64,000 bases of DNA, taken from positions 2,418,001 through 2,482,000 of the forward strand of contig CM035353.1 of NCBI GenBank assembly GCA_020137815.1. Direction: 5' to 3'. A program made the translations under genes and the position numbers. The notes under the pieces are model-generated. The model was given only the letters and a program-made list of their open reading frames with translations. It had not been told where the DNA came from and searched no databases. This document shows positions 1 through 64,000 of the stretch, piece by piece. Each line of letters opens with the position of its first letter. The stretch's first letter is position 1. This stretch comes from Hormiphora californensis. Taxonomy: Eukaryota; Animalia; Ctenophora.

Positions 1-154
1 GTCCGGAAGGATGGACATTTAATGGAAAAGTGTCAAGATGAATGCTGAAAAAACATAAAAAGTAGGGCTAAAAAAAGCTGAAAAAGGCCAACATAAAAAA
101 GCCATCAACCAAAATCAGGGTACCTTTAGCTTTTTTTAGGGCTGGCCCCCCCCC

Positions 155-505
155 CAGTCTACCATTCAATGTTTTGTCATATCATGGGGGGGGGGTTAAC
201 CCTAAAATTTTCTCCTTCACTTCAGAAAACGGCGGATCAGACGCAACATCCCTGCCCTCCACAGATACCCCTGGTGCCAGAGAAGTTATATTGCAGTTAC
301 AATTCAATTTTTATGTCATATCATTTGGGGGGGGGGGGGGATTTCAACCCTAAAATTCTCTCCCTCTCACTATTCTTCTCCCTTTCATAATATCCCCGCT
401 CCTTCACTTTGAAGGAAACTTCGGCCCAGACGCTACACCCCTGCAGCCCTCCATGATAGATGCCCCTGGAGAAGGTATATTGCAGTCTACCATTCAATTT
501 TTACT
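155..505. repeat. Imperfect tandem repeat (about 2.5 units, 140-190 bp)
   Basis: CAGTCTACCATTCAAT-like starts at 155, 294 and 483. The blocks TGTCATATCAT-G(n)-AACCCTAAAATT and AGACGC(A/T)ACA..CCCTGC recur. Confidence 0.6.
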
Positions 506-2121
506 TCACTTTGGGTATTGGTACCATGCGACTATAACAGCAACTAAACAAAGAGGTAATGAAAACACTATCTCTATCCCTCTATCTCTCTATCTGTTCT
601 TGGTTTATATCTAAATGAAAAAACTAAACAATCTGTATTTGAGCTCAAAGCTGAACAAATTTATTATTCTCAGGATTGAAGTACAAGGTCGTTTTCGACG
701 ACGATGGAATATCCAAGTGGACGAATGACATTGCAGAAAAGGGGACACATGAGGTAAGAACCCCCTAGAAGAAACGCTAGAAAAGTCATCACCTGTTTAT
801 TAATTATCTGAGACCCCGGTCTCAGTATGTTGTTTCTTCAAAATATTAAAAAATTGTACCATCCGAGGTATTATATTGCCACACCTGTGACATCACACAA
901 TTGGTACACTAAATAGTGACTACCACAGGTTGAAGAGGAATGGGGGTCCGACTGTATTATGTTTACAAAAGGTTAAGACTGAGAGAAACAAGGAGAAGGC
1001 TAATGGTGCCGAGAAAAGAATTATGATCATCAATCTTCCTAACTGATAACTTGATAACTTCTCTTGAGAGGTGACTCCCCATGTTATGGAGCAAGAGTGT
1101 GTTGTTTTTCTTCTTTTTAAAACAGAACTGTTTAACCAGAACTTTAATATCCAATTTTAAAACGTTTTTTAGTGTGCCCCACTAAGGACACACTAGACTA
1201 AGAGTCGGCGAAAATAAAATAAACACCATTTTTGAGAATTGGGTAATCTGAGTCGGCAAAAAGAAAATAAGCACCGGTGGGCCAGTTGAGGTGGAAAGCA
1301 AGAATGGATGAAGCGGCAACGCAAACTCCACCTCTGATCCTCCATGACCAGGAAACGCAGACTCCCTCCCAGGAAACACGTCACATCCGGTAAGACCCTG
1401 CATCCTATCTACAACCAATAACAAGTAACTATAACTATCGTTGCTTCCCTGCAGCAGGGGGTGTGTGGATAGAGATGCAGCAAAAAAGACCATCCAGAGT
1501 CACATACGATATTTGGAGGAAACAGTTGAAAGTCATCGAGCCCGCAACACAAAGTTAGAGGAGGAGAGTCGGTGCAACAGCACAACTTGTTACAAACATG
1601 AATTGCTCACAATTTGACGCACCTCATATAAAAGGTCCTCTACTGTGCAAGATGTTCGTGGCATTCCCACCTGCCTAAGGTGACCTGGGGAGTGAACACT
1701 GAACGTACCAACGAAATAATGCCATTTCTTCAGAACCTGGTCGGCAATATCCCTACGAGACTTGAAATAGGATTATATGCACATACTGCAAAGGCGTGAA
1801 GCCCTATGGACACAATCTCGGGCTTGTAAGAACCGATGTCCAAAACATCACACACACATGATCTTTAAATATGATGTTTGAAAGCAATGACATAGAATGG
1901 GTGAAGTATAATATATATTTTCGATGATGACATCCGCCTCCTCCCGAGGGTAAAAGAGAGGAGGTAGCACGAGGTACAGGCTGCTGAAGATATCACTTAT
2001 CAGGGGGCTGACAGTCAACTTTAAGGATGCTGTGGATAGGGTAGTGGTAGTGGAAATGGACAGTGGGGATAGTTCAGGATAGTAACCCGAACCCCGTTTC
2101 CCCCACTACACGACGAACAAG

Positions 2122-2445
2122 ATGAACAATAATACAATAAATGAGGATATCCTGCTCATCGAAAATGAAGAGGAGATCCCGGAGTTACCGGAGCAGCACT
2201 CAGCAGGTCCAGACACCATCCAATGGAAAATGATGGACATTGTACTACCAGCTATCCAGGAATACCTGGAAAGCATCCTGAAGGATTGCATAATCCTTGG
2301 AACGATTCCGGAACAATGGCTGAAGACTAAAGGAGTTCTACTGAGGAAACCGGGGAGGGATGCAACAAAAACAAGCGGATACAGAACTATACCTCTCTCC
2401 AGTGTAATGTTCAAGCTCCTATAGAAAAGTTGTTAATCCGCTTTC
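2122..2445 (+). pseudogene. Degenerate non-LTR retrotransposon reverse transcriptase fragment (N-terminal RT region)
   Basis: Translation SAGPDTI...ILKDCIILGTIPEQWLKTKGVLLRKPGRDATKTSGYRTIPLSSVMFKLL* matches the LINE RT pattern GPDGI...G.IP..W......L.KPGK......YRPISL.S...KLLE. It is broken by a stop. Confidence 0.75.
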
Positions 2446-2454
2446 AACGCACAA

Positions 2455-2580
2455 CAGGATAACAGAACCCTATTTCCCAGGATAATAGAACCATATTTCC
2501 CAGGATAACAGAACGCTATTTCCCAGGATAACAGAATCCTATTTCCCAGGTTAACAGAACGCTATTTCCCAGGATAACCA
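2455..2580. repeat. Minisatellite, ~24-bp unit x5
   Basis: CTATTTCCCAGGATAACAGAAC(C/G) is repeated in tandem. Confidence 0.9.
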
Positions 2581-3308
2581 AACTTTAGCGGCAAAACTAT
2601 CATTGTATTTTATAGCGGGCGGGGCCAAACAGTTTACAGCTGTGAAAGTAGACTATGAATTTACTCAATAAAACAGACAACCGGTATCACAAAAAACGGA
2701 CTCTGGGCCTGAAAGCACAGAATACCTTTATCAGGCTTCTGTTGGAGTTTGAGGAGATGAAAATGCAGATTATCCTGGAACGATTCCGGAACAATATGTT
2801 CAAGTTCAATTTCAAATAAATTACACACAATAGTTAATACAACATACAGTGCAGAAATTCCCATCTCGTGGGTCCTCCTTTGTCAACTAGTATACATGTA
2901 AATATGTATTTAAAAGTCCCTACTCAGACATAAACAGCGTCAGCAGCAAACAACATCTACAGCTTCACACAACACTCTTCCTTTCTGCCTCTCGAAACTC
3001 ATTAGGGACCGTCATATAGCCACGCACCGGTGGTCTGTCATAGAATTCCTTCATGAACGCACCAAGGTTTGCCTTCTGAAAGAGTAACCTCTCGAAGGAG
3101 TTAATTCCATAACCGAGGTGCCCTGAAGCCTAAAGAAGCCTAAAGGAATTCTACTGAAAAAATCGCCACTAGAAACTCTCGGGTTTCTGTGTGGCTCTAA
3201 AAAACACTTCGAATCGGAGAGGCACTATCAACGATGCGGCTGGAGGCTTTCAATATTGGATAAATGGTGAAATTCTAAATGAAAAGCAATACAACACAAG
3301 TTCACACG

Positions 3309-3356
3309 TACAGAACGATAACTCTCTCTAGCGTAATGTTCAAGCTACTAGAAAAG
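3309..3356 (+). pseudogene. Second short fragment of the same LINE RT
   Basis: TACAGAACGATAACTCTCTCTAGCGTAATGTTCAAGCTACTAGAAAAG = YRTITLSSVMFKLLEK, a diverged copy of 2380-2428. Confidence 0.65.
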
Positions 3357-4585
3357 TATCAATGTACAACAGGGAATATATCTACAACCGATTGCAAGAC
3401 TTGCAATTTAATATAACAATTATTGACTCAAATATTGACTGAGTATGGATAGATGACACGAGGCTATCCTTTTACCCTTATAGGTGAATGCCTTATGCCA
3501 CGTCAACTAACTTCCGAGCAACACACCGGTGTATCGTTTGAGTCCATACCCCTTGGAGACACCGCACAATCTGCCAATGAGTACGAGGAAACATTCATTC
3601 ATGAAGAGGAGCCAAGCATAACAGATTAGTAAAATCAGCACAAGCAACAATTGCCTTCATCGTAATTATAGATTTACGCACATATATAAGTCGATGAAGA
3701 TATATCCTGTTAAGGATTTTATCCAATAGTAAGTACAATCTGCCACACAGATTGCTAAAACAGAAATTGCATCTGTGTGCAAAACGATAAGAGATGCCAT
3801 ACTCCTGTGGTTGTCGAAAATTACACTCTTTAAATTAAAATTAAATTATTTAATACCTAGAATACTAATATACCCATCTGCATAACTAGCAAAATCCCAT
3901 CTCCACCGTTCTTGGTATGGGTTTAAATGGCCGCTCAAAGGAAGTGAAGAACGCCAAGTGGTAAACCTAGAAATCAGCAATACAGGAAGATCCCAGATCA
4001 ATAGTAATTACAGGTTTTGTAAATTGACACTTATAACCACCTGGAATCGAGGGAGAGGATGACCCGTGTGTTAAACTGAATTCCCAAGAGAAAGTGGAGA
4101 AAACACTAAAGACTCTTAAAGGGAAACTAGAATAACGAAAAAGGGGTGATTTTGCCACAAAATCGAAGCCGCGAAAAGGGGACGATAAAGTCAAAACTAG
4201 AATAACTATTATTTATACCAATCTACATTAATTTCACGGCCCCCTAGTCAGAAGGGAATTGTCATTGCCAGGATTAGAAAATTCGAAGCTGAAGCATTTA
4301 GCAATTGCTCAGCAATTAAGAGATACTAGCGCAACAGGAAGACCTGTTTATTTAGTGATGTTTTTATCTCATAATATACTAATATAGATCGAACGCTACC
4401 CAAAGGGGAACTTGCCCCAAAGACTTGACGGCGATTGCTAGGATAATTGTTTGGTATCAGTCCAGTATAATGCAGGAGTGTGGCGGACCAGCAGGTTGGA
4501 ATAAGAACCCTGTTAAACCTCAGCGTGGAAATAGAGAAGGTGAACGGTGATATACCGGAGCTTGTTGTAATGGTCAGTATGGAGA

Positions 4586-5357
4586 GGTGTGCGGACTCTA
4601 GTGCTAAAATCACTAAAAGCGAACTCGAGATTTCGGCCGTTAGGCCGGAAACGAGAGTTTTCTGTACCTCTATACTCATTTCGAAGTGTTAGGGCCGTTA
4701 TTTGGGTTCGAGGTTAGGGGTTAGGGTAAAGGTTATCCCGGTGTCCGGGGGGTTTAAAGTGGCCGGGAATGGCCGTAGGCCATTCCCAAAATCGACCGAT
4801 TTTCCGTGGCTAGTAGTTAGCAGTTCAATAAATATCGCTGTCGGCAGGGCACCATCTTTATAAGTCATTTAGAAAGTTTTAAAAAAGTTTTAAAAAAGTG
4901 TTTTCACCCAGGACCGATCGGGATTCGAACCCGGATCTCCCGCTTGATAGGCAAGCTCTAGACCGCTAGGCCACCTCAGCGCTTAATAAATTGCAATCGG
5001 GAATGTATTTATTCTTTATGTGCGCTTTTCGGCCAAGGAGAGGGGGAAGATTTCGGCCAGAGACCGAAATATTCCCGTTTTTTTGAGGTAAGACAGGTAG
5101 ATTTGAACCGATTTTCGCGCGGCGTCTGATTTTGTGCGTGATAGCCTAGAAATCGTTACCAGCGTCCCCCAGACATGAATTTCGGTCCAAAAAACTAAGG
5201 AGTGCCAGGTGAACACACTGTGTCATTTGTGTGAAAAATGGCCGAAATTAAATTTGGCCGTCGGGAATCGTCTTCCCATATTCCTCTGGTTATGGTTAGA
5301 TATAGAGTCCTCCTTGGGTTTAGATATAGAGTCCGTTAGCACTAGAGTCCGCCCACC
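4586..5357. mobile_element. Non-autonomous DNA transposon (MITE), 22-bp TIR, 9-bp TSD (Merlin- or MULE-like)
   Basis: Left TIR GGTGTGCGGACTCTAGTGCTAA (4586-4607) is the reverse complement of the right TIR TTAGCACTAGAGTCCGCCCACC (ends 5357), with 1 mismatch. GTATGGAGA is duplicated at 4577-4585 and 5358-5366. Subterminal TTAGATATAGAGTCC repeats are present. Confidence 0.9.
4911..4980 (-). ncRNA. tRNA-derived Pol III cassette (pseudo-tRNA) inside the MITE
   Basis: The minus strand has A box TGGCCTAGCGG, anticodon-like arm CTTGC-CTATCAA-GCGGG, B box GGTTCGAATCC and a T6 terminator at 4892-4897. The acceptor stem does not pair properly. Confidence 0.7.
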
Positions 5358-5488
5358 GTATGGAGATCCATAATTTTAAGGTTCCGACCGGTTCCAACGG
5401 TGATATCGTTGGCTGAAACAACGGAGAATGTAGATTCTGCAGCCAATGGATTTGAAAAGTAAATCAGCGGCTACACGAGTTATAAATA

Positions 5489-5660
5489 CAGTCGGACCCC
5501 GATTTACCGGGATGCTCGGGGGAAAGGGTTTTGCCCGGTAAATCGGGGTGTCCGGTATATCGGGGTCAAATACCGTTAATTTCCTATATCGGGGGAATTT
5601 TATCCTCCCGGTAAATCGGGGTTCCGGTAAATCGGGGCCCGGTAAATCGGGGTCGGACTG
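5489..5660. mobile_element. Tc1/mariner-pogo type MITE with TA TSD
   Basis: TA|CAGTCGGACCCCGATTTACCGGG ... CCCGGTAAATCGGGGTCGGACTG|TA, with internal CCGGTAAATCGGGG repeats. Fragments of the family also lie at ~943-956, 16211-16231, 57682-57750 and 60781-60863. Confidence 0.9.
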
Positions 5661-6147
5661 TACCGTAAAAAATTAATTCCTTTATTGTAAACAAATGTAA
5701 GGTACGATTACATTATTATATGTGGAAGTTTTCAGATGTTTTAATTATTATGAGCACATGCTGAAATGGATGGGATTAATGAGCGATAATTTTAAGATCG
5801 GTTTCATAAGCGAGACGCCCAAAATAAATAAATAATGTGAATACTGAATGATGAAAGATTTGAGAACTAATTAAACGTCCTCAAAGGCGTTAACCACATT
5901 CACGATCTAACAACAGAAGTCTTCTACGAGCTGGAAAGTGACGTAGAATCTATAAAAAACTTGGAAGATTGCGAAATGGAAGTCCAAGGATTGGTGTTGG
6001 TAGAAGAACAACTACACTACCAAACCCCTCATTACGATAGCCAAAGACATCGATCGAAGCTGATATTTTAAATATTGGGTACATAGTGACTATTAATTAA
6101 ATTGTAAATTTTAAATTCAAAAGGAGCTAAGAAACTGTTATTTGCCG

Positions 6148-6851
6148 AATCAGTTCAAACATTTGCAGTTTCATATTTGTTTCATTTTGAATGCTCTGTT
6201 ACACTGACATACACCCGTCTAAGTCTCTCTTTAATCCTAAATCTATCAATTTACAACCGCATCGCCTAGTCTGGTTCAGTCATTCTGTCAAATAGTGCTC
6301 CTTTCCTGTATCTTTCAACACAGTACCTCTAATATCTGATCTCTAACGCACTCAATACCTGCTCGTTTTCTTGTACTCAGGTCACGTCCATAATATTGCT
6401 CTGTCTCAAAACATACTCCTTGTGCTAATGCTCCTCTATATCCCCTAATGATTCCCAAAATTTCAAGTTTCTATCTTCAAAACTGTGGTCTCAGTAGCAT
6501 TAAAACTGTCAAATACATCATTCTACATTCTGGATACAGAATAACTTTGCGGATGTGTGACATAAACGAATTGCCGGGATTCTCCAGACTCTCTCACAAT
6601 CAGTTCAAACATTTGCAGTTTCATATTTGTTTCATTTTGAATGCTCTGTTACACTGACATACACCCGTCTAAGTCTCTCTTTAATCCTAAATCTATCAAT
6701 TTACAACCGCATCGCCTAGTCTGGTTCAGTCATTCTGTCAAATAGTGCTCCTTTCCTGTATCTTTCAACACAGTACCTCTAATATCTGATCTCTAACGCA
6801 CTCAATACCTGCTCGTTTTCTTGTACTCAGGTCACGTCCATAATATTGCTC
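6148..6851. repeat. Direct duplication, 254 bp (6148-6401 and 6598-6851)
   Basis: AATCAGTTCAAACATTTGCAG...GTCACGTCCATAATATTGCTC occurs twice, apparently identical, offset 450 bp. Confidence 0.95.
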
Positions 6852-8058
6852 AATCCTTGTGTTTTGGTGCACTAAGTCGCTTATCGCGTGTAACAACTCA
6901 CAATTGTTCTTATCTGTCCCACCCGTCTTGTCCTATAGAACATCGTACACATTCTAGGGACGCTACAATCTGTCCCACCTCTTATTTGTATTTGATCATT
7001 TTTGTTCATCTTGATCTCTACTGGAAGTGGAAATGGTACACCTCTCATCTGATCACCAACAACATCACGGTACCAATCATACATCAAAAAGCTGTAAGTT
7101 CATCTGTCTGTATTGTCTGTTCATCTATTGTGTACCATTGATAATGATTCCGGAGTAAACCTTACCAATCAATAATTTAATTAGAGCTACTATAGACAGA
7201 CTACCCCAGACCCAAGCTTGAGAAGTGTCCACTCGACGGACCGTCGTCGTAACAAACAAACGAACATGCCTACCTGCACAGCAACCCAAGCTTGAAAATG
7301 TGCCCCCTAACTTGTCTTTTTGCTTATTCGCAAGATAACTGCAATGTCCTCACGGGGCGGAGATGCGAAGAGTGCAACCGACCTTTAACCGTGGGGGCTG
7401 CGTAAGTGTCTTGCAAGTACAATGACTGACTGACAATATGAATGCAATGATATCAACTGACCACAACACGATGACAGACGCTATGACGAGGTTGCAATGT
7501 CGTTCTGCCCTAACGGGCAGAGTTTGGCACGCTATAACCTATCTGTACCACCACCACCACCACTGTTATTTGCCCTCAGACAACCATGCCACGGGAGTAA
7601 ACCAACTCCACAATGGGAATTGTTAAAAAAACACCATTCACAAAATAACATATATTATATGTGGCGGTCATGGTGATGGAGTTTGCAACGAGCAACATGT
7701 ATTAGCACCCGAGACCAGTCCTCTCAGGGACGACAATAATTGACAGTTGCAATATGTAACACCGGTAACGTCTGTAGAACGAATCAAGTGTCCTTTATAT
7801 AATACGAGTACGACGAGAACATGTTCAGTTTTGGATCCTTTAATCAGGATAATCTTGAATTTTTGGTGAGGGTGAGCGGGTCTGGAGAGACAATGTCATA
7901 CATTCTACAAAGATGCAATGAGTTGGAAATGTAAGTGGTATTGCGATTGCCATGCTAGAAAAACTGCATTATCTCTATTATAATTTGGAGATGACTGATG
8001 TGATGGCCGTACGTTCAGCAGTATCTACGCGACAGACTGCTCCTTCATAAAACACTTC

Positions 8059-8146
8059 ATAAAACACGGTTCGACACAAACGTGTCCTCATCAGTGTTAA
8101 GCTTAACACTAATGAGGAAACTTTTGTGTCAAAACGTTTGTTTTAT
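8059..8146. ncRNA. Inverted pair of degenerate minimal hammerhead-ribozyme motifs (Penelope-like pLTR remnant)
   Basis: Palindrome centred on AAG|CTT (8101/8102). The minus arm reads AACA-CTGATGA-G-GACAC-GTTT-GTGTC-GAA-CCGT. The plus arm reads AACA-CTAATGA-G-GAAAC-TTTT-GTGTC-AAA-ACGT-T-TGTT. Confidence 0.6.
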
Positions 8147-9861
8147 TAGCAATTTGATTTTAACACCTGAATCAACGTCGTTTTCCTGAATGCCTGAACC
8201 CACGCTAACACATGCGAGACCTGTTTGGAGGTCATTCAGTGGCCCCCACTCCAATCAAATTTGGTCACTATATAGTGGTTTATGAAGGAGCAGACTGTCG
8301 CTTAGATACCGCCTATTGCGCCAACGAACGACTTCGACGTTCCTCTCCAAATTATAATAGAGATCCTTCAAACCTTACAATTATTATTAAATATTTTTCG
8401 TTATTAATACAATTAAAATAATATGGTTGGGAGGGTGTTTTAATCCTAACTCCCTTTTAGAATTGATCTAACTGAATCAGATGAGGCCATGTTTTCCCTG
8501 ACGATTCTCGGTGATTCCCTGATGGTTAGAGGACAACAACGAGGGTAATAGAGAGTGAGGAAATGTGCATAAAATGTGAAAGTAACCTGCCGGCAGACAG
8601 GAAATCTTTCTGCTGGAGAATTCTAACCGCTGAGAAAAGTTTTTTCAGTATAAGAATGTTGATTAAGTGGGCAATACAACTTGTAATCAAATGTTTAATC
8701 TCTTTCTCAGATGCACCAGATGTACCTGTTGATAAAGACTCGATGGGACCAATGGGCCGGCCTTGCTGTTAGGATTCATGAAGAGGTGGGATACCTTCTG
8801 CAGGGCCAATAAAGTATCTGAGACACTGAAAGCCATAATGGAAAAGAAAATGTAGTGAAATTTTTTCATGTTCCACCCACACATGATGATGGCTTTAGAT
8901 ACTAAAACCTAACCCTGCACTTCTACCTGATTGTTCTCGCCCGACCGTGAAACAAGTTCTTGCATTGGTGGAACTCAAGAAGCGAAAGCTTGGATCATCC
9001 AAACTAATCTCTTGACGTAACTCACCTTTTTGTAATACTATTTTATAATTTAATATATTAACATTTCAAAAATGACTTTGCTTCCGAACATACGAGGGTG
9101 CAAGTTATATTGCTCGCACAAACAGACACACATGATCGTGTCGTTCTCTTTGCCGTTGCTCCTCCTTATCAGTATCTCACCACTACAACTATAACTGCAG
9201 GACAATATTGACAGTGTCAAATTATTGTCAACAGATTTAATAATAATAATGCAGCCGACAACCCTATAAAAGTTCATGACTGCGAAAAGAACTCGGGCTG
9301 CTGGGGGAGGGGGCGACCACTCCCCTCAGATCCTATCATCCCCCTAGCAGGCCCACCCCCGTCGGGTAGGTCTCGCGCCCAAGGGACCCACGATGTCTTA
9401 TCTGCTCCTGTCAATGTTATAGCCACCCCTTCCCGTCTCCCCTTACATCACGTCCAAATCACCGAAGTACCTGAGTATGGAGACGGTCAAGTAACATCCA
9501 ACAAGTATCTAGGGACAATGGATATATGCAGAAAACCCACTCGCAGGGCTCATTGCGAATGAGATGGAAATTTCCCCGGAAACGCCCTCTCCGCCAAGGC
9601 CGCGGTGGACAAGTGGACGGCTGTCAGGAATAACTATTTCCAGACAATGCGGCTATAAGATATAATGAAACAGGTACAACGATAGAAAGTAATAGACCAT
9701 TTGGGAAGTAAACAGTGTAGTCGAACACATTTTTTCTGCAGATTTCCCCTTGTACGAGTTTTTAGGAATAATGCATTCCATCCACCCGGCCCTTCCTACT
9801 GCAGACGTACTTGAACACACTAACAACTATTTTACCTCAGGAAGCTGAATCTCAGAAAGAA

Positions 9862-10652
9862 CCGGGTTGGTTTAAGATACTACACCAACATCTTGGACCA
9901 GTGCCCTGATAAAACCGGATGCCCGACTGACGACGGGACCGAATGGCCGACTCCAGAAGGCAATCCGGAGGAAAACGATAGAAGATATTCATGGTAACAT
10001 GGCAGAAGAACAGAAACGCCATAACACACAGATCCAGGATATCACGAGAGAAAGAAATGTTCTGCTCAAACAAATCTTAGATAAACTGTGAAGTGCTGGC
10101 TGTGATATAGCTTTTTTGTACGTCTACTATGTTATCATGTATTGTTGTAAAAGTAAAGTGTGTTTTATTGTTGAATGTTGATGGGTTTGTTGATACAACT
10201 ATGAGTTAGTAGAGTGATCTCGTGATATTGAAACATGCGAAAAGTTATTCAAAATTAATAGAGTTGTGACAGTTGACCTGTTAAAAAGCGAGATTGAGAG
10301 AATCGGAGTCAGAATTGGTTTGGGATACTGCACCAACATCTCGGGACCAGTGCCCTGATACAACCGGAACCATACAACCGGAACAACCAGAAGAACCTGA
10401 ACAACCGGAACCTGAACAACCGGAACCATAGATTGGATCGTAACCCTTCACCGGCATTTTGGGAACACGCTCTAACCACGCCAGATGTCAGGTTCACAAC
10501 TGGCACCAATGGACGAAGTCAGAAGGCAGTGAGGAGAAGACAATCGACCAGGAAACACAGCAGTAGAAGCAGAAGAGGCACAACACCGATATTATGGCTA
10601 TAATGAGGAAGAGAAACAATATTCTGGAAAAAAAATCATTGAGAAACTCTAA
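9862..10652 (+). pseudogene. Two diverged remnants resembling the C-terminal half of a Myb/SANT (trihelix) TE protein
   Basis: WF(K/G)ILHQHLG..A.IQP is followed by acidic/coiled tails ending RHNTQIQDITRERNVLLKQILDKL* (10091) and RHNTDIMAIMRKRNNILEK..EKL* (10652). Both are frameshifted. The WFGILHQHLGTSALIQP block recurs at ~11738 and ~12651. Confidence 0.45.
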
Positions 10653-10800
10653 ATGGTGTTTGGTAATGGGTCTGTTGATTTATAATAGGAATAAGGAGAT
10701 GGAACGTTTTTAGTCCTATTGTCGTGCATTTATTGTGTTTATTCGAAATTCGAAAAAGCAAACATCATTGATTCAGATTTCGAAAATTTTGAATAAGGAG

Positions 10801-10925
10801 AAGTTGAACCCCCAGCCGCCAGACATACTGCAGTCGAACCCCCAGCCGCCACAGGAACAGTTGAACCCCCAGCCACCAGACCTACTGCAGTCGAACCCCC
10901 AGCCGCCACAGGAATAGTTGAACAG
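10801..10925. repeat. Tandem repeat, 57-bp unit built from two GAACCCCCAGCCGCCA sub-units
   Basis: GTTGAACCCCCAGCC(G/A)CCAGAC(A/C)TACTGCAGTCGAACCCCCAGCCGCCACAGGAA occurs twice. Confidence 0.9.
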
Positions 10926-11355
10926 TAACCGTGGAGGACCCCCGATGCGATATTCTTTTATATAACATCTGGGACGGGGGAAGTAAAGAATGTAGGGAGT
11001 GTGTATCTCATAAAAATTATAACACAAAATACAAGCACACTCTCCGCCATTACCCGGTGTGGAGGAGGAGAAGGAGGTTCTCCTAGGAGACGTGGAGGAG
11101 ACGGAAGGGGCCATATCGGTAGAGGGCGTAATTTTTAGTGATTTCTCCTTCCATATCTATTTCAGGGCTGTTGGAAAGCGGCCAATCAAGGGTACCCTAG
11201 AAGAAATTGAAAAAATCTTCCTCCGAAAGACAAAAGGAGCTGCGAACTATGCTAAAGACTACTAAGACAGCTGCGAAATTCCTGAGGTATGTTGACTCAA
11301 AATATATATATGCCGAGTTGGCCACGTGGCCAAAGTCTTAATTATCGCATATACA

Positions 11356-12909
11356 AATTGTAATATATTTGCAACCCATTTTCAGTAAAGGACTATTCAT
11401 GAAGTATGATGAGTCAACAGTATTCACACATAACCTCTGCCCGACCTCAAAACGACAGAACCAGGTCATATGTGAGGATTTTTACTGTCAGGACTACACA
11501 GGCTTACTGATATCGGCGTGCAACGAGAGATTTGACACCACCAATGCCAAAAAAACTCTCTATAATGTCCTTTCTAATACTAGGATAAAACTGTAAGTTT
11601 CTTTATTAAGAATTGGCCTACACAAACACACACACACACACATACATACATGAGAATCATTCTCTGAAACTTCGCGAAAATAGATTGGAAAATGTTCGGA
11701 CAATTTTGTGAAGAAAAAAAATTCTAAGAAAGACCCAGATTGGTTTGGGATACTACACCAACATCTCGGGACCAGTGCCCTAATACAACCGGATATGTCA
11801 GATAACCATAGATTGGTTCGTAACCCTTCACCGGCATTTGGGGAACACGCTCAACAGTTACATCGGGATACAGCCGCAAAAACGCAACCTGCTATCGACC
11901 ACATGTACCAAATCCGACCTCGCAACAGCAATTGGAGACTTTTTTATTATTCCTGAATCTGAACCATGCCCCAAATGCAAGCGCACCGACAACCTCCACG
12001 ATGGCAATCTCCTTCAGAAGTGTGAACACAGAAAACAACACCAGAGGACCTCCTAAATCCCCCCCCCCCCCAGGCCAACCAACACTGGAAGCAGCTTCCC
12101 ACAAGCACAGGGTGCACCAATCCAACCGCCGCACATAATCACTCCCCAGCTCCAAACCAGCCACGCGTACCGGGGCCCTGGAGACACCAACACCAGCCAC
12201 GTCAGCAGGGGCCATGGTTTTTTTCTATTTCCCGAAAAAATGGCATTTTGCCCCACTGTGCCACGTGGCCAAAATTGTAATATATTTGCAACCCATTTTT
12301 AGTAAAGGACTATTCATGAAGTATGATGAGTCAACAGTATTCACACATAACCTCTGCCCGACCTCAAAACGACAGAACCAGGTCATATGTGAGGATTTTT
12401 ACTGTCAGGACTACACAGGCTTACTGATATCGGCGTGCAACGAGAGATTTGACACCACCAATGCCAAAAAAACTCTCTATAATGTCCTTTCTAATACTAG
12501 GATAAAACTGTAAGTTTCTTTATTAAGAATTGGCCTACACAAACACACACACACATACATACATGAGAATCATTCTCTGAAACTTCGCGAAAATAGATTG
12601 GAAAATGTTCGACCAATTTTGTGAAGAAAAAAAATTCTAAGAAAGACCCAGATTGGTTTGGGATACTGCACCAACATCTCGGGACCAGTGCCCTAATACA
12701 ACCGGATATGTCAGAGAACCATAGATTGGTTTGTAACCCTTCGCCGGCATTCTGGGAACACGCTCAACAGTTACATCGGGATACAGCCGCAAAAACGCAA
12801 CCTGCTATCGACCACATGTACCAAATCCGACTTCGTAACAGCAATTGGAGACCTTTTTATTATTCCTGAATCTGAACCATGCCCCAAATGCAAGCGCACC
12901 GACAACCTC
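11356..12909. repeat. Direct duplication, ~640 bp (11356-11996 and 12272-12909)
   Basis: Both copies give the same ORF translations (QPIFSKGLFMKYDES...; KKKNSKKDPDWFG...). They differ by a few SNPs and a 4-bp shorter CA run. Confidence 0.95.
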
Positions 12910-13299
12910 ACTGTCAAATTTGGCAGCGCTGGCCTAATCTTATGTTTTGAAAGTTGGACACCGGCGCATTACAAATGCTACAAACAGGCTTCTGATGCAA
13001 ACCTTTTTTTCCTCTGTCAGTACTACACGGGACTTTCCTTGGAGATAGATATGAAATTGGTAACAATAAGTTGAATAACGTTCATATTTTATTTACTTTT
13101 ATTCATGTACTTGTTATAACAATGATCCAGAAACTACTTATCGTAAGAGTTAAATCACATGGATCGAACACGACAGGGCATGGGGCCGAACAGTTTTATC
13201 TTTACCCATTGTTCTATGTTCCGATTCGTTCACCAGGAGGAAGACTTATAATATTTGATCATTTTACATCATAGCTGCATCATTATTATTAATTTTAAA

Positions 13300-14440
13300 T
13301 CTGATTTCTGTCTTTTTTCTGAGTGATATATTGTCATAATTTGTTGGGCATTTCTATCATCTTTTTCATCATTTATGATTACAAGTTACAAATAATTTAC
13401 AGTGTTTCCACGTGCCAGCTGCAGAGAATGTTGGCGCAGAATATTTCTTATTTTTAGAATGATGAGTAATAATAGAAATAACATTTTCGCAAGGATTTTG
13501 CATACCATCCCCACCCACAGCTAGCCCCCTACGCGACGCAGCTACAAAGATATACCAGACGAATATGAAAAACAGGTCTGTGCTGACCCAAGGCACTGTT
13601 CTCGATTCTGCATGGGTCGAGGATAAGTAACGTGCAGTACCGTGCGGAGTTTACGACAGAGCTACACAAGAACATGGTGGAGGCATTATACCACCCTGAA
13701 CCATCTGCCTCCCGATCCCGATCCCCAACACCAGCACCATCGACGGCCCCATCAGAGATTTCTTTTGATTAATATGAACTAAGATTTATTATCACGGTTT
13801 AGTCTCTATGTTGTCCAAATCTCTCGCTCAATCACAATCCCAATCATATTATTGTATATTATTGTATATATGTATATTATTGTATAATTATTGTATTGTG
13901 AAAGAAGCCTGCATGATCGTATAATCGCTATCCATAGCTAGCCCCCTACGCGACGCAGCTACAAAGATATACCAGACGAATATGAAAAACAAGTACAGGA
14001 GAAACAGCTAGCCAAGTTGTGGCTCACAGGTCTGTGCTGACCCTTGAGTCATTAAAATATTTTCTATTCTTTTCTCGTTTCAGAGAGATCTATACAGTTG
14101 TATTGATTGTAGGTGCTACGTACATTATTACTCCAAACCCTATGAACACTCTTCAAACTATTCTCCATGCTGAAGACATGCACAATGTTGGCCAAAGCTA
14201 TTGTTTTGGAGTTAAAGCCTAGCATTTGTTTCGAAGTCGACCGTGTTGATTTATATGATAACCCCATGTTGGATTCTATTTTTTTCTAATTGATATGTCA
14301 TCTTTGAAATATTATTTATTGGGCATTTTTTGTCATCTTTTCCATATTTTAATGATTACAACTTGCAATACTAAGTTTTTTCACGTGCTGGCTGCAGAGA
14401 ATGTTAGCACAGAGTCTTGTAGGAATATGTCTAGAAAATA
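13300..14440 (-). pseudogene. Possible MULE-like transposase remnants (two diverged copies)
   Basis: The minus strand at ~13400-13440 gives FCANILCSWHVE and at ~14370-14420 gives LCANILCSQHVKK, resembling the MULE CxxH motif. The flanks have many stops. Confidence 0.3.
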
Positions 14441-14625
14441 AAAGGAAGTACAGGAGAAACAGCTGGCGAAATTGTGGCTTACCTGTAGCTGATGGCTGCT
14501 ATTGTTAACTCTCAGGGTGTACTAGACGGTCATTGCCACGTTGTGCTGTCATTTATTTGTCTTTTATTTCACATAAACAGAGAGATGTAAGATGAGACCT
14601 TGCTAACACACATCTTCTATTACAG

Positions 14626-15571
14626 AAGATCGACCAAGGGGAAACCGAAAAACAGTACATTGTCTGTAAGGTTTGTACCTCTGTTCAATATGAGGTACCC
14701 GGCAGAGTAAGCCAGATAGGCAAGAAGGGAAAAGCCATTACAACCCACCAGTGGACGGCCGTTGTCCAGAGAGTCAGACAGCACCTCGACAATTTAAACC
14801 ATGAAAAAGAGGAGGCAAGACATTTGGACAAGGAGTTCAAAAAAGTATCACAGGTAATTCCATTAACTATTCAATTATTCAGGTATCTAGCTAGCAACTA
14901 CACAAAATTTCGCATTCTAATGATTTCAACCACTGTTATGTTTCGTAATACTGAATAACTTACAGGCTACCCTGGCCAAAGAGAACATTGTAAGAGTGGC
15001 ACTAAACAACGTTAACCACGGCTACTCTTACCGGTCCTGTGAGGACAACATGGTCACACTGAATGACTGCCTTGCCGAGATAGGGGACACTTCGCATGGC
15101 CGGGACATACCCCCCAAGATAGTTGACACTGCTGATAAAGTGTTGAGGGAAAACCTGAACGACTACATCAGGACATCTTCCGACACCCTGGGGTTCCGTT
15201 TGCCATACTCATTAGTGATGGACAAAGACCAGTCGAAATGCAGGTAGATACTAAAAATCATGTTTTACTGATGCCCTGTTTTATTGATTTACTGTTTCAA
15301 ACACTGAAATTCTACAAACTTTAGAGCTTAACTAATCATTTACATACTCCCTTTCAGAAAAAGAACCATCCTCTGCATGAAGCTGCCTGACATAGGGGGG
15401 GAGCAGACCTGTCCCAAGTACGTGGGGAACCCTTCTGCCAAGGACAACAGTGGGGCTGGATTGGCGACCCTTGCAGTGAAGACGCTGAAGAGCCGTTTTC
15501 CTGGGCTGATCACCCATGGACAGTATGTTGGGGGATCCTTCGACTTCAAGTCACCTTCCTTTTGCTTTTAA
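14626..15571 (+). pseudogene. Spliced, 3'-truncated hAT-family transposase (TTF-like Zn finger + start of DDE domain)
   Basis: Exons 14626-14853, 14966-15243 and 15358 onward join in frame through GT-AG introns. They give YIVCKVC...W...VRQHLDNLNH, then AEIGDTSHGR...PYSLVMDK, then DNSGAGLATL...QYVGGSFD. The ORF stops at 15571, before the catalytic E region. Confidence 0.75.
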
Positions 15572-16036
15572 TATATCATCAACTTTTCATTTTTATAGTT
15601 CAGACTCCGTGTTTCTATACACCCCTCCCCTTCCTTCTTTAGCCCCCCCCCCCCTAACTCACCTTACTTCCTTATAGCCTTTATAGTCTACAAGTTACAA
15701 TTACATGGCCTGCGGGGACTGCCTAGGTCGAGCACCCTGCCCCAAAGACAGATGCAGAGTAGAGCAGGCCGGAGAGGAGAGAACCTCAGGAGGACCCTCC
15801 AGATTGATACCCACGCCCAATTAGTGGAGGCCGTGGAAGCCGGAGCTGAGGATGAGTCGCCAGGGCCGTCCAACCAGGGAAACAAACTGTTAACTAAATA
15901 GAAACAATAACACATAATTAGAAACAACCACAATTTAATAGAACCCTTATAAATACATATATTACTCCTATAGATTGGTGTACAGAGGGAAGATCCTTCA
16001 TCAGCCCAACCCCAGGGCAATGGTATACTTCGTACC

Positions 16037-16862
16037 GGGGGGGGGGGGGGGGGGGGGATCAACACTTAACTGCATGACACTCATGCCAGTTAGGGTGGGT
16101 GGGTTTACGAGGGGTCCGACAGTTAAGTTACAGTTTACACATTTAACTGCCTAAAAATGGGGTGTGTGGGGGTGTTTATATGGTTAAAATTTACCCAACT
16201 GCAATATAAATACAGTCGGACCCCGATTTAGGAAGGAGAAAAATCTTAAAAATGAGCTCTGATTGTGTATATTTTGTAAACATCATGCGGATGGACAAAA
16301 ATCCTCCGGATAGGATTCCCTGTAGGAATTATATTGCTCACTGCAATCACCCTAACTGTGATTACATCCAGTGGAGGTACAATATGGCCATCCACTATGC
16401 GGACAAAGATCCGTCAGCTCTGATTCCAACCGAAGATGATTCCAACCGAAGATGGCCAAAATACGAGCATCTGGGTGATGTATCGTCGGAAGAACTTCAG
16501 AAAGAGTAATTTTATAGTCAAGCGCTGAATTTTGATTTATTCAATTTTACTAAAAACATGTTGTTTCAAATGATTTTACTAGTGGTATCGGGTAGTATAT
16601 GGTACGGTCGTGATAACGATATTGGATCGGGCATGCTATTGGGTCATTAGTTCATTCCTTTTAATTTAAGACACAACATGTACGATTCTTAGTGTGTCTT
16701 GTGTTTGGGGGGTGGGTATACATTTTCAGATGAAACTGCAGTTAAGTTCGGCACCTAAGTGCAAAATATGTGGGGGATAGTGGTAGTTAAATTGTTTTTG
16801 AAAATTTCGCAGTTATCGGCATGAGTGTCATGCAGTTAAGTGCTGACCCCCCCCCCCCCCCC
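16037..16862. mobile_element. Unclassified TIR element with poly-G/poly-C ends
   Basis: G21-ATCAACACTTAACTGCATGACACTCATGCC (16037-16087) is inverted relative to GGCATGAGTGTCATGCAGTTAAGTGCTGA-C16 (16818-16862). Internal AACTGC/GCAGTT motifs are present. No clear TSD. Confidence 0.75.
16252..16509 (+). CDS. Short Cys/His ORF (possible atypical Zn finger fragment) inside the TIR element
   Basis: PCRNYIAHCNHPNCDYIQWRYNMAIHYADKDP has a C-x4-C...W.YN...H arrangement. Confidence 0.3.
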   Translation: MSSDCVYFVNIMRMDKNPPDRIPCRNYIAHCNHPNCDYIQWRYNMAIHYADKDPSALIPTEDDSNRRWPKYEHLGDVSSEELQKE

Positions 16863-17029
16863 TCGAATACAACAATGTGGCGGTCTCACTCACCAGGAAG
16901 ACAAGAGAAATAAGAAGGAGGTTAACAAAACCTGAACATGTGCAGCATCACTGCCGACAAGTGTTGACAATGACACCTCGTGTCGCAGGTAAGGTTTTGT
17001 AATTTTGTACTTCCAACTTCTTATTCAAT

Positions 17030-17623
17030 ATTCATTTTATTCAAATTAAGTTACTAATTAATTAGATATTATAAGACATTTCTCTCGCAGAAAACGGCTG
17101 GAGAATTAGGGGGCTATGAGGATGCTCTAGAAAACTTCAGGGGAGGAATATACACTATACGACACAGAATAGCCACTGATGCACACTACCTACATAGGGG
17201 CGAATTGGGGGCTAAGGAATCGAAGGAAACACAGCTCCTCAGATGATGACAAGAGTCGAGGGGATCGAGAACACGCTCAAGGTGGTTCTCGAAAACCAGG
17301 AGAGGATATTGGCGTATTTGCTTAGTAAGTAGTAAGTATGATTCATTTTATTCAAATTAAGTTTCTAATCAATTAGATATAATAAGACATTTCTCTCGCA
17401 GGAAACGGCTGGAGAATAAGGGGGCTATGAGGGTGCTCTAGAAAACTTCAGGGGAGGAATATACACTATACGACACAGAATAGCCGCTGATGCACACTAC
17501 CTACATAGGGGCGAATTGGGGGCTAAGGAATCGAAGGAAACACAACTTCTCATGATGACAAGAGTCGAGGGGATCGAGAACACGCTCAAGGTGGTTCTCG
17601 AAAACCAGGAGAGGATATTGGCG
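17030..17623 (+). repeat. Tandem duplication (~285 bp) of an acceptor plus exon-like segment
   Basis: 17030-17314 and 17341-17623 are near-identical. Both contain TTTCTCTCGCAG followed by a coding-like read TAGE.GGYE.ALENFRGG...MTRVEGIENTLKVVLENQERILA. Confidence 0.9.
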
Positions 17624-17705
17624 ATGATGGGAAATGTTTTAAAAAAACAGGAGGAGCCGGCGAGAAAACTTCTGAGTAAGTTGTATAATATTAATATCCA
17701 CATTA

Positions 17706-18077
17706 ATGGTAATTAGTTGGCGGGACATGTGGCGGCACAGACGGGCGATTCACCAGAAACAGGCCTTCCCCTGTCGATACAGGGCATGTGATGGGGAATT
17801 CCGGTCGATCGAGGAACGGGACCAGCACCACTCCCGAGACCACGATCAAGGGAATCATCAGTGTACGGAGTGCTACATGTCCTTCATGTACCTGTCCGAG
17901 CTACAGGAAATAGTTAGCCGAGTAAACGACACAGCAGATGTTGGACCATTGCTGGCGGATTTGGTACGGATTGTGCACACGTACCCAAATCATCACAAGG
18001 GTGGACAATTAGAAACTAATGTTGGACGACTTGTTTATAGGCAGGCCATGATCAGGTTTCTGTTTGGCATTATGTGA
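17706..18077 (+). pseudogene. C2H2 zinc-finger gene fragment
   Basis: RHRRAIH-QKQAFPCRYRACDGEFRSIEERDQHHSRDH-DQGNHQCTECYMSFMYLSELQE: one complete and two partial C2H2 fingers. Confidence 0.65.
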
Positions 18078-19224
18078 AAGCAAGGACCAGGGAGAGCAGT
18101 CAGGGAACACAGGCCCAACCATAGACGACACCAAGGGGAACATCGACAGACCAGGTGTGCCCAGATCAGGTGGGAGATTAACTTTAGTTTAATATTTATT
18201 TAAATTTATGTAATTCATACTTGTAATAACAATGATCCAGGAACTTGCAGTGGTTCGAACTACTATTATATGTACTTTTCGGAAGATTACCTGTGCCGGG
18301 TTTCAATTCAATTCAATTGTTAAATTAGACACCCCGCAACACTATGTGGTCAAAACGCGCATTTGTCCGATAGGAATCCTCCGTTTTGAGGGGTTTTGCG
18401 CGATTTTGTTAGGCGCTTTCAGGGAGCGTGCACGCTTGCGTGTGCTGTCAAACACCCTGGAAATTGTGTAGCAGTTGTAGGTAATCGTCTAAAGATCATT
18501 TTGCTACCCATAACTTGGCTGAAAGTGCGGCAGGTTTTGGACAGCACGGCATCAAAGTTCGTCCTATAGCCCAAAAACTGGCTTCTGTTCAAAGCGCAAC
18601 CTAAATTTTGGTATCAAAAGAAAGCTAGGGGGCTAGAGATTACTATGCAACCTTTCCATCGCAACCGGTCCGATGCGGTCATGTATCAAATGCGACATTT
18701 ATGCTAAAAAAGCGCTTGTCAGCGCTGGTTTTACACGTAAAAACGCGCAACGAGGTTAGATCTTGGTCAAAATTGAGCCTCTACTGCGCGTTTTCTATCA
18801 AAATCACTAGATCTCGCGAGCCTATCGGACATGACCACATAGTGCGCAAGTTGACTAAAATAGTTATGAGATAAACGGAAAAACAAAGAAAAGAACTCAC
18901 GATTAAAACGCCAGAGCTCTCAAACCAGCCTTCTTATGTGACACAAATCACGATTCACAATGTCGCTGGGTGTAGAGGTGCTTCTAACCTCAGTCCGAGT
19001 ATGCTAAAAATCAGGAACTTGTAAGTTTCAGATACTTTGGGAACAACTGTTACGGCTTACATGTAATGGGGTCGGTGGAAATTTTTTTAGCGGGAAAATA
19101 AACTACACAACTTGGCAAACGTTGCTGGCCCCCAGCGCGGGATAAGGCAGCGCTTTTCAACTGTGCAACCCAATATGTCTCGTTTTAAATAACTGTCGAT
19201 TTTTAGAGTTTTCAAATTTCTTTA

Positions 19225-19372
19225 AATGACTATAAGACCGGTTCCTGATGAGATAGAGACTTGGAATTTAGAGGTTACGAAGATCTTGATAAGCTCTTCC
19301 GAACCTCCAAATTTCAAGTCTCTATCTTATCAGGAATCGGAGATATGACACATTTTGTTAATTCAGGGGTGT
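19225..19372. mobile_element. Internal fold-back fragment of the Kolobok-type MITE seen intact at 53909-54126
   Basis: CCGGTTCCTGATGAGATAGAGACTTGGAATTTAGAGGTT...AACCTCCAAATTTCAAGTCTCTATCTTATCAGGAATCGG closely matches 53970-54075. Confidence 0.8.
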
Positions 19373-19514
19373 GACTAGACTTTTGTGTGATTCTATCTTG
19401 TGAATATTCAGTGTTCAGTTTATGCTGTTTTCATTAACTTATTAACTATTTATTAATTATATTTGACAGTTTATGCTGTTTTTTAATTAACTTATTAACT
19501 ATGTATTAAATTAA

Positions 19515-20066
19515 ATGACAACGAGGACTTTCGGAAGGACATTGATACGAAGATGTGCTTTAGAAAGCGAGTTTTGATCGAAAGGACGCTTTAAAGGTCC
19601 CCCCAAACTACTATGTCCCTTGCTGTGCGCGACCGGATTTTAGACGGCCATAGCTCCACCCCCTGATAAGATAGAGACTTAAAATTTGTTTTCTAGGGAG
19701 ATCATATCGAGTTCTTTGTACAAAACAAATTTCAAGTCTCTATCTCATCAGGGAGTGGAGTTATGACCGTGAGAAATTTTACAAAACCCGAGTGAGGGAC
19801 ATAGTAGTTTGGGGTGTACTTTAGTATAAGTCGATGGAGATAAACACTTTTCGCTCAAAAGCGATTTAAATGTCTGGCTCCAGAAAGCAACAGGATCCTC
19901 AGAACACTAGCAGGAAAGATGGCAAAGGAGCATGGGAATAACTACCGTGAGGCAATAGAATACCTCAGACTCCGCATCCGGTTCGCAATCCTGAGTGTGT
20001 CTGATAGCACTGCGAGGCACGCGAGTGAAAGTCCATCATGCACCCATAAACAATGTGGACCTTAAC
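19515..20066 (+). pseudogene. Degenerate 3' end of a CRE-like (RLE) non-LTR retrotransposon, interrupted by a MITE
   Basis: GLAPESNRILRTLAGKMAKEHGNNYREAIEYLRLRIRFAIL..CLIALRGTR aligns with the C-terminus of the 54638-55427 protein (GVGPEMDRAIKKTAKLIENKHGEIYSEALAAIRRRLRFCLLIATLRSLRGCR). Confidence 0.7.
19595..19820. mobile_element. Kolobok-type MITE
   Basis: TTAA|AGGTCCCCCCAAACTACTATGTCCCT ... AGGGACATAGTAGTTTGGGGTGTACT|TTAG. An internal inverted repeat shares the CCTGAT(A/G)AGATAGAGACTT motif. Confidence 0.75.
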
Positions 20067-21669
20067 CTCATCTGAACATTTGTTAGAACATTTGTTAGAA
20101 TTTATATTTTGTACAGTGTGTAGGCATGAAGATATGGAGGCCCGAAAAACGTGTTGCGACGCGCATTTTGCGACGCGCATGCGACGCGCACCAAAGTGGT
20201 CATTTTTGGAAAAATTGATTTTTTCGATTTTTTTTAAAGACAAGTTTTGACAAGTTTTGACAAGTTTTTGAAAAGTTTCTAAATAAATCAGGTATGGGTC
20301 GCCCCATCCCCATGATATACATGAATAAAGATGTTAGTCTTCTTGGTTGAAATGCGCTACAGCCCTCTCATGCGCGCGTCCCCTTGTAAAGAGGCCTGCA
20401 GCGTATGCCGAGCTTCTTGGAATTTAACTTTCTACTTTCTAGGTTTTTGAGTTAAAGTTCAATCTGAAAAGTTGTCATGCGCTGCCGTCTGCAGCCTACC
20501 GACAATTATGTGCGTTTCTGATTGAAGAAGATTAGCCTTTTTCCCACGATTTGCTAACGTTTCTATTTAATGCCACCTGCCTGGCGCCGCAACCCCATCT
20601 GAGCACAAATGGGGATAGCGATGCCGCCATGCAGATGGCCACTAAGGAAGACCTCATGCGGTGAACTGCTGTATGGAGTGCGGTGAAAAAGTATGAAATT
20701 GCCTTAGTTGATGAGTCCCAGAGACCCTTCACACATGGGATTGAGCTGCTCAGGTACGCTCCAACATCTCAAAATCTTTTCTCTCCAGCGGGGTCGTTAA
20801 CGATACATGACTATCCATGTCTGGAAGGTTTTTCACGAATTAGTTCTAAACGGCACTGGTATCTTGTGAGCACACCTGTCTTGGTACCAGAGCAATGGTC
20901 CCCCGCTACAATTAGCTCGCTCAAAAATCCATATCTGGCCCTTATGACTTATCATTCGATTTTAAAGGAGCGCACCCTAGTAAAGGTCGCGCGGGCAATT
21001 ATGGTGAAAATTGGCCAATCTACAAACATTAATTCGCGAATCCTCAACAATATTGGCCAATCTTCGCTGGATGCGCAAATAGATTGGCCAATCTTCGCTG
21101 GCCATGGCTGAATTTCACAGCTGTTTCGCGCGCACACAACCCAAGATAACTGGTTTCGCGCCCCACGTCTATGCCACTCGATGCTCGCCAAATACCCCGG
21201 TAAGGGATCAGCCGATGATGCTATTTGAATAATGTTACTTTGCTGGCAACATGCTTCCAATGAGATTCAATAACATGCAGCAATGTGAATTGAGATGATC
21301 CAATTATGAAATGTTACTTTTCGGTAATCTGGTACAGTCTTATCGGTGCAGTGATACTATACTGATGTTAGGGATCAGAATGATTTGAAAAGTAGACACC
21401 AAGAGGATTGCAGAACACCCGGAATTTTGATTTTAGCATAACGGGAACCATTTCCTCCCCATGGCGCCCTTTTTAGGGACCAAAACGAGGTCAGGGCCAG
21501 AGGGTACTCGCGAAATACGGTCTCTGCGCCCCCAGCGACTCTCTCGACAGACACAAATTGGGTCGAGGAGAGTTAAAACTTCCTCAGAAATATTCAGGTG
21601 TTTTTGAATGACCGATATGAAAATTCAATTAAATGATATATATACCAACTAAAATTTAAAATTACAAGA

Positions 21670-21748
21670 GCGGATTTGGCTCAGTTGATAGCAGCTTGTC
21701 TGTCACCCTCAGGGCGTCGGGTTCGAGACCAGAGCATCGACCCTTTTT
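21670..21748 (+). ncRNA. tRNA(Asp)-derived Pol III cassette (pseudo-tRNA) inside the CCC-TIR element
   Basis: GCGGATT, A box TGGCTCAGTTG, loop CTGTCAC, B box GGTTCGAGACC and T5 terminator at 21744-21748. The stems are poorly paired. Confidence 0.65.
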
Positions 21749-21925
21749 CCATATTTTTTAAAAACATTTAGGAAATTGGCACAGTATAGTGAATAGATTG
21801 GTTCAATCGAAAAATAAGAATGAACTGCCCCATTTTCAAATTAGAAAACACTTTATATGAATTTCATAAATAAACCACCGTAATCCGGCTATAATCGTTC
21901 ATGCGATTAAATGAGTTATTTGAAA

Positions 21926-21963
<38 letters not shown>

Positions 21964-21964
21964 T

Positions 21965-22009
<45 letters not shown>

Positions 22010-22140
22010 TTCTCTCTCTCTCTCTCTCTCTCTTCCTCTCCTCTCTCCTCCTCATGCTCCTCTCCTCCTCGTCCCTCTCCTCTCCTCTCTCTACTCATCT
22101 CAGTCTCACTCTCATCCCTCTCTCCCAGTTCCACTCCCTT
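21926..22140. repeat. (CT)n microsatellite degrading into a pyrimidine tract at the contig end
   Basis: Read directly from the sequence. Confidence 0.95.
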
Positions 22141-22216
22141 TCGGAAACGTCTTCCCCCAACTGGCCTTCCGGGTTCAGTCTTTACCGTAAATCTAATCGT
22201 ATCCCTATTTTCGAAA

Positions 22217-22316
22217 NNNNNNNNNNNNNNNNNNNNNNNNNNNNNNNNNNNNNNNNNNNNNNNNNNNNNNNNNNNNNNNNNNNNNNNNNNNNNNNNNNNN
22301 NNNNNNNNNNNNNNNN
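22217..22316. other. Assembly gap (100 N)
   Basis: Run of exactly 100 N. Confidence 1.
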
Positions 22317-25300
22317 TATCGACCAACACACATGTCGACCCGTGTGAATGCAACGAATATACTGCTTGAAGAAATGAATTGATACATGTGTACGGGGTAG
22401 TGCAAAAACCATTATTTTGTGTAATCACTATCATTAACTTAATATTATATCAGCCCAGGCATGCGCCATTTAGTATTAACCGAATCTAACTACCCCTTTT
22501 CATGAAAGCCGTACAAACAGACTATTTTTTAATGTTCAGTAACAATCCGTCTCAAGTACCGAGTTCTTTAGCACGCACGAAAGAGCGCTGCCCAATCTAA
22601 AATGTTATATTGTAATGTATATCAGAGATAATAAATAATAAATAAAGTGTTTCGCAAATAGATTCCTTGTTTCCTACCTGTTTAATGCCAGCTGCAATTT
22701 TACGGTATCTACACATAACCAAATCCTAATTAATTAACTAGTGACCTCCCAGTGATAGCCCCCAACATGCTCTGAACAACCCCTTATCAACCAAAGAGGT
22801 AGGAACATACGAGAATTATTGAAATGTCCCGCTATGCTTATTTAATGTGCGACCCCAACGCCGATGAAACCAGTGCCTGAAGGATGCAAGGAGAAGCTCT
22901 GGTTGGTCCGAGTACTATGCATGCCACACCATGTACATGCCAACGATGAAAAAGGCAACCTTCACATAACCTACGATATAATATTTAATTTACAGATTGT
23001 ACTTAAAAAACGTTAATTTATTTATTATTTATGGCAACTATTATTCGTCGCTTATCTTTGGTGACAAATCAATTACAATAACTCGAACCCGGACAATAGC
23101 TCAAGAGCAGCCTCAGAGGCACGGTAACACCGGCGGCCAAGGAGCGGAACAACCTGATTATAATTTATTCTCATCTGTTTCTCAAACTTAATTCAGCTGT
23201 TGTAAGTGATATTATTGCGATGTGAAGATACGAACGGCATAGCATATACCTGATAATAATCATTCATCAAGAAAGCGATTCGTGACTTATCAGCTCAGCC
23301 AAAAGTGATGAATTGCTACAGCATAACACAACTAACCGCGTAGAGATGAACCCGTTTATGATGATGAGTTAGAAGAGTTACTATCGACTTCTAACGCCCT
23401 TGAAATGGCCAGAGCAAGGAGCCTACTTTACAACCTTCCCCGATGGATCTAGAGGCCTTTAAAATACGATTTATTTCACTTGTTTACTTAACTAAATCAG
23501 ATTGCCAGGAGGCAAATGAACAAGTCAGGTAAGCGTCCGGAAGAATGCTACAATAATGGAAAAAGTGTGGTCAAGATGAATGCTGGAAAGAAAACATATA
23601 AAAAGTAGGGCTAAAAAAAGCCTGTGAAAAAAGCCGCACCCACCAACATAAAAAGCCATCACTCAAAATCAGGGTACTTTGCTTTTTTTAGTGGATGGCC
23701 CCCCCCAGTCTACCATTCAATGTTTTGTCATATCATGGGGCAGGGTGCGGTACTACCCTAAATTTCCCTGTCATTCAGAAAACGGCACGGATCAGACGCA
23801 ACATCCCCCCTGCCTCCCACAGATACCCTGTGCCAGAGACTCGCAGAGGAAGTTATACTGCCCAGTTACATTCAATTTTTATGTCATATCATTGGGTGGG
23901 GGCGGCGGGAGGGGAGGCGGGGGGATTTCACCCTAAAATTCTCTCCCTTACTCACTAATTCATTCTCCATTTAATAATATCCCCGCCTCCTTCACTTTGA
24001 GGAAACTTCGACGCCCAAGACGCTACACCCTGCCAGCCCTCCATGATGATCCCCTGCGAGAACGAGTATATTTGCCCAGCTCTACCATCAATTTTTACTT
24101 CACTATTGGGAGGGTATGCCTACCATGCGACTATAACAGACTAAACAAAGAGGGTAATGAAAAACACTTCATCTCTATCCCTCTATCTCTCTATCTGCTT
24201 CTTGGTTGATATCTATGAAAAAACTAAACAATCTAGATATTTGAGCTCAAAGTGAACAAATTATTATTACTCAGGATTGCAAGCGAAGGCTACAAGGTCG
24301 TTCTTCGCCGACGCGCACGACGATGGCATATCAATGTTGCCCCCCCCCCTAAGTGACGAATGACGATTGCCAGAAAAGGGACACATGAGTAAGAACCCCT
24401 TAGAGCAAACAGATAGAAAAGTCATCACCTAGCGTTTATTAATTATCTGAAGACCACGGTTCTCAGACTCAGTATGTATGTTATCCTTCAAATATTAAAA
24501 AATTTGTACCATCCGAGGTATTATATTGCCCACCTGTGACATCACACAATTGAAGTCATAAATAGTGACCATAGCCACAGCACAGGCGCTGAAGAGGAAT
24601 GGGGAGTCAGAGGTCCGACTGTATTATGTTACAAAAGGTTAGACTGAGAGAAACAATGGAGAAAGGCTAATGGTGCGAGCAAAATGAATTATGATCATCA
24701 ATATTCCTAAATGACTAACTTGGAAATAACTTCTCTTGATGAGGTGACTCCCATGTTATGGCAGCAAGGAGCTGCTGTAGTTGTTTACTTCCTTTTTAAA
24801 ACAGCAACTCGTTTAACCAGACTTTAATATCAATTTATTTTATTTAAAACGTTTTTTAGCTGTGCCCCCACTAAGGACACACTAGACTAAGAGTTCGGCG
24901 AAAATAAAGAATAAACCCATTCTATGAGATTGGGTAATCTGCAAGTCGCCAAAAGAAAAAACCCAAAAAAGAAAATAAGCCCACCGTGGCGCCCAGGTTG
25001 AGGACGCCTCGGGGTTGCGCTGGAAAGCAAGAATGGATTATGTAGTGAAAGCGGCAACCAACGCAAACTCACCTCTGATCCTCATGCACCAGAAACGCAG
25101 ACTCCCTCCCATGGAAACACGTCACATCCGGTTAAGACCCCTGATCCTATCTACAAACCAATAACGTAACTATAACATCGTCTGCGACATTCCTGACAGC
25201 CAGAGGGGTGATGTGCGATAGAGATGCAGCAAATAAAAAAGACCATTCCAGAGTCGACATACGATATATTTGAGCGAAACAGTTGAAAGTCATCGAGACC

Positions 25301-28300
25301 GCCCCACACAGTTAGAGGCAGGGAGAGTCGGTGCAACAGCACAACTTGTACAAACATAGAATTGCTACACATTTGCACGCCACCTCATATAAAAAGCAGT
25401 CCTATACTGTGCAAGATGTTCGCTGAGCATCTCCACCTGCCTAAGGGTGACCTGGGATATTCGGAACACTGACAGTACCACGGCGAAATTAATGCCCATT
25501 TCTTCAGAACCTGATGGCCCAATAATCCCTACGAGACTTGAAATAGGATTCTATCACATACTGCAAAGCGTGAAGCCCCTCATCGGACACAATACTCGCT
25601 GGCTTGTAAGACCCGATGTCCAAAACATCACACACACATGATCTTTTTAAATATGATGTTTGAAAGCAATGCCATAGAAATGTGATGAAGTAGTATAACA
25701 TATATATTTTCGATGATGACATCTCCGCCTCCTCCCGCAGGGCCTAAAGAGAGGACTGGTAAGAACGCAGGTACAGGCTGCTGAAGATATACACTTAGCG
25801 GGGCTACAGAGTCAACTTATAGGAGTAGGCTAGTGGATACTGGATAGCGCTAGTGCGTAGTGCGAAATGGACAGTGGGGATAGTTCAGGATAGTACCCGA
25901 ACCCGATTCCCCACTAACGACGAACAAGATATGAACAATAATACAATAAATGAGAGATATCACTGCTTCATCGCGAAATGAATGAGGAGATCCCGCGAGT
26001 TACCGAGAGACAGCACTCAGCAAGGTCAGACACCATCCAATGCCGAAAATGGACATGCCCGAATCTGCTCACATCCAGATCCAGGAGAATACCTGGAATA
26101 GATCCTAGAAGGATTGCCATAATCCTGAGAACGATTCCGGAAACAATGGCTGAAGGACTAAAGGAGTTTCTACATGAGGAAAACCGGGAGGGATGCCACC
26201 AACAAAAGACAAGCGGATACAGAGAAATATACCCTCTCTCCAGATGCTAATGTTCAAGCTCCTATCAGAAAAGGTTGTTAATCCGCTTTCAACGCACAAC
26301 AGGCAAACAGAACCCTATTTCCAGGATAATAGAACCATATTTCTGTTTTTTACCAGGATAACAGAACGCACTATTTCCAGGTAACAGAATCTATTTCCCA
26401 GCGTTAACAGGAACGACCATATTTCCCAGAGATAACCAAACTTTAGCCGGGTCAAAACTATCATTGTATTTTATAGCGGGCGAGGGCCAAACAGTTACAG
26501 CTGTGAAAGTAGACTATAATTTACTCAATCAAAAAGACAACCGCCGTTTATCACAAAAAACGGACTCTGGCCTGAAAGCCCCACAGAATCCTATTATCAC
26601 CCCCTCTGGTTCTGTTGGAAGTTTGAGGAAATATGAAATGCAGATTAAATTATCCTGCCGAACGATTCCGCGAACAATATGATTCAAGTTCATTTCAAAT
26701 AAATTACACACAATAGTATACAACATACAGTAAATGACAGAAATTCCCATCGCGAATGCCCTGGTCCCCTTTGTAACTAGTATACATGGTAAAATATGTA
26801 TTTAAAAGTCCCTACTCAGCCATAAACAGCGCAGCAGCAAACAACATCTACAGATTCACACAACACTCTTCCGTTCATGCTCTCGAAACTCATTAGGGAC
26901 CGTAATATAGCCACGCCACCGGTGCCAGTCATAGTCATAGAATTCCTTCATAAGAACGCACCAAGGTTGCCTTCTGAAGAGTAACCTCTCGGAAGGAGTT
27001 TAATTCCATAACCGAGATAAGCCGCTGAAAAAGCCCTAACCTCATAAGAGACTAGAAGAGAATTCTACCTAGAAAAAAATCGCCCCACTAGAAAAAAATC
27101 AGAAACTCTCAGGGTTGCTGTGTGCTCTAAAAAAACACTTCGAATCGGAGAAGGGCACTATCCAACGATGCGGCCCCCTGGAGGATTTCAATATCGGATA
27201 CATAAATGGTGTGAAATTCTAAATGAAAAGCCCAATACACACAAGCTTCACACGTACGAACGATTAACTCCTCTAGCGTTAATGTTCAAGCTACTAGAAA
27301 GTCTTCAATTCGTACAAAGGGAATATATCTACAACCGATTAGCCAGACTGCGAGTTAATATAACAATTCATTGACTCAAATATAGAATGATACGATAGGA
27401 TGAACACGAGGCTATCCTCTTTTTTACCCTTATAGGTGAATGCCCTTATAGCCACCGTCAACTAACTTCCGAGCCAACACACCGGTGTATCGTATGAGTA
27501 CATACCCGCTTGGAGACACCGCACAATCTGCATATGAGTACGAGAGCAAACATCATTTCATGAAGGGAGCAAGCATTAACAGATTAGTAAAATCAGCACA
27601 CAGCAACAATGCCTCATCGTAATTCATAGATGTACGAACCATAGTCGATGAAAGATATCTCCTGTAAGGATTTATCCAAAGTAAGATACAATCTAGCCAC
27701 ACAGATGCCTATAAACAGAAATTGCATACTGTGTTGCAAAACGATAAGAGATGCCATACTCCTGTGCCTGTTGTCGAAAATATACACTCTTGTAATTAAA
27801 ATGTAAATCTTATTTAATACCTAGAATACTAACAGATTATACCCATCTGCACTACTAGCCCAAAATCCATCTCCACCGTTCTATGGTATGGGTTTTTAAA
27901 TGGACCGACCTCCAAAGGAATGAGTGAAGAACGCCCAATGGGGTAAACCTAGAACTCAGCAATACAGGGAAGATCCCAGATACAATAGTAATTACCAGGT
28001 TTTGTAAATTGAACTTATAACCACCTGGAATCGAGGCGGAGAGGATGACCGTGTGTTAACTGAATCCCAAGAGCAAAGTGGAAGTGAAGACGAAAGGAAA
28101 AACACTAAAGACTCTTAAGGAACTAGAATAACGAAAAAGGGTGATTTTGCCACAAAATCGATGAGCGACCGAAAGAGCGGACGATTAAAGTCAAAACTAG
28201 GAATAACTATTATTTTATACCAATCTACTTATGTCACGGCCCCCTGTCAGAAGAGGAAGTTGTCATGCCAGGCATTCAGAAAATTCGAAGCATCGAAGCA

Positions 28301-31300
28301 TTTAGCCAATTGCTCAGCCAATTAAGAGATACTAAAACAAACTAGCCCCGAACCCCAACAGGAAGACCTGTATTATTTATTTAGTGACTTGTTTTTGATC
28401 TCATCATATTACCTAATATAGATCGAACGCTAACCCAAAGGGCGAACTTGTGCCCCAAAGACTGATCGGCCGATTGCCTATAGGATAATTGTTTCGGATC
28501 AGTACCAGTATAAGGCAGGAGTGCCTGGCGTGACAGCAGGTTGGCAAATAAGAACCCTGTTAAACCTCAGCCGTGAGAAAAGAGAATGGACTGACGGTGA
28601 ATTGATATTACCGGAGCTTGTGTTGTAATGGTCAGTATGCGAGAGGGGTGTGCGCCCCGATCTAGTGCTAAAATCACTAAAAAGCGACTCGAGATTGGCC
28701 GTAGGCCGGAAACGAGAGTTTTATCGCTACATCTATACTTCATTTCGAGAGTAGTGTGCTAGGGCCGTTATTTAGGGATTCGTAGGTAGAAGTCGAGTTA
28801 GGGTATAAAAGGTTATATCCGGTACATAGATCGTGGGGTTGTTTAAAGCGATGGCCGGAATGGCCGTAGCCCTGGCCATTCCAAATCGACCGATTTATCC
28901 GTGGCATAGTAGCAGTAGCCAGACATAGTTAGTAGTTAGCGACGTTCATAAATATCGACTGTACGGCCCCAGAGGCACCATACTTATAAGCTCATTTTAG
29001 AAAGTTTTCAAAAGTTTTTAAAAAGTGTTCTTCACCCAGGAGCGATCGGCCCGATTCGAACACGAGATTCTCCCGCTTGAATAGGCAAGGCTCATAGCCG
29101 CCCTAGCCGCCACCTTCAGCGCTTAATTAAATAATGCAATCGGCGAATGTATTTATTCTTATATGTGCGCTTTTCGCGCCCAAGGAAGAGGGGGGAAGAT
29201 TTCCCGGCCAGACAGAGAACACGAAATATCCCGTGTTTTGAGGGAAGACTAGGTAGATTTGAACCGATTTCGCCCCGCGGCGCCGCCTCTGCATTTTGCC
29301 CTGACGCTAGCAAGATAGCTAAGAAATAAGTTACCAGCGTCCCAAGACATCGAATTTACGGTCCAAAAAACTAGGAGTAGCAGGTGAACACACGTGTGCG
29401 TCATTTGTGTGAAAAATGGCCGAATCCCGCGATAATTAAATTTGGGCCGTCGCGAGAATCGTCTTCCCAGATCAAACTCTGGTATATGGTAGATAGAGAG
29501 TCCTCCCTATTGGGTTAGATATAGAGTCACGTATAGCCCAATAGAGTCAGCCCCACCGCTCATGGAGATCCATAATTTTAAGCCGATTCCGACCGTTCAA
29601 CAGCGTGATATCGTTGGCTGAACCTGAACAACGGAGAAGAATGATAGATTCTGCCGCCAAGGATGTGAAAAGGTAATCAGCGGCTACACGAGTTATAAAT
29701 CAGTACGGACCCGTATTACCGGTAATGACTCGGGGAAAGGGTTTTCGCCCCGCTAAATCGGGGTGTATCGGTATATCGGTCAAAGAACCATGTTATTTAC
29801 CTATATCGGTGAATTTTTATCCTACCCGGCTTAAATCGGAACGCGTATCCGCAGTAATCTGGGCCCGGCTAAATCGCAGGCGTCGGACTGTAGCCGACTA
29901 AAACTTAATTCCTTATGAAACAAATGCTAAGGTACGCCCGATATACATATTATATGTGCGAAGTTTTACAGATGTTTTGAATTATTATGCAGCCACATGC
30001 TGCCTTGAAATGAGATGCGGCATTTTACATGAGCGATAATTTTAAGATCGGTCTTCATAAGACGCAGACGCCCAAAATAAATAAATAATGTCGAATACTG
30101 AATGATGAGAAAGATATTGCAGAACTAATTAAACGTCCTCAAAGGCGTTAACACGATCGAAACAACAGAAGGTATTACTACGAGCCTCAAGGAACAGTGA
30201 CGTAGGACGTAGAATCTATAAAAAAATTGGAAGATTGCGAAATGGAAGTCCAAGCGATTGGTGTAAGGTAGAAGATACAACTACACTACCCAAACCCTCA
30301 TTACGAAAAGGATAAAGCCCAAGACATCTGATCGAAGCCTAATATGATATTTTAAAAAATACTAGCGGTACATAGCGGACTATATTATTAAATTTGTTAA
30401 ATTTTCAAATTCAAAAGGAGCATAAGAAACTGCTTATTTGCGAGAATCAGTTCAACATTTAGCAGTTCATTATTTGCATTCATTTGAATGCTCTGAATTA
30501 CACTTGACAGTTCACCCGTAACTAGTCTCTCTTTAATCCTTAAATCTATCAATTTACAACCGCCATCGCCTATGTCTGCGCTCTCATGATCATTCTGTCA
30601 AAAGACTGAATCCTTTCTCTGCTATCTTTATACACAAGTAACTTAATATCTGCATCTCTAACGCACTCAAATACCTGCTCGTTTTCTTTACTAGAGGGAC
30701 AACGTCCATTTTAAATTGCTCTCTCTCAAAACATACTCCTTGCTGCTAATTGCTACCTCTATAATCCCTCTAATATCCCAAAATTGCAAGATTTCTCTCT
30801 TCAAAATGTGCGTACTCAGTAAGCCATTTAAAACTAGTCAAATACATCATTCACATTCTGGATACAGAATAACTTTGCCGCATGTGTCGACCATAAACGA
30901 TTGCAGGGATTCTCCAGACTCTCTCTACAATCAGTGCAAACATTTGCCCCAGTTCATATTTGATTCATTTTTAATGCATCTGTTACACTCAAGACATACA
31001 CCCGTCTACATAATGTCTCTCTTAATCCATAAATACTATCATTTACAACGCAATCGCCTAGTCTGAGTTCAGTCATTCTAGTCAAATAGTGCTACCTTTC
31101 CTGTATACCTTCAACACAGCCTACCTCTAATATCTGATCTCTAACGCACTCAATACAATGGCTAGTTTGATCTGTATCAGGTCAGCGATACATAATATCA
31201 GCTCATCCTTGTGTTCTAGCGCATGCTACTGCACTAAGTCGCCTTATCGCCGTGAACAACTCACAATTTGTTCTTATCTGCTACCCACCCGTCTTGTCCT

Positions 31301-34300
31301 ATAGAACATCTACACAATCTAGGGACTGACACGACAATCGTGTCCACCCTCTTATTTGTCATTTCGATTCATTTTTGTTCATCTTCGATCTCACCCTGGA
31401 AGATGGAAATGGTAACTCTCATATCGACTCACCAACACATCACCCACAGGTACAATCATACATCAAAAAGCTAATGTAAGTCATACTGTCTGATATTGTA
31501 CTGTCGGTCAATCTATTTTATGTGCTACATTGCACATAATGATCGAGTAACCTACCAATCAATAATTTATTAGAGCTACTATAGACAGACTACCCAGACC
31601 AAGCTTGAAGAAGTGTCTACCACTCGAGCGCGACGTTCGTCGCTACACAAACAAACGAACAGTGCCTACCAATAGCACAGCAACCCCAGACTGCAAAATG
31701 TGCCCCCTAACTCTGTCTTTTTGCCTTTTCGCGCCACCAACAAGATAACTGCAATGTCCTACGGCGGCGAGCATGCGAAGAGCTGCAACCGACTTAACGT
31801 GTCGGGCTGCGTAAGTGTCTGTGCCAATGTAACAATGACTGACTAGACATATGAATGCAAGGATATATCAACTGCCCACAACACCGATGACAGAAGCCTC
31901 TGACGAGCGATTGCCAATTCGTTCTGACCTAACGGGCCAGAGTATATGGCACCGCTATTATACCTCTTCTGACATACCACCACCCACCACCACGTTATTT
32001 AGACCCTCCGACAACCATGACCACGGGAGTAAACCAACTCCACAATGGGAAGTGTTAAAAACACCATTCACAAAAATAACATAGATTATATGCTGTCCGG
32101 GTCATGGGATGGAGTTTGCAACGAGCAAAATGTATTAGCCCACCCGCATGACCAGTCCTCTCAGGACGACAATAATCTGACGTTGCAATAATGCTAACAC
32201 TGGCTAACGTCTGTCTGTAGAGACGAGAATACAAGAGTCCTTTATATAATACGAGTAAGACGAGAACATAGTTACAGTTTGGATCCTTTAATCAAGGATA
32301 ATATGAATTTTGCGTGAGGGTGAGCGGGAATACACTGGAGAGCACAATGTCATACATTCTACAAAGATGCAATGAGTGGAAAGATAAGTGGTATTGCCGA
32401 GTGCCATGCCCTAGAAAACTAGCATTATCTCTATTAATAATTGAGATGACTGATTGTGATGGCCGTTCTACGGTCAGCACAGATATCTACGCGACAGACG
32501 CTCCTTCATAAAACACTTCATTAAAACACGTTTCGCACACAAACGTGTCCTCATCAGTGCTTAAGCTTTAACATATGACGGAACTGTTGTGTCAAAACGT
32601 GTTTTATTAGCAATTGATTTTAACACCTGAATCAACGTCGTTTCCTGAATAGCTGCTGAATGAACCCACGAACCTACACACATGCGAGACCAGTTTGCGA
32701 CGGTCATTCAGTGGCCCCCACTCATATCATTGAGTCACATAAACTATATAGCTGGTTTATGAAGGAGAGCAGACTGTCGCTTAGTACGCCTAACGGCTAA
32801 CGAACGACTGACGTTCCTCTCCAAATTATATAAGAGATCCTTCAAACCTTACAATTATATTTAAATATCTTTCGTTATTAATCACAATTAAATATATGGT
32901 GGGATGGCGTGTTTTAATCCTAAACTCCCCTTTAAGAATTGATCGAAATGAATCAGATGGAGGCCCATCCGTTTTCCCTGACGATTCGGTGGTTGCTGAT
33001 TCCCTGCATAGTTACGAGGACAACAAACTGAGGGTAATAGAGAGACACTGAGGCAAATGTGCAATCTAAAATGATGAAACGTAAACCATGCCGGCAGACA
33101 GGAAGGAAACTTTTGACTGGGAAACTTTAGCCGCGCCTGAAGAAAAGCTTTTTTCAGTTACGAATGTTGATTAATGTGGACATACAACATTGTATAATCA
33201 AATGTATAATGTCTTTCTCAGATGCCATATCGAGAAAGACTCGATGGAAAATGGCTAATGGGCCGGCATTACTGTTAGGCTTCATTAGGAGTCGGAAGAT
33301 TACCTATCTACAGGGCAATAAAGTATCTGAGACAATGAAAGCGCATAATGGAAAAGAAAATACATGTGAAATTTTCAGTTCACCCACACATAGAATGATG
33401 GCCTTAGATGGCTAAAACCTAACCTGTACTTCTACCTGATTGCTCTCGGCCCGACGTGCAGTGAACAAGCTCTTGCATTTGGTGGACACTCAAGAAGCGC
33501 AAAACTGCAGATGATCCAAACTTATATCTTAACTGTGAACTCACCTTTTTGCGAATACTATATATAATTTAATATATTAACATTTCAAAAATGACTTTAG
33601 CTTCCGAACATACGAGCGGATGCCAAGGCTCCCCCTCCCTTTATAATTGACTCGCCACAAACAGACATGATGTCAGCCTCAGATTGTCACGTCTCTTTGC
33701 GTTCGCATCCTACCATCAGTATCGCACCCACTACAACTATAACTGAGACAGATATGAAATGGACAGTGTCAATATTATTGCTTAAACAGATTTAATAATA
33801 ATAATCGCAGCCGGAACAACCTATAAAAATTATGACTGCGAAAAGTGAAACTCGCGACCACTCCCCTCGATCCTATCATCCCCCCAGCAGGCCCACCCCG
33901 TCGGGCTAGGTCTCACGAGCCATAGGCCGACCCACGGAGGCACGGTATAAAGTAACATCCAACAAGTATTGGGATACATAGGACATGCGCCGAAACGCCC
34001 ACATCTCCGCCCAAGCGCGCGCGGTGGAACAAGTAGCACGACGGCCTGCTCAGGAATAACTATATTCTCAAGACATGCGACTTATAAGAGCATATGAAAC
34101 AGAGGTACAACGATTGTAGAAACTAATAGACCATTTGAGTAATGGGACGTAACGAGTGCTAGCGAAACACATTGTTTCTGCAAGATTTCCCCTTGTCACG
34201 CAGTTTACTTTCAGCGAAATAATGCAATTCCACCACCCCCTTCCTACTGCAGACGTAACTTGAACACACTAACAACTATCTCTTACCTCAGAAGCTGAAT

Positions 34301-37300
34301 CTTAAGAAAGAACGGGTTGGTTTAAGATCAGACACCAACGAGCTCTGCGCCACCGAACCAGTGACCACTGCATAAAACCTGCCTGACCCGACTGAAGACG
34401 GACGAAGCGACCGATCCAGACGGGCAATCCGACGAGGAAAGACGATTAGAAGAGAAGATGATATCATGGTAACAGTTGAGGCATGCAGAACAGAAAACGC
34501 CATAAACACAGATCCTAGGATCTATCAGAGAGAAAGAAATGTTCTGACTTAAACAAATCTAGCATAAACTTTGAGAGTGCTCGGCTGTGCTATAGCCCAT
34601 TTTTTGTAACGTCTACCATGTTATCATCTGTGTAATGTTGCTTCGATAAAAGTAAAGGTGTGTTTATATGTTCTCAGTTGAAGTGATTGATGGGTCTTGT
34701 ATGACATACAACTATGAGTTTGTAGGTGCTCTCGTGATATAGAAACATGCCCGAAAAGTTCATTCAAAATTTAAAAGAGTTTGACAGTGTGACCTGTTAA
34801 AAGCGAGATGAGAGAATCGAGTCAGAATTGCGTTTGGGCATACTGCCACACATCTCGGGACCAGTGAGCCCCCTGGATACAACCGGAACCATACAACCGG
34901 AACAACCAGAAGAACCTGAACAACCGGATACCTGAAACAACCGGAACCATAGACTGCTTTCGTACCTTCACGGCCATTTTAGGCGAACACGCCCTTAACA
35001 AGCCCTCAGATGTCAAGCGTTCACAACTAGGCACCAATGACGAGGACCAGCAACTCAGAAGCAGTGAGGCAGAGAATGACCCCCCCCCAATCGACACCAG
35101 GAAAACAGCAGTAGAAGCCCAGAAGAGGCACAACACGAGATTATGGCTAATAATGCAAGGAAGAGAAACAATATTGCTGCGAAAAAAATCATTGAGAAAA
35201 CTAAAATGGTGTTAGGCTAATGGGTCTCTGATTGCATTTATAATAGCGAATAAGGAAGATGCGAACGTTCTTTAGTCGATGTCGCTGCCATTTATGGTGT
35301 TATATTCGAAAATTCGAAAAAGCAAACATCATGATTCAGATTTCTCAAAATTTGGAATAAGGAGAAGTTAGAACCCCACAGCCGCCAGCGGACATACTGC
35401 AGCAGTCGAACCCCCAGCCGCCACAGGAACAGTTGAACAAAAAAATAAAAACCCAGCCACCAGACCTACTGCAGTCGCAACCCCAGCCGCCACAGAGAAT
35501 AGCTGAACAGTAACCGTGGAGACCCCCGATGCGATAATTCTTTTATATAACATCTGGACGCGGGAGGTAAAGAGAATGTAGCGAGAGTGCCTGATATACT
35601 CATAAAAATTATAACACAAAATACAAGCACACTCCTCCGCCATTACCCGAAGTGTGGAGGAGGAGAAGCACGAGGCTTCTCTAGAGACGCTGGAGAGAGA
35701 CGGAGGGGCCATTATACGAGATTAGAGGGCGTAATTTATCTTTTTTTTTGTGATTATCACTTCCATATCTTTTTAATTTTCAGGGCCTGCCCTTGGAACT
35801 TGAAAAGCGGGCACAATCAAGGCGTACCCTAGAGAAATGAAAAAATCTTCCCTACGAAAGACAAAGGAGCTGCGAATATTTGGCCCTAAAGACTACTAAG
35901 ACAGCCTGCAAAATTCCTGCAGCGTATGTTGACTCAAAATATATATATGCGAAGGTTAAGGCCAGCGCTGCGCAAAGTCTTATCTGTCTATTAATCTATC
36001 GCCCATATTACAAATTGTAATAGATTTGCCAACCCATTTCAGTAAGCGACTATTCATGAAGTATGATTGCATGGTCACCAGTATTCACACATAACCTCTG
36101 CGCCGACCTCAAAACGACAGAACCAGGTCATATGTGAGGCATTTTTACTGTCAGCGACTAACACAGGCCCCTACTCAGTATCGGCGTGCCCAACGAGAGA
36201 TTTGACACACAATAGCCAAAAACTCTCCTATAATGTCCCTATTCTAAATACGTAGCGATAAAACTGCTAAGCTTTACTTTTATTATTGAATCGGCCTACA
36301 CAAAAAAAAAACCCCCCCCAAAACACACACACACACATTACATTTCTTTTAAAACATAGCACGAATACCATTCTCTCTGAAACTTCGCGGACCGAAAATA
36401 GCATATGCAAAATGTTCGGTACAATTTTGTGTCCAAGAAAAAATTCTAATGAAAGAACCAGATTGGTTTGAGCAGATACTACACCAAATATCGGGACCAG
36501 CTGCCCTAATACAACCGGCGATATGTCAGATAACCATTAGATTGGCTCGTAACCCTTCACGGCATTTGGGAACACGCCCTCAACAGTTACATGGCGATAC
36601 AGCCGCCAAAACGCAACCTGCTCATCGACCACATGTACCAAATCCGACCTCGCAACAGCAATTGCGAGATCTCGCTTTTTATTATCCTGAATACTAAGAA
36701 CCATGCCCCAAATGCAAAAGAAGCGCACCGACCAACCTCCACGATGCGAACCAATCTCCTTCATGAAGTGTTGAACAAGAAAACAAACCAGAGACCTCCT
36801 CCTAAATCCCCCCCCCCCCAGCCGCAACCAACATGGAAGCAGCTATCCCCAAGCACAGGGTGCCCCCACAAATAAAAGCCCCCGCACATAATCAATCCCA
36901 GCACCAACCAGCAGCGTACCGGGACCTGGAGACACCAACACAGCACGTCAGCACAGGGACATGGTTAATTTTTCTATTCTCCCGAAAAAATGGCATTTTA
37001 GCCCCCACTGTGCCATCAGTGGCAAAGTTGATAATATATTTGCCCAACCCATTTTATAAGTAAAGGACTATTCTATGAAGTATGATGAGACAACAGTATC
37101 TCACACTACCCTCTGCCCTCGACCTCAAAACGACAGAACCAGAGTACATATATGAGGAGTGTTTTACTGTCCCAGACTACACTAGGCCTACTGATATCGT
37201 GCGTGACACCGAGAGATTTGACAACACCAATGCCCCCCCCCCCCCCAAAAAAAACTTCTAATAATACTCCTTTATCTAAATATATAGATAAAACTTAGTA

Positions 37301-40300
37301 AATGTTTAACTTCAATATAAGAATTGCCGCCTTACACAACACACCACACATACATACATAGAGAATCATTCTCTCAAACTTCGCCGGAAAATAGATATTA
37401 GGAAAAATGTTTCGACCAATTTTGTGTTTTTTGCTGAGAAAAAAAATTCTAAGAAAGACCAGATTGCGTTGCGGATACTGCACCAACATTCGGGACCAGT
37501 AGCGCCTAATACAACCGAGATATGTCAAGAGGAGAAACATAGATTAAGGTTGCTAACCCTTCGCCGGGCATACTGGAAACACGCCTCAACAGATTACATC
37601 GGGATACAGACAGCCAAACAACGCCATACTGCCCCATCAGACACATGTACCAAATCCGACATCGCCTAACAGCCAATTGGAAGACCTTATTTTTATTATT
37701 CGCAATGAATCTGAAAAAGGCCCCCAAATGCAAGCGCACCCACCGACAACCTCTACTGTCAAATTGGCCCAGCGCTGTGCCTAATCTTATGTTTTGATAA
37801 GTTGGACACCGACGCCGCCACTACAAATGCTACAAACAGGGCTCATGTGCCACCTTTTTTCCTCTTGTCAGAGTACTACACCGGACTCTTTCCTTGCGAA
37901 GATAGATATGAAGATTCGACCCCTGATAACAATAAGTTGAAAACGCTTTATTTTATTTACTTTTATTCATTGCTACTTGTTTCTAATTATAACAATGATC
38001 AGAAAATACTTATCGTAAGAGTTAAAATCACATGGAATCGACACTGACAGGGGGCATGCAGGCGCGCCCCGACAGTTTTATCTTACCCATTGCTTCTATG
38101 CTTCGAATCGTTCACCAGGACAGGAAGACTTATTAATATTGATCATTTTACATCATAGCCCCCGTGCATCATTTAATTAATTTTAAATCTGATTTCTGTC
38201 TGTTTTTCATGAGTGATATAGTGATCATAATTTGTTGGGCATCTTCTATCATCTTTGATCATCATTATGATTACAAGTTACAAATAATATTACAGTGATT
38301 TACACGCTGCCAGCCACCTGCAGAGAATGTTGGCGCAGAATTATTTCTTATTTTTAAAGTTTAGAATGATGAGTAATATAGCAAATATACATTTTCGCAA
38401 GGATTTATGCATACCATCCCCACCCACAGCCTAGCCCCCACCTAACGCCCGACGCAGCTACAAAGAATATCACCAGACGAATATGACAAAAAAACAGTCT
38501 GCCTAGCTCGCCATGACCCATAGGCACGTTTACGATTCTGATGGTCGAGATAAGTACGCTGCCCAGATCTACAGCTGCGGATGTTTACTGACAGAAGACA
38601 CTAGAGCTACACAATGAACATGTGCGAGGCCATTTATACCACCGACCATCTGCCTCCCGCCCATCCCGATCCCCAACACCCAGCACCATCGACGCCCCAT
38701 CAGAGATTTCTTTTGATTAATATGCCAACTAAGATTTATTATCACGGTAGTCTCTATGTTGTCCAAATCTCTCGCTCATCACAATCCAATCGATTATTGT
38801 ATCTATCTTATTGTTATATATGTATATTTGTCTGTCCTATAATTATTGTATTGCTGAAGAAGCCTGCATGATCGTATCAATCGCCTATCCATAGCCTAGC
38901 CCCCCGACGACGACGCTAGCTACAAAGCTATATACCAGACGCAATATGAAAAACAAGTCCACAGATAAACAGCTAGCCAAGTAGTGCTCACAGTGTCTGT
39001 GCTGCACCCTTGAAGTCATTCACTATTTTCTATCTTTCTCGTTTCAGCAGAGATTCTCCTATACAGTTGGAGTCGATTGTAGCCAGTGCTACGTACATTA
39101 TCTACTCCAACCCTATGAACACTCTGTCAAACTCATTCTCCATGCACTGAAGACGATGCCAATGTTTACTCTAGACGCCAAAGCTATTGCTTTTGGAGTT
39201 CGGTGTAAAAAGCCTGTAGCATTTGTGTTCGAAGCGACCGTAGATTGAATTATATGATAACCCCCTGTTGGATTTATTTTTCTAATTGATATGTCATCTT
39301 TGAAATCTTATTTATTTGGGCCTTTTGTCATAACTCTTATCCATGATATTGAAGGATTACAACTTGCAATACTAAGTTTTTTCACGCTTGCGGCTGCCAG
39401 AGAATGTTAGCACAGAGTATCTCTGCTAGCGAATATGTCTAGAAAATAAAAAGAAGTACAGAGAAAAAGCGGCGAAATGCGGGCTTACCTGACTAGCTGA
39501 TGGGCCTGACCCTTATTGGTAACTAATCAAGGCCGTGCCTACTAGACCGCGTCAATTAGCCACGTTCTGCTGTCATTTATGATGTCTTTTATTTCACATA
39601 AACAGAGCAGATGTAGATGAGTGAGACCTTACCCCGAACACACATCTTCACTATTACAGAAGATCGACAAGGGGGAACCGAAAAAAAACAGTCACATTGT
39701 CTGAGTTAGGTTGTACATCCTGTTCAATATGAGGTACCCGGCAGAGTAAGCCAGATAGGCAAGAAGACGGGGAAAAAGGACCATTACAAGCCCGCCACAG
39801 TGGACGCCGCCGTTGTCCAGAGAGTCTAGGATAGCCACTCGACAATTTAAACCATGAAAGAGAGAGGCAAGGACATTTGCCGACAAGCGGTTCAAAAAGC
39901 TATCACAGGTAATATCCATTAACTATCAAGTTTCAGAGTAATCTTAGTAGCCCAACTACACAAAATTTCGCCATTTAATGATTTCCAACCATGTTATGTT
40001 CGTTATACTGAATAACCTTACAGGCTACCCTAGGCCACCAAAGAGAAAATTGTAAAGAGTCGCACTAAACAACGTTAACCACGGCCTACTTCTTAACGGC
40101 TCCTAGTGAGGGACAACATGGTTCACACGAATGACTGCTTGCCTGCAGAGTATGAGGGACATTCGCATGCCCGTGACATACCCCCAAGATAGTTGACACT
40201 GCTGATAAAGTGTGAGGAAAACCTGAAACGACTATCATCCGAGGACATCTTCCGACACCCTGGGGTTCCGTGTAAAGCCCTACTCATTAGTGATGACGAC

Positions 40301-43300
40301 AAAGACAGTCGCAAAATGCCAGGTGTACTAAAAATCATGTTTTACTGATGCCCGTTTTATTGATTTACTGTTTCAAACAATGAAATTCTACAAATCTTAG
40401 AGCCTTAACTAATCATTTACATTACTCCCTTCAGAAAAAGAACATACTCTGCCATGAGCTGCCTGACATAGGGGGGGAGCATACTTGTCCAAGTACGTGA
40501 GGAACCCTTCTGCCAAGACAACAGTGGGGCTGGCGGAATTGGCGACCCTTGACAGTGAAGACCGCTTCCTGAAGAGCCGTGTTCCTGGGCCCTAGATCAC
40601 CCATGACAGTATGTTGCGGGGACTCCTTGACTTTCAAGTCACCTTCCTTTTGCTTTTAATATATTCATCAATTTCATTTTATAGCTTCAGACTCCGTGTT
40701 TCTATACACCCTCCCTTCCTTCTTTAGCCCCCCCCCCCTAATCACCCTTACGTCTTATACCTTTATAGTCTACAAGTTACAATTACATGGCCTGCGGGAT
40801 GCCTAGGGCGTCGGAGCACCCTTGCCCCCAAAGGACGATGCCGAGTCAGAGCAGCTGGAGGAGGAGAGAACATCAGGGAGGACCCAGATTGACTCACCCA
40901 CGCCCAATAGATGGAGGCAGTGAAGCCGGAGCTGAGGATGAGTCGCCAGGGCCGTCCCAACCAGGGCACCCCCCCCAAACTGAGTAAACTAAATAGAAAC
41001 AATAAAACATAATTAGAAACAACCACATTTAATAGAACCCTTATAAATACAAAATATTACTCCTATAGATGTGATGTACAGAGGGAAGATCCTTCATCAG
41101 CCCAACCCCAGGGCAATGCGTATACTTCGTACCGGGGCGGGGGCGGGGGGGGGGGGGATCAACACTTAACGAGCATGACACTCATGCCTAGTTAGGGTGC
41201 TGGTGGGTTACGAGGGCTTCGACAGTTAAGTATACAGTTACACATATTAAATGCCTAAAAATGGTGTGATCGGGGGGTGTTTATATGCCGTTTTTAAAAT
41301 TTACCCAAATGCCAATATAAATACAGTAGGACCCCCGATTTAGAAGGAGAAATCTTAAAATGAGCTCTGATTGTGTATATTTGTAAACATCATTGCGGAG
41401 CGAAAAAATCCTCCGGATAAGATGGATTCCCTGCCTAGGAATTATAGTGACCCTCACTGCAATCAACCCTACTAGTTTATTGATTACATCCAGGGAGATG
41501 ACTAAATATGGCCATCCACTATGCGCGACAAAGCATCCGTCAGCTCTGATCCAACCGAAGATGATTCCAACCGAAGATTGGCAAAATAACGAGAATCTGC
41601 GGTGAGTATAGTCAGGAAGACTTCAGAAAGATGTACTTTTATAGTCAAGCGCTGAACTTCTGATTATTCATTTTACTAAAACATGTTGTTTCAATGATTT
41701 TACTATTGGTTCGGTGTAGTATATGGTACGGTCGCCTCGCTAACGATATTGGATCGGCGATCATAGCCTATTGGAGTCATCTAAGTATCATTCCTTTTAA
41801 TTTAAGACACAAACATGCTACGTTCTCTAGTGCTAGTCTTGTAGTTTGGGAGGGCTGGGATATATACATTTTCAGATAGAAACTGCAGTAAGTTCGGCAC
41901 CATAGTGCAAAATAGTGGAGGGATAGTGATAGTTAAAATTGTTTTGAAATTCGCAGCTTATCGCAGAATGAGTGTCATGCCCCAGGTTAAGTGTGACCCC
42001 GCCCCCCCCCTCCGAATACAACAATGTGCCGCGGCTCATCACAGGAAGACAGAGAAATAGAAGCGAGCGTTCCCCCCCCCCCTCCCCCACAACCTGAAAC
42101 ATGTGCAGCCTCAACTGCGACAAGTGTTCGACAATGACACCTCGCTGTCGCCAGGTAAGGTTTTGGAATTTTGTACTTCCAACTTCTTATTCAAATTCAT
42201 TTATTAAAATTAAGTACTAATTAATTAGATATTATAGACATTCTCTCGCAGAAACGGCTTGCCGGGAGAATTAGGGGCCTATGAGGATGACTCTAGAAAA
42301 CCTTCGGGAGCGAATATCACTATACGACACAGAGAGCCACTGCATGCACATACCTACATAGGGGCGAATTGCGGGTGTAAGAAAGAGAATCGAATGGAAC
42401 GAAGGAAAACACAGCCTCCTCGCTGATGACAAGAGTCGAGGGGACGAGCACACGCCTCAGGTGCGTTCTCGCAAAACCAGCAGAGCAGCGATATTGGCGT
42501 ATTTGACTTAGTAAGTAGTAAGTATGATCATTGTATTTCAAATTATAGTTGAATCAATTAGATATAATAAGACATTCTCTCGCAGGAAGGAAACGGCTGA
42601 GAATAAGGGGGCTATGAGTGTGCTCTAGAAAACTTACAGGGGAGGAATATACACTATACGACACAGAATAGCCGCCTGATGCAACTACCTACAATAGGGC
42701 GAATTGGGCGGCGAAGGAATCGAAGGAACACAACTTCTCATGATGACAAGAGTACGAGGGAGAATCGAGCAACAGCTCAAGTTGGTTCGAAAACCAGGAG
42801 AGGATATTGCGATGATGAGGAAATGTTTTAACCCCCCCCCCCAAAACAGGAGGAGCGGCGAGAAACTTCTGAGTAAGTGTTATAATATTAATAATCACTA
42901 TAATGAGTAATTAGTTGGACGCGGACATGTGCGGCCACAGACGGAGCGATTCACCAGAAACAGGCCTTCCCCTGTCGAACTAGGGCATTTGTGATGGGAC
43001 ATTCCGGTCGGATCGAGCGAAAGGAACGGGACAGCACCACTCACGAGACCCACTGATCACGAGGACTCATCAGTGACGGAGTGCTACATGATCCTTCATA
43101 GTACCTGTCGAGCTACAGGAAATGTTAGCCGAGTGTAACGACACAGCAGATGTTTGGACCATGGCGTGTGCGGATTTGGTACGGTTGTGCACACCGTACC
43201 CAATCATCACAAGTGGGGACAATTAGAGAACTAATGTTGGGACGACTTGTTTAATAGGCCGGCCATGATTCAGGTGTCTGTTTGGCATTATGTGAAAGCA

Positions 43301-46300
43301 AGGACCAGGGGAGGCAGTCAGGGAACACAAGGCCCAAACCACTAGACGACCAAACAAGGGGAAAACATCGAACGACCAGTGATGTGCCAGAGCAGGTGGG
43401 GAGATTAACACTTAGTTTAATATTTATTAAATTTATGTAATTTAATACCTTGTAATAACAATGAGCAGGAACTTGCAGCAGTGGTTCGAACTACTATTAT
43501 ATGTACTGTTCGGCAGATACCTGTGCCGGGTTTCATTCATTCAATGTTAAATTAGACCAACCCGCAACACTTGTGGTCAACGCGCATTTGTCCGTAGGAA
43601 TCCTCCGTTTTGCAGGGGTTTTGCGCGATTTTGTTAGGCGATTTCAGGCGAGCGTGCACGCTTGCGTGTGCTGTCAAACCACCCTGGAAAATTGTGTAGC
43701 ATTGTACGGTAATCGTTCTAAAGATCATTTTGCTACCCAGAACTTGGGGAAAGTGCGGCAGGTTTGGACAGCACGGCATCAAAGTTCGTCCTTCCTATAG
43801 CCCAAAAAATGGCTTCTGTTCAAAGCGAACCTAAATTTTGGTTGATCTCAAAAGAAAGCTAGGGGGCTCTAGAGATTACTATGCAACCTTTCCATCGGCA
43901 ACCGGTTCAGATGCGGTCATGTATCAAAGCGACATTTATGCTAAAAAAGCGCTGTCCAGCGCTGGTTTTACACGTAAAAACGCGCAACGAGGTTAGATCT
44001 TGGTCAAAAATGAGCCGTTCTACTGCGCGTTTTCTTCAAAATCACTAGATCTCGAGAGCCTATCGGACATGACCACATAGTGCGCAAGTTGACTAAAATA
44101 GTTAGAGATAAACGGAAAAACAAAGAAAAAGAAACTCACGATTAAAACGCCCAGAGCTCTCAAACCAGCCTCTTATGTGACACAAATTCCGATTCACAGG
44201 TTCGGCTGGGGTTGTATATTAGAGGTGCTTTAACCTCAGTCCGAGTATGCCTAAAAATCAGGAAAACTTGTAAGTTTAAGATACTTTGGAAAACAACTGT
44301 TACCGGCTTAAAGTAATGGGGTCGGTCTGGAAATTTTTTAGCGGGGAAAATAAACTACACCAACTTGGCAACGGGCTGGCCCAGCGCGGATAAGGCAGCG
44401 CTTTAAATGGGCAACCCATATGTCTCTTTTAAATAACTGTCGATTTTTTAGAGTTTTCAAATTTCTTTAATGACTATAAGACCGGTCCTGATGAGATAGA
44501 GACTTGGAATTTAGAGGTTACGAAGATCTTGATAAGCTCTTCCAGAACCTCCAAATTTCCAAGTCTCTATCTTATCAGGAATCGGAGATATGGACAAATT
44601 TTGGTAATTCAGGGGTGTGGTGTGACTAGACTTTTGTTGTGATTCATCTTGTGAATATTCAGTGTTCAGTTTATGGTTTCATTAACTTATTAACTATTTA
44701 TTAATTTATTTGACAGTATGCTGTTTTTTTATTAACTTATTAACTATGTATTAAATTACAATGACAACAGAGGACTTTCGGAAGGACATTGGAATACGAG
44801 ATTGCTTTAGAAGCGAGTTGTGATCGAAAGGACGCTTAAAGGTCCCCCAAACTACTATGTCCCTTGCTGTTCGCGACGCGATTTTAGGACGGCATAGCTC
44901 CACCCCCTGATAAGATAGAGACTTAAAAATTTGTTTTCTAGGGAGATCATATCGAGTTCTTTGTACAACAAATTTCAATCTCTATCTTCACAGGGAGTGG
45001 AGTTATGACCGTGAGAAATTTTACAAAACCCGAGTGAGGGACATAGTAGGTTGGGGTGTACTTAGTTATAAGTCGATGGAGATAAAACTTTTCGATAAAA
45101 GCGATTTAAAATGGCTGGCTCAGAAAGCAAACAGGATCCTCAGAACACTAGCAGGAAAGATGGCAAAGGCAGCATGGGATAACTACCGTGAGGCATAGAA
45201 TACCTCGACTCCGACATAGGTTCGCAATCCTGAGTGTGTCTGATTAGCATGCGAGGCACCGAGTGAAAGTCCATCATGCCACCATAAACCAATGTGGACC
45301 TTACCTCATCTGAACATTTGTTTAGAAACATTTGTTAGATTAATTTTGTCCAGTGTGTAGGATGAAGATATGGAGGCCCGCAAAACGGGTTGCGACGCGC
45401 AGTTTGCGACGCGAATGCGGACGCGCACCAAAGTGGTCACTTTTTGGAAAAATTGATTTTTTCGATTTTTTTAAAGACAAGTTTGCAAGTTTGACAAGTT
45501 TTGAAAAGTTTCTAAATAAATCAGGTATGGGTCGCCCATCCCATGAATTTACCATGAAATAAGTGTTTAGTCTCTTGGTTTGAACATGCGCTACAGCCCT
45601 CCCCTCTCATGCGCGCGGTCCCCCTTGTAAGAGGCCTTGCAGCTATGCCGAGCTTCTTGGAATTTAACTTTCTTACTTTCTAGGTTTTTGAGTTAAAGTT
45701 CAATCTGAAAAGTATGTCATGCGCTGCGTCTGCAGCCTACCGACAATTATGTGCGTTTCTGATTGAAGAAGATTAGCTTTTTCCCACGATTTGCTAACGT
45801 TTCTATTTAATGACACCTGCATGGGCCGCAACCCCATCTGAGGCACAATAAGGGGATAGCGATGCCGCCATGCAGATGGGCCACTAGGAAGACCTCATGG
45901 CTGGTGTTGAAATGGGTATGGAGTTGCGGTGAAAAAGATATGAAATTGCCTTGTGGATGAGTCCCAGAGACCCTTCACACATGGGATTGAGATGCTCAGG
46001 TACGCCCAACATCTCAAAAATCTTTCTCTCCGCGGGGGTCGTTAATAACGATACATGACTAATCCATGTCTGGAAGGTTTTTCACGATTAGTTCTAAAAC
46101 GGCACTGGTTCTTGTGAGCCCACTGTCTGGTCCAGAGCCAATTGTCCCCGATACAATTAGCTCGCTCGAAAAATCCATCTCTGGCCCTTATGACTTATCA
46201 TCGAGTTTAAAGGAGCGCAACTAGTAAAAGGGGGGGGGGGGAGTGGTCGCGCGGCAACTATGGTGAAAATTGGCCAATCTACAAACATTAATTTCGCGAA

Positions 46301-47126
46301 TCCTCAACAATATTGGCCCATCTTCGCTGGATGCGCAAAGTTCGGCCAATCTTCGCTGCCATGGTGAATTTCACAGCTGTTTCGCGCGCACAAACCCAAG
46401 ATAAATGGTTTCGCGCCCCACGTCTATGCCACTCGATGCTCGCCAAAATACCCGGTAAGGGATCAGCGATGATGCTATTGATAATGTTACTTTGCTGGTG
46501 CAAACATGCTTCAATGAGATCCATTAACTCAGCAATGTAATGAGATGATCCATTATGAAATGTTATTTTGGTTAATCTGGTACAGTCTTATCGGACAGTG
46601 ATTTACTATTTACTTATGTTATGGGTCGGGATCAGAATGATTTGAAAAGTAGACACAAGAGGATTTGCAGAACACCGGAATTTTGATTTTAGCATTAACG
46701 GGAACACATTTCCTCCCCATGGCGCCCTTTGTAGGGACCAAACGAGGTCAGGGCAAGAGGGTACTCGCGAAAATACGGTCTCTGCGCCCCCAGCGGACTC
46801 TCTCGACAGACACAAATTGGGTCGAGAGAGTTAAATTAAAACTCCTCAGAATATTTCAGGTGTTTTTTGAATGACCGATATGGAAAAGTCAAATAATTAA
46901 TGATATAATATACCAAACTAAAATTTAAAATACAAGAGCGGATTTGGCTCAGTTGATAGCAGCTTGTCGGTCAACCCTCAGGGGCGTCGGGTTCGAGACC
47001 AGAGCATCGACCCTTTTTCCATATTTTTTAAAAAATTTAGGAAATTGGCACAGTTAGTGGAATAGATTGTCAATCGAAAAATAAGAATGAACTGCCCATT
47101 TTCAAATTAGAAAAACACTTTATATG
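22317..47126 (+). other. Error-rich collinear copy of 1-21859 (23535-47126) plus ~1.2 kb upstream; probable uncorrected long read
   Basis: Every landmark recurs in order, including the RT fragment (~25930), 9-bp MITE (~28645), hAT exons (~39660) and tRNA-like cassette (~46938). The copy is 23.6 kb vs 21.9 kb, with dense 1-2 nt insertions. Confidence 0.9.
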
Positions 47127-49052
47127 GGGTGCTATGGGGGGAGCCAGGGGAGGCCGAGGAGCCGAGGAGCGACGAACTCCCCGGAAGAGCCGGAAGGCAG
47201 AGGAGTCGTCAGCGGCCCCAAGAGCGGGGCTACACAGGGCGCCGGAGAGGTGGGGGCGAGAGCCAAGCGGGAGCGAGCCGGTCATCAGGTGGAAAAGAGG
47301 ACCCGGCAAGGCTAGCCCCATAGGGGACGGGTAGTGAAGGAGGGAGCATGCACACTAAAAACGCTTGAGACGCGCCGCAGAGCCTCCACGACATACTGTA
47401 ACCCAAGGACAGTGGGAGACGGGGGCGGCCGCGCTGCGGGCGGGTACCGGGAACGGCACAGGATGGACTTGTGCAAGCCTCCCTACGCGCCAGCACACAC
47501 CGGAGGATAAATCGGCAAGGGACAGCACAGACGGAACGGGGAGCGTCATAGACAATGCGGGAGGCGGAGCGTCGAGCGCGAGCAGCCCAGTATTAACGAA
47601 GCCGGAAGGGGAGCACCCAAGCTAGAGGTCGTTACATACCGAAACCCTGACGCAGAGCGGCGCAGCCGCTGTGGGCCACGACGCCCGCATAAGCGAGACG
47701 AGGCCGCCAGCGGAGCGGGAGGAGCGGCCTCGAGCAGGCACACCCAAGCGAGCGGGCCACTGCGTACCACGTAGGAGGAAAAGGTCGTCGGCGGAGAGAG
47801 GCTGGAGCGCCGGGGGAGCACGGCGAACCAAGGGCGCGCGGGGGACATGAAACAAACGGCCGGAAGAGAGTGCATCACGGAGCCACCGTGCCGCACTCAG
47901 GGCAGGAAGGGGACCCGGAGACCAGCGCGACAGTGGGGGCGGCAATCCACCTCTCAAGAGAGGACGAAGGTCCACCGCGCAGAGGTATTGCGACCAACAA
48001 AAGGGAGGCCAGCAGTCGGGCACGGGAATGGGGACCCGTGGAAACCGAGCGGAAAGCGCAATGGCAGGGGCACCAACCCGGACAAGGCCGTGACGCAACA
48101 CAGGCGGGAAGGGACGGACGTGACAGACGGCGAAACGTGGCAACCGCACACATACGGGAAAACAGGCGAGGGCGGGCAGCGGCGGAAAACAACACGGGAC
48201 AGAGGGGGGAAGGAGGAGACGCCTGGGCAGCGACGCGGTAAGACCGGGCAGACAGGGGCAAAGCGGGACGCCGTCAGAGGTCACCCCGGACGCGAAGGGG
48301 GTGATGACAACAAAAACCCAAACTAACAAACAATCGAACAACATCAACAACTAAGCAAATCAACCACAAACAACTACAGCACGACCCATACTTTAATCCC
48401 AACCCACTCCATCTCCACCAAATGCAACCAAACCTCAACCACAACACACCCACCAGCACCTTTACCACTTACCTACCCACACCCATGTACCACCACCTCC
48501 CCCTACCACCCTCCCCAAACCTACCCAACCCCCCCTCTTAACCTACCCCCAACAACCCAACACCCCACCCTCGTTAAAAATCACCTTCCACTCCCCCCAC
48601 CCCCCCCACCAAAACCAAACCCCCGCGACACACCCCCACCCCCCACATACCCCCCCCACCCCCCCAACAATTCGAAACTCCTATCAACTACCAATCCACA
48701 ACCCACCACAGACCCCCTAAAAAAACCATAAAAACCCAACAAAACACGACAACCCAACACCAAACAAAAAGAAACCAAAACCAGGGCCAACAGAAACCAC
48801 ACCGACAAATCAGACCAAACAACTAATAGCGACGAAACACAAAACATACCACGAAACCCGAAGTACCGATACAAAAACGAGTAGGTAAGGAGACGAGCAA
48901 AAGCCGCAAGCGGAGGGGAAGTAGAGAGAGAGAGGAGGAGAAAGAGCAGAAGATAGAGAAGACGGGAGAAGGTAGCAAAGACAAGAGAGAGCAGCAGAGG
49001 TAGAAAGACAGGCAGAGAGAGACGTAGAGACGGGGGGGAAGAAGAGGAGAGA

Positions 49053-49084
<32 letters not shown>

Positions 49085-49320
49085 AGAGAGAGCACGAGAG
49101 AGAGAGCGGAGAGTAGAGAGATAGAGAGAGCGTAGCGAGCGCGGAGCGAGAGAGGAGATAACGAGAGAGAGAGCGATAGAGCGAGGATCGGGCGCTAGCT
49201 AGAGAGAGAGAGGACGCTAGATATCTGCTCTCTAGTCGCTAGCTCTCTTCGCTCTCTTCTTCTTCTATCGCTCTCTTTTCTACATACTATTCAGTATCTC
49301 TCACTCTCGCGTTTGCAACA
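47127..49320. other. Low-quality sequence (T-depleted, GC-rich, then C/A-rich, then GA-rich)
   Basis: Composition shifts abruptly exactly where the noisy copy stops matching. It has no homology to the rest of the window, and its ORFs are low-complexity. Confidence 0.75.
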
Positions 49321-52300
49321 TGTTATCATCACCTGTTAAAACTGGAAGAACTACAGTAAGTACTCGAGTACTCCAGTACACCAGATCTATCAGTTCTCAA
49401 AGTTGTGAACTGAGAGAACTCTCTCTCTCTCTATCTGCCTTCTCTCTATTCCCTCTCCAATCTCGTCCCCCCTCTCATTCTCCCCTATCATTCCCTCTTC
49501 TCCCAAAACTCAGGTCCCCCTCTCATTCCCATGCTCTCATTTGCCCATCTCATTCCCATATATCCCAATCATCTCACTCCCGCATTATTTCCCCTCTCAT
49601 TCCCCCCTCTTCCCAAACTCATTCCATATCATCATCTCATCTCCCAATCTCTCATTCCCGGTTCCCCATTTCATTATGCCACTCTCGTTATCCCCTCTCA
49701 GTGTGTGGTACTGGCTATTAATTATCGCACATTGAGAATCAAGTGTTCCTGATGGCCAGTGCATCTCTATCTCAATTCAACATTACGTTCCACGTTTTTT
49801 TTTTTTTGGATCGTCCCCTGCTAACATTTGTCACTCCCTGTTTACAACCATGTATCCTGGCATATGTGCCACGGTTTGACAGTGGTATTTTCACAGCCAC
49901 CTGTTTGACCCCGGTAGTGAGGGCCGGAATACTGCCTTTAGGTACCCAATCACTGGTACTTGCCTATCATGCTGGCCATTACCGTCTGGGCGGTGCCGAC
50001 CCGCTTTGAGTGTCAAAACCCAGGCCTGGCTCCGCCCACAGGCAGAGTTACAGTATAAAATCAACCAGGCTTGTGGGCATAGCGTTTGACGGTACAACCT
50101 TAATGCACTTTGGTCTTGCAGCACAGATGTGTATAGTTTGGGAATGAAGCGGGCAAGGGCAATGTTCGTGATGCTTCGTTATCGGTCATGAGTGTCAAGG
50201 AGTGAGCGCCGTAGCTGTTTCATGATTGTATTTTGTGTCATGCATCGTGGTATTAGGCTCAGGGGATAGGGAAAGAAAAAAAACACAGAGAAAGAGGAGA
50301 GAGAAAGAGAGGGAGGGCTCTATAAACGTACTTTACGTACTGTTGATAGCGAGAGGAGGAGAGAGAGATATATAGAGAGAGAGAGAGATAGAGAGATATA
50401 TAGAGAGAGAGATAAATAGAAGAAGGGTTAACAGAGCCGACCAATGAAAACTGGAGACCTACTGCAGCGGACAACCTTACCATCCCCCACCCAACCCAAC
50501 AGAACACCCCAACCCCAAGAGTAGCCTAATTACTAATTAGGCAGAAGTAGCCCCCAAAGCCCTCCATTCTCAACCGATCTACTGAGGCCAGGGAAGGAAT
50601 CATTGGTCGACTCTATACGAAGGAAAAGCAAGACTTGGTAGCAAGCAGATGTAATGTATGAAGGTGCGTGCTGGATAATAAGTATGTACTTATGAGGTGA
50701 TGCATGGTATGATAACTTTTTATGGATGGACTATACTACAGGATATCGTCTCCCATAATATGGCTCACCCGAGAAAGATAATAATCCAATTAACCCCATC
50801 CCACACACCAGATATCGCCCCCCCCCCCCCCGTTGTGATCGTGAGATAGGCGTGAGATGAGAGAGAGAGACAGTGAGAGAGACAGAGAGACATCAGACAG
50901 TCGAGGGAACCCGCTCAGGAAGGTGACGAAATAGAAGCCGGGTTCCAGAGTGAAGAACCCAATTAGACCTCCAGTGCCAACAGCGATGATTATCTCCACA
51001 TTCCAGGAAGACCTCCATTAAGAAATTACGGAGATGACATCCAAAACCCCCTTGGAGAATGGAGAAAAAGGTGATGAAAAGGGATCGGCAGGAGAGATAA
51101 AGATGAGAGAGACCGGCGATAGAGAAGGAGGACCAACGAACTAGAAGATATGAAATAGAAGGACAACCACGAGATCCAGAGTGACGAAACTGCTACTGGT
51201 CCCAATAGAGAGAGAACCCCTGATCCGAAGAAGAACCGTAACTGGAAAAGACCTATCTAATCCAAGACAAGACGAAACTCCGGGAGCCGAGAGAAAAAAA
51301 AGGCAGCGGAGGAAGAAGCTGTCGCCACTGGCCCAAGAAGGCAACTAGAAACAGAAATAGTGCCCACTGTGCGTGAACTGCACAGGAGATGAGCATTGGA
51401 AACGAGGGAGCACCTGGAAAATGGGTTGGTTGATTGTAATACAATGATATATATTGTGACCTGCAACATGTTTGGGTTAGGTGGAGAGTGAGAGATCTTT
51501 ACTCTTTCTCGCACGGGAGAGATGCCCTGTGAATGAAACCCGTATTCGGATCGGTGTTAGTGAGTAAGGTGGGACTAACCCAGATCCCCCTCCCCCACAC
51601 CAAGAGCCCCCTTGCCAGCCCCTGTCCCTTAGCCAAGCCTCTCTAACTGCCAACTACTGGCCCACACGAGGCCCCAGTCCCCACGGAAACACAACTGCGG
51701 GAACCCACACGGCACACTTAGCCTACACTAGCCCAATACAACCGGAGGGTACGCAGACCTGACTAGGAACGGGAAAAAGAAAGGGAGGGACTAAGGAGAG
51801 GCAGAGGAGCAGAACCAAGAGTACAGCTAGGACCAAGGTCCAAATACAAGAAACTGAACAACTATAAAAAACTCCAAAAAAATTAGTGCGGGAGCACGAA
51901 ACACAGAGACAGGCAACACAACCAATGCCAAATACTCCCCTACCCCGGCACGTGAAACACGGTCAACAATGATACCCGAACTGACAGGACAGAAGACACC
52001 CTAGAACTGTGAACAGGCAACTATGAACTATGAAATGACAACAACAATTACTGAAAATACATAACAAGACAATGAATAAATGAATATTGAAATAACAGAA
52101 TGAACGATCTTATCTGATAGACGATTGTAGGTAGCGTTGTAGTTGACTGGTCCTTTGTTGTTATTGCTGGTAGTAGTTGAAGCTAGCTGGACTTGGTTCA
52201 CCGTGGTAGACAAAGTGGTGAATGAAATCGAAGAAGGCGGGAGGGGGAGAGATCACCCGCACAATACAAGAGAGAGCAAAACACGAAGTGCACGTTCCAC

Positions 52301-52479
52301 GTTATTGTATGTCACGCTGATACCTTCACGTGATGGAAAAGAGAGAGTGCATGCCCATTGTGTGTCGCATTCTATCACATGTATAACACCTCAGTATCAC
52401 GTGGATCGGACCAAGCTCCGAAACATGTTGTTCGTGGACGGTTTTCTAAAGTTTAGCGAAATAATAGTCGCTCACTAAC

Positions 52480-52893
52480 CTGGACGCTTACAAAGGATAT
52501 GGAGCGGAGTCTCAATGGTACCTACACCAGAATGCTGAGGATGGCACTAAATAAGAACCAGTACCTCCTCCAGATGAACAACGCCACATTGTATGGTATC
52601 GGGAAACTCCCTATTCTCAGCACCAAGATCGCTGAAAGGAGACTCAGACTCGCCGGCCATGCTGCACGTCATCCGGAACTAACGCTCAACAAAGTGTTAC
52701 TTTGGGAGCCTCTCCACGGACACTCCAGACGAGGGCGACCAAAACAGACCTTTGTGGATGTACTGCGGCGGGACACGGGACTCAGGGAAACCTCCGAAAT
52801 AGCTTCTTTGATGGCTGATCGTGTAGAGTGGAGAAATGTTATCCATGGAGTTCGGAAATACCACACGTGGAATCCGCCCTAAGTCAAAGTAAG
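52480..52893 (+). mobile_element. 5'-truncated RTE-clade LINE, 3' end with TSD
   Basis: WTLTKDMERSLNGTYTRMLRMAL...RRLRLAGH..RH...VLLWEP.HG...RGRPKQTFVD is the RTE C-terminal pattern. The short-repeat tail is AAGTCAAAGTAAG. TCACTAAC is duplicated at 52472-52479 and 52894-52901. Confidence 0.85.
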
Positions 52894-53176
52894 TCACTAA
52901 CTTGACTTCTAAATTTCAACACTAAACTGAATTTAGTTTCGTGGAGGACACCCAGGGAAGGAGAGGTGAAAACATGATGACCAGATGAGAGAAAGCGGTA
53001 GGAGGGAGAAGAAGATCACAGGGAAGATAGGTGAAAACACCACAGGTGAGAGGAAGCCGCAGGAGGGTCGTAGAAGGAAATCCAGCAGAACCCAGATTGA
53101 GAAGAAAGAGTGTCCATGAAGGGGGAGTGAAACCACGATTAACAGGTGAGAGAAAGCTGCAGGAAGGATGTAGAAT

Positions 53177-53360
53177 AGGGCTAGAAAGGAAAGGTAAGAT
53201 GTTTTACAAAAGGTTTACAGCACGGGAAAGGGGGTAGAAATTGGCGAGAGGGCTAGAAAGGGAAGGTAAGATGTTTTACAAAAGGTTTACAGCACGGGAA
53301 AGGGGGTAGCAATTGGCGATAGGGTTAGAAAGGGAAGGTGAGATGTTTCACAGAAGGTTC
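53177..53360. repeat. Tandem repeat, 72-bp unit x2.5
   Basis: AGGGCTAGAAAGG(A/G)AAGGTAAGATGTTTTACAAAAGGTTTACAGCACGGGAAAGGGGGTAG(A/C)AATTGGCGA is repeated. Confidence 0.9.
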
Positions 53361-53709
53361 CTTGCATTGTGGTAACCGTTGCCGTGCATCCAACGCGACT
53401 TTCAGGCTTGCATTTTAAATAATTTTGCGCGGCTTTAACAGTTTTAGCGCGGCTTTACAATTGCGCGTTCTGAATAACAGCGAAGATTGGCCAATATATT
53501 TGCGCATCCAGCAAAGATTGGCCAATATTGTTGAGGATTCGCGCATTAATGTTTGTAGATTGGCCAATTTTCACCATAATTGCCCGCGCGACCTTTACTA
53601 GGGCAGATGTGGAATTCCCTACCCCGTGCAGTGAGAGTTGAAACAGTCCCTTGGGTCCTATTTTACTTTACGGAACACGTTTTCGGGCCTCCATATTTAA
53701 TTTACTTCA

Positions 53710-53863
53710 AACAGCAATCCGACAATACCGGGTTCCATGATGGATACGAGGGTACTCTCGACACTTCGGTGTTGTACCAATCCACACAATACTTTGCAGG
53801 TTCACTCTGTGACCGATCGTGGTGTGCGTTTATTATCTGAGACCCCGGTGTCGGATTGCTGTT
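53710..53863. mobile_element. Small inverted-repeat element (MITE-like)
   Basis: AACAGCAATCCGACA..CCGGG is inverted relative to CCCCGGTGTCGGATTGCTGTT. A similar right end, TTATCTGAGACCCCGGT, occurs at ~803-820. Confidence 0.55.
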
Positions 53864-53908
53864 GTTCAAGAAAAGAAAAAAAAAAAATTTAAATATGTTA
53901 AATGTTAA

Positions 53909-54126
53909 AGTCGGATTTTTTGAAACTGTCACCCCCTGGGTATTTTCAAATTTCGTAAATGACCATAAATCCGGTTCCTGACGAGATAGAGACTTGAAAT
54001 TTGGAGGTTACGAAGATCTTGCTAAGTTCTTCCGAACCTCCAAATTTCAAGTCTCTATCTTATCAGGAACCGGAGATATGGCAAATTTTGTTATTTCAGG
54101 GGGTGACAGTTTCAAAAAATCCGACT
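53909..54126. mobile_element. Kolobok-type MITE
   Basis: Perfect 30-bp TIR AGTCGGATTTTTTGAAACTGTCACCCCCTG, flanked by TTAA (left) and TTAT (right), with a long internal inverted repeat. Confidence 0.85.
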
Positions 54127-54162
54127 TTATTGTTATTGTTATTGTTTCAAAAAATCTGGCTT

Positions 54163-54219
54163 CAGGGAACTCAGTCATCAACTGCCCCCTCAGTGAGTAG
54201 TTGATGACTGAGTTCCCTG
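54163..54219. repeat. 57-bp hairpin (21-bp perfect stem), likely collapsed TIR pair
   Basis: CAGGGAACTCAGTCATCAACT-15 nt-AGTTGATGACTGAGTTCCCTG, followed by two more CTCAGTCATCA copies. Confidence 0.8.
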
Positions 54220-54637
54220 TCTCAGTCATCATCTCAGTCATCAACGGGAAAACGAGAACTCAAATGTGCGGAAATGTTGTTTTTTTTGCGACTTTTTTGC
54301 ACGATCAAATGAAACGCGCGCTTCAGAAAAAAGCCAAGCGCGGCAGAGCTGTTTTTTTAGCGCGTTGCATATTTTGGCAGCGTTGGGCGGTGTCGGTTAA
54401 ATTGTCGCGATTTCAAAATCAAATTGAAAATTTATCCAGCCAGATTTTGACTCCGCTCCAAACTTTGGCATGCGCTGCAGACCCCAAGTGCGCGCGTTTT
54501 CCACGGCTTCTAGGGCCTGTAGCATAGGCCAACTCCAAACTCTAACTCCCGTCCCAGCTCAAGCCTCACTTAGAGTTAAGTAGCCCTAACCCTAATAGGG
54601 ATCCCTAAAAAAGTTCAGTATTTACACAGCGTTTACA

Positions 54638-55427
54638 CAGTTACAATCACTAAACCAAGAACCTGGGGCATCGTCTTGGCTGACAGCAAGACCCATCGAA
54701 GCACATGGACATCACCTGACCAAACAAGAGTTTGTCGATGCGATGCACCTTCGATTTGGATTACCGTTTCTCGATCTCCCCTCCAAATGCCCATGTGGGT
54801 CCAGTAACAGTGCCGATCACGCATTGTCCTGTCACAAAGGTGGTTACACAATCTACAGACACGACCGCCTGAGAGACAACTTTGCTGATATCTTATCCTA
54901 CGCTGGTGTCAGGTCTATAGAAACTGAAAAACTCCTACAACCATGTGAGGATTACGACCAAGAAATGCAGCAATATCCTTGGGCAAATACAGACAGAGAC
55001 GCCCGTATGGACATCGTATGCATGGGATTGTGGGCTCCTGACCAGATGTCCTACATGGATGTCAGAGTCTGTCACCCGATGGCAACTTCTTATCTCAATA
55101 TCAAGCCATCATCTCTGTACAAAAACCACGAGAAGTCCAAGAAGACCTGTTACATGAGACGAGTCCAGATTGTCGAGGGTGGGACCTTTTCTCCACTAGT
55201 GTTTACCAATTACCACAACAGGTGGTGTTGGCCCTGAAATGGACAGAGCGATTAAGAAGACAGCCAAACTGATTGAAAACAAACACGGAGAAATCTACAG
55301 TGAGGCTTTGGCGGCAATCAGAAGGCGGCTCAGATTTTGCCTATTGATAGCCACTCTAAGGTCACTAAGAGGATGCCGTACAAAGTACGCCCCTACAGGA
55401 TTGGAAAATATGGACTTCAATATTTAA
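54638..55427 (+). pseudogene. 3' end of a CRE-like non-LTR retrotransposon: CCHC knuckle + restriction-like endonuclease
   Basis: GASSWLTARPIEAHG...EFVDAMHLRFG, CPCG...DHALSC, RHDRLRD, RMDI...DVRV.HP...HEKSKK.CY..R....EGGTFSPLVF. A 7-bp insertion at ~55203-55209 frameshifts FTTTGGVGPE. Confidence 0.85.
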
Positions 55428-56696
55428 AACCTGTGTGAGACTTTATTTATGTATGGAGGCCCGAAAAACGTGTTGCGACGCGCATTTTGCGACGCGCATG
55501 CGACGCGCATGCGACGCGCACCAAAGTGGTCATTTTTGGAAAAATTGATTTTTTCGATTTTTTTTAAAGACAAGTTTTGACAAGTTTTGACAAGTTTTTG
55601 AAAAGTTTCTAAATAAATCAGGTATGGGTCGCCCCATCCCCATGATATACATGAATAAAGATGTTAGTCTTCTTGGTTGAAATGCGCTACAGCCCTCTCA
55701 TGCGCGCGTCCCCTTGTAAAGAGGCCTGCAGCGTATGCCGAGCTTCTTGGAATTTAACTTTCTACTTTCTAGGTTTTTGAGTTAAAGTTCAATCTGAAAA
55801 GTTGTCATGCGCTGCCGTCTGCAGCCTACCGACAATTATGTGCGTTTCTGATTGAAGAAGATTAGCCTTTTTCCCACGATTTGCTAACGTTTCTATTTAA
55901 TGCCACCTGCCTGGCGCCGCAACCCCATCTGAGCACAAATGGGGATAGCGATGCCGCCATGCAGATGGCCACTAAGGAAGACCTCATGCGGTGAACTGCT
56001 GTATGGAGTGCGGTGAAAAAGTATGAAATTGCCTTAGTTGATGAGTCCCAGAGACCCTTCACACATGGGATTGAGCTGCTCAGGTACGCTCCAACATCTC
56101 AAAATCTTTTCTCTCCAGCGGGGTCGTTAACGATACATGACTATCCATGTCTGGAAGGTTTTTCACGAATTAGTTCTAAACGGCACTGGTATCTTGTGAG
56201 CACACCTGTCTTGGTACCAGAGCAATGGTCCCCCGCTACAATTAGCTCGCTCAAAAATCCATATCTGGCCCTTATGACTTATCATTCGATTTTAAAGGAG
56301 CGCAGATGTGGAATTCCCTACCCCGTGCAGTGAGAGTTGAAACAGTCCCTTGGGTCCTATTTTACTTCGGTTCCAGACAAAACACCTGTTCGTGGCTACC
56401 GGGTGGAGCATAGTTACTCCTTGATTTACTGCAGAAATGATCCGAGTGTTTTCCGTGAGATGGGCGATTCATGAATTATGTTTTCCTTTCTATCAAGATG
56501 TGGCTGATCCTTATATTAAGAACAACTGACTTTTCATATCTGAGTGTTATATTTGTGAATGTTTATGAATGTTTGAAGGGTAGACGGAGCTATGTCGAAT
56601 AGGGTGTCAAAGACAATTAGAGGTTACTGGTAAACAAGGTGAGAGATAGAAAAAAGGGTTTTATTGTAATTGAGGTGTATCTACGTCTACAGTGCC

Positions 56697-59669
56697 ATGG
56701 TGTATTATATGTGCTGCGGTACGAAATTTAAGAACCAGCGGATGTGGAAAAGGCACCGGGGTTCTACACACAACGACAAAATGTTTAGTTGTGGTATGTT
56801 AAACACAACCTTTCCCGCTTCAAATCAGCGAATTGCAATGTACATTTACCAGATCCATGTAAGTAAAGTTACAATTTTCAGTGAGATGTGGGATCAGTTT
56901 CAAATCGGACAACGGACTACGAGTCCACAAGTGTGTTGCCAGCACAATGGTGTTTAAGTGTAATAAGTGTGATGCCAAGTTCCCCCTGAAAGATTCCGTA
57001 AGTTACACAATACACTCCTATCACTTACCAGCTCATTTCCTTTGTATTGATTTGCAAATAGTATGTTTTCCTCCCATTTTGTAATACAGTAATGGGAAAT
57101 TAAAAAAGGTCCATGATTTTTGGTCATTCTGTAACCACTCCCTCCTTCTGTCCGAGCCTATCTACATTTCCCATAACCCAGTTTTTCATTAGCTTATCTC
57201 AGGGTGAAGGAATTATTAAATTTATTCAATGCAATGTAATTAAAGTGATATGCCCCTAGTAGTTGCCAACTGCCCATTACATTAATATTGCAGTTGAAAC
57301 GACACATAAGGAGAGTTCATGAAGGTGTGGGAGAAGGAACTTGTTCCAAATGTTGTGGCCGTTTCAACACAAAAATCTATGCAAAAGAGTAAGTTCTTGC
57401 GTGTTACAATGTAAATGATGTACACATATCATGCCAATTGCCAATAGTAGTATGTAATTATTAGCATTGTGTATGTGCTATATTCAGCTGTACTCACTCT
57501 ATGTCAATGTATATAAAAGTAGTTACTAGTTGTGGATTTGGGGTATTATTTTATGTCATAACAATTGAAATCATTTCCAGGCATGAGAGACGGTGTAACG
57601 GTGGTGATGGTCAAGGTCAAGGTAAGATTGCAATATGGAAGATGAACTTTTTAGAAAATTTGATATTATATTAGAGTAATATAGTCGGACCCCGATTTAA
57701 CGGCCCCCGATTTAGCGGACAAAATCCTTTCCCCCTGAGGGTGACGTTAAAAAAATGTGTAACAAGAGTTTTTCAATGCCATTTCTCAACAAATTTCAAA
57801 TTTCTTGGGATCTTAAGAAAGGGGGGATAGACCCCTTTCATTCGAGAAGTAGGATTTATCATAGGTATGCCGTATGGTTCTTTTTCGTCTGATTTATTTG
57901 TTTCAGGAATATTCAAGATGAAGTATAATTCAGTGACTTACCAATCTGTCAAGGCTAAATTTGGCCAAGTGGTTGGTGGCATCGATGGTTTGTTTAAATT
58001 ACAATTGCACCATAACCACAATGCTGTTCTAATTAATTCGAACCTGTATAAGCAGGCCGGGTATTGGAGTTTTCTCAACGATGTTTCGCTGTTTTCCAAC
58101 TGTTACTCTGTATAAGGTTATTTTTTAATTTTTAGTTACCGCTATTTGGTGGAGGTTGTTAATAAGTTTGTGTATGTTTTACTTATTAATTTAGATGTTC
58201 AAATGATGTAATTGTGCAGGTGGAAGAGGAAGCAAAGATAATGATATGGACATTGACATATCTGCCCCTATTGGTATTGGTATGGACACAGAGACACACA
58301 TGGATAGGGACACAGGTATTAAATCTGGTGCCTGGACAAGTGAATAAGTAGTGATCTTCAAATTTGTAGTATTAATACTATTTGCCTATGTTATTAGTTT
58401 ATTAATTTAGATGTTCAAATGATGTAATTGTGCAGGTGGAAGAGGAAGCAAAGATAATGATATGGACATTGACATATCTGCCCCTATTGGTATTGGTATG
58501 GACACAGAGACACACATGGATAGGGACACAGGTATTAAATCCGGTGACTGGACAAGGGAATAAATAGTGATCTTCAAATTTGTAGTATTAATACTATTTG
58601 CCTATGATATTAGGTCTATGAATTACAATTGACAATGTCATCTTGAACATGTAGAACTGATACTGATCAGCATCAGTCCGGATACTCTAAAAACTCTTTA
58701 GTATTTACAAAACAGAACAGTAGTTCCCGCTGTACTGAGGGTAGACTCTCCAAACTAACAGACTCAAAACTCCTTATGTTTATAGATAACGAGTTTGTTG
58801 TCACTGGTGCAACCGTAACTACCTCTGCAGGGCATGATGTGTTCGGTTAGTTATTTTAAATGAAATTGAGTGCAATTAACTTTGCACCCAGACACATCTT
58901 AATCATTGGTTGTGTCAATCCAGCTGTGTATTGAAGTAAGTCAACATTCCAAACTTTCCTAGAGCGAGCCGAACGGGAGATACGGGGACAGGGGATCTGG
59001 CTTAGCGCTGATGTTGTGAACTGGGCTTTGGATATTATCGTGCCCAAAGAAATCAATGTTATTGACTCGTCACTATATCAGGTAAATCATCATTAACCAT
59101 TCCCGTGTATTTTATTCCATTCACCTATTGTGAGTGTGAAACTTTGGTAATAATGATCCCATGATAGCTCTTTACAATTGTAATTTTTCCGATAGATATA
59201 CAAGGCAAATGGAGAAATACCAGATTGGGCCAGTTTAACGTGGAGGCAAGCTGTTATGGATGGGCAGCATTCCCTATTGCCTGTGTGTGAACAAAATCAT
59301 TGGATACTGCTTGAGTTCGTGGGGGGTCTATGCCACGTTTTCGATTCCATGGCTGGGTCATTGACAATTAGCTCGATATTGAGCAACCTGAATTACAAAT
59401 GGCAATGGTACGAGATGCCCGTCCGACCCCAAACAAATGGTGACGACTGTGGGGTGCACGTAATACAGTTCGCCAGCTGGTGCTCGGGGCACCCACTATC
59501 TGTATCAATGGTTAATGGAAGTATCAGGGAACAAGTGTGGGACATCATAAGGAGGGTACGTGTAACATGTAGTGAAGGGGATGAGGATAACATGGAGTGG
59601 CCCGAAGAACCATACTTTGTCGGTGTCACCGGAAATATACCTGACACAGATGACAACAAATATTTTTAA
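56697..59669 (+). CDS. C2H2/C2HC zinc-finger + Ulp1/SENP-like (peptidase C48) protease, ~397 aa, 9 predicted exons
   Basis: GT-AG exons 56697-56793, 56882-56997, 57294-57388, 57581-57621, 58220-58315, 58436-58531, 58786-58845, 58963-59081 and 59196-59669 join without stops. Four finger-like units (e.g. FKCNKCDAKFPLKDSLKRHIRRVH) are followed by WLSADVVN...NHWILL...VFDSM...PQTNGDDCGVHV. Confidence 0.8.
58183..58615 (+). repeat. 216-bp tandem duplication containing a 96-nt symmetric exon
   Basis: Exons 58220-58315 and 58436-58531 are identical (GGRGSKDNDMDIDISAPIGIGMDTETHMDRDT), phase 1-1. Confidence 0.9.
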
Positions 59670-59999
59670 ATGTGAGCTTGATAATTTTTATATTTATAGA
59701 GATTTGTAATTTTTTACTTATTTTGATATCAAATGAGCTGGTGGCTTTACATTTCATGGATATTTACGTAGCGCGCACTGCCAACCAACCTGAATCATTG
59801 GCGCGAAATGGGAAGCAAATGTCTACGCGCGCAACCTGGATCGATGGAACATTGATCAAGAACATACGAGACATCTCGAGAACACTCCAGATCCAAGTCT
59901 TGGTGACCCCCGCACATAGGTGTCCCTGCACAGGTGTCCCCTCGGCCCCAAAAAGGGTCTTTTCTTTCAATGGATTTCTTTTCACTGGACCGATTTATA

Positions 60000-60326
60000 T
60001 AATATACTGGAAAATACCCGAGAAGTTTTTCTGTCAACAGGAAGTGGGTGAAAACTGCGTCCGAGAGTTTTTGCACCACTCCCAAGCGGTTTGTCGACTG
60101 AGTCTGAAGATATTGGGAGGTAGGTTGAGGCCTTGTGAGTACTGGAAAATATCCGACATCAAATGCTGATGCTAATTGCATCAATATAATATCTCACAAT
60201 ATCTTCTAAACCGCATGGGCGTGGTGCAGAAACTCACGGAATTCAGATTATAGATTTGACTTCAGTGTCAATTTTGACCCACTACTTGGTGACAGACAAA
60301 GTTCTCGGATATTTTCCAGTATATAA
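60000..60326. repeat. Diverged inverted repeat between the protease and YqaJ genes
   Basis: Minus 60000-60092 (AAACCGCTTGGGAGTGGTGCAAAAACTC...CTCGGGTATTTTCCAGTATAT) matches plus 60208-60326 (AAACCGCATGGGCGTGGTGCAGAAACTC...CTCGGATATTTTCCAGTATAT). A third CGGATATTTTCCAGTA lies on the minus strand at ~60140-60155. Confidence 0.75.
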
Positions 60327-60407
60327 GAACCCCTACACTATAAACTTTCCCTCCCCACCAATTTTCAACTCCCATATCCCACACTGTATTTTTGTCAGAT
60401 AGCAGAT

Positions 60408-61493
60408 ATGTTTTCAAGACAAATGTTATTCCAAATATTCAATGATGGTGACGGTAAAATTATGAAAAAAGGTGAAATGGTAAGTTAAAACTGAAAAATG
60501 ACATTAGTAACTAGTGCCATTGTCCCAAAATGTAACGACGTGCATCTAGTTTTTTTTGAATAATTAAAAATTACATGAGAACACTATTATCAAAAATACA
60601 ATTGTCATAAACCCATATATCCAAAACAGGCATATGATGCAAAGGATTTGTTGATGTTCAACTTCAACCCCGCAACTAAAGAAATCAAGGCATCTGTTGC
60701 GGCTTCATACAAACCCAAAGCAGCCTATGAAGTCACGGTATGTTTAAAACTTACTCTAGTTGTTAATAATATTACTAAATTCGGACTCCGATTTACCAGA
60801 ACCCCGATGTACCGGGCAAAACTCTTTCCCCGAGCATGATCTCGGTAAATTGTAGTCTGACTGTTAGATAAATTGAAAAATGTTGATGATTTGAAAATGT
60901 TATCGGATTGTTTTACAGATCAAACTTTCTCAACGGATGGGATCGGATGATCTTGACATAGCCGATTGGGGATGTACCTGCACCACTGGAAGGAGAAAGT
61001 GCCACCATCTCATTCCTCCAATTTTGTTTGTGGTCAATGGAGGGGTCACTTGTACCGACGGCGAGTGCAACTGGAAGAAAGTGGGGGCCAAAAAAACATG
61101 CAACGCAGTACCAATAAAGGCGTAAGTGATAACTTTTTATGTACTGCTTTCATTAATTATATCTTAGATCATGTAAGTTAAAAATGCATAATAAATAAGG
61201 TTGTTATCCTTTCAGCAAACTTAGTCGAAAAGTTGAGAACATCAAGGCCAAATCAAGTTGCCCTACAAATCCGCATGAAATGGCGTTAACTTATAGTAAG
61301 AGGCACCCGGATAGCGGACTTGCCTTCATGACGATGGTTGATCCTGGACATAAATCGTCACCCATCGAGCAGTACTGCATGACACACCTTTTGAAATTGT
61401 GTAAGTTGTGTTTCTGGTCATTCATATGGATATTAGCAGTCTACTTCACTTTGTATCTCTCTCTCTCTCTATTTCTCTCTCTCTCTCTCTCTC

Positions 61494-61588
<95 letters not shown>

Positions 61589-63355
61589 TTACATATAATG
61601 GTGTATATTCCAGATGGTGATAACCATATTCTCTACGAAAAGTTGGGGAGTTTGAGAAATGATCATGTGTGGACCATGACCAATGAAAACAGTCAGTTGT
61701 CTGTTGAAGCTTTAAAGTGGAGAATCACAACAGAAATGTTTCACGAGGTTAACAACTTCATTGAGCACCACCATCAATCTGGTACTCCACCTACTGGTAT
61801 GTACTCTCTACAATTTTACAAGAATAGAAAAGTGGAATATTGGTTGTAACTGTAATTGCTATGTGCTTCGCTTATTCAATTAATGTTTCTTTGATGCTAG
61901 AGAGTGACGTTGAGCAATTGGTACAGAATGTAATTTTGAATCCTCGACGGAAAATACCCTATGCCGCCGCAAAGTATGAAGCGGACCACATCGACCAGGC
62001 AATGAAAGATTATGGGGAGGACGAGCAAGTCAAGGTATGAAATCTGCCCCCCCCCCCCCCCCCGGGCTCTGGTGACTCTCCACTCAACCCAGTCCCCTCA
62101 CCCCATTTTGACTCACCTAAGGTAACCCTCTATTCACAGTTCAAACCCCACATTTAAAACAAATTTTTCACCATTTTCACCTCAAATCCCCACACTCCCC
62201 CTCACCTAGTTTCCTCTCTTAATTTTCATCTCTAAATTTTCTCATTTTCTTACCAGTGGGCTAAGTGTGGTGTCATGCTAGGCCAACACGGATGCTTAGC
62301 CGCAACTTGCAATGGCATAACAGAGAATGGGCAGCTGCTGGTAGTGGAATGCCCTGAAAAAGCAAGGAACGGAGATGTAGGAGATATTTTACGCGACCAT
62401 CTTAGCAAATGTAGATCTTCCACGGAGGTATTATATATATAATATTTTGGGGGGGGGGGGCCCAGTGCCCTGATCTTGCAAATACCCAAAATGTTAATGT
62501 TGCTTATTTGGCAGCAATCTGGACATACTGAAGCAATTTCAAGTAACTGACGACCTTTTTTTAGGGAAAGAAGCAACTGCGGAAGCAAAATCTCCGCAAA
62601 TAAGGCAGATCTCATTGCTTCCACATTGCTTCCTGCCAAACTGAGACATAAATCAATCATTTGAGGAAGCAATTTCACGATTTTAAGGAAGCAATATGGA
62701 AAATTATACGTCCTATTTTTTGAAGATTTTGAAAATCGGGGCACTGGGGGGGGGGGGGGGGGGGTGGTTGTTATGTTCTAACCCTCCCTTTACATTAGTG
62801 CGGGGGCGTGCGAAAAACAGTCTAACCTGGCAAGGGGGTGCAACTCAAAAAATAACCAACCATACCCTGGGTTTCGGAAAAAGTTTGATTCCCCCCCCCC
62901 CCCATATTTTATATTAAATTTATGACATTAAAGTGGTTAATTGCTATTACATACCAATAATTAACTTGCATTTGATGAATGGCCAATTTGGACTCCAATT
63001 GTTACCCAATTCTCCAAGCTGGGAAGTCGGGTAGAATAGCAGAGTAGTACAAATCGATTTTATTATTACTTTTACACGTTGTTTCTTATTTTAGATGGTG
63101 AAAGGAATACCGTTCCTAGTTGGCGGGCCTTCTGGGATAGATGTTAATAGAAGTCACCGGCTGTATGACAAGATTCAGGGTGTCCTTCACCTATTTGGGA
63201 AGCCATCCCTCACCCTGATAGTCTGGTCATCGTATGGGTACTGGACTGATGAAATACCAGCTGAACCCGGCTATGAACTGAAACTGGAAAAATATATTCA
63301 GTTGTTCATGCTAGAGGTTGTGCCTGTTTTAAGGCGAATACAATGCAATGAATGA
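60408..63355 (+). CDS. SWIM zinc finger + YqaJ/lambda-exonuclease-like protein with substituted catalytic residues, ~438 aa, 8 predicted exons
   Basis: Exons 60408-60479, 60630-60737, 60919-61121, 61216-61400, 61614-61796, 61901-62034, 62257-62427 and 63095-63355 join in frame. Motifs: ASYK...YEV, CTCTTGRRKCHH...TCTDGECNW, WRITTEMF, CGVML...GCLAATCNG...LVVECP, HRLYDKIQGVL...LIVWS. Confidence 0.8.
61456..61588. repeat. Intronic (CT)n microsatellite
   Basis: Read directly; lies in predicted intron 61401-61613. Confidence 0.95.
62461..62748. mobile_element. Intronic MITE-like insertion with CCC termini, between G-runs
   Basis: CCCAGTGCCCTGATCTTGCAAA is inverted relative to TTTTGAAAATCGGGGCACTGGG, with internal GGAAGCAA repeats. 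Confidence 0.6.
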
Positions 63356-63488
63356 CTTTTTATACGTACTACTACTAGGCAATTTTCATTTTATAGTTGT
63401 ACCTGGTGATATGTTTAAATAATGATTTGTTTGATATTGGATACATAAACAGAAATGTACAATTACCACTACCAACAGCTAGCTAAAA

Positions 63489-63837
63489 ATGAAGTGTGCC
63501 GTGCCTGGATGCTCATTGGAAGGTACCAATCGTGTTCCAGTAAATCCGGTTTCGCGGCAGTCACTGACCAACATGCATGGGTATGTATGACATTGCATCT
63601 CAGTTAGGTGTACTTTAGTAACTCGGACCACATGATTTTTATTTTTAAAAATATTCTACTCTTTAATGATCAGATATGTCATATTAAATTTATCATATTT
63701 CAGGAAGGTCTTCACCGTCAATATGAGGACATGTGCGAAGCATATGGTTAGAAAACCAAAAGCAAAGGGAGTAATCAAGCATCCTGGAGCTAATATCATG
63801 AACAGCTGGACTGACGAAAATTACCTCTATCTTACAG
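63489..63837 (+). CDS. 5' exons of a THAP-like zinc finger / transposase (continues past the window)
   Basis: Exons 63489-63580 and 63704-63837 give MKCAVPGC...RVP...RTCAKH...WTDENYLYLTG. The C-x4-C/C-x2-H spacing is THAP-like (the usual Trp is absent). D....YLTG resembles the start of the HTH that precedes DDE_Tnp_4 domains. Confidence 0.65.
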
Positions 63838-64000
63838 GTAAGAATTTAAAATTTTATGCTGGTCCAACTAATTAGCAAATAAGAGCAAACTGTACAATAT
63901 TCTAATTTCTAGTACAAAGTTAGAGAATAGGGAGAAAACAGTTTCATTTCCACTTATTAATGGTATGTAGAAATGAAAATGTTTTGTTCATATCCTATAA

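Follow-up and report, generated by a model that had tools for sequence, protein, structure and literature searches.

An AT|GG end followed by three genes on one strand, the first apparently encoding a zinc-finger Ulp1 protease, raises the question of whether an ISL2EU-like transposon of an animal carries such a protease as its own cargo. The window, i.e., the whole stretch of DNA analysed, is 64,000 nt of Hormiphora californensis (Ctenophora; GCA_020137815.1, CM035353.1 2,418,001-2,482,000, forward strand), and its sequence supports a recently mobile ISL2EU-like element carrying a zinc-finger Ulp1 gene. The surroundings consist of repeats, and no host genes were found there (a Pfam match in 0 of 58 frames). 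Depth data came from four sequencing runs, all of one sample, which is probably the window's own source, and are not independent. A fraction of 0.04 of the words was found in runs X5 and X6, which represent another sample.

Ends of the element and a short derivative

The original prediction placed an AT|GGAGG terminus at 55455, and this is a genuine transposon end. The pattern AT|GGAGGCCCGAAAAACGTGTTG occurs 3 times in the window, against an expectation of 0.00 from 100 shuffles, and a derivative with both ends lies in the same window. The copy at 20136 resembles that at 55455 from the end itself onward, and upstream of it the two have only TAT in common. The terminal features are as follows:

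55453..55454, + strand: AT dinucleotide, left member of the putative target duplication, read from the sequence; AT also precedes the copy at 20136
55455..55474, + strand: left terminal inverted repeat with GG start, which pairs with the right end at 53674-53692 along about 20 nt, apart from one 1-nt indel
55475..55597, + strand: subterminal direct repeats, likely transposase binding sites
55475, 55489, 55500 and 55511: four copies of a 10-nt GC-rich motif within the subterminal repeats
near 55568-55597: tandem 10-nt motif within the subterminal repeats
55455..56367, + strand: left arm common to the long copy and the short derivative, ending at the deletion breakpoint 56367
20136..20974, + strand: left part of the short non-autonomous derivative, with AT before it
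20975..53603, no strand: unrelated element inside the short derivative, with 126-nt inverted arms starting CCC and CA duplicated
53606..53692, + strand: right part of the short derivative, consisting of 63 nt identical with 56305-56367 and 24 nt of right end, with AT after it
53673-53692: right end, then AT, closing the short derivative

The deletion derivative is 926 nt long, with AT on each side, and has no substitution in the 902 bases shared with the long copy (839/839 and 63/63 aligned bases identical, with one 11-nt repeat-unit indel), which implies that the element's ends moved recently. The letters at its flanks fit a duplication of AT, TA or ATAT. T precedes AT in both left flanks (2/2) and A follows it in the one right flank (1/1), giving the context T|AT|A. 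A right end followed by AT had also been predicted; it is present, but it closes the short derivative rather than the long copy. The latter continues beyond the breakpoint at 56367; a scan of 56368-64000 that allowed up to 2 mismatches in 13 nt found no right end.

A copy at 45372 was not counted as a further insertion, since it is part of a noisy, redundant block and shows 81-85% identity with hundreds of gaps. The length of the 20975..53603 insertion is inflated here by a redundant noisy assembly block. One metagenome-contig match to the end pattern, inside unrelated coding DNA, was taken as chance.

Three genes on one strand

The gene models and the repeat nested among them are:

56697..59669, + strand: gene 1, 397 aa, zinc fingers, linker and Ulp1/C48 domain
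56697-56793, 56882-56997, 57294-57388, 57581-57621, + strand: gene 1 zinc-finger exons
58220-58315, 58436-58531, 58786-58845, + strand: gene 1 linker exons
58963-59081, 59196-59669, + strand: gene 1 Ulp1/C48 exons
60002..60324, no strand: nested high-copy miniature element between genes 1 and 2, with 56-nt inverted arms
60408..63355, + strand: gene 2, 438 aa, SWIM-like CxC-x6-CxH pattern and YqaJ-like domain
60408-60479, 60630-60737, 60919-61121, 61216-61400, + strand: gene 2 exons 1-4
61614-61796, 61901-62034, 62257-62427, 63095-63355, + strand: gene 2 exons 5-8
63489-63580, 63704-63837, + strand: first two exons of gene 3, C2CH THAP-like pattern, running beyond the window

As had been claimed, the exon models of the three genes join cleanly in frame: all 16 introns (eight in gene 1, seven in gene 2 and one in gene 3) are GT-AG, and the spliced frames are open over 397 aa, 438 aa and, to the window edge, 75 aa. 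Random choices among nearby GT and AG sites left the frame open in 5 of 5000 trials for gene 1 and 1 of 5000 for gene 2, a control that is insufficient alone as proof of the models because the sites were picked by eye. The predicted splicing has better support from the junctions themselves: the gene 2 model is colinear with a YqaJ protein over four exon junctions in the alignment, and the exon junctions of gene 1 complete zinc fingers. Exons 5-7 of gene 1, which form the linker, are the least certain part of the models.

Depth is the same along the contigs of all three genes (25-28 in run X1), which show no alternative letters, while the two-copy left arm reaches 48 in X1, about twice the gene depth, and 37 in X3 against 16-18 for the genes; coming from a single sample, this comparison is a hint only. 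The gene-bearing region looks single-copy, the data giving evidence of only one copy with genes. The summed contig depth of the miniature element at 60002..60324 is hundreds-fold above that of the genes, and among the differences listed, 12 separate it from the family majority within 60120-60289. The left arm contains bits of other high-copy repeats (56122-56296), and the subterminal motif is common to related high-copy families (depth 2807 at 55509, with GG-starting loose ends at 55470).

Gene 1 encodes a zinc-finger Ulp1/C48 protease

The Pfam, PDB and Atlas searches and the intact catalytic residues agree with the claim that gene 1 is a zinc-finger Ulp1 protease. Its protease domain matches PF02902 (E 2.9e-6, 27.7 bits with a cut-off of 20.7) and has an Atlas score of 0.96, and the best PDB match is 6dg4, an Ulp1-like SUMO protease (E 0.0048), followed by SENP2 (E 0.83). 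The His-Asp-Cys triad (H275, D290 and C325) and the oxyanion residue Q319 are all intact. A homologue search with the protease exon gave 139 candidates, none at E 0.01 and no close relative. Two relatives of the protease were found, and one of them shows a weak RickCE-like match. Single-sequence fold prediction of the protease exon (pLDDT 36) yielded no usable structure. A profile-library search gave 3 matches, one of which, P0001, is a spurious match to a repeat.

Where the Ulp1 motif reads WLND, gene 1 reads WLSA; with the register set by eye, the equivalent of D451 is Ala216, and both N450 and D451 of Ulp1 appear to be replaced. A PDB search with the WLSA-bearing exon gave no Ulp1 match. 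D451 is a SUMO-binding residue of Ulp1 (PMC3216068), and with Ala at its position in gene 1, SUMO is a candidate rather than an established substrate.

Gene 2 is a predicted pseudo-nuclease and gene 3 a likely transposase

Gene 2 aligns with a PF09588 protein at 22% identity over 254 aa (E 4e-9), with a pairwise score of 141 that none of 1000 shuffles reached (49 +/- 6). The YqaJ assignment rests on this pairwise alignment because the profile alone is weak (9.9 bits, with 6.1 for the best of 1000 shuffles); a lambda scan gave near-identical proteins only, and these were left out of the profile. The catalytic residues of lambda exonuclease are E85, D119, E129 and K131, to which I281, N314, V324 and E326 of gene 2 correspond by motif. 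All four PD-(D/E)xK catalytic residues of the YqaJ/lambda-type exonuclease are thus replaced: SPD and ExK are kept in 12 of 12 YqaJ references, whereas gene 2 has ATCN and VVE. Gene 2 is therefore a predicted pseudo-nuclease, and its 22% identity together with 438 codons free of stops points to an old, selected change rather than decay. Of the SWIM-YqaJ protein originally proposed, the YqaJ homology stands and the SWIM motif is a Cys/His pattern match, but a working exonuclease is not what the catalytic positions suggest. Pfam gave no SWIM match in gene 2, and a homologue search with the SWIM exon returned 4 candidates and no close relative.

Gene 3 had been called a THAP-transposase. Its C2CH pattern was found, but as a short, degenerate Cys/His pattern match, and its exons matched nothing in Pfam, PHROGs or PDB; searched exon by exon, neither gene 2 nor gene 3 had a match in Pfam, PHROGs, phages or Atlas. 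Gene 3 is likely the transposase, although the window ends before any DDE residue. One contig extends 1563 nt beyond 64000 at gene depth, which leaves room for a DDE domain.

Relation to ISL2EU and to other Ulp1-bearing transposons

Zisupton is an animal DNA transposon that likewise has SWIM and Ulp1 domains, but it encodes them in one large protein, makes 8-bp duplications, has a transposase of another family and lacks YqaJ. A P element, Zisupton or Mutator, with their features as generally known, was rejected as the host element, since the ends and the short duplication are unlike theirs. From 55455 onward, the sequence is likely the left 8.5 kb of an ISL2EU-type cut-and-paste transposon. 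The likeness to ISL2EU (Han et al. 2015, PMC4482050; Han et al. 2014, PMC4122938) lies in short GG-starting terminal inverted repeats with AT on both sides, a second gene of the YqaJ family and, judging by its Cys/His pattern, a putative THAP-like start of the likely transposase. The repeats of about 20 nt, whose right end is known from the short derivative, fall within the ISL2EU range of 6-259 bp, and gene 2 corresponds to the second ORF with a YqaJ domain, though with its catalytic residues replaced, unlike in ISL2EU. YqaJ alone is not diagnostic because P0012 has YqaJ fused to a Mutator-like transposase. This element also differs in having three genes over at least 8.5 kb, compared with two ORFs and about 4.8 kb in ISL2EU (746-7117 bp in all 25 listed families, PMC4482050), and in its target context of T|AT|A, compared with A|AT|T (PMC4482050). 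The zinc-finger Ulp1 gene is absent from the 25 ISL2EU families of Han et al. 2015 (PMC4482050), ISL2EU and Ulp1 were not found together in the literature searched, and no described ISL2EU family with this layout turned up in either source.

Ulp1 cargo is known from Mutator and Ginger1; here a zinc-finger Ulp1 gene would be the cargo in an ISL2EU-like setting. According to Bao et al. 2010 (PMC2836005), Ginger1 and Mutator/MuDR also represent animal cut-and-paste transposons with a C48 protease; Ginger1 carries either OTU or Ulp1, for which its authors propose a role in post-transposition repair, and its Ulp1 forms one protein with the transposase, in some cases together with a PHD finger. The present Ulp1, in contrast, has a gene of its own, with C2H2/C2HC fingers, in a different superfamily. 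The plant Kaonashi (KIU) and Vandal VANC elements (review, PMC13317346) resemble this one in that they are DNA transposons with three genes, one of which joins a targeting module to Ulp1, but they are non-TIR MULEs and feature a VANC domain and DNA hypomethylation. These Vandal/KIU elements with Ulp1 escape silencing, and the review assigns the Ulp1 domain there no defined function; anti-silencing is demonstrated for KIU/Vandal and only proposed for gene 1. In fly ovaries, SUMO depletion activates transposons (PMC10363806).

Proposed mechanism and alternative explanations

By analogy with these systems, an anti-silencing role for gene 1 is plausible. The gene 3 product would bind the subterminal repeats and then cut and paste the element, and the gene 2 product would assist without cutting, by binding DNA or serving as a scaffold, comparable to the Myb/SANT partner in Harbinger. 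The zinc fingers of gene 1 would hold the protease on the element's own DNA, where it would remove SUMO from proteins, first from host silencing factors and possibly also from the transposase complex; this may allow a low-copy element to stay mobile in the long term. We hold this mechanism as a whole, a transposase with a non-cutting YqaJ partner and a DNA-held deSUMOylase that keep the element mobile, only tentatively, as somewhat less than an even prospect. Unlikely is the further idea of an ISL2EU-like lineage whose exonuclease became a non-cutting scaffold and which acquired a deSUMOylase guided to specific sequences by zinc fingers, the animal equivalent of the VANC/KIU anti-silencing proteins of plants.

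The same three-gene element could instead use its protease on ubiquitin, NEDD8 or its own proteins rather than against silencing, for instance to protect or mature the transposase-DNA complex or to tune repair at the cut. The Ala at the D451 position, the OTU-or-Ulp1 choice of Ginger1 with its proposed repair role and the weak RickCE-like match all speak for such substrates; however, the closest PDB relatives are an Ulp1-like SUMO protease and SENP2, and a separate zinc-finger gene would fit chromatin targeting better than one-off processing, which leaves this explanation rather unlikely. A single element quite probably contains all three genes. The opposite, a protease gene that is no native cargo but part of a nested or neighbouring unit, with the end at 55455 being a fragment or belonging to genes 2-3 only, draws on the several nested repeats taken up, the high-copy bits in the left arm (56122-56296) and the single three-gene copy in evidence. 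The original prediction had allowed for a protease gene with terminal repeats of its own, but no long inverted repeats flank gene 1 among the 25 longest of 41 pairs, the end and the subterminal motif have no second copy before gene 2, and the three genes are alike in strand and depth and similar in intron pattern; we regard this origin as improbable.

Equally improbable is a stranded or domesticated cluster, in which the long copy is immobile, the host keeps the genes and another family moved the short copy in trans. The predicted dead nuclease, the degenerate THAP pattern and perhaps a dead DDE domain would suit it, as would the apparent single copy with old nested insertions and the high-copy families sharing the subterminal motif (55509 and 55470). 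Against this, domesticated transposon genes usually lose their ends, whereas the left end here is intact and identical to that of a freshly made derivative, with repeats all round and no host gene.

Significance

Ulp1 domains recur across unrelated transposons, and their role there has been a question since 2006-2010. A stand-alone protease with ordinary zinc fingers, near short motifs that recur in the end of its own element, would allow the role of this cargo to be tested, namely whether the protein binds its own element, which tag it cuts and whether it lifts silencing. If neither the targeting of the protease nor the YqaJ point holds, the locus would merely add another superfamily with a common cargo; if the zinc-finger-guided deSUMOylase is real, it would offer a ready-made programmable SUMO eraser for chromatin. 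The predicted dead YqaJ bears on the role of the second protein of ISL2EU, and if the element still moves itself, nuclease activity would be dispensable.

A real transposon end and a short derivative of the element

The left end at 55455 is a real transposon end, as its AT|GG terminus had led the original prediction to propose: its 21 nt has three matches within the window against 0.00 expected, and a two-ended non-autonomous copy is present. The left part of this short derivative, at 20136, is identical to 55455-56304 at all 839 aligned bases, bar one 11-nt repeat unit, while its flank is unlike that of the copy at 55455. It is split by another, unrelated insertion, whose inverted arms measure 126 nt and which duplicated CA; 3' of this insertion, 63 bases identical to 56305-56367 are followed by 24 bases of right end and by AT at 53693. 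Without this insert the short derivative measures 926 nt, with both ends and an internal deletion, and shows 0 substitutions against the long copy (the element starting at 55455) over 902 shared bases, indicating that it arose recently. The third end match, at 45372, was rejected as an insertion because it sits in a noisy block (23535-47126) that duplicates 1-21859. The block comes after an N gap at 22218-22317 and matches 1-21859 at 81-85% identity, with gaps numbering in the hundreds; as an artefact of the assembly, it makes repeat counts too high.

The inserted element (arms at 20975-21100 and 53478-53603, beginning CCC, with a 2-bp CA duplication) must be younger than the short derivative, since it lies inside it. 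It is about 7 kb once the redundant block is removed, a search for coding domains in it found none, and we presume that it resembles animal EnSpm/CMC elements.

Both family insertions lie shortly 3' of where a retroelement ORF stops, at distances of 27 and 59 nt from the stop codon; the two ORF ends (54599-55454 and 19874-20135) are related, with 35-39% identity by tblastx. They resemble CRE-type restriction-like endonuclease tails; insertion next to them in two of two cases may be chance or target preference. At 55470-55520 there is a subterminal motif common to high-copy families with other GG-starting ends, which are related non-autonomous families. In the contigs of sequencing run X1 (the contig evidence comprises four runs from one sample), loose ends occur at 55470 and depth reaches 2807 at 55509.

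Three predicted genes in the long copy

The three genes previously read as splicing in frame are real as predicted models, all with open frames and the short GT-AG introns of their eukaryotic host.

Predicted genes and gene 1 zinc fingers
Gene 1 (zinc-finger protease): 397 aa, 9 exons, GT-AG introns, open frame
Gene 2 (YqaJ-like): 438 aa, 8 exons, GT-AG introns, open frame
Gene 3, start: 75 aa, 2 exons, GT-AG introns, open frame
Gene 1 residues 32-50: third finger, loose pattern match
Gene 1 residues 59-80: C2H2 finger, strict pattern match
Gene 1 residues 88-108: C2HC finger, strict pattern match

GC content is 45-46% in exons and 27-38% in introns. Random choices of nearby splice sites gave an open frame in 5 of 5000 trials for gene 1 and 1 of 5000 for gene 2, a weak control because the splice sites had been chosen by eye. 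Exon-spanning contigs (the longest 32 of more than 16,000 pieces) showed no alternative letters, and the unusual residues of genes 1 and 2 are therefore not assembly errors. Host repeats and a CT microsatellite lie within introns of these two genes (57681-57900, 60775-60870, 61445-61590 and 62450-62800), with the frames intact.

The Ulp1 protease assignment of gene 1 holds: its last exon matches Peptidase_C48 (E 2.9e-6, exceeding the curated cut-off), the Ulp1-like SUMO protease 6dg4 in the PDB (E 0.0048) and C48 clusters in the Atlas (0.96; 28 of 30 matches), and H275, D290, C325 and Q319 are all preserved, without variation across a three-sequence alignment. A fourth finger is possible at the N-terminus, judged by eye. 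The Ulp1 motif reads WLND where gene 1 reads WLSA; the register was set by eye, and the PDB search gave no Ulp1 alignment. This difference weakens the 'deSUMOylase' reading. According to the accessible text of PMC3216068, a salt bridge from D451 of Ulp1 to SUMO is essential, and N450 is a conserved residue. Database searches with the protease returned no close relative, the best true matches being 32-34% identical. A 216-nt tandem duplication (58183-58614) has doubled a 96-nt linker exon without shifting the frame, with no difference between the two exon copies and 5 differing sites in the intron parts; contigs break at 58212, as expected of a real repeat.

Single exons of gene 2 gave no family match in domain, profile or cluster searches. 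The spliced protein aligned with P0012, a beetle reference YqaJ protein, at 22% identity over 254 aa (E 4e-9), colinear through four splice junctions, with a score of 141 that none of 1000 shuffles reached (mean 49, maximum 78). SPD and ExK are kept in 12 of 12 YqaJ references. In gene 2 the Asp is replaced by Asn, the Glu and Lys of ExK by Val and Glu, and the upstream Glu by Ile; the residue after this Ile is an Asp. These positions correspond to E85, D119, E129 and K131 of lambda exonuclease, which are catalytic. Of the SWIM-YqaJ assignment originally proposed, YqaJ homology stands and SWIM is putative, from a CxC-x6-CxH pattern; gene 2 is predicted to be an inactive nuclease. So much change and yet no stop points to long selection for a non-catalytic role. 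In P0012 YqaJ is fused to a Mutator-like transposase, so ISL2EU elements are not the only carriers of YqaJ. Upstream of gene 2, a TTGGCGCGAAA motif (59800-59812) presumably resembles an E2F site.

Gene 3, the proposed THAP-transposase, has a C2CH pattern, with Cys pairs just 32 residues apart, and finds no support in Pfam, PHROGs or the PDB. Its final segment resembles the sequence that leads into the HTH of DDE_Tnp_4 transposases. One contig runs 1563 nt beyond the window at gene depth, a length sufficient for a catalytic domain.

Position of the protease gene

The protease gene probably lies within the element. The long copy extends past the deletion breakpoint at 56367, no right end with up to 2 mismatches in 13 nt occurs in 56368-64000, and no second left end lies 5' of gene 2. 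Nor does gene 1 have, among the 25 longest of 41 repeat pairs, long inverted repeats of its own, which as TIRs would have marked it as a separate insertion. X1 contig depth, which is not a copy number and has no independent baseline, is level over the three genes (25-28) and about twice that (48) over the two-copy left arm. Against this position stand the lack of a right end for the long copy within the window, the lack of a second gene-bearing copy, and the insertions that the element plainly gathers. One of these, a miniature element nested at 60002-60324, 3' of gene 1 and 5' of gene 2, has at least 12 differences from its family majority within 170 nt. Taken with the identical short derivative, this indicates an old low-copy element that was active lately or mobilised in trans.

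Proposed mechanism and relation to known elements

Most likely, by analogy, gene 3 would carry out transposition, with gene 2 as a partner that does not cut, while proteins on the DNA of the element would be stripped of SUMO by gene 1. In the available text of PMC13317346, Ulp1-bearing VANC genes of Vandal elements accompany escape from silencing, the domain's role being unknown, and in that of PMC10363806, transposons in fly ovaries are activated upon SUMO loss. Nearly as good are the explanations that the protease protects the transposase complex or aids repair, a role put forward for Ginger1 (PMC2836005, in part), and that its substrate is a modifier other than SUMO.

The element is real and ISL2EU-like in its end and YqaJ-family gene. 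Membership is not proven, because any DDE domain would lie beyond the window and two listed ISL2EU features differ: the short-derivative flanks read T|AT ... AT|A (compatible with an AT, TA or ATAT duplication) rather than A|AT|T (PMC4482050, in part), and there are three genes, whereas ISL2EU families have two ORFs. Han's Table S2 lists no ORF beyond YqaJ in 25 of 25 rows (span 746-7117 bp), 'Ulp1' and 'Peptidase' are absent from the text (figures excluded) of three Han supplements, and no protease is named in the accessible parts of PMC4122938, PMC9179366 and PMC12730594. Full-text literature searching, with Repbase, Dfam and subscription journals outside its scope, did not find ISL2EU and Ulp1 together, and for ISL2EU with SUMO gave only a buffalo mastitis study, available in part. 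An ISL2EU family of the same layout may already be catalogued. Ulp1 cargo in transposons is well known (PMC2836005, in part), and what the third gene adds is incremental, made more notable by its zinc fingers and the predicted dead YqaJ.
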